Shown piece by piece: positions 1 to 64,000 of a stretch of DNA of 64,000 bases. Numbering within the stretch: the stretch's first letter is position 1; every line of letters starts with the position of its first letter. Location: positions 267,108 through 331,107 of the forward strand of contig JBJCIZ010000028.1 in assembly GCA_051294375.1 (NCBI GenBank). The letters run 5' to 3'. Source of the DNA: Paraspadella gotoi (taxonomy: Eukaryota > Animalia > Chaetognatha). Below the pieces are notes generated by a model, which was not told where the DNA came from, searched no databases, and saw only the letters and a program-made list of their open reading frames with translations. A program made the translations under genes and the position numbers.

Positions 1-910
1 GGCAATTAAATATAATTTATGTATTTTTCCTTCTGTGTTTTGTTTTTAAAATGTGGTCGATGTACAATTGTACATGTTTAAATAATAATTTATAGATAAA
101 TTTAAATGTTTCTTAATACAAAAAAAAATGTTTGCCGTTCACAAAGCAATATATTGAAAACTCTGGTTCAATTAAATCAAATTGTTTTTATTACTCAAAA
201 ATAAAAATAAACGATTTGAGTTGTTTTTTTTTTCGATCCTCACGGGATTTAAGTCTTTTGTTATGAAAAGAGTTCGACGCGCCCGACAGATTCGCCCTCT
301 GACGAGAATTTTCAAAAACAAAAAATAAATTTAAANNNNNNNNNNNNNNNNNNNNNNNNNAAAAGGCTAACTAGTGATCCATAGTTGACAATTACAAAAT
401 TCGGCTTTAAATGATTTTTGGAGTGTCTTTGGTAGCAAAAGGAAGTTGCTAATGCGAGAGAATGTGGAATAGAGGACGAGTAGAGACGCCCTAACGTGAA
501 AACTAAGTGGTCTTTCTCTCTCTCTCTCTCTCTCTCTCGAAACAAAAGAACAATCGGCGAGATGAAAAATGAGGAAAATAAAAGGATTTTTTGGAAAATT
601 AACTAAATGAATATGACACGATTCACATTAAAATCCAAGATCACTGTAATATACATAAGTCTCAACTTTTTATTCGACAAAATTTTATTAAGATAATAAC
701 CAAAAGAAAAAATGATGATAAAAAATCTTATTTAGGGGACTATCAATTTAAAATACAAATACAATAAACCAAATCAAAATATTTGAAACGTATATAGTAC
801 AGAGTTTCAAAAGAACTGCCGCTTTGCTATGATACATTCAGGCGTTGAGATGGATGCATCTGTCAGGTTTGAACAAAACGACAAAACAAAACGAAAAAAA
901 AAGTTCGCAC

Positions 911-1153
911 CTGTCATCCTTAAATCGCGGCATCCGCCTGATTCCGATAGCTATCCCCTGACTGTCGTCTTGACCCGACGACTTTTCTCTGCCACAAAGG
1001 ATTTTCGGACGAAAGGCAAGTGAATTCAACTCTGTCTCCCTTTGTGACAACTGTCGTCCCGCTCTCCCTCTGGCGTCTCGCTCTCATTCGCGCCGCAAAG
1101 GAGGAAGAAAACGTGGAGCGAAAAAATCGCGAGCAAAAGTCGACACGAAGCAT
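911..1153 (-). CDS. Second copy of cassette V2 (duplicated segment)
   Basis: ORFs 920..1153 and 838..1050 give TKGDRVEFTCLSSENPLW and GIAIGIRRMPRFKDDR. Confidence 0.6.
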
Positions 1154-1812
1154 AGTTATCTATTTTAACTATTCTTTAATTAGTTTAAATTATTTCTGTT
1201 GATTCTTTGTTTATTTTCAAGGTTTTGTTAGATTATAAATGAACATTCTACTTTAAAAAAATCTGAGAGTTCTTCAGAAAGCCCTTGGGCCTCGGTCTTA
1301 GAAAAAAAAAGACAGGTAGAGACATCTGCCGACTTTTCTGCGAAAACAAATGAACTCTAATTGGGACAGATTTGGTAAACAATTAAGGTTAAAAAACTGT
1401 GTCAGGTTGAGAGAGAGCAAATGGTTTCAGAAGAGCAATCATCTGACTTTTCTGTGAATGGCTGTTGGAGTGATATTTGGAATCGCGAGATAATTGTGAA
1501 AATAATTAAGACGAATCACACCAGAGGAAATACTCGTTATAAAATCTCATACATTTAACTGTCATATCAGTGAGAGAACCTGAAAGTAAGAAATAGTTTT
1601 ATGTTGTTTCTTACAACAAAAAATTTGGACATTCCAAGCATAAAACTAATTGAGAGATGAACTTTGAAAAATTTTAGGGACTTTTTTTGGTACATTTTTT
1701 AACAAAAAATCCGCTGGGCTTACAATAAAAAAAACGGACTCCGGGCGGGAATCCAATAAAGACTCTACGTGGCTTCCAGTTTTATGAACCTCACCTCGAA
1801 CTAAACCTTAAC

Positions 1813-2059
1813 CTTTCGTTCTTAAATCTCGGCATCTTCTTCTCTCCAATCGCGATTCCCATCGGCCTGCGCGTCGGCGACCATCTTCAATCCACATCGG
1901 CGTCGCCGAGGAATCGCACTCAGGCACCGCGGAGGCGCCGAGGACGACCACCGACGGGTCGGAAGGACTGCAGGTCGGCGGAGTGATTATTGACAGGAGA
2001 ACAATTGTAAAAATCAAAAATAGAGATGAGGTTAGTGTGATCTTAGATTTGGTATTCAT
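1813..2059 (-). CDS. Second copy of cassette V1 (duplicated segment)
   Basis: ORF 1808..2059 matches 32813..33091 apart from indels and substitutions. Confidence 0.6.
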
Positions 2060-2828
2060 TCTTTTAGTTTTATTTTAGATTTATTTTTTATATTCGTTGG
2101 GGGGGTGTTCTATTTATTGTTTCTTTTAGACAAACAGAAATTTAGTTTTTGACTGAAAATTTAATTTTCTTTCATCAACAAGTACCTTGGTAGGAGATGA
2201 GATTAGACAGCGAGTAGAGGTCCCCCGGGGGAACAGAAAAAAAATTGTTTTAAAAACAAAAGACAAGCGGCGTCAAAGCTTGATTAAAAGTTTTGTCGAC
2301 CAGCTTTGCATTAGAAATTAAATAGCTTCATGTCAATCGAGTTTTAACTACAATCAAAATTAAAACCGGCTGACAAAGCCTCATTGACTTTCGTATATTT
2401 ACTTATTTTTCAAAAGCTAATTTTTCGTGATTCGTCTCGGGGCTCCAATCCGTAACAATCGCGTGACAATGCGTGACAAACGACGTATCAGTACCAAAGG
2501 CGGATTGGATATTGAGTATTTTCGACACTACCGCCGATTGCTAACGATACCCTAAATGTATCTTACTTCGTAGGCAATTAAAAATAATTTATGTATTCTT
2601 CCTTCTGTGCTTTTGTTTTTAAAATGTGGTCGATGTACAATTGTACATGGTTAAATAATAATTTATAGATAACATTTAAATGTTTTCTAATACAAAAAAA
2701 AAATGTTTGCCGTTCACAAGCAATATATTGAAAACCTCTGGTTCAATTAAACTCAAATTGTTTTTATTACTCAAAAATAAAAATAAACAATTGAGTTGTT
2801 TTTTTTTTTCGTCCTCACAGGATTTAAG

Positions 2829-4923
2829 GGAACCCAGTGATAAAAGATATCATAAGCTTAAGGGTCTATCATTTAAGGAATTCGAATGGTGATAGTCATT
2901 AATTTTCGTCCGCGCGGGAAAGTGAGAAAAATTCCCATCTTCTTGTTGCCAATTCGAACAAGGACGAGATATTTATTGGAAAAATGTTTTAATGTATCTC
3001 CCCTAAAGACTGATACCCTCCATTCTCTTACTTTCACTGGGAAGTCATTTTCCATGAATTTGAAGTTTCATTTTTTAATGCAAAAAGCTGAATTCTTTGC
3101 GTTTGGGCCTCCTTTAATAAAGAATTTTAATGTGGTATTATATTTTTCAGATACGCACAGAAAGTACAGAAAAAAAAACCAAATCCCTCTTAAAATTCAA
3201 ACAAGGATGTTATTTCATTTTGATAAACATTTGTCATGGACCCTGAAATTATCTTTCCGGTTTCCTTTGACTCTTTTTCACAACAGATTGAATTTTAGAG
3301 AGGATAAAGAGCGCTTCCCTTCTTCTTATACTTTACTAATGTTAGAGGTTACACTTTGATCAATTAATGATTTGACTTTAAAAGAAACTGAGATTAAAAT
3401 TTTTCATACCTTAGATTTTTATCCATTCCTAATTTTTTTTAAATTTTTTTGTTTTTTGAGAAAAAAAAATATCAGCTTACGAAGTGGCCCAGACGGAAAG
3501 TGATGAACTCAAACATCGTACGGAAAAACTGGACAATTTCACTATAATATGCGTTCTGACACTGAATGTATTGTAAAGTTAGTAAACAGTGAATGAATTA
3601 ACATTTAATTCTGAATCAATTTTTTCAAACAGAAAAACACTACAGTACTACGGCACTAAGGGTACAGAGTACAAAGAGTTTCGTCAGTCGTCTTCGTTTT
3701 GGTTGAAATCATTTGAGTTCTAAAAGTCGACCAGCAAATTTCAATAATTGATAATAAAATGAAATGGCATGTGGATTTTATCATAATTTTTTTTTATATG
3801 TTTTTTCTTTCTCTCTCATCTCTATCTCACTCGTTTATAATAAAATTTATAGGCAATTTGGTTTCAGTTTACAACGAATTTTATTTCAAAGAAACATTCA
3901 AAACGTTTCGTAGGAGTCTACGTCGTTCTTAGAGATCGAGGACAGACTTTTTCATTGAGATTTCGTTCAAATCTGACTACCAAACAATATAAAACGCTCC
4001 TGGTAAACAATTTGGTAAATATCGATGTAAAAACACTTTGATTCCGATCCTGTTTGCACGATCTGAGGAGCTCGCATTTTTTTTTCTCTTGTCAAAATCC
4101 ATCATCCTGAATCAAACACAGCCAGAACAAATAGACTGCTTCTCGATGGAAAAAATTTTACCATCTCTGATTTATATATAGAAATAAAGGGATCTTTTTC
4201 CTTGAAAACGATATAAACGTGACTGAGGTATGTTTCCTGTTTAACAAATGAGGTCAATTTTGAATCCCTTTGGAAAGTGTCTTGAAGGCTCTCAAATTTT
4301 TCTTTACATTTTATTTGTTTTTATTCTTTTTTGATATGAACGAATCATGGTAAAGTGGATTAGTCCATTTGTGTGAATGTTTTATTAAACGTAAAAGTAA
4401 AAGAAGCTAACGACGGAATTCTTAGCACGTTTTCAACCCGGGAGTCAGAGTTCGGAGAAAAATCTTCTAGTTGGCGAAAAATCTTCTCAAAGAAGGGTGA
4501 TTTCCAAAGTACTTTGGTTAATATTTTCCGATATATTTGTGGTTGGATTCTTTGAAACTTAAATATAACAAATTATTGCCATCATTTCTACCTTGGTGGT
4601 ATAAGAATATATTAAAAAACCTCGGGCTTTGTTGTCAGAAGCTTAGTCCTACGTTTCGGCTTGAATGCAAGCTTCATCAGCGTCAAATAATTTGTAAATT
4701 GTTAGCACAGTTTTTTTGTGAAAGAGGAGAGAGAGTGAGAGAGAGTGTAGAGGACTTGCCCCCCCGTCGCAAGTAGGCTGGCTCGTCGTGAGAGAGACGT
4801 AGAACGTAAATCTGACGGATCTCGAAAGTCGTAAAATATCTCGAGAAGAAAAGACTCGAAATGGAACCAAATAATGAGACGAAATTATAGAATGTAAATG
4901 GTAATATAAATCGAAGCAGTTCC

Positions 4924-5008
<85 letters not shown>

Positions 5009-6259
5009 TATCCCCGCTGCTCTGCTGAAGAATTTGATAATACTCTTACTCTTCCCTTTCTCTCTCTTCTTTCTCTCTTCTCTCTTTTTGCTGCGTTAAT
5101 CTTTGTTGGTCTTTTACCCCGCATAAATTTTTTGTCATGGTCTTTGCCTTCACTTTTCATCGTCGTTTTCGCCTTCCGTTTTCGAGATATCGCAGCAGTC
5201 CAGAAGCCACACCCGCCATATCGTCCAGACTCTACACTCGGCGAGCACGCATTGTCGAATCCGATCGCTCAGACCCTACTCCTAACTCCCTGGCCGCGCA
5301 GATCCTCGCAAGACGATGTCATCTGCCTATTAATCTGGACTCACGACCGAAGTCACCTACAAACGCAATCACCCCCGCGGGACTCTCGAAATGAAGAACG
5401 CGACGAGCAATGTCATGCGATCCGAAACAATAACGCAGTCTGCTTGCTGATGTCAGACGTCGAACCACACCCATTGACCCGCAACTACAATCCCTCGGAT
5501 CTGAACACACTCCAAGTGTTTGTCTTCGTCGTATTTGGCTCCGTCATTCATCTCGAGTTAGTTTCTGCATGACCAACCGCGACACGCATTTTCGTTTCAT
5601 ACGTCTTCTGTTGTTCGTTACTGTACATCTCGTGTGTCTGTCGTCTCTTCCTGCTCGTTCGACTCAGCTGCGCTCTGACGTACTCACGACATACATCCTT
5701 TTGGATCCATCTCTGTGTGTGTCTGTATTCTAGCACGCCTTTGCATCATCTGTTTTTGTTTGTCATCGTCATCATATACGATGCTCGATCCACTTTTATC
5801 GGTCGACGTGTCGGCGTGTTTTTGTTTTTTTATCCATTTCTTCGTTTTCGCGTCGTTTTCGTCTCTCCTTATTCTAATGGTTTTTGTCTTTTTCGTTCTT
5901 TTCGTACGTCATTGGTCGGATTTCAGAATTCAATTTTAGTGTAAAGTTTGGAAATAAAAAGGAAATTCGCCTAATACCATCTTTACCGTGAAAAAAACTC
6001 GCAAAAACTCTTAGCGAGAGAGGAATAGTGTCTCGCCTCCTTACGAATTTTAACACAAAAATAGGCACGAGACCACGGTCTCCACGTAATCACTTAGTAT
6101 ATACCCATAGCCTATTAAACTCTTTTCCCACACTAGAGAAGCAAGAATTACCACTTACTTCTTTGAGTGTTACCATGACAGACATTTTGGTTATAGTACT
6201 GCACAGACTGGATCTCAGTCCTTTTACATCCCCCCTGATCACTCTGCGAGTGCGTAGGT
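2829..6259. other. ~3.4 kb insertion relative to the 33950 copy; repeated at 12869-16299
   Basis: GGATTTAAG|TCTTTT..GAAAAGAGTTCGAC is contiguous at 245-280 and 33944-33980 but split here. Content not identified. Confidence 0.6.
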
Positions 6260-6459
6260 CTCTTTTTCATGAAAAGAGTTCGACCGCGCCCCGACAGATT
6301 CCGCCTCAAACAATGTGACAACGAGACACTAGACTCCAAAAACTAAATATCCACAAAGCTACGAATATGTGAGTCAGATGAGCGTTTTTGCGTAGGACTT
6401 TTAATTTTATTTTTTACGATCATAGTTTCAAGTTTTGTGAGAGAGGAAGAGAGAGAAGA

Positions 6460-9400
6460 CCAGCTAACCCCTACAAACTCGCGAGCCATCAGCCCGAGAG
6501 TCATAGACGTACTACTGCACTCGACGCTATTATTTGAATTTGAATTTGAAGTGTGTTCCCAATGGGCTTAGGCCAACAAAAGTCAAAAGCGCGTACACAC
6601 ACAACCTGTTTAACGCATTTTAGGCATCACTCCATGAAATTTACTACAATTTGAACCACGACATATAATAGTCCACTGATATTTTCATTTTAATACTACG
6701 CATAGCCCATCCGCGTTCCGAAGTGAGAGAGAGTTGGATTCGTTGCTGTACAACTCGAATTTTACTAAGGTAACTGACCTCTCGAAGATTCCTCTCCACA
6801 TACCATCAAATAGCCTCTTAGTCCACGACTCATCGTACTTACAGTGTGGCCTACCGGCTAACTCATCTAATCATCAAGCAGCCAGTAGGAGTATGCTAGG
6901 AAATCTAATCTAAAACACCATCGGTCTCACATAGTATCTCGAACCCCTCGACGAGGTCAACACGACTATGAGGGAGCACCTGTGTACGAAACCCTATTAC
7001 CACGGACTGACAGTTCTAATAACTCAGCACCACCGACTTAGATCTCCGCAGAGCTACACTATCCGGCGAGACCAAAGTCTATTGATTGCCACAGAATACT
7101 GCACACATCATCTCACATTTCCTTTTCATCCAATATCCAAGCATCAGTAACGTGAAATGCTCCAAGTCAAGTTTTTATCAACTTATACACCCGTAAAAAC
7201 TTTTAGATCTACACCACACTGGCAACATCATATTTTTCTACCAAAGTACATAGCTCTCTACTCCTAAAGTTCAAAAAAGACATTAAAAACCTTCGCAGTT
7301 GTATTGAACGTAACTATGATTAAGACCAGTTAGCATTCTAATTGCGACTCCACTAAAGATCAAACAATCCACGGCATCTACGCACCATTACTTCAAGTTT
7401 ATCTGAGTATGATCGATAGGCGCGTGGGGCGTGCGTCATACTAGGCATCTCTACTCTCCAGAAACACAAAGACATGTGAAGTCGATCTGCAATATTGTGA
7501 AGCACACTCTCACAACCATCGAAGTGAAGCACCAACCTTGAAATGCAAGGGTTTGTATCGATGAGGGAGCCAATTATGTGTATCCTACGGATCTTATGAT
7601 ACTTGGATTATATGAGGTCTGGCGCTATTTACATACTTGTTGATATATTCAGTTTTATGATTGTATGTATATTGAATACTAATGCACTTGAGGAGTTCAA
7701 GGATATTTGGGTTAGGTCACCGACGAGTAAATTAGCAAATCAAATATAATTATCAACGATCTTTGATATAGATCCTGATTCATATCAATTCTATGGTTGA
7801 GTATATCTACCATACACAGCTAAATCTAATCAAATCAATCTCTCGTCAAATTTGCTCATCCTCGAATGTAACGAGACGCATGCTGATCTTATATTATGCT
7901 AGAAACCTGAAGTTTAAGAAAGACGATATTTACATTTTATACCTCTTTAGATTAATTATTCTCGATGATGCTCTAAATTAGTCAATCTGTTAAGTGGTAT
8001 ATCCTGATAGCAGTCACAATATGCCCAGATGTTTCAGAAGGCCTTGCCCCCTTGTATATGGCTGAGACACCGGTAATTTACTTCGTATGCATGTTATTTA
8101 AGTACGCCCGACAGTTACCACAAATAATTATAAAGAATAGGTCCGCTATCACGGATAATACAAAACATACTTGCTAAGAATCTATATCCATTGAACTTTA
8201 TTTCCGGCTCATCCCACACTTTCCTAGCCCACATACAAAATCGCCCCCATGACTTCAGAGTAATCGCCATTTTCAAATAGTGGGAAATTATATTTTACAA
8301 TGAACTATCCACCGCGTCCAGCAAAACACCACCAACACCACAGACTACAAGTGACAAGTAAATGGTTCACCTCTGGCTTTAAACATCTGCGGAGAGTCTG
8401 TCCATTAATCGGACAATGTTTTCAGGGGCAGATCGCCTTTTCGATATCCTGATTGAAGAGAATTTCTTGACCTGCAGCTTTTAACATCGTAATTAGTCCC
8501 GGAAGAATAACCTTTCAAGAAGTTTTTCCGAGAACAGAACCAAAAGGCTAATGGGTCGATAATTTCGGAGTTTGTAGCGGTCTTTACCACTTTTAGGAAT
8601 CCATACGAATCAGGGCCAGTTTCCCCCCACACATCGGGAAAGTACCCAAAAACGACAACAACTTTCATATATATGTTGCAGAGTCCACAAGCTTCTATCG
8701 GCAAATTACGAAGCAGAGAGTGGTTTTACATATATCTACCCCAGCTGCAATCTTATCTTAAGTGTTTTGATTATATTCAATTAGGTTTCCATATCTGAGA
8801 GCATCTTTAATAAAAAGAATTCAAATCAGGGTCATATTATCTTTTTGATTGTGGCTGGGTGACATGATGTGCATAATCCCTCGGCGACAAAATTTTTTTT
8901 TTTTTTTTATATTTGCCCATGTCTTCTTTTCTGGTGGAACCGGTGAGGTTGCCCTAACATACCTTCTAATTTTTCTGCAAAAACTTCGAGGTAAGCATTG
9001 TCCTCTGCTACTGATCATCGGCACGAAGTAGCATGCATCTGGTGAGAACTTGAGAGAATAATTGGTTATATTATTGATCATTTCCATTTTTTCGCAGCGT
9101 CTTTTTCAGAAAGTATTCTTTTTACTTTCATATTTGTTAGTGTTCCGCTAAACATCGTTTGTTTGCATATTTTAACTTTCGGCAGATGTAATTATATTTT
9201 TCCTTTTTTGATGTAGGTGGAGCTGAAAAACCATTTTTTCTGTAATTGCAAATTTTTCGAGACATTCTTCATTTTCCTTTTGACAAAGGGTTTTTGCGAC
9301 TTTATGTCTATTTTTATGCCATTTTTGGTGAAGGTGGGTTTTTGTACAGTACATTTGTATAAGAATTAATGACATAAGGTTTGAATAAGGTTTCGATCTT

Positions 9401-9668
9401 TTTATCTAATTCATTGGTATTAGAAACACATCGTTTTATACAGTAATTTCATTTTAATGTTTTCGCGAATTTATTCCAATCTGTAGTTTTAGAGTAGCTT
9501 GGTGTGTTTATAATATTTAAAGGTAAAAAGTCGTAGAATGGGCAAATGATTGATCTACGTCATCTAGGACCGTACTGGATTCAATCTTTGTGACAGACTG
9601 GACCCGTCGTAAGACGATATCCAAGACATTTGCTTCACCATTTGACTTACTAATGTATTGTAGAAATG
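6460..9668 (-). mobile_element. Insertion with degenerate non-LTR (LINE) reverse-transcriptase remnants; repeated at 16500-19708
   Basis: Absent from the 34140-34160 copy. Minus strand shows TGPD..FLK...EIIDPL...YRKGD..PEN (8405-8704) and VSAIY..KAF (~8035-8070), in the order of LINE RT motifs PGPDG, KKGD..NYRPI and AIYLDFSKAFD. Confidence 0.5.
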
Positions 9669-10950
9669 TAGAGAGAGAGAGGAGAGGTTTCTCGTTTGAC
9701 AAGAAAAAGAATTCGGATAAAAGGAGATGAGGGGAGGGGAAGGAGGAGGAGGAGGAGGAGGAGGAATTGAAGCAGGAGGTCAAGGACGTAGAGAGACAGA
9801 CAGATGCACATATATACATACAGACAAATAGCGTAATAGATATAGAAAAATAAGTTTTAAATACAGTTTGTGAGAGAGAGTTTAGATTGTTATGAGCTTG
9901 ATACTAAAAAAGAGATACAGGTTGACACTTAACTGTTGTACTAAAGCAAGTTTCAAGAGATAGATAGATATATAGATAGATAGACAGAAAGAAACACAAA
10001 CTGTACCACAGTACAATCAGTTTCTAAGAATCACTCAAATTTTAATGACCCTAGCAGGCACGCAGCATAAATTTAAAAAAAAATCTCGTTTTAAAAATAA
10101 TAAAAACTTTCTCAGCAACTCACTCATGCGAAAAACCCTCACCTTTTCCGCGTTCAAGGACGACGACGGGTAAGCGTCTCTCTCTCTCTCAGCCTTACCT
10201 TTAGGTAAGTCTACTTTTCTGGAAATCGTCGTCGTCGTCGTCGTCGTCGTCGTCGGTCTCGTTATAAAAGAAGCGACGCGTCTGGGATTCGAACCCTCAA
10301 ACTTCAGGATTAAAATATGGGAAGATTTTTCGGTTTCATCGTCGTCGTTTTCGTCGTCGTCGTCGTCGTCGTCGTNNNNNNNNNNNNNNNNNNNNNNNNN
10401 AAAAGGCTAACTAGTGATCCATAGTTGACAATTACAAAATTCGGCTTTAAATGATTTTTGGAGTGTCTTTGGTAGCAAAAGGAAGTTGCTAATGCGAGAG
10501 AATGTGGAATAGAGGACGAGTAGAGACGCCCTAACGTGAAAACTAAGTGGTCTTTCTCTCTCTCTCTCTCTCTCTCTCGAAACAAAAGAACAATCGGCGA
10601 GATGAAAAATGAGGAAAATAAAAGGATTTTTTGGAAAATTAACTAAATGAATATGACACGATTCACATTAAAATCCAAGATCACTGTAATATACATAAGT
10701 CTCAACTTTTTATTCGACAAAATTTTATTAAGATAATAACCAAAAGAAAAAATGATGATAAAAAATCTTATTTAGGGGACTATCAATTTAAAATACAAAT
10801 ACAATAAACCAAATCAAAATATTTGAAACGTATATAGTACAGAGTTTCAAAAGAACTGCCGCTTTGCTATGATACATTCAGGCGTTGAGATGGATGCATC
10901 TGTCAGGTTTGAACAAAACGACAAAACAAAACGAAAAAAAAAGTTCGCAC

Positions 10951-11193
10951 CTGTCATCCTTAAATCGCGGCATCCGCCTGATTCCGATAGCTATCCCCTG
11001 ACTGTCGTCTTGACCCGACGACTTTTCTCTGCCACAAAGGATTTTCGGACGAAAGGCAAGTGAATTCAACTCTGTCTCCCTTTGTGACAACTGTCGTCCC
11101 GCTCTCCCTCTGGCGTCTCGCTCTCATTCGCGCCGCAAAGGAGGAAGAAAACGTGGAGCGAAAAAATCGCGAGCAAAAGTCGACACGAAGCAT
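10951..11193 (-). CDS. Third copy of cassette V2 (exact duplicate of 911-1153)
   Basis: Identical ORFs at offset +10040. Confidence 0.5.
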
Positions 11194-11852
11194 AGTTATC
11201 TATTTTAACTATTCTTTAATTAGTTTAAATTATTTCTGTTGATTCTTTGTTTATTTTCAAGGTTTTGTTAGATTATAAATGAACATTCTACTTTAAAAAA
11301 ATCTGAGAGTTCTTCAGAAAGCCCTTGGGCCTCGGTCTTAGAAAAAAAAAGACAGGTAGAGACATCTGCCGACTTTTCTGCGAAAACAAATGAACTCTAA
11401 TTGGGACAGATTTGGTAAACAATTAAGGTTAAAAAACTGTGTCAGGTTGAGAGAGAGCAAATGGTTTCAGAAGAGCAATCATCTGACTTTTCTGTGAATG
11501 GCTGTTGGAGTGATATTTGGAATCGCGAGATAATTGTGAAAATAATTAAGACGAATCACACCAGAGGAAATACTCGTTATAAAATCTCATACATTTAACT
11601 GTCATATCAGTGAGAGAACCTGAAAGTAAGAAATAGTTTTATGTTGTTTCTTACAACAAAAAATTTGGACATTCCAAGCATAAAACTAATTGAGAGATGA
11701 ACTTTGAAAAATTTTAGGGACTTTTTTTGGTACATTTTTTAACAAAAAATCCGCTGGGCTTACAATAAAAAAAACGGACTCCGGGCGGGAATCCAATAAA
11801 GACTCTACGTGGCTTCCAGTTTTATGAACCTCACCTCGAACTAAACCTTAAC

Positions 11853-12099
11853 CTTTCGTTCTTAAATCTCGGCATCTTCTTCTCTCCAATCGCGATTCCC
11901 ATCGGCCTGCGCGTCGGCGACCATCTTCAATCCACATCGGCGTCGCCGAGGAATCGCACTCAGGCACCGCGGAGGCGCCGAGGACGACCACCGACGGGTC
12001 GGAAGGACTGCAGGTCGGCGGAGTGATTATTGACAGGAGAACAATTGTAAAAATCAAAAATAGAGATGAGGTTAGTGTGATCTTAGATTTGGTATTCAT
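11853..12099 (-). CDS. Third copy of cassette V1 (exact duplicate of 1813-2059)
   Basis: Identical ORF at offset +10040. Confidence 0.5.
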
Positions 12100-14963
12100 T
12101 CTTTTAGTTTTATTTTAGATTTATTTTTTATATTCGTTGGGGGGGTGTTCTATTTATTGTTTCTTTTAGACAAACAGAAATTTAGTTTTTGACTGAAAAT
12201 TTAATTTTCTTTCATCAACAAGTACCTTGGTAGGAGATGAGATTAGACAGCGAGTAGAGGTCCCCCGGGGGAACAGAAAAAAAATTGTTTTAAAAACAAA
12301 AGACAAGCGGCGTCAAAGCTTGATTAAAAGTTTTGTCGACCAGCTTTGCATTAGAAATTAAATAGCTTCATGTCAATCGAGTTTTAACTACAATCAAAAT
12401 TAAAACCGGCTGACAAAGCCTCATTGACTTTCGTATATTTACTTATTTTTCAAAAGCTAATTTTTCGTGATTCGTCTCGGGGCTCCAATCCGTAACAATC
12501 GCGTGACAATGCGTGACAAACGACGTATCAGTACCAAAGGCGGATTGGATATTGAGTATTTTCGACACTACCGCCGATTGCTAACGATACCCTAAATGTA
12601 TCTTACTTCGTAGGCAATTAAAAATAATTTATGTATTCTTCCTTCTGTGCTTTTGTTTTTAAAATGTGGTCGATGTACAATTGTACATGGTTAAATAATA
12701 ATTTATAGATAACATTTAAATGTTTTCTAATACAAAAAAAAAATGTTTGCCGTTCACAAGCAATATATTGAAAACCTCTGGTTCAATTAAACTCAAATTG
12801 TTTTTATTACTCAAAAATAAAAATAAACAATTGAGTTGTTTTTTTTTTTCGTCCTCACAGGATTTAAGGGAACCCAGTGATAAAAGATATCATAAGCTTA
12901 AGGGTCTATCATTTAAGGAATTCGAATGGTGATAGTCATTAATTTTCGTCCGCGCGGGAAAGTGAGAAAAATTCCCATCTTCTTGTTGCCAATTCGAACA
13001 AGGACGAGATATTTATTGGAAAAATGTTTTAATGTATCTCCCCTAAAGACTGATACCCTCCATTCTCTTACTTTCACTGGGAAGTCATTTTCCATGAATT
13101 TGAAGTTTCATTTTTTAATGCAAAAAGCTGAATTCTTTGCGTTTGGGCCTCCTTTAATAAAGAATTTTAATGTGGTATTATATTTTTCAGATACGCACAG
13201 AAAGTACAGAAAAAAAAACCAAATCCCTCTTAAAATTCAAACAAGGATGTTATTTCATTTTGATAAACATTTGTCATGGACCCTGAAATTATCTTTCCGG
13301 TTTCCTTTGACTCTTTTTCACAACAGATTGAATTTTAGAGAGGATAAAGAGCGCTTCCCTTCTTCTTATACTTTACTAATGTTAGAGGTTACACTTTGAT
13401 CAATTAATGATTTGACTTTAAAAGAAACTGAGATTAAAATTTTTCATACCTTAGATTTTTATCCATTCCTAATTTTTTTTAAATTTTTTTGTTTTTTGAG
13501 AAAAAAAAATATCAGCTTACGAAGTGGCCCAGACGGAAAGTGATGAACTCAAACATCGTACGGAAAAACTGGACAATTTCACTATAATATGCGTTCTGAC
13601 ACTGAATGTATTGTAAAGTTAGTAAACAGTGAATGAATTAACATTTAATTCTGAATCAATTTTTTCAAACAGAAAAACACTACAGTACTACGGCACTAAG
13701 GGTACAGAGTACAAAGAGTTTCGTCAGTCGTCTTCGTTTTGGTTGAAATCATTTGAGTTCTAAAAGTCGACCAGCAAATTTCAATAATTGATAATAAAAT
13801 GAAATGGCATGTGGATTTTATCATAATTTTTTTTTATATGTTTTTTCTTTCTCTCTCATCTCTATCTCACTCGTTTATAATAAAATTTATAGGCAATTTG
13901 GTTTCAGTTTACAACGAATTTTATTTCAAAGAAACATTCAAAACGTTTCGTAGGAGTCTACGTCGTTCTTAGAGATCGAGGACAGACTTTTTCATTGAGA
14001 TTTCGTTCAAATCTGACTACCAAACAATATAAAACGCTCCTGGTAAACAATTTGGTAAATATCGATGTAAAAACACTTTGATTCCGATCCTGTTTGCACG
14101 ATCTGAGGAGCTCGCATTTTTTTTTCTCTTGTCAAAATCCATCATCCTGAATCAAACACAGCCAGAACAAATAGACTGCTTCTCGATGGAAAAAATTTTA
14201 CCATCTCTGATTTATATATAGAAATAAAGGGATCTTTTTCCTTGAAAACGATATAAACGTGACTGAGGTATGTTTCCTGTTTAACAAATGAGGTCAATTT
14301 TGAATCCCTTTGGAAAGTGTCTTGAAGGCTCTCAAATTTTTCTTTACATTTTATTTGTTTTTATTCTTTTTTGATATGAACGAATCATGGTAAAGTGGAT
14401 TAGTCCATTTGTGTGAATGTTTTATTAAACGTAAAAGTAAAAGAAGCTAACGACGGAATTCTTAGCACGTTTTCAACCCGGGAGTCAGAGTTCGGAGAAA
14501 AATCTTCTAGTTGGCGAAAAATCTTCTCAAAGAAGGGTGATTTCCAAAGTACTTTGGTTAATATTTTCCGATATATTTGTGGTTGGATTCTTTGAAACTT
14601 AAATATAACAAATTATTGCCATCATTTCTACCTTGGTGGTATAAGAATATATTAAAAAACCTCGGGCTTTGTTGTCAGAAGCTTAGTCCTACGTTTCGGC
14701 TTGAATGCAAGCTTCATCAGCGTCAAATAATTTGTAAATTGTTAGCACAGTTTTTTTGTGAAAGAGGAGAGAGAGTGAGAGAGAGTGTAGAGGACTTGCC
14801 CCCCCGTCGCAAGTAGGCTGGCTCGTCGTGAGAGAGACGTAGAACGTAAATCTGACGGATCTCGAAAGTCGTAAAATATCTCGAGAAGAAAAGACTCGAA
14901 ATGGAACCAAATAATGAGACGAAATTATAGAATGTAAATGGTAATATAAATCGAAGCAGTTCC

Positions 14964-15048
<85 letters not shown>

Positions 15049-18000
15049 TATCCCCGCTGCTCTGCTGAAGAATTTGATAATACTCTTACTCTTCCCTTTC
15101 TCTCTCTTCTTTCTCTCTTCTCTCTTTTTGCTGCGTTAATCTTTGTTGGTCTTTTACCCCGCATAAATTTTTTGTCATGGTCTTTGCCTTCACTTTTCAT
15201 CGTCGTTTTCGCCTTCCGTTTTCGAGATATCGCAGCAGTCCAGAAGCCACACCCGCCATATCGTCCAGACTCTACACTCGGCGAGCACGCATTGTCGAAT
15301 CCGATCGCTCAGACCCTACTCCTAACTCCCTGGCCGCGCAGATCCTCGCAAGACGATGTCATCTGCCTATTAATCTGGACTCACGACCGAAGTCACCTAC
15401 AAACGCAATCACCCCCGCGGGACTCTCGAAATGAAGAACGCGACGAGCAATGTCATGCGATCCGAAACAATAACGCAGTCTGCTTGCTGATGTCAGACGT
15501 CGAACCACACCCATTGACCCGCAACTACAATCCCTCGGATCTGAACACACTCCAAGTGTTTGTCTTCGTCGTATTTGGCTCCGTCATTCATCTCGAGTTA
15601 GTTTCTGCATGACCAACCGCGACACGCATTTTCGTTTCATACGTCTTCTGTTGTTCGTTACTGTACATCTCGTGTGTCTGTCGTCTCTTCCTGCTCGTTC
15701 GACTCAGCTGCGCTCTGACGTACTCACGACATACATCCTTTTGGATCCATCTCTGTGTGTGTCTGTATTCTAGCACGCCTTTGCATCATCTGTTTTTGTT
15801 TGTCATCGTCATCATATACGATGCTCGATCCACTTTTATCGGTCGACGTGTCGGCGTGTTTTTGTTTTTTTATCCATTTCTTCGTTTTCGCGTCGTTTTC
15901 GTCTCTCCTTATTCTAATGGTTTTTGTCTTTTTCGTTCTTTTCGTACGTCATTGGTCGGATTTCAGAATTCAATTTTAGTGTAAAGTTTGGAAATAAAAA
16001 GGAAATTCGCCTAATACCATCTTTACCGTGAAAAAAACTCGCAAAAACTCTTAGCGAGAGAGGAATAGTGTCTCGCCTCCTTACGAATTTTAACACAAAA
16101 ATAGGCACGAGACCACGGTCTCCACGTAATCACTTAGTATATACCCATAGCCTATTAAACTCTTTTCCCACACTAGAGAAGCAAGAATTACCACTTACTT
16201 CTTTGAGTGTTACCATGACAGACATTTTGGTTATAGTACTGCACAGACTGGATCTCAGTCCTTTTACATCCCCCCTGATCACTCTGCGAGTGCGTAGGTC
16301 TCTTTTTCATGAAAAGAGTTCGACCGCGCCCCGACAGATTCCGCCTCAAACAATGTGACAACGAGACACTAGACTCCAAAAACTAAATATCCACAAAGCT
16401 ACGAATATGTGAGTCAGATGAGCGTTTTTGCGTAGGACTTTTAATTTTATTTTTTACGATCATAGTTTCAAGTTTTGTGAGAGAGGAAGAGAGAGAAGAC
16501 CAGCTAACCCCTACAAACTCGCGAGCCATCAGCCCGAGAGTCATAGACGTACTACTGCACTCGACGCTATTATTTGAATTTGAATTTGAAGTGTGTTCCC
16601 AATGGGCTTAGGCCAACAAAAGTCAAAAGCGCGTACACACACAACCTGTTTAACGCATTTTAGGCATCACTCCATGAAATTTACTACAATTTGAACCACG
16701 ACATATAATAGTCCACTGATATTTTCATTTTAATACTACGCATAGCCCATCCGCGTTCCGAAGTGAGAGAGAGTTGGATTCGTTGCTGTACAACTCGAAT
16801 TTTACTAAGGTAACTGACCTCTCGAAGATTCCTCTCCACATACCATCAAATAGCCTCTTAGTCCACGACTCATCGTACTTACAGTGTGGCCTACCGGCTA
16901 ACTCATCTAATCATCAAGCAGCCAGTAGGAGTATGCTAGGAAATCTAATCTAAAACACCATCGGTCTCACATAGTATCTCGAACCCCTCGACGAGGTCAA
17001 CACGACTATGAGGGAGCACCTGTGTACGAAACCCTATTACCACGGACTGACAGTTCTAATAACTCAGCACCACCGACTTAGATCTCCGCAGAGCTACACT
17101 ATCCGGCGAGACCAAAGTCTATTGATTGCCACAGAATACTGCACACATCATCTCACATTTCCTTTTCATCCAATATCCAAGCATCAGTAACGTGAAATGC
17201 TCCAAGTCAAGTTTTTATCAACTTATACACCCGTAAAAACTTTTAGATCTACACCACACTGGCAACATCATATTTTTCTACCAAAGTACATAGCTCTCTA
17301 CTCCTAAAGTTCAAAAAAGACATTAAAAACCTTCGCAGTTGTATTGAACGTAACTATGATTAAGACCAGTTAGCATTCTAATTGCGACTCCACTAAAGAT
17401 CAAACAATCCACGGCATCTACGCACCATTACTTCAAGTTTATCTGAGTATGATCGATAGGCGCGTGGGGCGTGCGTCATACTAGGCATCTCTACTCTCCA
17501 GAAACACAAAGACATGTGAAGTCGATCTGCAATATTGTGAAGCACACTCTCACAACCATCGAAGTGAAGCACCAACCTTGAAATGCAAGGGTTTGTATCG
17601 ATGAGGGAGCCAATTATGTGTATCCTACGGATCTTATGATACTTGGATTATATGAGGTCTGGCGCTATTTACATACTTGTTGATATATTCAGTTTTATGA
17701 TTGTATGTATATTGAATACTAATGCACTTGAGGAGTTCAAGGATATTTGGGTTAGGTCACCGACGAGTAAATTAGCAAATCAAATATAATTATCAACGAT
17801 CTTTGATATAGATCCTGATTCATATCAATTCTATGGTTGAGTATATCTACCATACACAGCTAAATCTAATCAAATCAATCTCTCGTCAAATTTGCTCATC
17901 CTCGAATGTAACGAGACGCATGCTGATCTTATATTATGCTAGAAACCTGAAGTTTAAGAAAGACGATATTTACATTTTATACCTCTTTAGATTAATTATT

Positions 18001-19980
18001 CTCGATGATGCTCTAAATTAGTCAATCTGTTAAGTGGTATATCCTGATAGCAGTCACAATATGCCCAGATGTTTCAGAAGGCCTTGCCCCCTTGTATATG
18101 GCTGAGACACCGGTAATTTACTTCGTATGCATGTTATTTAAGTACGCCCGACAGTTACCACAAATAATTATAAAGAATAGGTCCGCTATCACGGATAATA
18201 CAAAACATACTTGCTAAGAATCTATATCCATTGAACTTTATTTCCGGCTCATCCCACACTTTCCTAGCCCACATACAAAATCGCCCCCATGACTTCAGAG
18301 TAATCGCCATTTTCAAATAGTGGGAAATTATATTTTACAATGAACTATCCACCGCGTCCAGCAAAACACCACCAACACCACAGACTACAAGTGACAAGTA
18401 AATGGTTCACCTCTGGCTTTAAACATCTGCGGAGAGTCTGTCCATTAATCGGACAATGTTTTCAGGGGCAGATCGCCTTTTCGATATCCTGATTGAAGAG
18501 AATTTCTTGACCTGCAGCTTTTAACATCGTAATTAGTCCCGGAAGAATAACCTTTCAAGAAGTTTTTCCGAGAACAGAACCAAAAGGCTAATGGGTCGAT
18601 AATTTCGGAGTTTGTAGCGGTCTTTACCACTTTTAGGAATCCATACGAATCAGGGCCAGTTTCCCCCCACACATCGGGAAAGTACCCAAAAACGACAACA
18701 ACTTTCATATATATGTTGCAGAGTCCACAAGCTTCTATCGGCAAATTACGAAGCAGAGAGTGGTTTTACATATATCTACCCCAGCTGCAATCTTATCTTA
18801 AGTGTTTTGATTATATTCAATTAGGTTTCCATATCTGAGAGCATCTTTAATAAAAAGAATTCAAATCAGGGTCATATTATCTTTTTGATTGTGGCTGGGT
18901 GACATGATGTGCATAATCCCTCGGCGACAAAATTTTTTTTTTTTTTTTATATTTGCCCATGTCTTCTTTTCTGGTGGAACCGGTGAGGTTGCCCTAACAT
19001 ACCTTCTAATTTTTCTGCAAAAACTTCGAGGTAAGCATTGTCCTCTGCTACTGATCATCGGCACGAAGTAGCATGCATCTGGTGAGAACTTGAGAGAATA
19101 ATTGGTTATATTATTGATCATTTCCATTTTTTCGCAGCGTCTTTTTCAGAAAGTATTCTTTTTACTTTCATATTTGTTAGTGTTCCGCTAAACATCGTTT
19201 GTTTGCATATTTTAACTTTCGGCAGATGTAATTATATTTTTCCTTTTTTGATGTAGGTGGAGCTGAAAAACCATTTTTTCTGTAATTGCAAATTTTTCGA
19301 GACATTCTTCATTTTCCTTTTGACAAAGGGTTTTTGCGACTTTATGTCTATTTTTATGCCATTTTTGGTGAAGGTGGGTTTTTGTACAGTACATTTGTAT
19401 AAGAATTAATGACATAAGGTTTGAATAAGGTTTCGATCTTTTTATCTAATTCATTGGTATTAGAAACACATCGTTTTATACAGTAATTTCATTTTAATGT
19501 TTTCGCGAATTTATTCCAATCTGTAGTTTTAGAGTAGCTTGGTGTGTTTATAATATTTAAAGGTAAAAAGTCGTAGAATGGGCAAATGATTGATCTACGT
19601 CATCTAGGACCGTACTGGATTCAATCTTTGTGACAGACTGGACCCGTCGTAAGACGATATCCAAGACATTTGCTTCACCATTTGACTTACTAATGTATTG
19701 TAGAAATGTAGAGAGAGAGAGGAGAGGTTTCTCGTTTGACAAGAAAAAGAATTCGGATAAAAGGAGATGAGGGGAGGGGAGAGGAGGAGGAATGAAGCAG
19801 GAGGTCAGGACGTAGAGAGACAGACAGATGCACATATATACATACAGACAAATAGCGTAATAGATATAGAAAAATAATTTTAAATACAGTTTGTGGAGAG
19901 AGTTTAGATTGTTATGTGCTTGATTACTAAAAATAAGAGATACAGGTTGACACTTAACTGTGTACTAAAGCAAGTTTCAA

Positions 19981-20014
19981 GAGATAGATAGACAGATAAA
20001 CAGATAGATAGATG

Positions 20015-20085
<71 letters not shown>

Positions 20086-20098
20086 ATAGATAGATACA
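19981..20098. repeat. (GATA)n microsatellite (also 34440-34550; shorter at 9957-9985)
   Basis: Direct observation. Confidence 0.95.
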
Positions 20099-20552
20099 GA
20101 AACAGAAGACACAAACTGTTACCACAGTACAATCAGTTCTAAGAATCACTCAAATTTTAATGAACCTAGCAGCACGCAGCTTAAATTTATAAAAAAAAAT
20201 CTCGTTTTTTAAAAATAATAAAAACTTTCTCAGTCAACTCACTCATGCGAAAAACCTCACCTTTTCCGCGTTCAAGGACGATCGACGGGTAAGCGTCTCT
20301 CTCTCTCTCAGCCTTACCTTTAGTAAGTCTACTTTTCTGGAAATCGTCGTCGTCGTCGTCGTCGTCGTGTGCGGTCTCGTTATAAAAGAAGCGACGCGTC
20401 TGGGAATTCGAACCCTCAAACTTCAGGATTAAAAGTATGGAAGTTTTTTCGTTTCATCGTCGTCGTTTTCGTCGTCGTCGTCGTCGTCGTCTCGACGAAG
20501 CGTTTGGAATCAGCACCGATCAAAAGGTGATTGGATATGGTGAGAGAGAGAA

Positions 20553-20615
<63 letters not shown>

Positions 20616-21295
20616 AAGAGTTTTTAGTTTTAAGAACCTTCAAACTCGAATGAAAGATCTATTTCCGGTAAAAAAACGACAATAACACATATTAGGTCAT
20701 GTCACGCATCATGGTTGTGTGACTGAGGTAACCTAAACCTAATTAGAAATTAGATCTATAAAACTGATTTGCATATTGCAGTACAATGTCGTTTAATCTG
20801 TAATTTGTTTTTTTATTTTCAAAAACCCTTGGAAATAAGTTTGTCGAATAGAGTTAAACTGAGAATCCCCGTCCACTATCCAGAACAAAAATTCAGAGGG
20901 ACTTTTCACGTCGCCAGAATTCGGTGACCGTTACACAAATTGGTCCAACGACTTAAGATCCGAAATGGCATAATTTAATGACGTCCAAAGAATAGTCAGT
21001 AAATTATGTCAGTATGTCTCTTACGTCATTTTATATCTTTATATCATTTGGGTCATTATAGCCATTACATGATTATGACTTTTATGTCAATTTATGTCAT
21101 TGTGTCATTTTCGGTCATTACATCAATATCTCTTTTACGTAATTTTACGTCATTATGTCATTTTGGGTCATTATAGTCAATACGTCATTAGGTATTTTAC
21201 GTCATTTTATGTCATTTTGGGTCATTTTAGTCATTACGTAATTATGTCTTTTACGTCCGTCCATTAATCCGACTGTCCGTCCACCGTCTTCAGAT

Positions 21296-23343
21296 CATAA
21301 CGATTGCTAATTTTTTTTTTTTTTATCTTAAATGTTTCCATCCACGCGACAGAAAGAAACTTATTACTCGACGACCTCAAAGACTTTGAAAAGAGAGAAG
21401 TGGCTTCGCCCAGGAAAAGTAAGTTGCATTTATTTTGCGTCTGAAATTCAAGTCTTTTCGGTAAGCATATTTACGTCGCAGTGACTGCCTTATTATGTGT
21501 ATTTCTTGTGACATGACATAACATGACAGGACGCGATATGACATGACTACATGACTAAAATAACTTTCTTATTTGTATATTTATGACACGCACTGCGTCG
21601 GAATTCCGTCTTTTTATTCTTTTTAGTTTTTTTTGAAATTCTGAAGGCGGCGCAGCAGTCCTTTAGATTTGAGGTTTTTTTGTTTTAACAAATGAGCAAC
21701 AGACCGACGGACAGACATATCGACGGACCGATCGAAAAGTGACTTATAGAGTTGCTCCGCGAGTACTCGCGACGAAACTAAAAACTAGGTTAAGTTTTGG
21801 CCTTAGGGATTGAAATAGAGGTTAGGGTTATAAATTAGGTAAGGGACTTAATTTAGGATTAGGATAGCGATTTAGGATAGTGATTTAGAGTTAGGGATCA
21901 AGTAAGTATAGAGGGATAAACTAAGTTTCGGGATGAAGGAAAGGGATATGAGTTGTTTTCGGGAAATAGTGTCAGCTAAAAATACATAAGTATAATAGGA
22001 AATTCTATTAAAAAATATTAGGTTACGTCGGATAATGAAGTTTATTCTTATATTTTTTTCGAATATAGTATAATTCTTGGTTGAAAAAGTCAGCCATACT
22101 AAAACGTACGATAATAAAACGTAAAAAAAATATTATCGATTAAAACGATTCCATTTCAATCCAACTATAAAAAAAAATATTTTGTTAACTTCTCTCCCAA
22201 CTTAGTCTGCGACATTCAGCTGAAGAATCGAATTTATCCTGGAAACGACGTAGGTCACATGACCACTCTTAAGGTTTGGTGGAAATCTCCCAAAAGTCAG
22301 TGGAATCGAATTCGAAGAGAAAATGTGGAGGAATGTCGGAGACTTTGTGAAGACAATCCGGAATGCAATGGTCAGTGTGAAAATGTGAAATTTGTGAACG
22401 GGAATCGTGATTGCGTGAAATGGTGACTTCGTGAGTTGTGACTGTCGATGATTCATTCATTCGTTCATTCTTCATTCATTTCGTACATTCTTCATTCATT
22501 TCGTTTATTCTTCATTCATTTCGTTCATTCTTCATTCATTTCATTCATTCTTCATTCATTTCGTTCATTCTTCATTTGTTCTTAATTTAACTTTCACAAA
22601 CATTAAAAAAAACAAAAGACTCTTAGTTCCCGATTCCGCCGCTTCGTCCTCTTCAGGCGCCACCGTCGACTACGACGTCAAATGTTGGCTCAAGAGTAAA
22701 TTTTCTGGGTACAACAAACAAAAGGCGTCGACTTCGCTCCAGTGCCGACCAGAGTCCCCGGTAGCACCGCTCGGTTTTAAGTGGAGAGAGAAGTTTTTAA
22801 CAGGATTTCTGGTGAAATAAGAATTTGAGTTAATTGTTTTCGTCACGACTTTATTACTTAAATTTTTTTTTTCGATCAACCGTTGACCTAATTTATTATA
22901 ATAATCGTTGTTCAGATTTAAAACGAAAATTTTTTTGTTTGTTTTATTTACAATAAAACAGACATGTTTTGACTCTTTTTTTCGAGTCCTTATCAGCGCA
23001 ATGACTCTAAAAAAATGTCCGTTTTTGTTGTAAATAAAAAACATCGTTGTCGAAACGAAAAAACTAATTTTAGTTCTAAATTATCATTATTAATTATTAA
23101 TTATTACGTTCATAAACATAAAATCAGGCGAGGATTGTTGGAAACCCTGCGACGCCGGCGGACTCTGCCCGCCGTCCGCCTCCACATCCGCCGCCGCCGA
23201 TAACGAAGGCGGAAACGCCGGGAAACGAGACGCCGCCGCCGGAAAGGCCGATGCCGTCGCCGGAAGAGAGAATTTGGCTCTCGGCAAAAACACCTGCTCG
23301 TCGTCGCTGGGGTGGAAAAGATCCTCATCGCAGTATTTGACGG
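21296..23343 (+). pseudogene. Truncated duplicate of the first four exons of the lectin gene
   Basis: Near-identical to 35778-37819 (PAN1 exons, GEDCWKPC, ENLALGK). Similarity stops at ~23543. Probably an assembly or haplotype duplicate. Confidence 0.6.
22450..22576. repeat. 21-bp TTCTTCATTCATTTCGTTCA minisatellite (also 36932-37058)
   Basis: Direct observation. Confidence 0.9.
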
Positions 23344-23819
23344 GTAATATTTAATATTTATTAATTTATTATTATTTATTAGATTATTAATTTTTAGAAA
23401 AAAAAATTTCATTAGATTAAATGTTTAAATTTGTAATAGGTAAAATGATTAAATAATTAATTTATTTATTTATTAATAAATTAATTTTAAAAAATTGACT
23501 GGTCCGATTAATTGTTTGATTATTAATTTTTGCGAATCATTTAAAAGAAGAGAGATAAGAATTGTCTACGAATGGTAAGTGACATGGATTGGAAAAAACA
23601 TAATTCAAATCTGTTCTTTAATAAGGTGGATAAGGAAAGTAAAGGGAAAGGAAAAAAAAAAAAGGGAAGATAGAGACAAGAGAGCGATGAGCGCTGGAGA
23701 GTGAAGGAGATTCCCTAACTTCTGCGCCAATAAAAAAGACCCAAAGATGAAGATGTCAACAAATAAAAAAAATGTGCAATTTGGCCACAAGTAGTCATCC
23801 TTCATAATCGCTTTTCACA

Positions 23820-24030
23820 CCCGGGGCGGTACTGGGGCGGCCCCGCGGGGTGGCTCCGCGGGGCAGGCCCCGAGGGCCAGGCCCAATCTTACCGCCTAGG
23901 GGCGGCCCCTGTAGCTCTTTTTTGGAGCCCCAAGGGGCCACTCAGGGGGAATCCCAGGGGCTAGAAAAACCTTTGCCCCCTGGGGCTACCGCCCAGGGGG
24001 ATGGATTTCCTGCCCCGGGAAACGGCTCTC
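23820..24030. repeat. GC-rich GGGGC/GCCCC element, imperfect inverted partner of 26295-26545
   Basis: GGGGCGGTACTGGGGCGGCCCC versus the reverse complement of GGGCCGCCCCTAGAGCCGCCCC; MITE/hAT-end-like. Confidence 0.45.
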
Positions 24031-24184
24031 TCTCCTTCCTATTCTCTCTCTTCCCCTCTACTCTCATCTCTCTCTCATCCCTCTCTCTCCTTTTTCTCTC
24101 GTCTAATTTTCTATTTTCAATCTTTCATTACAATAAAATATAAAAATGAAATAATATTTTTTCAACTTCAAAATAATGCAATCA

Positions 24185-25430
24185 ATGACCAAATAGCTGC
24201 ACCATACCAATCTTGCATAATTTTGGTCAGCCTTGCAGTAATTTAGTCAATTGACCATAAATTGTCAATGACATAGGAATTGGTCAACTGATATAATTTA
24301 ATCAAACTTTTAAAATTTGGTAAACTTTTATAAAATTTTGGTAAACTTTCATAATTTTGGTATTTTTTTTAATAATTTAGTTAACTGCTTAATTTGGTTA
24401 ACGGCTTCATAAATTGGCTAAACCTTTTTTATAATTTGGAAAACTTTAATAATTATTGGTAAACTTTCATAAATTGGTAAAACTTTCATAATTTGGTAAA
24501 CCTTTCATAATTTAATCAATTGCATATATTAAATCAACTCGCATAATTTGGTGCCAACTTGCATAATTTGGTCAAATTTCATAGATTTATCAATTGGCAT
24601 AGGATTGGTCAACTGGATAAATTGGGTTAATTTGCTTAATTTATTCAACAGTCAAATTTGTCAACATTAGATAATTTGGGTGGCCTTGGATAATTTGGTC
24701 AAATTAATTAATTTGGTCAAAACAATCAACTTAACAATTATGCTAATTAATAATTTTAATCCAATAGAAATAAAAAAAGTAACTTTTGTATTCAATTAAA
24801 ATCTACTTTCATTTTTCTACCCACCAAACAAAATTTATCTCTTAAAAATTTTATAGAATAAGAGTAGGATGGTTAATTTTTTAATTCACTTAATAAAATA
24901 ATAATTAAAAATATTTAATTGATTAATTAATTAATATCAGTTTTTAAAGTCCATCCCATATTAGTATTAAACTCCTAATTATTCGTGATTAAATATAAGA
25001 TGGATTGGCATAAATTGGTCAACTGGATATAAATTGGTTAATTTGCTTAATTTATTCAACAGTCATAATTGGTTCAACTTAGATAATTTGGACAAACTTG
25101 GATAATTGGTCAAATTAATTAATTTGGTCAACAATCAACTTAACAATTAGCTAATTAAATAATTTTTATCCAATAGAAATAAAAAAAGTAACTTTTGTTT
25201 TTCGCATTAAAACTTACTTTCATTTTTCTACCCACAAAAAAAATTTTAAATCTTAAAAATTTTATAAGAAAAAGGTAGGATGGTTTAATTTTTTTTAAAT
25301 TCACTTATAGAAAATAATTAATTAAATATTTAATTGAATTAAATTATTAATATCAGTTTTAAGTCCAATCCGCATATTAGTATTAAACTCTAATTATTCG
25401 TGATTAAAATAGAATGGATAGGCATAAAAT
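24185..25430. repeat. AT-rich minisatellite (~21-bp CATAATTTGGTCAACTT unit) with an ~415-bp internal tandem duplication
   Basis: Repeated cataatttggt(c/a)aact; 24590-25000 recurs at ~25005-25425. Confidence 0.8.
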
Positions 25431-26294
25431 TTTGTGTGTTGGGTAGAAAAGTATGTGATTGAGCTAAGATATAAATTTTGGTCACTCTCTCTCGTCAATC
25501 GTGCAGCCTCTACTTAACAACGTGAGTTCATCTTAAGCAAAATCTAACAAACTAACAATTATTAATTACAAATCTTAAATAAAATAAAATTTATTTTACG
25601 ATGTAGAACTCGTTTAATGTTTGATGAATAGTTTTTAATTGTTTTTTTGGGGGGACTCCATAATTTCACTAAGTAGGTCTGGTCAGTCACTTGCCATTAT
25701 TTGTTTGGTGATTTATTTAATTTTTTTTTTAAAATATCAAATTATGAATATTTTTTTTAAAAAATTATGTCTCTCTATCAGTCTAATCAGTAGTCATCAA
25801 AAAGAAAAAAAAATTAAAAAAAAAAGATAAAAAAGACAAAAAAAAGAAGACAAGATGACTGATTAGCTTTTTAAACCAACTAAATTTGTATGGCTACGTC
25901 CTACATTGTTTGTTAAAACTTATTATCTATATCCTTTAACTGAAAATAAAAATAATTGGGTTAAAAAATACAAAATATTATAATTTTTTAGATAAAATAT
26001 GGAATAAATGAGTTAACAAATAATTTGAAAAATATGTATATTATTTAATTCCAGTTACATACAACAAGTCTTGAAGAGAGAGAGAGAAAAAAGATCTATA
26101 GAGAGAGAAAAAAAGAGAGAGAGAAGAAAAAAGAAAAGTGAATGAGAAAAAGAGAGAGAGAGAAAAAGAGAAGAGAGAAAAGAAAAGGGAGAGAGAAAGA
26201 GAGAAGAGTAACAGACAGGATAAAATATTCTCAGATAATAATAACATAGTCAGAAGTATATTTCTCATCTAAACGTTTGCTCTCTCTTTAACTC

Positions 26295-26545
26295 GCCCTG
26301 GGGGAGCCAGTTTTTTTGCTCCCCAAGGGGTTACCCCCAGGGGCAAGACCCTTTTTTTGGCCCCAGGGCGGCTAAGCAAATTAGGGGCGCCCCTAATAGA
26401 CCCGAAATATTGGCCCCGAGGGGGAAACCCCCCTGGGGCGGCCCCCTGAAGGCAATTCCAGAGGGGGCGCCCCTCAAATGACTTTTGCTGCTCCCCTGGA
26501 AATAGTCCTGCCCCTGGGCCGCCCCTAGAGCCGCCCCGCGGGCGG
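26295..26545. repeat. GC-rich GGGGC/GCCCC MITE-like element
   Basis: GC island of CCCC/GGGG runs ending CTAGAGCCGCCCC; no convincing ORF. Confidence 0.45.
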
Positions 26546-26639
26546 AGAGGATTTGGAGATGACATAATCTCTTTTTTGCCCAAATCCGTAGATCTTTCAA
26601 GTGTACCCCATCTTCTAAAAATGAAAACTCAGTCCAAAC

Positions 26640-26857
26640 CGCTGTCATCTTCGAATCTGGGCATCTTTTGATTTCCGAAAGCCATCCCGTTCAAATCCTC
26701 ATTCCCAGAATTGTTTTAAAGAGCGCACATCGGGTCACGGTTGGAATTGCAAGAAAACTGCAATGCGGATCCAACTGGTAGCGAATTGATCGCCGTTGCA
26801 AACGAAGGATGCAAAGTCAAGTCGGTCAGAATAACGAGGAAGAGAAAAAAACTTCAA
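26640..26857 (-). CDS. Variable cassette V8: signal peptide + half Ig-like domain
   Basis: (M)KFFLFLVILTDLTLHPSFATAINSLPVGSALQFSCNSNRDPM....GNEDLNGMAFGNQKMPRFEDDS, then GTTTGG. Start reads TTG; indels. Confidence 0.7.
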
Positions 26858-27148
26858 TTTTGACGATTTTTTAAAATTTGTTATTTTGTAAGATCCTTTA
26901 TTGGCATAATGGCTTTAACAGGACGAAACCCAAAAGGACTGAAAAGACTACTGAGGAACCTCGAGTAAAAAGAAGAGAATCACGCATTTTGAAAACAAAG
27001 ACAATCGCTTGAAATGACCCTATTCATATTGAAGAATAATTAAAATCTGAAAACACTTCGCATAACGTCAACCTTTTTCACGAGATATATTTTTCGGTTA
27101 AAAGGTTTTTCTCGTTCAAATTTTTGCCAAAATTTCTGAATCGGCCCC

Positions 27149-27231
<83 letters not shown>

Positions 27232-27332
27232 AAAATTTTTGCGCCAAATAAGGAAATGAAAACATGAACAATGAACAAATAGTAAAAATCAGAAAAAAAA
27301 AATTCCATTATGAAAAGGAAACGAACTCTAAC

Positions 27333-27555
27333 CTGGTGAACCTTGATCCTGGGCATTTTTTGACTCCCGATCGCCAATTCCCATTCAAATCCTCTGGTCC
27401 CGATTTTTAAAGGGAGCCACATCGGAGTCACGTTATTCGAAGGGCGCAAGAAAAAACTGCAACGCCGATCCAAATGGTCGCGATAACGGTCTCCGTTGCA
27501 ACGAAAAATAGAATCAAGCCGATCAAAAATAACAGCAAACGAAAAAAATATTCTT
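27333..27555 (-). CDS. Variable cassette V7: signal peptide + half Ig-like domain
   Basis: FFRLLLFLIGLILFFVATETVIA leader (ATG reads AAG: error or mutation), GSALQF..., SNNVTPMWL..., LAIGSQKMPR; CAG|GTTAGA donor. Confidence 0.65.
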
Positions 27556-28030
27556 TTGAATTATTCTTTTTTAAATGTTTTTGAAGAACCGTAAACTATG
27601 GAAGTTTGGAGAAACTGACAACTGAAGGACTACTGAGGACTGCCTCGTGTCGAAAAAAAAATAATGGAGGACTGTTGAAAACAAAAGTCAATCGTCGCAG
27701 TTTATTTTGGGTGGCTATTTTGTAAAAATACTGCAACGAGAAAATGCTAGCAACGGCAAAGACTTAAAAATTCAAAAACGTCAATCCCATTTTTAGAATA
27801 ATTTTTTTAAGGTAAAAAAATTGAAATAATAGGCAACATAAACGGACAAATTTCGCGAAGGAATGTTTAACTAAGAAAATGTTAGGAATTTCAAACTAGC
27901 AACGTTGCCTTAATAATTTTATATTAAATTTTAATTATTAGTGAAGCGTTTTTTTTTGATTGCACTGTAGTTGAAAGATTTTGGCCGAAAAATAAGATCG
28001 GAGCGTACGAAGGGAAGAGGGAGAGAGAAA

Positions 28031-28073
<43 letters not shown>

Positions 28074-28087
28074 AGAGAGAGAGAAGA

Positions 28088-28138
<51 letters not shown>

Positions 28139-28153
28139 ACAAAGAGAGAGAGA

Positions 28154-28193
<40 letters not shown>

Positions 28194-28460
28194 AGAGAGA
28201 GAGAGAAAGAGACAAAAGAGAAAGAGAGAGAAAAGAGAAATAAAAAAACACTCCATAAAATAATTCGGGAGCGTACGAAATAAGAGGGAGAGGGAGAGAG
28301 AAAAGAGAAGGGGGGGAGAAGAGAGAGAGAGAAGAGAGAGAGAGAGAGAAGAGAGAGAGAAGAGAGAGAGAGAGATTTTAAATTCGATCCAAAATAGAAA
28401 AATAAAAGACTCCATAAAAAGATAATCTTCAGAAAATTTTCCAGCAAAAAATGTCTAAAC

Positions 28461-28684
28461 CTGTCGTCTGTAAATCTCGGCATTTTTTTATTCCCAACAG
28501 CCAATCCATTCGTTGCTTCTTCGCCGAATTTTTTAAAGAACCAAATCGCCGGACAATTTAGGTGTAGACAAAGAAAAACTGCCAAGGCGGACCCAGGTGG
28601 TCGAGATACGATCCCCGTCGCAACGAAAGAATCAAAGTTATCAATCGATCAGAATTAACAACCGCGAACAAAAATAATATTCAT
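28461..28684 (-). CDS. Variable cassette V6: signal peptide + half Ig-like domain
   Basis: MNIIF... leader, VATGIVSRPPGSAL..., PAIWFFKKFGEEATNGLAVGNKKMPRFTDDR; GACAG|GTTTAG donor. Confidence 0.7.
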
Positions 28685-29016
28685 TTTTTTTTAAATTATT
28701 GATTGTTGTTTAAGATCACGATGGAAGTTTGGAAACCTGAACAACGACGAATAGATAGACTTAACTGAAAGGACTATGTAGGACACAAACCCTCGAGAAA
28801 AAAAAAATGAAGCACAGATTTTAAAAACAAAAAGGCAATCGTTGGGAAATCAAACCTGATAAATGCCTGCTGTGCAAAAAAGTTTTAAAAATATTAAAAC
28901 ATTCAAAATTATTTTATTTCGTCAAAAGTAATTTAATTTTTTATAAAGTTACTTAATTTCTTTCGTTTACCACGTCCGAGATTTTTCCGCAAAAAATAAA
29001 ATTCAGATATCAAAGT

Positions 29017-29088
<72 letters not shown>

Positions 29089-29163
29089 AGAGAAGAGAAA
29101 ACCAAAATTTTTTTGGGCCATTTAGACGACCAAAATAGTTCAGATATTCAAGAGCGTACGAAA

Positions 29164-29221
<58 letters not shown>

Positions 29222-29346
29222 AAACCAATTTTTCCCTCCCAATTTAGACGACCAAAAGATTAAATTAAAAACTCGAAAGCTCCTTATATAAACTCCAAGA
29301 ACCTCATTAATTTTCCCCGCCAATCAAGTCAAAGTCTTAGACTAAC

Positions 29347-29563
29347 CTGTCGTCTTTTGAATCTGCGGCATCTTTTGACCTTTCACCGCCATTTCCATGG
29401 TATCATCCTGAACCAAATTTTCTTGAAAGATCCACATTGGCGACACGTTTGAATTGCAAGAAAACCGCAATGCGGATCCATGGTCACGATTTTCGATCCC
29501 CTTATGCAACGAGCATCAACGTGAAGTGAGCAGAATAATTAACCCACGACAAAATAAATTCAT
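29347..29563 (-). CDS. Variable cassette V5: signal peptide + half Ig-like domain
   Basis: ATGAAT start and hydrophobic leader, then GIENRDHGSALRFSCNSNVSPMWIFQENLVQDDTMEMAVKGQKMP..KDDR; GACAG|GTTAGT donor. Confidence 0.7.
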
Positions 29564-30128
29564 TTTGGATTTTTTTTGGAGGAAATTTATCTATCGAAGT
29601 TTGGCAAAATGAGAACTGAAAGGAAATGAGAAGACTAGTGAGGACACCTTGAGACGCAAAGAAAGTATGAACAAGACTTTGAAAAACAAAAGACAATCGG
29701 CCCTTTGTTTAATTTTGTCTCAAATTTTAGTACCGTGATTTGGATGCGTCCTAGTGAAATAGTACCTATATTTCACGAAACCCTGAAAAAAGCTACAATA
29801 CAAACTTTTTCCTCAATTTATTTATAAACTAATGATAAATATTTTCTAAATTTGAAACTAAAGAAATAAACGGTCGTTTTTGCATTAAATAATAATCAGT
29901 AAGACTTCTGCAGACGAAAATAAATTACATTTGAGGTAAAATAAAATTATTCCAACATTCCCAATAATATGAATATGTTTTATTTTGAGACAGGGTGTTT
30001 TCGATGAGCTTTTTAAAATATATCAACTTTTAACGTGAATAAAAACATATAAAAAACAGAAAACAATGAAACCAAAACAACGACAAAAAACAAAAAGAAC
30101 AACCTATCCCCCATCCAATTTTTAAAAC

Positions 30129-30376
30129 CTGTCGTCCGTAAACGCATGGACTGCCTCTTCTCTCGCAAAAGCCAAAGACAGACAACTGATCGTCGGCTTC
30201 CTTGTCGGGTTTCCAAATCGGCGGCGCGTCGGTAAAAGTCGCAACGAAAGAGACCGACGAACCGACCGGCGACCGGCGAAGTCCTTTTCCGCCGTTGCGG
30301 CGAAAAACGAGGCGAAGACTTCGCCTTTGGCGGCGAAAAATACGGCGAAGACCAAGGGCGCGAAGAAGAGCGTCAT
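30129..30376 (-). CDS. Variable cassette V4: signal peptide + half Ig-like domain
   Basis: MTLFFAPLVFAVFFAAKGEVFAS signal-like start; second frame RSPVGSSVSFV..FTDAPPIWKPDKEADD; ends FTDDR with GACAG|GTTTTA. Confidence 0.65.
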
Positions 30377-31168
30377 ATTTTAAGGAAAAGTCCTTAAAAT
30401 TTTGGCGAATTTTGCTTATGTTTATCTTTTGAGAGTTGGAGAGTGGAATTGGGCACGATAGTAAAGAAAAAGACAAAGTAGAGACCCCTGTGCTTCCCGC
30501 TTGAAGAATTTAAAAAAAAAAGAGGCAAGAAACTTTTTGCCCTGTAAGGGGTTTTATTGTTCAAGCAAAAGTTCAGACGAAAGAAAATATTTTTTTTTAT
30601 CATTTTCTCATTTGTATAAAATTTATTTATTTTGCTGCAAAAACGGATGTTTCTTTGCGCAGTCAAAATGAAGATATTGACAAATTCGTCAATAATAAAG
30701 AAATTGATAAGTTCGTTTTTTAAAAAAAAATTATAAAAATTAAAATGCATCAACAAACAACGTCAAAACAAAGATAATAAAGTTAGGCACCGAATGATAT
30801 CGCTAAAAATAGATCAAAGGAGAGATAAGTTTTTAGGAATAACCGACCGAACTGAAATAGAAACGGACAGACCAGACTTATAAAAGGACCAGATTGACCG
30901 ACAGACTGACTAATAAAGCAGACCCAACAGACTGAATTATAAAAAAGACTGGCAGACAGACTGATAAACAGACGGACAGACTCTTTGACATCTAGATGTC
31001 AAAAATGGGCCAAGTATAATCTTGACAAGAATTCAAATCACTTTTGCGCAATATCTTTTGTTAAATATCTTTTGTTAAATAACACCCTGATAGTCAGAGG
31101 AGAAACTAACTCTCTGAGAAGACTCTTGTAGCGGTACGTACGGACTTCCATTCGCCACAACTCCTCAC

Positions 31169-31363
31169 CGCGTATCTCGAACCAGGATTTCCTTTTATCC
31201 ACGACGGCGATGCTAACGCGCCACGTCGGGACTTTTTGCCAAATCGGCGAATCGCGGAGGAACAGGAGAAGGAAATATCGGCGCCGGAAGAAACGGGGGC
31301 CGAACGACGACGATAGTACCCCATTTGCATAAATTAGCCAGGGACGATTACGCAGTCCGTCAT
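31169..31363 (-). CDS. Variable cassette V3: divergent or degenerate half Ig-like domain
   Basis: ...SSGADISFSCSS.../PIWQKVP....SIAV.DKRKSWFEIR, then GTGAGG donor at the equivalent position. Start uncertain; frameshifted. Confidence 0.55.
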
Positions 31364-31876
31364 CAACTTTGATACTTTATGTCTTTTTTGATTTGCAAAT
31401 GAAAGATTTAAATGCGAGAGAAAATGGATAAAAAGTGGACGAGTAGAGAACGCAATGGAAGTTTTTTGAAAAAAAACTAAGTGGTTCTTTCTCTCTCTCT
31501 CTCGAAACAAGGAACAAGCGGAGAGATGTGCAAATTCCTAATTATTTTTTTGTTTGTTTTGTTTTTTTATTCGAATTAACGAAATGATTGTATAATGTTG
31601 ACATAATAGGCATTTATTGATACCTATTATTCATATTATTCGAAATTGGGAAAATACCTGATGGTCATACAAGAGACGGATTCGAGATAAATTAAGAGAC
31701 AATGAAGGGAAAAAACTTTATTGGACAAACAAATTTAAGAAACATTACACAATAAATCTAAATCAAAGAACAATATTTTGGAAAGTTGTAACGATGTAAG
31801 TACAGTAGAGTATCAAAAAAATGATTGCAAAGAAGGCAGCCTGTCCATAGATAAACCAAACAAAAAACAGACGCAC

Positions 31877-32124
31877 CTGTCATCCTTAAACCGGGCATCC
31901 CGCCTGACGCCCATCGCGATGCCTGACTGTCCGTCTTGACACCCGACTTTTCTCTGGCCACAAAGGGAGTTTCGGACGAATAGGCAATTGATTCAACCTC
32001 TGTCTCCCTTCGTGATCAATTTTCGTCTCGCTCTCCCTATTTGTCTCGCTCTCATTCGCGCTCGCAAGGACGGAAGAAAACGTGGTAGCGAAAAAATCGC
32101 GAGCAAAAGTCGACGACGAAGCAT
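31877..32124 (-). CDS. Variable cassette V2: signal peptide + half Ig-like domain
   Basis: Consensus with the copy at 911-1153 (frameshifts corrected): MLRRRLLLAIFSLHVFFLLCGA-NESET...VVTKGDRVEFTCLSSENPLWQRKVV..QDDSQGIAIGIRRMPRFKDDR, ending GACAG|GTGCG. Confidence 0.75.
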
Positions 32125-32816
32125 AGTTATCTATTTCTAATAATATTTATTTAGTTTAAAATATATATTTTGATTTCTTTGTTTCAATTTCAAAGATTGT
32201 TTTTCATGTGTAAAAGTTCAATTATCCTTTAAAAAATATTTAGACGACGGAGTCGTTTGAAGAGTTCTTCAGAAGCCTTGGGTTTGGTCCTTGGAAAAAG
32301 ACAGGTAGAGACTATCTGCCGTTATTTTACAATAAACAAATGACACTAATTGGTAAAAATTGGTAAAAATAGAGGCTTGAAATGAAAAAGAGGAGATACC
32401 GGTGATCAAAAGTCTTTTAATTTTTAACAGTTAGGGCAATTTGAGTGATATTTGGAATAGCGATAAATAGTGATTAATTTGGACGAATCACATCCTGGTA
32501 ACAGTAAGAAAGCTTCTTTATTTCTCTTGAACAAACTAACGATACTAACATAAACATTACACAAAAATTATTTGTAGAGGGATGTTAAAATGATGATTAA
32601 AAATGATTAATGATAAATGAGGATTAAAATGATTTTTGAAAAAATCATAGGAGCTTTTAGTACATGATTTCCGAACTTTTTGATTTTATGCTTTTATAGT
32701 TCATTTTTTAACCCAAAAAACTGTTAAACTGCGTCGCTGCTTACAAAACAAGGAAATAAACATTGATCGGCTCAACGTGGTTCAGTTTTATGAACCCTCA
32801 CCTCGAACTAACTTAC

Positions 32817-33091
32817 CTTTCGTTTGTCCTTAAATCTCGGGCATCTTCTTCTCTCCAAAGTTCGCGATTCCCGGCACTGCGGCTGCGTCGTCGGGCGACC
32901 ATCTTCAATTGCTTGACACCATTCCGGCGTGCCGAGGAATCGACCTCCAGCACCGCGGAGGCGCCGAGGACGACGACCGACGGGTCGGCATTAGGACTGC
33001 AAGGGTCGGCGGCGTGAATTATTGACAGGAGAGACGATGTAAAAACCAAAATAGAGATAAGAGTGACTGTGATCTTAGATTTGGTATTCAT
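32817..33091 (-). CDS. Variable cassette V1: signal peptide + N-terminal half of Ig-like domain
   Basis: MNTKSKITVTLISILVF..LLSII signal-like start. Consensus with the copy at 1813-2059 gives DPSVVVLGASAV[LP]ECDSSATPMW..K...DGIAIGEKKMPRFKNER, followed by AG|GTAAGT. Indels present. Confidence 0.7.
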
Positions 33092-34466
33092 TTTTTTAGT
33101 TTTATTTATGATTTATTTTTTATATTTCGTTTGTTTTTATTATTGTTTCTTCTTTTTGACAAACAGATAAGTTATTTTTGCTGTAAAATTTATTTTCTTT
33201 TCAATCAACAACTACTTGTGAGGAATGAGAATTCTGCGGAAGAAAAGCGACGAGTAGAGTCCGCTCCACCCGCCGGTGGGAACAGCAAAAAAATTGTTTT
33301 AAAAACAAAGAGAGACAGTAGCGCTGGGGCGTCAAGAGCTTAATTAAAAGTTTTGTGTCGACCAGGCTTTGCATTTAGAAATTAATTCTTCATGTCAAAT
33401 CGAGTTTTTAACTACAATCATTATAAACCGGCTGACAAAGCTCAATTAACTTCGTCTTGTATATTTACTTATTTTTTCAAGAGCTAATTTTTCGATGATT
33501 CGTGTCTCGTCTGGCTCAATCCGTAACGAATGACGTGACATCAGCGTGGGACAAACGGACGTATCAGTACCAAGGCGTGATTTGGATATGGAAGTATTTT
33601 CCCGAGTCATACTTCTGTCGGGCACACGCCTTGTCCTGCTAACGATACCTAAAATGTATTCTTACTTCGTAGGCAATAATATAATTTAATGTAATATTAT
33701 TTTTTCCTTCTTGTGTTTTGTTTTTAAAATGTGGTCGATGTACAATTGTACATGTTTAAATAAATAATTTAATAGATAAATTTAAATGTTTCTTAAACAC
33801 AATCACAAAAAAAAATGTTTGCCCGTTCACCACAGACCGCAATATATTGAAAACTCTGGTTCAAGTTAAATCAAATTGTTTTTTATTACTACTCAAATAA
33901 AAAATAAACAATTTGAGTTGTTTTTTTTTTTTTCGATCTCACAGGATTTAAGTCTTTTGTTATGAAAAAGAGTTCGGACGGCCCGACAGATTCGCCCTTC
34001 TGAGAAGAGATTTTCAAAAACAAAAAATAAATTTAAAATGTACTCGAATTTATACGTTTTGTAGACTTTTCAATTTTATTTTTACGATAAGACATCATAG
34101 TTTTTCCCAAGTTTTGTGAGAGAGGAAGAGAGAAGAGGAAGAGAGAGAGAGAGAGAGAGAGAGAGAATGGAGGAGAGTTCTCTGTTGACAAGAAAAAGAA
34201 TTCGGATAAAAAGGAGATGAGGAGGAGGAGGAGGAGGAGGAATGAAAGCAGGAGGTCAAGGACGTAGAAAGACAGACAGATGCAACTATATACATACAGA
34301 CAAATAGCGGTAATAGTATAGAAAAAATAAGTTTTTAAATACAGTTTGTGAGAGAGAGTATTAGATTGTTTATGAGCTTGATACGTAAAAAAGATGATAC
34401 AGGTTGACACTTAACTGTTGTACTAAAGCAAGTTTCAAGACAGATAGATAGAGATAGATAGATGTA

Positions 34467-34519
<53 letters not shown>

Positions 34520-35030
34520 GTAGATAGATAGATAAAGATAGATATAGACAGAAAGAAACAAACTGGTACCGCTAAGTACAATCAGTTTCTAAGAATCACT
34601 CCAATTTTAATGACCCTGAGTCAGGCCGCAGCATAAATTTAAAAAAAATCTCGTTTTAAAAATATAAAAATAAATAAAACTTTCTCAGCAACATCACAAT
34701 CATGCGAAAAACCGCTCAACCTTTTTCCGCGCTTCAAAGGCCGACGACGGGTAAGCGTCTCTCTCTCTCTCTAGGCCTTACCTTTAGGTAAGTCTAACTT
34801 TTCTAGGAATCGTCGCATCGTCGTCGGGTCGTTGCGTCGTCGTCGGTCTCGATTAATAAAAGAAAGCGACGCGTCTGGGATTCGAACACCTCCAAACTTC
34901 AGATTAAAATATGGGAAGATTTTTTTTCGGTTTCATCGTCGTGTTTTCCGGGTCGTCGGTCGTCGTTCGTCGTCGTCGACGAAGCGTTTGGAACATCGGC
35001 ACCGATCGAAAGGTAGTTGAATCATATGGT

Positions 35031-35094
<64 letters not shown>

Positions 35095-35777
35095 AGAGAG
35101 AGGAGAAAGAGTTTTTAGTTTTAAGAACCTTCAAACTCGAATGAAAGATCTATTTCGGTAAAAAACGACAATAACACATATTAGGTCATGTCACGCATCA
35201 TGGTTGTGTGACTGAGGTAATAAACCTAATTAGAAATTTATAATTTAAAACTGATTTGCATATTGCAGTACAATGTCGTTTAATCTGTAATTTGTTTTTT
35301 TTATTTTCAAAAACCCTTGGAAATAAGTTTGTCGAATAGAGTTAAACTGAGAATCCCCGTCCACTATCCAGAACAAAAATTCAGAGGGCTTTTCACGTCG
35401 CCAGAATCGGTGACCGTTACACAAATTGGTCCAACGCTTAAGATCCGAAATGGCATAATTTAATGACGTCCAAAGAATAGTCAGTAAATTATGTCAGTAT
35501 GTCTCTTACGTCATTTTATATCTTTATATCATTTGGGTCATTAATAGCCATTACATGATTATGACTTTATGTCAATTTTGTCATTGTGTCATTTTGGTCA
35601 TTACATCAATATTCTTTTACGTAATTTTACGTCATTATGTCATTTTGGTCATTATAGTCAATACGCATTAGTTTTACGTCTTTTAGTCATTATGTCATTT
35701 TGGGTCATTTTAGTCATTACGTAATTATGTCTTTTACGTCCGTCCATTAATCCGACTGTCCGCCCACCGTTCTTCAG

Positions 35778-38700
35778 ATCATAACGATTGCTAATTTTTT
35801 TTTTTTTTATCTTAAATGTTTCCATCCACGCGACAGAAAAGAACTTATTACTCGAACGACCTCAAAGACTTTGAAAAGAGAGAGTGGCTTCGCCCAGGAA
35901 AAGTAAGTTGCATTTATTTTGCGTCTGAAATTCAAGTCTTTTTCGGTACAATATTTACGTCGCATGACTGCCTTATTATGTGTATTTCTTGTGACATGAC
36001 ATAACATGACAGGACGCGATATGACATGACTACATGACTAAAATAACTTTCTTATTTGTATATTTATGACACGCACTGCGTCGGAATTCCGTCTTTATTC
36101 TTTTTAGTTTTTTTGGAAATTCTGAAGGCGGCGCTAGCATTCCTTTAGATTTGAGGTTTTTTTGTTTTAACAAATGAGCAACAGACCGACGGACAGACAT
36201 ATCGACGGACCGATCGAAAAGTGACTTATAGAGTTGCTCCGCGAGTACTCGCGACGAAACTAAAAACTAGGTTAAGTTTTGGCCTTAGGGATTGAAATAG
36301 AGGTTAGGGTTATAAATTAGGTAAGGGACTTAATTTAGGATTAGGATAGCGATTTAGGATAGTGATTTAGAGTTAGGGATCAAGTAAGTATAGAGGGATA
36401 AACTAAGTTTCGGGATGAAGGAAAGGGATATGAGTTGTTTTCGGGAAATAGTGTCAGCTAAAAATACATAAGTATAATAGGAAATTCTATTAAAAAATAT
36501 TAGGTTACGTCGGATAATGAAGTTTATTCTTATATTTTTTTCGAATATAGTATAATTCTTGGTTGAAAAAGTCAGCCATACTAAAACGTACGATAATAAA
36601 ACGTAAAAAAAATATTATCGATTAAAACGATTCCATTTCAATCCAACTATAAAAAAAAATATTTTGTTAACTTCTCTCCAACTTAGTCTGCGACATTCAG
36701 CTGAAGAATCGAATTTATCCTGGAAACGACGTAGGTCACATGACCACTCTTAAGGTTTGGTGGAAATCTCCCAAAAGTCAGTGGAATCGAATTCGAAGAG
36801 AAAATGTGGAGGAATGTCGGAGACTTTGTGAAGACAATCCGGAATGCAATGGTCAGTTGTGAAAATGTGAAATTTGTAAACGGGAATCGTGATTGCGTGA
36901 AATGGTGACTTCGTGAGTTGTGACTGTCGATGATTCATTCATTCGTTCATTCTTCATTCATTTCGTACATTCTTCATTCATTTCGTTTATTCTTCATTCA
37001 TTTCGTTCATTCTTCATTCATTTCATTCATTCTTCATTCATTTCGTTCATTCTTCATTTGTTCTTAATTTAACTTTCACAAACATTAAAAAAAACAAAAG
37101 ACTCTTAGTTCCCGATTCCGCCGCTTCGTCCTCTTCAGGCGCCACCGTCGACTACGACGTCAAATGTTGGCTCAAGAGTAAATTTTCTGGGTACAACAAA
37201 CAAAAGGCGTCGACTTCGCTCCAGTGCCGACCAGAGTCCCCGGTAGCACCGCTCGGTGAGAGAGAGAGTTTTTAACAGGATTTCTGGTGAAATAAGAATT
37301 TGAGTTAATTGTTTTCGTCACGACTTTATTACTTAATTTTTTTTTTCGATCAACCGTTGACCTAATTTATTATAATAATCGTTGTTCGAGATTTAAAACG
37401 AAAATTTTTTGTTTGTTTTATTTACAATAAAACAGACATGTTTTGACTCTTTTTTTCGAGTCCTTATCAGCGCAATGACTCTAAAAAAATGTCCGTTTTT
37501 GTTGTAAATAAAAAACATCGTTGTCGAAACGAAAAAAAAAACTAATTTTAGTTCTAAATTATCATTATTAATTATTAATTATTACGTTCATAAACATAAA
37601 ATCAGGCGAGGATTGTTGGAAACCCTGCGACGCCGGCGGACTCTGCCCCCGTCCGCCTCCACATCCGCCGCCGCCGATAACGAAGGCGGAAACGCCGGGA
37701 AACGAGACGCCGCCGCCGGAAAGGCCGATGCCGTCGCCGGAAGAGAGAATTTGGCTCTCGGCAAAAAACACTGCTCGTCGTCGCTGGGTGGAAAAGATCC
37801 TCATCGCAGTATTTGACGGGTAATATTTAATATTTATTAATGTATTAATATTTATTAGATTATTAATTTTTAAATTTTAAAATTAAATAAATGGTTAAAT
37901 TTATAATAGGTAAAATGATTAAATAATTAATTTCTTTATTTATTAATAAATTAATTTAAAAAATTGACTGGTCCGATTAATTGTTTGATTATTAATTTTT
38001 GCGAATCATTTAATATCCAATTTTTTTTTACAAATTCAATAAATGATTAAAACGTAACAAAACGAAAGTCAACATGTCTGTAAATGTAATGGGATGCTTT
38101 TGGAAAATGTGACCCCCGCCTTCCTCTCAACCCCGCCTTCAGACGGCGTGACCTGCGTCCGGGACTCCAGCGCCGCCGAACGCGTCGTCCAGACGAAGAA
38201 AGAGTCAGACCCTTGGGTTCTGATCGATCTCTGGACGCCGGCCAAGGTTTTGTTAATGAAATTGGTACAACTAATAAGAAAATTTTAAGAAAATACTTAA
38301 GGGAGTGGTCTTTTCATACAATTGAAACATTCTTTGAAATATTTTCCACTTCATTGATAGGGAAGCCAGGTACTCTGGGAGTGAATAAACGGGACTGTGA
38401 GAGAGTCTTGATTGAAAGCTTACAGGGACCTGCTATGTCATTATCTTGTAAGAGTGATGGAGGCCTTAAACCACCAAAGCCTGTCCAAAGTCAGGGGCAA
38501 GTAGCTTATTTATTAAATGAATGGATAATTTTTATATTGGTTGTACCAATTTCATATTTATTAATAAATAAATAACTATTTGTTCATTCATTGGTTTATA
38601 TATTTGTCGGTTCTTTAGTTTATTTTATTTGTTCATTTGTTTTTAATCTGTATTTGTTCGATTGGTTGTTTCTTTGTTTGTTTTTAATTTATTCATTTAT

Positions 38701-38911
38701 TTTTTTAATTCTTTTTGTTTCCTTCTTTTGTTTTTTATTTGTTATTTGTTAGCCATTTTTAATTTGTTTTCCTGTTGTTCTAAATTATCTTTCCATTTCG
38801 TTTGTTTATTTGTTTCTCGCCAATAATTGTTCAAAAATTTATTTGCTGGTTAATTAAATTATACTTTTTCCCTGCCTCTCTTCTCCTGTCTCCCTCTCCC
38901 TTCTTCCTCTA

Positions 38912-38999
<88 letters not shown>

Positions 39000-40971
39000 C
39001 CTCCCCCTATCTCTCCCTCTTCTTGGTTCCTCCCCCTCTTCCTCTCTCTCCCCCTCCTCTCCGCCAACACCCTCCCACTTCTAAAAATAGACGGCCTCGT
39101 CGTCGTGCCACAACCGACTCGACGACGATCTTCAAAAACTTCAGCTCCGCGGCCGCTAGCAGATTCAGATCCGCGTCGGCTCCAGCGCGGGGGCGTCCCT
39201 GCGGGAGAAATCCCGCCGTCTGCCGGCCTGCGGGGAATACGGGCTGGACCCGAGAAGACCGAACCGTGGATTTGTCGAGGCCCTTGGAAAGGGAGGTGGG
39301 AGAATTCGGTTTATTTTAGTCGGTTGCACTCAATAATAGTAACTTTCGGTTCCGGGTCTGTCGGTCGGCCGTCCCTCGGTGCTGTTACAATACGTTATAA
39401 TTGCTATAACAACTTCGAGTTTAGTAACTTATCAATTAGGTTCATATTCGTAAGGAGGTAAGGTCACGTAAGATGACTAACTTGCATAATATATCATGCT
39501 TGTGAAGTACGTGATCACCATAAAAAAGGCGATCACATGAAACCCAGAAATTTAATATTTGGCTTCGATTTTCGTTGCAACTTTTGTTAATTTATTTGCT
39601 GACTCGAAATAATATGTGACTACTAGCGCTGCCTTTTGTTTTNNNNNNNNNNNNNNNNNNNNNNNNNAATATCCAATTTTTTTTTACAAATTCAAAAATG
39701 ATTAAAACTGTAAAAAACGAAAGTCACATGTCTCGTAAATGTAATGGGATGCTTTTGGAAAATGTGACCCCCGCCTTCCTCTCAACCCCGCCTTCAGACG
39801 GCGTGACCTGCGTCCGGGACCCAGCGCCGCCGAACGCGTCGTCCAGACGAAGAAAGAGTCAGACCCTTGGTTTCTGATCGATCTCTGGACGCCGGCCAAG
39901 GTTTTGTTAATGAAATTGGTACAACTAATAAGAAAATTTTAAGAAAATACTTAAGGGAGTGGTCTTTTCATACAATTGAAACATTCTTTGAAATATTTTC
40001 CACTTCATTGATAGGGAAGCCAGGTACTCTGGGAGTGAATAAACGGGACTGTGAGAGAGTCTTGATTGAAAGCTTACAGGGACCTGCTATGTCATTATCT
40101 TGTAAGAGTGATGGAGGCCTTAAACCACCAAAGCCTGTCCAAAGTCAGGGGCAAGATAGCTTATTTATTAAATGAATGGATAATTTTTATATTGGTTGTA
40201 CCAATTTCATATTTATTTAATAAATAAATAACTATTTGTCATTCTTGGTTTATATATTTGTCGGTTCTTTAGTTTATTATTTGTTCATTTGTTTTTCGTT
40301 TTTTAGTAAAATGGTATTTTAAACATGAAGAAGAAATGAATCGGAATTGGAATTACAGTTCTTGTTAATAATGAAAAAACTAAATAAAAAATGATTAATT
40401 AATTAATTTACAGTTTTTGTTAGTTTATTTTTCGTTATATTCACATTATATCCACATTTCTTCTTCTCTTTTCCACACTTCGTCCACATTTCCTGTGTTC
40501 TTTTCCAAACTTCGCCCACATTTCCTCTTCTCTTATCCACACTTCGCCCACATTTTCTCTTCTCTTTTCCCCACACTTCCCTCCACACTTCCCCCCCTGT
40601 TTAGATTCGTCTTCGTCGTCGCCCCGGGTCAGACTCGCTCCCTCACCCTCTGCGAAATCACGGTCCACCCTTACCAACCTCCGCCGCTCCTTCACCCGAC
40701 TCCAGCGACCGACCTGGCGCTCCATCGACCCGCCTGTCTTTCGTCGCCCGTCGACTGGAGCGAACGACGCTCGGCCGACCGAGCGACCGACGGGCGAGCC
40801 GACACGATGGCGGTTTCGGCGGCAAAGGCCGGCCAGGGGGCGTGGTGGTACGTGGATTTGGGCAGGTGATTAAAGCAGGGACCGGATATCGGATTAGAAA
40901 AAGTAATATTAATGGAATTAATAGAATTATGACGTAATAATTACTACTATATTTAAGCAACACTACTAGAT

Positions 40972-41009
<38 letters not shown>

Positions 41010-42759
41010 CTCTCTCTTCTCTCTTCTCTCTCTCTCTCTACCTCTCTCTCTTACTCACTCTACGCGATGCCTAAAATATATGAAATCGTTTTTCTACAAC
41101 TTCCATACCACATCAAGAAAAAAGAAACGAGGCTTAACGGGTATAAACAAAACAGGGATGCTGGAGGCGCTAAATTCGCCCGCTCCACTCCCCGCCTCCG
41201 AGACCCCCCTCGCTCCGGTTTGCGTTCACCTCTCATTTTTTTTTAGCCCGGATCGCCTCCGCGGTTCGCCTCTTTACGCCTCCGGCTTTTTGTTAAAAAA
41301 AATTTTTTATTAGTTTTGTATTTGATATTATTTTTTTAATATCAGATCAATGGGTCATGAAAAAAAAATATTTTAAACAATTTTTTGCAAGACATATTTG
41401 AGAGAGAGAGAGAGGGAGAAGAGAAGAGAGAGAGAGAGAGAGAGAGAAGAGAAAGAGAGAGAGATAAATAAAGAGAAAAAAAAATAGAGAGAGAAAAGGA
41501 TAAAGCTTCAAAAAAAATAGTTAGGAAAAGAATATTATTGAGAATAAGGAGCAGCTGAGAATAAGGACAAGATTTATACTTATATGACTTTATTTCATTT
41601 CCTTTTTTATTCACTCTTTAAACTTCTGTCCTTTAAAAAAAAATAGTAAAAATTTTATATTTAACTAATAAAAATTTCTAAAAGTAAAGAATAAACACAT
41701 CGTACTATGAATATTTATTATATAAAAATTGTTATTAAAATTTTTTGTAGTAAGCAATATTTATAATAATATTTACCAAGACATAAATTGAGAATGGGGG
41801 AAAAAAAATCTGTCCTCACTTCTATACGTTACCCTAGACACCCCACAAAAGAAAAAAAAATAACTCATTTTGAAATACAAAAAAAATTAAAAATGTTTTT
41901 ACTACATCGTAGTGAAGTCAAAAATTATGATTCAGCAGTTTTTTTTTAATGAATTTTAAAGTTTTTTTATAATTTTTATACAAATAATGAGAAAATTAAT
42001 CAACGACTTTGTCATTCTTTTTCAAATTTAACTTCTCTTATATAAATCATTATCTACTAAAAAGAAAGCTTTAATTTGAATATTTGTTCTCAAGTTATAA
42101 ATAAAATAACTAAATTATTGTAAAAATGGGAACAATTTGGTAAATTAGTATATGAAAAAACTTATTCATTCTTATTTAATAAAAAAACTAATAGAAATTT
42201 AACATACTATTGTTTAGATTTAAAATAAACCCTAATTAATTTTTTTTTCAACAAATAAACTACAAAAAAAAATGCTTGGTTGGAAACTTTTCTCTCACTC
42301 TTTCTTTTTTCTCTTTTGCTCTCTTTCCCACTCTTCCTTCTTTTTTTTCTCTCTCTTTCTTTTTTTCTTTTCTCTCTTATATTTTATCTCTCTTACTCTC
42401 TCTCTCTTGGCTTTCCTCTCTCTTGTCTCTCTTTCTGGCTATCTTTTTCTCTCTGTCTTGCTCTCTCTTGCACTCTCTATTTGCGCGTCTCTCTGTCCAC
42501 ACTGCTTCCTTCTCTCCCTCTCTTTTTGAATTATATTTTTTTCATCAATCTAGCAATAATTCACATTCATTTTTTTGAAATTTGTTTTTTCAGTTTTTTT
42601 TAAGTTGTTTTTTTATATTTTGCTTTTAATTATTTATATTTTAATATATATACTATTTTTTTTAAATTAAAATACAAAGTCAGGAGAAGATAACTTATTT
42701 ATTAAATGAATGGATAATTGNNNNNNNNNNNNNNNNNNNNNNNNNTCTCTCTCTCTCCT

Positions 42760-42817
<58 letters not shown>

Positions 42818-45800
42818 GCTGAAAATCGCGTAATCAATATATGATAATACTTAGGCTAAAATATAATTGAAATCGTTTTTCTACAACTTCCATACCACAT
42901 CAAGAAAAAAAAAAAAACGAGCTTAACGGGGGATATAAACATAACCATGACAGTACATGACTGACATGGGGACATATATAACATCCCAAAATAACAGATC
43001 CTTCTCGGTCGGTCGCGTGGAAATCTCCGGACGAGATCTCGATCCATTCCAGCTGCGCCTCTCCGACTCCGCCGCCTCAGCCGCCGCGCCCCAGCTCCGC
43101 GGCGTCGCCTGCGGCTGCGCCGAGAATCTCTACGCTCTCGGCGACGCCGTCGTCGCCGTCGACTGCGCAGGCGCCGTCGGGCGTTTTCTGTGGGTGACGC
43201 TGCCCGACGACGGGAGACGGTCGGGCAGGACGTTGAAGGTGACCAGAGTGTCCGCGTTTCCGGTCGAAGCGGTCGGCGCTGGCGGCGTGGAGGGCGATTT
43301 GGCGTGGGGGAAGAGGGCGTGCGCGTCGGCGGCGAATCCCGTTGACGTGACGACGGGGCGATGCGGCGGCGGCGGCGGCGGCGAAAGAGGCGCTCGGGTT
43401 TCTGGCGATGATCCTTGGGTCAGAGTGGATTTGGGGCAGAGGAAGAAGGTGAGGNNNNNNNNNNNNNNNNNNNNNNNNNNNNNNNNNNNNNNNNNNNNNN
43501 NNNNNNNNNNNNNNNNNNNNNNNNNNNNNNNNNNNNNNNNNNNNNNNNNNNNNNNNNNNNNNNNNNNNNNNNNNNNNNNNNNNNNNNNNNNNNNNNNNNN
43601 NNNNNNNNNNNNNNNNNNNNNNNNNNNNNNNNNNNNNNNNNNNNNNNNNNNNNNNNNNNNNNNNNNNNNNNNNNNNNNNNNNNNNNNNNNNNNNNNNNNN
43701 NNNNNNNNNNNNNNNNNNNNNNNNNNNNNNNNNNNNNNNNNNNNNNNNNNNNNNNNNNNNNNNNNNNNNNNNNNNNNNNNNNNNNNNNNNNNNNNNNNNN
43801 NNNNNNNNNNNNNNNNNNNNNNNNNNNNNNNNNNNNNNNNNNNNNNNNNNNNNNNNNNNNNNNNNNNNNNNNNNNNNNNNNNNNNNNNNNNNNNNNNNNN
43901 NNNNNNNNNNNNNNNNNNNNNNNNNNNNNNNNNNNNNNNNNNNNNNNNNNNNNNNNNNNNNNNNNNNNNNNNNNNNNNNNNNNNNNNNNNNNNNNNNNNN
44001 NNNNNNNNNNNNNNNNNNNNNNNNNNNNNNNNNNNNNNNNNNNNNNNNNNNNNNNNNNNNNNNNNNNNNNNNNNNNNNNNNNNNNNNNNNNNNNNNNNNN
44101 NNNNNNNNNNNNNNNNNNNNNNNNNNNNNNNNNNNNNNNNNNNNNNNNNNNNNNNNNNNNNNNNNNNNNNNNNNNNNNNNNNNNNNNNNNNNNNNNNNNN
44201 NNNNNNNNNNNCCCCCCTCCCCTTCTACCCGCCAAGATATCGATGCCCGGCTCGGCAAAGACCCTCGCATTCTGCGGTCTCCGGGTCTTCGAGGACCTGG
44301 CGCCGCAAAAGCCGCCGCCCGGCGCCAACCTGGCGCTGCACAAACCCGCCTGCTTGTCGTCGCGCTGGAAGTGGAGCTGCTGCGGTCCGGAACTGGCCGT
44401 CGATGGAAAAGGAAAGGACGCCGCTCATTCTAACAAGGTTTTTGTGATAGGGTGGCTGGAGAAGCCTGCTGCTGTTGTTGTGTATTTGGTGTAGTTGCTC
44501 TAGTGGTTGAGTCTTTTGATTGCATTTTTAAAATATGATATGTGTCTTTCATGGATGATATTTAACTTATTTCTAAAATATTTTTTTTCTTTGTTCGTTT
44601 CCAATCGTTAATTTTAACTTTTGATCAAAAGAAATCAAGTAATCAAAATAATCAAGTAATCAAGTAATCAAAATAATTCAAGTAATCAAATAATCAAATA
44701 ATTCAGGTAATCAAGTAATCAAGTAATCAAATAATCAATCAAGTAACCAAGTAACCAAGTTCGGATTTCTTATTTCTGAATCCAACTTTAAAAACCAATT
44801 TTTTCTAAAGCTTTTTCTTACACAAAAACAAGGGCTAGTATTCTTCAGTCAACTGAGCGCCCCTTTCCACGAGCCTAATTAAAAAACGAATTTGTTAATT
44901 CTAAATAATATGTAATAAAATTAATAAATTCCACCCCCAACTCCCCGCCAGATCGACACAGAGCAATGGTTTCGCGTGGATCTCCTTCAAAGTCTGCCGA
45001 TCGGCAGCGTCAGGGTCTTCAACCGCCCCAAATACCGCCGCCGCCTCGATCCGCTGCAGATCCGCGTCGGCGCTGGAAAAAGCTGGCGGGACGCTGCGCT
45101 CTGCGGCTGCGGCAGCGTCTCCGTCGGGGAGGAAGAGGAGGAGTTGACGATTACGTGCGGAGGGGTTGAGGGGAGGTGAGAAGAGGGAGGAGGGAGGGGG
45201 AGATGGGGGTGGGAGAGAGAGAGGGGGAGAGAGGGAGGGGAAGGGAGGGAGGGAAAGAGAGAGGTAGAAGGAGAGAACCATCTTATTTAAAGGATCAAAT
45301 GATTTTCTTTCAGCTCTTTACCCCCTCCCCTGATCACTTGGTCCCCTTAATAATCCATTTTAATCCCTTTCTATTTCCTTTTAATCCCTTCCTTTTCTTT
45401 CTCCTTTTCCAAACTTCAAGATACGTTTTCCTCGTCCTTCCGCCGATCGAGCGTCGATCCTTCCGCGGAGGAAAACCGACTTCGTCTTTCAACAAACGAA
45501 TTCTCAACTTTGTCCAGATTGAAGTCTACGAACACGTGGGTCGGAATTTGTTGCGGGATGCGCCAATCGTACCGGGGTAAGATAGAAAGTGAGTGAGATA
45601 GAGAGAGAAAGAGAGATAGAGAGAAGGAGAGTCAGTTAATAAATAAATAAATAAACAACGAAACAACAGAGCTGGACTAAATATTTTAATGAAAAACTAT
45701 AAAATAAATAAATAAATAAATAAATATAAATAAATAAATAAATATAAATAAATAAATAAATAAATAAATAAATATATAAATATAAATAAATAAATAAATA

Positions 45801-48386
45801 TATAAATACATAATTTGATAATTTATATATTGGTTGCAATAAATAAATAAAAAATAGTTTTTCTTTTTTTCTTTTTTTTTGTGATGCCATTTCCAATGCC
45901 ATCTCTAACGCCATCTCCAACGCCATCTCCAATGCCATCTCCGCCGCCATCTCCAACGCCATCTCTCATGCCATCTCCTCAGGTATAAACTCACCCACGG
46001 TTGCTTCATCGACGGATTCAACGATGAAACTTACCTCAACATCACAGAGACGGAATGCGCTGCCAAGTGCGACTCTTTTAGGAGATACGAGCTGCCGCAG
46101 GTGGGGGGAGAGAGAGAGATAGAGAGAGAGAGAGAAAAAGAAAGATTCCGAAGTACAAAGCTTATTTAAGGCCAGTAAGATTTAAAGAGATACAGACAGT
46201 CAGACGAACTGACGGACAAACAGACAGAAAAACAGTCCCTCAAACCGACAGATAGACTTGAGCGCTGTAAGATTAGATTATCATCAGATTATCACCATCA
46301 TCATCATTATTATCATCATCATCATCAGATTATCATCAGCACAAAAGAACATGACAATTCTGTATCAAAAATAAATTACAAACAATTAAAATTTAAAAAA
46401 TCAATTTTGTTTTCAACTATTAAGTGTTAATTAAGTATTAATTACTAAAACATAATACAAAAAAGGGCTGCCTCTCTTTCGACTACGACCGGCTCCGCGG
46501 CGTCTGCTACATCTCCTCCCGCGCTGCTGCCACCACGCCGTCCACTCACCTCGTTTCCCGCCAAGATTTCGCCCACTACGAACGGGCGGCTGCGGCCGGC
46601 ATGTGCCGCCTTCCGTCGGGTAAAGTAAAAAGTTTAGGAAAAATAGAAAATTTGGCGATTATATTTTGAAAAATTATCTTCTTTGTGGTTAATACAAATG
46701 TATGTTTTGTTTTCCTACTTTTACTAATTTAGTATCCCATTGTTATTCTGACGGTAGTCTTAAGTACACTATTTTTTATCGGTATCTTGAGGTTTTATTT
46801 ATTTTTAACTAATTTAACAAAAGAATTTCAAAAATAAATATTAGATGTCAAGAATATTTGCAAAAAATTCAAATCCTATCTTAAAATTTAAAAATAACTT
46901 TTTAAAAATTTTAGCTAAATAAATATACAAGTATTACTCTTAAAAAATATAGTTCGCTGGGGAACATTGACGTATAAATTTTTTTTAAAAATCAAAAAAA
47001 ATTATTTCCTGGGTTTTATTTTCAAGATCTAAGCGCTAAATTTGGATTATATTTGGATTATATTATATATTATATTGAAAATTTTATAATTTTTTGCAAC
47101 ACTGTAGTTGACAGCGGGAACGTGTGCGGCGGGAAAGGCGAAGACGCTTGTCGGCTTAAGGGGTGTTGCTACGATCCGAATATCGTTTGGTGTTATCATT
47201 CCGAGTTGAGTCGGTGGAACCAGCAGGGTGAGTGTTCCAAGAGTGCCCCTTTTATATCATCACAGATAAATAAAATGCGGAAATAGAAAAAAGGATTAAG
47301 GAAGAGGATTCCGGAAGAGGAAGAGGATTCTAGAATGATTTCGAATGAGATTTTGGAATCCAAATCCAGAAAAGGAACAATACTTAATTTTAATCCTAAT
47401 AACCTCAAACTTTAATCCCTAATCCTTAACCCTAATCTCTAACCATATTTACTAACCTTGAACCCTAACCCTGATCGCTTACCAATATGTGCTGAGAAAA
47501 AAATAAAAAAAAGAGTTTATCCTTTTAAATTTTTTTTTTTTCAGCCACAAAAACTTGTAGTAAAAAATGTGAGGAGATGCTCGCCGCCTTTGAAGGAAAT
47601 AACAAGACCGATGATAAAAGTGCTGATAAACGCGATTCAAAGATAGAGGCTAAACTTGACGTGGCAATTGAGGATGACTCAGAGCCTCTTGCCCATGGAG
47701 ATCTGGATGCCCTCGTCGAGGTCTTCCACAAGATCGCCCTTAAAGAAGCGGAACGTCTGCTGCCATCAACGTCAAAGAATTTTTGGGAATTTGTACGCAA
47801 TAACAAAGAGATTAAGGTTCGATGTTAAGAATATTTGTACAAATTGTTTTATAATGATACTGTATTAATTATGTAAAGATATTTTTAGTAAAATATAAAA
47901 AATTTTAATATAAATTATCAATGTTTTAATATTAAATATTTGAATTTGAATATAAATTAAAGTATATAATATAAAACTTTTTTATATTTTAATGTTTTTT
48001 ACTTAAAAATATATTTAAAAAATGACTACAATTTTTTTTTCAATTTGCATTAATAAATAAATATTTGTTATGTAAACATTATCACAAGCACTGGAAGCTT
48101 GAATATTAGTTATTTCATCTTTATATTCCATTCCAGGATGGCCTTTTCAGCTTTTCCTGGCCATTCAACGTGAACGCCATCAGAAACCTTTTTGATCTTT
48201 ATACTAAATTCGGTAGAAAAAAATTGGAAGAATTTCCGATGATATTTTTGGGTTTCGCTTATCAAAGGAGGAAGATGGATGAAAGGACAAGAATGACATT
48301 TTATAAGACTGGATATTGGGGGTAAGATGGGGAGGAGGAGAACATTGAACATTGAACATTGAACATTGATCTGAGTGGGAGAGTAT

Positions 48387-48438
<52 letters not shown>

Positions 48439-50612
48439 AGCGTTCTGTAAAAACTTTTGAAGATATAAATGTTGAAAAAACGTTAATGGTAATTTTTTTA
48501 ATGAGGTAAATATATAATTTGATAATGGAAGCTACACTATGTAATATATAAAACAAAATAATAAACGAATATAATAAATTAGTGTTTCCACTATGTATTA
48601 AAATCTTTTGGTTTTATCAGTTCTTTTTGAGGTAGTGAAAATATAAATAATTACACTGATGAATAGCTTATCTCTTATTCAGCGTCATTAAAAATGTCTA
48701 ATTATAAAAATATAACCATTTAAAGGGGATTTTATGACTAACACCGCCTTCCACTTAACCCATTTAAATCACAGCTACAACGGGATCTTCAACAATCTGG
48801 TCAACACCGACTTTGCCAAATCTGGACTCACTGAGGCTCAGAGGAAAGTCTTGGTCGAGGAAGAAGACGAGGAAGCAGAGAAAGCAAACGAGGAAGAGAG
48901 GAAGAAAGACGAGGAGGTGAGGGAGAAAGACTTTATATTATAATCTTAAATTCTGATCTCCAGTCCTGAACCATAATAGTACCTCGTGATAATATTTTAT
49001 TTTTATCTTTGACGGTTTTACAAATAACAATTTATGTTACTTAAAAGTTGATAACATTTGTTTTAAATTATTATCAAAAAGCTTTTAAAATATAGCTTGT
49101 AAAATGAAATCAGTCCATAATTTTTGAAAATATTTTTTATACTTTTATACTGCGTAGTCACAGTCCCAAAGTAAATGCGGCATATATCATGTGCAACATT
49201 TAGTTCTTTTACATAGTTAAAACGTTTCAGATAACCTTTAACCGTAGTGACGTGATCACCGAGAAATATACGTGATGAAGGCAACACATTGAAATCACGG
49301 TTCTCGTTTTGAAAATCCCCTCAGTTCAACCGAGCCTACGTCGGCCAAACTCACTCTACCGACAAAACCGACATAGATTCTTGGAGCCGACAACACGAGG
49401 CCGACACATTGAAGAGACAGTGGAACGACTACATTAATTATTACACTAAGAAATGCGGAGTGGAAAGAGCGTCGGATTTGAAGTTTCCTCCCAGGGGGTT
49501 GGGTAAGATAGAGTTTAAAAAGTTATTTTAAACTTTTTTGTTCAATTACTGATATATTGATTTATAATGTTGAGTTTTAAATCAATTCCTTTTTTTTATT
49601 TTTTTTTATTTTTTCGATATTTGGTAATTCGTTATGGATTCTCATTTATTTTTTTTTATAAACTTTGATCGGCTCATTAAAACTTTTTCGAGAGTTTTGC
49701 CTTTTGTTTAAAATAGCGGAAAGTGCGAGACTCGATGTGCGTCGAGCTCGAGCGCCCCTGTCGGTAATGGTCGAATGAATGAAACAAAAAGGTTTCCCTC
49801 AGTTAAAAAGTGTTTTTTAAAAAATGACTATACTTAAACTCTCCTGAATTCAAATGTTATTTTAACTGACAAATACGACAGCTTATGTGAAATTTGAAAT
49901 TTGACTGTTAGAATCTTAAAATGCATTGTATATTGATGAATTTCCATCAACAACAAAAATTATAACTATCTCTCTTCTATTTAAAAAAAAAAAAATTTAA
50001 ATAATAGTCAAAATAATTAAAAATAATCGTATCAATTAATTTCATGAAATAATAAACTAATTAACTTTTACGTCCTTTCCCTCGGGGTATTTTATTAACA
50101 TTTTAAAACTATTTAAAAATGATTAAAAATGACATTAAATGACCCTTTTTTGATTTCCTCCCCTCCTCCTTCGTAAAGGCACGAGCGGTTTCGAAGCGGT
50201 GGAATATTATCTCTCCCGCAACGAGGCGCTGCTCAAGTTCCCGACGAAGACGGCCCCATGGCCCGTGCTGGTCGATCTATTTTTAGACATCCCGTTGGAG
50301 GAATGCTATTGGGTCTGGCACAGACTGGAGACCGGACAGGGGATCAAGACATACGGACCGTACGGGGACGCTTGGTGAGAGCGGGGGGGAATAAGGATAG
50401 GGGGACTGGGGACTGGAGAATGGGGACTGCAGAATAAGGATAGGAGACTGGGGACTAGGCATGTGGGCAATAAGGATAAGAGACTGGGGATTTTGGATTG
50501 GGGAATGGGGAATAAGGATAGGGGAATGAATATTGGGAAATGGGGACTGGAAAATAAGGATAGGGAAACTGGGACTGGGTTTGGGTTCCCTCTCTTTCTC
50601 CCAACTCTTTCA

Positions 50613-50671
<59 letters not shown>

Positions 50672-52032
50672 TCTCTCTCTCTCTCTCTCTCTCCTCTCCA
50701 AAACAGGAAGAAACGCAGAGAAAATTTGTCAAGCGTCCAACTGGCATCCGAAATCCATTCCTTGGATCGCCAAACACGGCGGCATCTGCGGTCAGCTCTC
50801 GGCACTCGCCAAATACAATTACATCTGCGCGGGATTTCCGGCCGAACAGATGTCGCAACCCGGGCACCTGGCGGGTCAGTGATGGAGAGAGAAAAAAAAC
50901 AAGAGAGAGAAAGAGAGAACAGAAAAAAAACAATTCTACGGACGGACAAACGGACAAACGGACAAACGGACAGCCTCTCGAACTTTTGTTCCCAGGTTAT
51001 CGCTACAGAAGAGACAAAAGCGACTATAAAGTTTCTCTATTTCATTCTTTGGGAAATTTATTTCATTCGAGCAACACTGGAGACGTGGAACAATCTAAGT
51101 GGAATTTCCCGCCGTTCGGAGTAGATAGCAGGTAGAGAGTACCTTTGCAAAACATTAACAACAAAACGCAATGCCAATGGCGAGAGAAATATGATCCGTA
51201 GCCATATTAATAACCGACAATGCTCATTAATGTGAAAGTTCATCGAACCATATCAGTTTTATATATTTTATGTTTTCTCTACATCATTCATGAAGACATT
51301 CTCGATTTAATGAAAATATAATGAAAATTACGACAACCATTTTGTTTTATAAAGGATCTAATGACGATCGGCACAGAGTCATTTTTTCTAAGATTTTCAT
51401 GCTTTTACAAAGCACAACGGAACGAAATAAATTCAAGCTTTGAACAATGAATTAAATTTCAAAATTTTTTAGTAAACTACCATTTTTAGGTAGTCTGGGG
51501 CATGATAGCTTGTTTACATTGAATATTGAAAAACCTTTGTAAATATTTCAAAGTTTACACACGCTTTCATTTTTAATCATAGTTTATATAATCATTATTC
51601 CATACAACCTTGTAAAACTTTACCCGCTTAATTTTAATTCACCCAAGACGGGTCTTTATCGACTACGACCGAGGTCTCGCTTATTCCATGAACACCGACA
51701 ACGGCTGCGGACTGGATCGTTGGCAAAAAGGACAAATCGCCCTCAACGTATTTCATTCTTTGCCGCCAGAAATGAGAAAGAGTTTTAGAGCGAGAAAGAT
51801 TCTCTACGCGGCTTTGAAGAATTGTCCTTTTATGGTCCACGTCTGGTTTAGATTAGGTAAGTTGAGAAAATCGGGTAAGTTAAAGCGAAGAAATGTGTCG
51901 GACCTTATTTAAATACCTTTAGGAATCATGCATTATGGATGATTTAGTATTTTGATAACGGAAAAACAAACAACTTGAGAACCTTCCTTTTCTCTCAGTC
52001 TCTCTCTATCCGTCTCTCTCTCTATTTTTCCG

Positions 52033-52064
<32 letters not shown>

Positions 52065-52472
52065 ACCCGGCCCCTGTAAATTCAATACGCTTCTCTCCTC
52101 AACTTCATTCGTTTGCATTAGATTTATTAGACTTATTATAATAATAATATTAACTATTAGACTTATTATAATAATAATATTAACTTTTAAACTTATTATT
52201 TATTCGACTTATTATCTATTAGACTTATTATTTATTAAACCTATTACATACAGTTTATTAGACTTATTGTTTATTAGACAAATTCCTATTTGCACCTTTC
52301 TTTACCATCTTAACCTTACCCCAAGGCGATGAACTTACCCTCCCGCCCGGCGTCCGTCCCTACCGTCAATCGGAGGGAACGAAATTCTTCGCCAAACTCC
52401 CGAAAAGTTGTCCTCATGTTGACGAGGAAGAGATGGCGTTAGTAGCTTCGTTTAGAGATACTATGAGGTGAG

Positions 52473-52533
<61 letters not shown>

Positions 52534-55107
52534 TATCTCTCTTTTTCTACCTATAACTCTCTCTCATTCTCTTTCTCGCTCACGCGATGATTAGAGATTC
52601 TTTAAATCTCATTTGCATATTGAAGTCTTAACGTCGCCACTTATTTTATAACGAATGTTGACTTACAATTTGGTAAATTTTTATCAACTGAAATCGTTAC
52701 TCTTAGAATCAGAAATGAGAAACAGGTAATAACTTCTCGGGCGAATGTAACGTTAGAAAAAGTCTGTGAATGTTACGATTATTTGTCGACCGACTTGGAA
52801 TTAGATAAGAGATTATAAATTTGACGGTAAAAATAATATTATTAGAAATAATTGATAATAATTACTTACGCTGAAGTTTACTCACAATTAAGGTCTAATA
52901 TCATAGTACTAAGACATTATGAGGAGAAATGGGACAGAGCTTTGGGCGTGAGTTTACACGGATCAGGTGACAGGAATATGGAGTGCCTTAATGGGATCGA
53001 AAATTTCTTATTATGTTAGGACTGCTGTGTGGCGACAGATTAATTTAAATTTTTGGACTGCATACATGGATCATGCATATTTGGGTAGAGGTGATGGTGT
53101 ATGTCACTGTGTGGTTTAGCAGACAGAGAACGATGGCATACTGTAATAGAGTGTGAAGTGGTAATTAGATTGTGGGAAAAGTTAAGTGTGACTTTGTTGA
53201 GATTGGATGACAGGAGAGTTTGACAAGAAGGAGATGGACTAGGTTTAAACTGGAAGAGGAGTTAAGGTTAAACTAAGAAATAAGTTAGGTTATATGTTAA
53301 GGTCTATAGTAATGAAAATGAGAGGGGAAGAATGAGGAGGGTTGAAATAGCGGTGGACAGATTATGGAATATGTTTTTAAAAACACTTAAGAAAGGAATT
53401 AGAAGAGGAATATTGGGTTGCAAAATTAAATGGGAGGTTAGAGGTTTCGATGAATTTTTAATGGTATTTAGGTAAACGGGGATGGTCAAATAGAATGGGG
53501 TAACTTGATTAAAAATGTTAGAGTTGGTTATTGGACTTTATTTAGCTAAAGTTTTTAAATTTGATATTAAGATGAATAAGATGAGGGTATTGTGTATTAG
53601 AAGAGGAATATTGGGTTGCAAAATTAAATGGGAGGTTAAGAGGTTTCGAGAAAACTGTTTTAATTGGTGGGTATTTAGGTAGGATGAACGGGGATGGTCA
53701 AATAGAATGGGGTAACTTGATTAAAATGTTAGAGTTGGTTATTGGACTTTATTTAGCCAAAGTTTTTAAATTTATTAGCTAAAGTTTTTAAATATATTAA
53801 TATTAAGATGAATAAGATAAGGGTATTGTGTATTGTGTATTGTTTTGTATTGTTAGTCATATTTCATTAAAAAAAATAATAAATAAAAAATAAATAAATA
53901 AAATAAAATAAAAAAAACCGCCATTTTAGCTCCTATATGTTTGACTATTTTATTGTGTCATTGTCATTGTCATTGTCATTGTCATTGTCGTTAAAAAAAA
54001 AATATATTAATATTAAATAGAATCAGTCTTTTTACACTAATTAAACATAATTAAATAATATAAATTGCCTTTGCCACAAACCATGACTTTAACACTAACT
54101 TAAACTTAAACATTATCTTAAAATTAAAAATTAACCTTAACCTTAATTATAAACTTTAACCTTGATGTCCAATGCTTATTGTCTGGGTAATGTTAAGTCA
54201 TGTTTAATCCTTTAGTCATTACATCATAATGTCATTTACGTCATTTTACGTCATTTAGAAATTGGTACAACCAATATGTCATTTTCATTAAAAAAAAAAC
54301 TAACGTTTCTTTTACGTCATTTTAGTCATGTTTGGTCCTTAATTCATTACGTCATTGTGTCATGTCGTTGTATGTCGTTATATCATTTTGGGTTATTTTA
54401 GTCATAAGGTCATTGTCTTTTATGTCACTTTACGTCTTTATGTAACCTCTGTTTTTATTATTTTTGAAAATAAAAAAAAAAAATATATTATTCGGCGAAA
54501 AAAAAAAAAAAGTTATATACTTAAATAACTTAATTTCCTACATCATATTGACTTTTGTGCTCCCATTAGCCCCCTGCCTCGGTTGGGACATTAAGACTAC
54601 AAAAAGAAAAAAAAATATAGGCAGTCTCTGGACCAGATCTTGCAAAATGTCAGAATATTTTTTCTGTATGTAGCGTACTTACATAGGGAAAAATAACAAA
54701 ATACTAACTGAAGTTATAAATTAAATAAAGTAACTACTTCCCCCCCCTCGTCTCCACAAAGACAATGGATCTCCCCTTCAATAGACCTGCCCAACGGTTT
54801 CGAGGAATTCTTCAGCCGCATCTACGCCAATCCGTCCTGCTGCGCCGGCGGCGGTAAAGCTGCCGAGCGCGTCCTGAGGCTGCTGGACGAGGAAATTGAA
54901 TTTCAGAAGAAGGAGAGAAAATTTGAGAAGAGAAAATGTACGAGGAGAATGGAGATAGAAGCGATCGAGAGAATGATGGTGAGAGGGGGAGAGGGAGAGA
55001 GAGAGAATAGGAGAAGGGAAGATATTTTTTTTGATTTGATTTGATTATTTATGCTCAAAATGTGAAAATTTAACACCGTAACAATGCAATGTAATGAGCT
55101 GTACATG

Positions 55108-55180
<73 letters not shown>

Positions 55181-57035
55181 GAGAGAAGAGAGGAGAGAGA
55201 GAGAGAGAGGAGAGAGAGAGAGCGATTGCTTAAGTGGGATAGGAACCAAGCCCGAGATAAATAATAAAAAAAACAGACAAAGAAAGAAAGAAAGAAAAGA
55301 AAGAAAGAAAGAAAGAAGAAAGAAAGAAGAAAGAAAGAAAGAAGAAAGAAAGAAAGACGGAAAAAAAAACAACCGGTTAAAAAATCTGAAGGATTCTCGA
55401 AATAAAGCTTTTTAAACAAGTTGCTCGCAACGACAGAAATTATGTCAACATGCCTCACATCCATCTCACCCCTTCCTCCCATCTCCCCCCGACCACACCT
55501 CTGAACAAGCTCGTCCGCGCCTTCTGCGAATCCCTCGTCGCCCAATCCTCTCTATCCGCCTTCCGTACGTTCTTGTCCGACCTCGAAGACGACGCTGAAC
55601 TTCGTTGCGGACGCCACTGGCTGTACGAGGTGAGTAGATCGAGAGATGATTCGAACCCGGGACTTTCTGAGTGGCCGTCTGCCCCACTCTGTTTCGTTTT
55701 GTCAACATGATAATTTGTCATCTTATGGCGTCATGTCTGCTTATTTATGAAATTTACGGTTTTGTATTTGTAATTTGACATTCCATTATTCTATCTTTTG
55801 GAGATAAATGCCTTTTTGGGGCTTTTTATTTTACAAAAGTGCCTCATTTCTCTTCTTTAATTCTTTAAATTTGTTTAAACTTTAATTTTGTTTTTAAACT
55901 AATGATATAATTTAACCCAAATCTCTAATCCCTTAACCCTAACTTTTAACCTTTAAGATGAAATGGGGCGCTTTAAGAAAATAAGAACAAAAAAAATTAT
56001 TCTAAATGACAATAATAAAGTAGAGCATTTTTAACTTTTGCTTATAAACATTCGCAATCATCTATAATCGTCTGCAAAAACATCTGTAAGAATCTCAATA
56101 TCATCTTGACAGGTTTTCTTGGATTTTTTGATCGGCGTCGTCGTCGATGGAGACGCGTTAAAAGGGATGGACCAGATGGAGGTGAGGTTTTGGAAATAGG
56201 GGTTGGGGGTAGGGTTGTATAAAGGGGTGGTTAATAATTAACTAGTTGATCTTTTTTATATATAAATTTTTAAACTCATCTATATATATTTTTTTATTAT
56301 TATCTTTTGTATTATATTTTTTTAATATTAAGTTTTCTGAGTTTTTTATATGTTACAATTTTTTTTTTTTTTAATTAAATTTTTTGAATAAAGTTTTGAA
56401 AATAATAAATAAAAATATTTTATTTAGTTGTTTTTTTTATTTCTGTAATTCAAAAATTTCCAAGCCTAATTGTATTGCTAAAAAAAATTTATCTTCACTA
56501 TTAATAATTTTAAAAATGTGATTTTAAATCTAATTTTAAACATTTTATTTATTATATTTACATGTCCAAAGTCAGGGGCAATTTTGTATTGGTTGTACCA
56601 ATTTCATATTATAGTTATTAATTTAATCTTTTAATTTATTCAATTTTTTTTAACAAATTTACCCTCTAAACCCCCTTAAAAAAATCCTCCACATCCTCGT
56701 CCTCGATTTCCCTCTCTACTTCCCAACGAGGCCCTCGACGGCGTCTGCGACCTCGCGCCCAAAGTGACCGTCTCCAAGACCGCCTGGAGTCTCACGCCGC
56801 TCTACTCCGATTGTCGGCGAAAGATGAAGAAGTTGTCGGCCTGCGACGTCGGGTGTCGGGCAAAGATCGACGCGGAGGTTTTGAGAGTTGGGGGGGGGAG
56901 AAGGAGGAGGCTTAAGGGGTGAAGGTTTTGTTTTTTTTTTATTATTATTATTGTTTTGAGTTTGTATTTTTTTTATTTTTGGTTTGCTTATGTTTACTTT
57001 TTTTGTGTCCTGGGAAAAACAAGTTATTTAATTTA

Positions 57036-57119
<84 letters not shown>

Positions 57120-57459
57120 ACACACGATCCTTTTTTTTTATCGCCTTGTCTCTCTGTCTCATTGTCTATATTTGTAAATAAATAATACGATTATGTACCT
57201 TAACGAAATGAGTTATCAACGCTAACGCTGAAAAATGATTGCGTTTTCTCTTCTTCGAGTTTATTCCAGTTCATCCAACTATCTTCCCCCCCCCCACCAT
57301 TTCCAGCTCAAAGACCTGGAGGATCCCGTCCACGGTCCCGACCTGGATGGCTTTTGGAAGCCCCTCTTCGAAGCCGAGGACTGCGTGGGATCTTGCAAGG
57401 ATGTTGTCAAAGGAAAGAAGATTTGGTCGATGGAGAAAAAGGCATTTGTCGAGATTTAA
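35778..57459 (+). CDS. Multi-exon gene: large secreted PAN - 4x F-type lectin (FTP/F5/8C) - PAN - trefoil - putative Cys/His catalytic domain protein
   Basis: GT-AG exons read by eye: ~35778-35902 (signal-like, start unresolved), 36687-36851, 37139-37255, 37606-37819, 38143-38246, 39091-39295, 40605-40865, 42998-43448, [gap], 44237-44437, 44952-45175, 45421-45576, 45983-46100, 46466-46619, 47108-47227, 47545-47816, 48137-48321, 48775-48916, 49325-49502, 50179-50374, 50707-50874, 50996-51131, 51648-51856, 52326-52467, 54762-54978, 55510-55629, 56113-56181, 56731-56877, 57307-57459 (TAA). Most junctions join in phase. Confidence 0.85.
36687..37255 (+). other. PAN/Apple domain 1 (two exons)
   Basis: CDIQLKNRIYPGNDV...NVEECRRLCEDNPECN|GATVDYDVKCWLKS: typical GND, ECxxxC and CWLK pattern. 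Confidence 0.8.
38256..38555. mobile_element. MITE-like element, ~300 bp, ~20-bp terminal inverted repeats
   Basis: ATGAAATTGGTACAACTAAT ... ATTGGTTGTACCAATTTCAT. Copy at ~39910-40210; end fragments at ~42678, 54258, 56565-56610 and 57773. Confidence 0.6.
39668..40295. repeat. Duplicate of 38013-38643 across a 25-N spacer (includes a second copy of exon 38143-38246)
   Basis: Direct sequence match; N run at 39643-39667. Confidence 0.9.
43455..44211. other. Assembly gap (757 N), probably hiding an exon of lectin domain 3
   Basis: Domain 3 stops at VDLGQRKK and resumes at ISMPGSAKTLAFCGLRVF; the middle strands are missing. Confidence 0.85.
44633..44760. repeat. AATCAAGT tandem repeat
   Basis: Direct observation. 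Confidence 0.9.
45884..45978. repeat. 12-bp GCCATCTCCAAY tandem repeat just upstream of an acceptor
   Basis: Direct observation; source of the spurious MALE-repeat ORF. Confidence 0.9.
45983..46600 (+). other. PAN/Apple domain 2 (two exons)
   Basis: GCFIDGFNDETYLNITETECAAKCDS...GCLSFDYDRLRGVCYISS...FAHYER. Confidence 0.8.
46601..47227 (+). other. Trefoil (P-type) domain
   Basis: MCRLPS|VDSGNVCGGKGEDACRLKGCCYDPNIVWCYH: six Cys with the GCC.D...WCY signature. Confidence 0.75.
50179..51856 (+). other. Putative transglutaminase/papain-like Cys-His catalytic region
   Basis: FPTKTAPWPVL..PLEECYWVW..YGPY / IPWIAKHGGICGQLSALAKYNYICAGFPAEQMSQPGHLAGY. The Cys-helix-GxPA-strand-His spacing resembles transglutaminase-like cores; recognised from memory, not by search. 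Confidence 0.5.
53397..53832. repeat. ~200-bp intronic tandem duplication
   Basis: ATTAGAAGAGGAATATTGGGTTGC... occurs at ~53398 and ~53596. Confidence 0.85.
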
Positions 57460-59493
57460 GAGATTTGACGGATTTTTGAGATTAAGTGTTGACTGGTGCG
57501 GAGGTTCAGTCCAGCAAATTGAATGACTTTGCTGTGTAAAGAAATATTTTAGGTGGCTTATTGTTGGTTATTATCTGCTTTAAAATATTTAGTGTTTATC
57601 GGCGTAAGGGGGTTCTGCTCGTAAAATAATTGCAAATGTTTTTTTGTACAGTCGATCGTGTTTTTGCTGTTTTTTTTTTATATTAAAAAGAATTCAAATT
57701 ATTTGTAAATTATATCATATTACTGCACATATTTTATATAAAAACTAATTCCAATTGTTTGTAAATTATATTATGAAATTGGTACAACCAATTTTTGATG
57801 TTTAAAATTTCTAATTTTTCAATTTTTTTAAGTGTTTTAGTCATTGTTATTCAAGGAGACCCGAAAGATTACATAACGAAATCATAAGAAAAATTAATGT
57901 TAATCATATTTTAGTTCCAACCGTTGGTGCATTTTTTTTTGGTGTACTTGTCGCTTCTCCGATGATTTCTCTCAATATCTTTTTTTTATAACAACGACAA
58001 CGATATATCCAAAAAGAAAAGGACGAAGATTAATGTCGAACACCATTACTAAGTCAATTAATGATACAGGTAAAGAATCTGGGTCATAAATTAGGAAATT
58101 TCCGTTCACCTCGTTGTAGTACCACGCTTCATCTTATTCCGTTTGTTTCTTAATCTTCGTCGCTCGAGAACCAATTAGTAGTTTCTCGGTATATCTCCTA
58201 AAGTAATCGACTACAGGGTCCGGAAGCAAAATTTATAATTCCGTTTAAATGGCAAGAGATGTTTAAATCTTTAATAAAAATTATCTTAAAAGAGCTTAAA
58301 TGAAAGCTTAGTGTTTATTCTATCATTGGCCCAAATATTATAAACTTATATTCACAGTGAGACAGAACAGAGAAGGTGCCAGTTTCCCGCCAAAATCAAT
58401 CAAAAATAGATTTGACATTGATTTTGATATGTATATTTATATATATTTATATTTATATATATTTACAAATGAGGCCAAAAAGTTTTCGGTGTCAGGTAAA
58501 GATGCGCCATGCAAAAAATAATGGATTGGTCACAATGAGGAGAAATAATATAGTAGTATTGTAGGATTTAAAGGCTATGCTTTTGGACAACCTAAAAATT
58601 ACAAAAAATGTGATGTCAGAACTGATAAAAATGGGGAAGATGACATTTTAGAAAAATTAGGAAATAAGCGTATCAAACAAAATGTCCATGTCCCCAAGCA
58701 GCATTATAATGCAATGGCAATGCAAAGAAAGCTTAGCTCTGCTGCAAAAAAAAATGCTTATATAAAAATTTACATTTTGAAGTAATGAAATATTATTATG
58801 ATAATAAAATATTTTCTGTCACAGCTGCGGTTAACTTGTTAGATTATTGCGACAGGACAAAATTAACTTATCATGTTGTCAGCTATTATTATACCAAACA
58901 TTATATATCACAGTTCTTGGGCTAATAACAAGAGATGACATAGATGGGTTATTATAAATTTAATATACTAAATAAAATAAGTACTGAAGCCAATTGATAT
59001 AATGTAATATAATATATAATATATAATATAATATAATATAAACGGTCCTCATGATGGTAGCCCATGCTCAAAAATTGATATACTGCCTCATACTGTAATA
59101 CAGCTGCAGCATTTTAGTAAGAAGTAAAAATTTTATTTGTAGCGATTAGACTTTTAACCCATTTCCTGTTCATCTCTCAGTCTTTTTAATAAGTCAATGA
59201 AGGCCAGATTTCCACCAGGTTTGGTTTTAAGATGTGTGCACTTCCCCCCCCCCTCCTGTAGAGGCTGTAAAAGCTCGGAATGCGATGTACGACGAGAATA
59301 AGACTTCTGTACGTTTTGTTTATATTTGATATAATTTTCATTAGTATCCTATAAACGGTTTATTTGTAAAGATAATACAATTTTTTATATAAGTTTTGCC
59401 TTCCAAACCCTGTATTCCGATATCATGTGTGTCAGAGTTTAGTTACGTATCTGTGTAACTAACTAAATAATTGATATAACAAGTAGGTCGATA

Positions 59494-62400
59494 ATGACGA
59501 CGACAAAGGAGCGAAGGCGCGACGAAGGGTATAAAAAGAAGCAAAATATCCGCAAGGCGAAGATTCCCTTCTCTAGCAAAGATTTTTTAAAGATGGGCTC
59601 ATATTTGAAGCTTTTCGTCTTGCTAGCGAGCAACGCCCTGCAAGTGATCGACCTCGGAACCGACGTTCAAACCGTAAAAAATTACGTAACTCACCCTGAT
59701 TTCAAGATAAACGTTCTAGGGTGGGTCAGCGCCAGTATCGTCGCAATCAACTGTGTCGTTGCGTCGATTTTTGGGCTCGTGGCGCTCAAGAGAAATCGAC
59801 ATGTATTTCCGAGGCTTTTCAAGGGAACTTGGATTAAGCGAATCACTGTAGCTTTGCATTGTGTGGGTTTGGGAACTTGTCCACTTTCTCTGGATACTTT
59901 TTTGGACTACGACGTCAAAAATGAGATTAGGTGTTCGAAATAAGAATTAGCTCGGGAAATTATTTTAAAAATAAACAAAATTAAGATATAAATAAAAAAC
60001 TATATTGGCTTCAAATTCAATGGTCATAATTTTTTTATAGTATTTATTCTTTTTTGTCTATGGAAATTGTCTTGAAATTACATAGATTCATATGGTAATT
60101 AAACATTAGATTCATATCTTACGCGAAGAAAATTTGCGAACAAAATTACCATCAAAAAGTCAAAATCGAACAAGTACTAAGTATATTTGAAATCTTTAAA
60201 GTAAAACCTTAAAAAATGTAAAAGTCACATCGGCTCGAGATTAAAACTATTTTGAACACCTCTATCAGTCTATCTCACACCGAAACAAAAGAGAAATTAT
60301 TACTGCTTCATAACATGATCCACTGCATCTTTGAAGCTTTTCCCCAAATGATCGTTCAGTATTACGCTTTGATTACTCTGTGGACGAGCGGAACGTCTTA
60401 CTTATGTTTAGGGAGCGATGGAAACTTCGACCGAAGGTTTAATCCCGCAAAACCCTGGAATCTAATATTGTTTGAGGTTTTTGAAAATGGATCAGTGGTT
60501 AAACTTATGCCGATAGCTAGTTGCACGTGCTGGATAGAGCAAGTTCATCTGTTCTGTTCTTGGAAATTTCAGGTATCTACTGTCATTAAAATTTAACTTA
60601 TAAATATTATATTTTATATTATAACACACTTACAAAATCCGTATTCGGGCATTGCCTAAGTTGACCCCACAAGGTACCGGGTTCAATTTCAACACGGTAC
60701 CTACCCTGTGGGAAGCCTGAGGACGGCTGTCAACCACATTGTGGGGCCGAGAAAACCCTCGAGCCTGGTTCCAAGCCCAGGACCCGTTCCAGGGCTGCTG
60801 AGGGGAAATAGAAGTTACTGATTGTAGTCTTCATCATTCTGACAAGATAATGACCTAGCAGGTCCCTGCCAGCTTTCAATCAAGACACTCTCACAGACTC
60901 GTAAAATATAGAGAGTAGAAGTCAACTGTCAAGACAGGGAAAAATTAAAATAAAAAAGTTTCACTTAAAAATTAAAGCTTGCAGAATATTCTTGTTTGTA
61001 CATGAACTGGTTGCTGAAACGGTATTTTACTATTTTTATATTATCATCTGATTATGACACGTGCATTTATTTTTTATTTTGTCCGTATTTCAATTTACTT
61101 TGTGAAACCATTTTTTAAGACAGTTAAAATGATTCCAGAAATTAAATTGAAATATTGTCATAATTCATAAAAATATAAAAGCACTTGTATAATGTATATC
61201 TCACAATATCGACCTTGGGCCAAGGCAACATTATCTTTTTAATTCCCCAGAATCCTTTTCAACTAATTTCACTTGCTTTATCGACGATGAGCGTCGCAAA
61301 ATCGGCTTCGAATTTAAGGGGAGCCTTGTTGAACTCTGAAATCAATAACGTCCTCTGCATGGCCATATCTAAACTAGTTGACATGGTTCATTGCATGGTC
61401 GGCTTATGCGTATGCTCTTACTTCATCGTGGTTCATATCGTGAGGCACACAGAATTAATAGTGCTTCTTTTATTATTGATTTTTGTCAGAGTTTTTGGCG
61501 TCTTTGAAATTCGAGAAACAATGAAAATATTGAAAAGCATATTGAGTATCGAATCCAAAGACAACGGAGTTTCAAAGAAGAAACGATTCAACTTGATTGG
61601 CTTCATACGTCGCTCATTTCTTAGCTTGTTTCTTTTATCTATATTTTTTATCATTGAGATGCAAGCAACGATTACTTCTCAATCAAATATGATACGTCAC
61701 AATCTTAAAATTAAGTGGGGACTCAGCGACCTTAAACCAAATCCGGTACAACTTTTGCTTTACCTTAATGTTTATCATTCAAACAAGAGGCTCGACTGCG
61801 CCAAGATAAACGGAAAGTCAAAAGAATCGAAATGGGACAGAATAGAATTGTCTTTTTTCAAAAACGTGAGTCATATCGCATGTAAAGTTCCTAAAACTTA
61901 CAAATTGGATATTGCAAAACCTAGCATGATTGTCAGTCTGGGAAACTACAAATTATTCTATCCAGAATTTTCTACAATGCTGTATATGATTTTGTGTGAC
62001 CTACTGTTAAGTTTCTTTTACGTAGTTTACGTTATTTTTTTAAAGAGATCATTCATTTTGTATCATTCAATACTTTTTTCCATGTCGAGTTTAATATTAC
62101 TTGTGGCACTTTGTTTAAAACTTTCTACTGTTTACAAGAGTATCGTGTATCAAGAAGCAAAATACGCTACTTGGTCGAAGAGTTTATATGCTCCAGCTTA
62201 TAGCTTACAGCTTATGCTCTTCAAACATACAAGTTTGATATCGAGCGTTTTTATCATGGGGTTGACTATCTTTTTAACAAACTTGAGCAACCGAAAGCAA
62301 TGCAGATTAAAATTTTGTTTTAATATTATAAATTTGTTCATTAGTTCCTTTTTATTTTACGAAATATTCAAAGTAAAATTGTATAATGCTCGGGAAATTT

Positions 62401-63005
62401 TAAGTCTAGCGACGAAACTCTGTTTGGGAAACCTGAGTTATGGGGAAACAATTAAAGCACCAAAAGAGATCCATTCAAAACTCTTTACATTAAAATTTAT
62501 ATCTGATAATTTTACTTTTCTGACGGTTCTCGTTATGATTCCGCCTTTAAAAACGATCTATCAAGTTTTAGTTGGGGCCAAACTTAATAAAAATCAAATC
62601 AAACTTTTTTTCGTTACATTGGTCTCCATTCTTTTTATTTTCGTTTACCTCATTTCTGAAACTTTTTTAAAATGTCATTCGAAAAAAGAATTTCGGTTAT
62701 CCCAGGGAGCATTTAACCCCGAAAAACTTCCACGTAGAAGTGGAAATTTTTTGTATATGTACAACAGTCAGCTCCACTCGTCAGACTATAATTACATCAA
62801 TGTTTTTAGTCAGGTTGTAAGCGTATGTATGCTAAATCAATTGGGTACAATTCCTTTTTCTGTCAGAGATTTTAATCGTTTAAAAAATTTCAGTGAAAAA
62901 GTGAAAGAAAATACAAAACTAATTGTGTGTGACGATAGATTTAATGCTGTGCCGATGCATTTAGTGTTCATAATTATTCCATTTCTATTCATTTATTTAG
63001 ATTAA
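59494..63005 (+). CDS. XK-related (Xkr-like) multi-pass membrane protein with long hydrophobic C-terminal extension
   Basis: Exons 59494-59930, 60269-60572 and 61251-63005 join in frame; a small exon near 60110-60173 is possible. Motifs LQVIDLGTDVQTVKNY, IHCIFEAFPQMIVQYYAL and QLISLALSTMSVA match XK-family DxxxD, E(S/A)xPQxxxQ and S..S segments. Confidence 0.65.
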
Positions 63006-64000
63006 TACCTAATACAAACTTTGAAGTCGTGTTTTGGCCTTAAAATATAAAAAAATAATGAAATTTAAATTAAAATACAAAAATTTAAAATACTGTAGAT
63101 ATTTGTTTTTTATATGCTTTCATCACTTTGTTTAACTAACAATATGACAATAAATTTGTTGTTACATGACATGAAAATAGATCGATGCGCATTGTGCACA
63201 ACTACTTCATTGTTTTTTTTTTATCGTTTAGCACTTTAGCAAAGCATAAAAGTTTTTCTTTTGGTGAAATACATAATTTTCAGATAAAAGGTTTTATAAA
63301 CAACGTTTAAAAAAATTAGTATTAATGTGACTTTTTAATAAAGTTGCATCGAAAATGTAATATAATAAAATTCATTTTTTCCCGATATTTTTTTTTGGGG
63401 GGGCCGATGTCACATTACGGTATCACTTTTGAACGAGATAACGAACCATTGAACTTTACTTCATCTATGAACGATAAATCAGGTAGATTTTTAGTGTAGG
63501 TTTTTATTGTGATTTTAAATTTCACCCGCCGTCGCAAAAACGTGAAAGTCAGCGTCTCTTTGAAAGTCACAAAATATTTCACTTCGTCGTTTTCGTCGTC
63601 GTTATTTTCGTCCTACTCATTGTTGTCGTTGTTGAATCAAGAAAAAAGAAACCCAGAGGTCATTGACTACAGCGGAGTACAAACAATAGAGGGTGAGGAC
63701 AGGGGGGAGAGGAGAAGAGAGAGAGAGATGAGTGAGAGGAGAGAGAGAGAGAGAGAGAGAGAGATAAAAGAAAGGCTCAATAGAGAGTAAGAACTGGCGG
63801 AAGTTTAACAATGAATAGAAATGAAAAGTACATAAATTCAAGATGGGTTTCAGGGATTAATGTACTGATATACATTGTGGATAAATAAAATTACAAATTG
63901 TAGTGGTACATAATAACATGTATTAACAATAACGCATAAAAGAGAGAGACGTTAATGATAAAGGTTGTGAGAAGAGACTGACGAGAGAGAGAGAGAGCCA

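What the first reader, a model, noticed from the sequence alone, without database searches (positions are those of the whole stretch)
26640..33091. Tandem array of at least 8 'variable' first exons, each a signal peptide + half an Ig domain ending at a shared splice donor
Seen: eight paralogous ~200-280 bp minus-strand cassettes, spaced 0.7-1.1 kb apart. Each has its own start and hydrophobic leader, then G-x-x-x-x-[FL]-x-C (e.g. KGDRVEFTC, GSALQFSC, GASAV[LP]EC), P-x-W about 7 residues later, and G[IML]A[IVF]GxK[KR]MPRFxDDR. Similarity stops abruptly at a GT in all eight, mostly AG|GT inside the Arg codon (phase 2). Established: Cys(B strand), Trp(C strand) and DRF(D strand) mark the first half of an Ig V/I-set domain. 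The second half (L-x-I...D-x-G-x-Y-x-C) was not found between cassettes. Inference: these are alternative-promoter variable exons spliced to one common downstream exon that completes the Ig fold. The logic resembles clustered protocadherins, UGT1A and chelicerate sDscam 5' cassettes, but with leader and half-domain fused in one exon. I know of no described locus with this layout. It could diversify a self/non-self or neuronal recognition receptor.
Basis: partly seen in the sequence, partly recalled or inferred. Interest (0 to 1): 0.92.

Follow-up and report, generated by a model that had tools for sequence, protein, structure and literature searches.

The report
Array of half-Ig first exons
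An unidentified animal carries a row of eight diverged gene starts, each encoding a secretion signal plus what is likely the front half of an antibody-like (Ig) domain and ending at the same splice point; they likely plug one at a time into a shared back half that is missing from this stretch, which would be a new way to make many recognition proteins from one gene.

Summary
Eight paralogous minus-strand cassettes end at a GT at the cited positions, and two more sit in a second array at 10951-12099. The window is indel-rich here, but short-read gap places open the first ~50 codons of cassette 5. A search of 1.84 billion proteins gave 15 hits. 14 are intact, unnamed homologues with the same single-Cys half domain (13 with a clear leader). 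All 14 end their similarity at the same Arg, followed by a stop (8) or Tyr/Phe/Ser (6), as a phase-2 AG|GT donor predicts. The seven spacers hold no sign of a second exon, and each cassette has a conserved upstream element. Not shown: the shared downstream exon (none in the window; the assembly is broken and duplicated there), any transcript, and a significant Ig match (best E 0.12). Best reading (0.6): alternative first exons chosen by promoter and spliced to a common exon that completes an Ig domain. It would work like clustered protocadherins and sDscam but is neither. Eight paper searches found no description.

The parts
32817..33091 (-). Cassette c1: ATG, leader, half Ig-like domain, donor AAG|GTAAGT
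31877..32124 (-). Cassette c2, donor CAG|GTGCGT
31169..31363 (-). Cassette c3, most divergent; leader unclear; donor GCG|GTGAGG inside an Arg codon
30129..30376 (-). Cassette c4, donor CAG|GTTTTA
29347..29563 (-). Cassette c5, donor CAG|GTTAGT; first ~50 codons read open when short-read gap places are used
28461..28684 (-). Cassette c6, donor CAG|GTTTAG
27333..27560 (-). Cassette c7, donor CAG|GTTAGA; no literal ATG in the assembly, start approximate
26640..26870 (-). Cassette c8, donor GCG|GTTTGG; start approximate
33248..33259 (-). Upstream element type A (CTCTAC-Y-N1-2-GTC) of c1; the same element starts at 32310 (c2), 31448 (c3), 30483 (c4), 11361 (c2'), 10525 (c3')
   Evidence: 6 hits in 10401-64000, all upstream of cassettes, 0 on the + strand, shuffle mean 0.10; pattern written after seeing the sites
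29630..29698 (-). Two-part upstream element type B of c5 (GATTG..TTTGTTTT, then TCCT..TAGTC 49-57 nt later); the same pair lies before c6 (28840/28783), c7 (27693/27639), c8 (27006/26957)
11852..12099 (-). c1', second copy (allele or paralogue) of c1; first 60 codons open in one frame
10951..11193 (-). c2', second copy of c2; its 25-aa A'-B-C stretch gives the only Pfam Ig hits
10401..10620 (-). Upstream region of c3', cut by the N gap at 10376-10400
23820..26560 (.). Repeat-rich element with GC-rich, partly inverted ends directly downstream of c8; no Ig exon found; possible mis-join point

Best explanation
Eight diverged cassettes in a row each encode a leader plus a single-cysteine half domain and end at one splice position; they are likely alternative first exons, each likely with its own promoter, that would splice to a shared downstream exon completing a likely Ig-fold domain of a secreted or surface protein. 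Shown: the paralogy, the common GT, the empty spacers, the upstream elements and 14 intact homologues with the same boundary. Inferred: transcription starts at one cassette's element, that cassette's donor becomes cap-proximal and joins a phase-2 acceptor beyond the array, skipping the downstream cassettes. The shared exon would supply the E, F and G strands and the partner cysteine, so isoforms would differ in the A', B, C, C', C'' strands and the loops that usually form binding faces (strand roles recalled, not from a call). A self/non-self or cell-recognition role is a guess by analogy.
For:: 15 hits at E<=0.001; 14 share the layout, 1 (P0013) is a repeat artefact and was dropped; after the terminal Arg come a stop (8 of 14), Tyr (4), Phe (1), Ser (1), all codons that can begin with T, as AG|GT demands; two pairs of these homologues are related, so the cases are not fully independent; 14 of 14 have exactly one Cys in the mature half, Cys-to-Trp 8, Cys-to-Arg 32-35; 13 of 14 have a hydrophobic leader (P0008 does not); the 7 internal spacers are 321-764 nt, GC 0.27-0.36 against 0.42-0.57 in cassettes, with no cross-similarity except between c1 and c1'; conserved upstream elements, spaced 49-57 nt apart in c5-c8; in the six codons GIAMGV/GIAIGI of c2 and c2', 4 changes are silent and 2 conservative; weak hits are mostly Ig domains (13 of 17 PDB rows, 7 of 8; many rows are the same FGFR). 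Donors with GTTTT also end exons of the neighbouring gene.
Against: No shared exon was found: no D-x-[GA]-x-Y-x-C in any of six frames of the window and no Ig Pfam hit downstream of c8 in 12871-19710 or 20001-34100, though indels could hide one. As assembled, c8 is followed by a repeat element, an antisense gene fragment and a 6.8-kb insert. No full-length relative was found. No Ig match is significant: 0 of 16 homologue sequences hit an Ig family, and alignment A7 gave one non-Ig PDB hit. The Cys-Trp spacing of 8 is shorter than in canonical V/I-set domains (recalled). The pyrimidine run plus AG behind the upstream element also looks like a 3' splice site. No homologue could be placed in genomic context (contigs 551-1839 nt), so arrays in other genomes are not shown.
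Confidence: 0.6

Rival explanations
1. Combinatorial or remote joining: the front halves splice, in cis or in trans, to several alternative back-half exons, so the Ig domain is assembled from two variable parts at the RNA level.
For: The shared phase-2 Arg boundary makes any front half compatible with any back half. No back half lies in the window. Trans-splicing among sDscam cassettes is reported (PMC9258826, abstract start seen).
Against: No back-half exon, single or multiple, was seen; a single constant region is the simpler and more common layout (PMC4835542 passages).
Confidence: 0.13
2. One transcription unit: the upstream element is a branch point and 3' splice site, so cassettes are mutually exclusive exons behind a common non-coding exon, or are freed by spliced-leader trans-splicing.
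For: A pyrimidine run and an AG follow the element within a few tens of bases in c1, c2 and c5-c8.
Against: The type A element occurs 0 times on the + strand, which carries a many-intron gene. TCAGT there also fits an initiator (recalled). Only about 1.6 kb separates c1 from the start of the divergent neighbour. The fixed 49-57 nt two-part spacing fits a core promoter.
Confidence: 0.11
3. Orphan duplicates of the first exon of an ordinary Ig gene: mostly dead copies, or an array cut off from its 3' part by a real duplication.
For: As assembled, every cassette has frame breaks or stops and no downstream exon exists in the window. A tandem duplication with a repeat element at the junction is present.
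Against: The breaks look like assembly errors: c5 opens when short-read gap places are used. Cassettes are deeply diverged (14-53% identity, depressed by errors) yet keep motif, donor and upstream element while spacers are unalignable. 14 homologues elsewhere are open from Met to the Arg.
Confidence: 0.1
4. Independent small secreted peptides, or a non-Ig domain: the reading frame simply ends at or shortly after the Arg.
For: 8 of 14 homologues stop right after the Arg. No significant Ig match.
Against: That stop is what AG|GTAA or AG|GTGA gives. The other 6 run into unrelated tails of 7-45 residues, one of them a simple repeat. A single invariant Cys is left unpaired.
Confidence: 0.06

Closest known systems
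Chelicerate sDscam-alpha and -beta 5' cassettes (PMC4835542, passages; PMC5775551, passages)
   Same: Tandem 5' cassettes, each preceded by a promoter and a start codon, encoding the N-terminal variable Ig part; spliced to common exons.
   Different: sDscam cassettes have two or four exons and encode one or two whole Ig domains matching Dscam1 Ig7 or Ig7-8. Here one exon holds leader plus half a domain, and no Dscam match appeared in the PDB searches.
Vertebrate clustered protocadherins (PMC10084454, passages; PMC8787164, passages)
   Same: One variable first exon per promoter, chosen by promoter use; a conserved upstream element per cassette is the analogue of the protocadherin promoter element (recalled).
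   Different: Protocadherin exons are large and cover the whole ectodomain and membrane helix of cadherin repeats. These exons are 200-275 nt and not cadherin.
UGT1 and GCNT2 variable-first-exon clusters (PMC1885805, PMC3325998; abstract starts only)
   Same: Tandem variable first exons with their own promoters and common downstream exons.
   Different: Enzymes; the variable exon is a large substrate-binding half of the protein (recalled), not a part of one small domain.
Insect Dscam1 exon 4 and 6 arrays (half-Ig variable exons recalled; the passages of PMC1397879 seen confirm the arrays but not the half-domain point)
   Same: A variable exon supplies only the N-terminal half of an Ig domain.
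   Different: Those are internal, mutually exclusive exons of one transcript, without leader or promoter.
Jawed-vertebrate Ig and TCR V segments (recalled)
   Same: Promoter, leader and an incomplete V domain repeated in tandem.
   Different: V segments are joined by DNA recombination at signal sequences and include both cysteines. No CAC[AT]GTG heptamer lies within 60 nt of any of 10 donors, and the boundary is a splice donor.

Membership tests
Chelicerate sDscam | Cassette of two or four exons encoding whole Ig domain(s) | tested here: not met
   Single exon with half a domain; spacers empty (definition)
Chelicerate sDscam | Sequence similarity to Dscam1 Ig7/Ig8 | tested here: inconclusive
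   No Dscam chain among PDB hits at E<=10, but 50-column queries are weak
Chelicerate sDscam | Common region with Ig, FNIII, membrane and cytoplasmic parts | not testable with these tools
   No downstream region in the window; no genome held
Clustered protocadherins | One large exon with cadherin repeats and membrane helix | tested here: not met
   Exons of 200-275 nt, no cadherin hit
Variable-first-exon arrays in general (promoter choice) | Tandem paralogous first exons with their own start and a phase-compatible donor | tested here: met
   literal ATG in 5 of 8
Variable-first-exon arrays in general (promoter choice) | A separate promoter before each exon | tested here: inconclusive
   Conserved upstream element before 8 of 8; no 5' end data
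Variable-first-exon arrays in general (promoter choice) | Splicing to common downstream exons | not testable with these tools
   No RNA holder listed
Ig superfamily V/I-set | B-strand Cys after G-x4-hydrophobic-x, C-strand Trp, R-F at strand D | tested here: met
   Cys, Trp and RF invariant in 14 of 14 homologues; strand labels are recalled
Ig superfamily V/I-set | Significant profile or fold match | tested here: inconclusive
   Best E 0.12; AlphaFold models of the half domain have pTM 0.29 and 0.19 and no strands
Ig superfamily V/I-set | F-strand D-x-G-x-Y-x-C | not testable with these tools
   Second half absent from the window
Recombining antigen-receptor V segments | Recombination signal heptamer at the 3' end | tested here: not met
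   0 of 10

The most novel reading that the evidence does not exclude
An invertebrate lineage builds a V-like Ig recognition domain at the RNA level: a promoter-chosen front half (leader plus the strands carrying two of the three binding loops) is joined to one of several back halves, a splice-based counterpart of V-J joining that arose independently of Dscam, protocadherins and antigen receptors.
Probability: 0.13. Interest if true: 0.93.

Novelty: new variant of a known kind. Interest (0 to 1): 0.72.

Why it matters
Promoter-choice arrays that diversify surface receptors are described for vertebrate protocadherins and chelicerate sDscam. An unrelated Ig-like family using the same logic, but splitting a single domain between variable and shared exons, would be a further independent origin. 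It would give a direct test of whether invertebrates outside arthropods have a genome-encoded cell-identity or allorecognition code. The 14 unnamed homologues, each below 50% identity to the others by the library's clustering, show a diverse family that current annotation has missed. The exact donor coordinates make the test a simple RT-PCR or long-read experiment.

Tried and rejected
No RNA holder listed. Word-index homologue searches found nothing: A2 longer, 0 of 4414 candidates; A3 near, 0 of 8; A6 longer, 0 of 7999. Context searches failed: metagenome contigs gave 1 locus from 311 pattern matches, L001, a 24-residue chance match without leader or 3' motif; prokaryote genomes 0 of 140; viral contigs 0 of 77. 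Two AlphaFold jobs on the half domain were uninformative, so no fold search was run. The protein atlas gave no answer. The 50-column tree mixes window cassettes with outside homologues but has weak support and error-laden rows; I draw nothing from it. Contig depth is no copy number and was not used. Short-read contigs were laid only on 29270-34100, so c6-c8 and the junction behind c8 have no short-read check. The GC-rich stretches behind c8 were rejected as a shared exon (transposon-like ends), as was the 6.8-kb insert. Earlier scan findings: none by place, sequence or words bear on this. The animal group was not determined.
Full report
Setting. The window is animal DNA with short exons, AT-rich introns and CT microsatellites. 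The array lies head to head with a long plus-strand gene carrying PAN, F5/8-type and trefoil domains. No whole genome is held and the animal group was not determined. The assembly is poor here. There are four 25-N gaps and one of 757 N. 361-2830 and 10401-12870 are identical at 2470 of 2470 bases although error-rich, which marks an assembly duplicate. Short-read contigs of four DNA runs (three samples, two studies) cover c1-c5 and differ mostly by gaps.

Observation. Eight minus-strand cassettes end in GT at the cited positions. A DNA profile of c5-c8 finds c1' and c2' (E 1e-5, 9e-4) and a profile of c1-c4 finds c6 (E 1e-7), so the two groups are homologous. Threading on a profile made only from outside homologues scores all 10 cassettes above 20 shuffles each and ends within one base of the donor in 9 of 10. 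With the gap places listed, c5 reads without a stop from Met through a hydrophobic leader into GSALRFSC and PMW; the table was cut, so the last third was not checked. A literal ATG is present in 5 of 8. A second array (c1', c2', start of c3') lies at 10401-12099 and is cut by a gap.

Outside evidence. A profile of nine window fragments against 1.84 billion proteins gave 15 hits at E<=0.001. One is a repeat artefact. The other 14 are unnamed gene calls from ENA assemblies on contigs of 551-1839 nt. All have one Cys, Trp 8 residues later, A-[ILVF]-G and R-F-x-x-x-R; 13 have a leader. After the last Arg comes a stop in 8 and Tyr, Phe or Ser in 6. Every one of these can start with T, which is what an AG|GT donor inside the Arg codon gives when a gene caller reads on into the intron.

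Where is the rest? The seven spacers are 321-764 nt, AT-rich and unalike except between c1 and c1', so private second exons are unlikely. No second-half motif exists in six frames, and Pfam finds none downstream. Behind c8 come a repeat element, a nearly identical copy of the neighbour gene's 5' part (3 substitutions in 21501-23300), a 6.8-kb insert and the second array. This is either a recent tandem duplication or two haplotypes joined in series. In both cases the shared part would lie beyond the broken left end, and the true number of cassettes is unknown. c2 and c2' differ by 4 silent and 2 conservative changes in six codons, which suggests selection on the protein but is a small sample.

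Upstream elements. CTCTAC-Y-N-GTC precedes c1-c4, c2' and c3' and occurs nowhere else in 10401-64000 (shuffle mean 0.10); c1' carries a variant that misses the pattern. A two-part element with 49-57 nt spacing precedes c5-c8. The patterns were written after seeing the sites, so the enrichment is overstated. They fit core promoters, but a pyrimidine run plus AG follows, so a splice-acceptor role stays open.

Is it Ig? The pattern fits strands A' to D of a V/I-set domain (recalled). A 25-residue piece of c2' hits only Ig_3 and Ig_2 (E 0.12, 0.15; 1 of 10 fragments). 13 of 17 weak PDB rows are Ig domains of FGFR, titin, LRIG3 and NCAM2. But 0 of 16 homologue sequences hit an Ig family, and folds of the half domain were uninformative. 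Ig is likely, not established.

Mechanism and rivals. Best (0.6): promoter choice among first exons, then splicing to a shared exon that completes the domain. Rivals: several back halves or trans-splicing (0.13), one transcript with acceptors or spliced leader (0.11), orphan duplicates (0.10), stand-alone peptides (0.06). No RNA evidence was available.

Comparison and novelty. It works like sDscam and clustered protocadherins but fails their defining exon structures (passages of PMC4835542, PMC5775551, PMC10084454 and PMC8787164). There is no recombination heptamer. Eight full-text searches listed no array of leader-plus-half-Ig first exons. The library lacks most subscription papers, no supplements were read, and the organism's own genome paper could mention the locus. 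Verdict: a real, probably undescribed variant of the variable-first-exon design, whose decisive step, the shared exon, is still unseen.

Noticed in passing
window 34690-57460 (+): Long multi-exon gene or genes with PAN, F5/8-type lectin and trefoil domains, followed by exons with no Pfam match, one with a GGICGQLS...QPGHLA motif that recalls transglutaminase-like proteins (recalled).
   Followed up: partly
window 19710-23544 and 34158-38013: The 5' part of that gene is present twice, nearly identical in its polished portion; haplotype or recent duplication.
   Followed up: partly
window 361-9988 and 10401-20012: 10-kb duplicate at 99.7%, with identical letters in the error-rich part: assembly artefact. 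38012-38644 is likewise repeated at 39668-40296.
   Followed up: yes
window 12870-19700: 6.8-kb insert present upstream of c1' but not of c1; looks like a decayed mobile element; no significant Pfam hit.
   Followed up: partly
window 32492-32771 and 11560-11803: The c1-c2 spacer is partly unalignable between the two arrays while the neighbour gene is nearly identical; could mean strong allelic divergence at the array.
   Followed up: partly
window 59467-60596 (+): Weak XK-related membrane protein match, E 0.008.
   Followed up: no
window 61179-63005 (+): Intronless, AT-rich 608-codon frame with many hydrophobic segments and no Pfam match.
   Followed up: no
window 1-335: A further copy of the region upstream of c1 (87% to 33672-34037), suggesting another array copy left of the window.
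   Followed up: no
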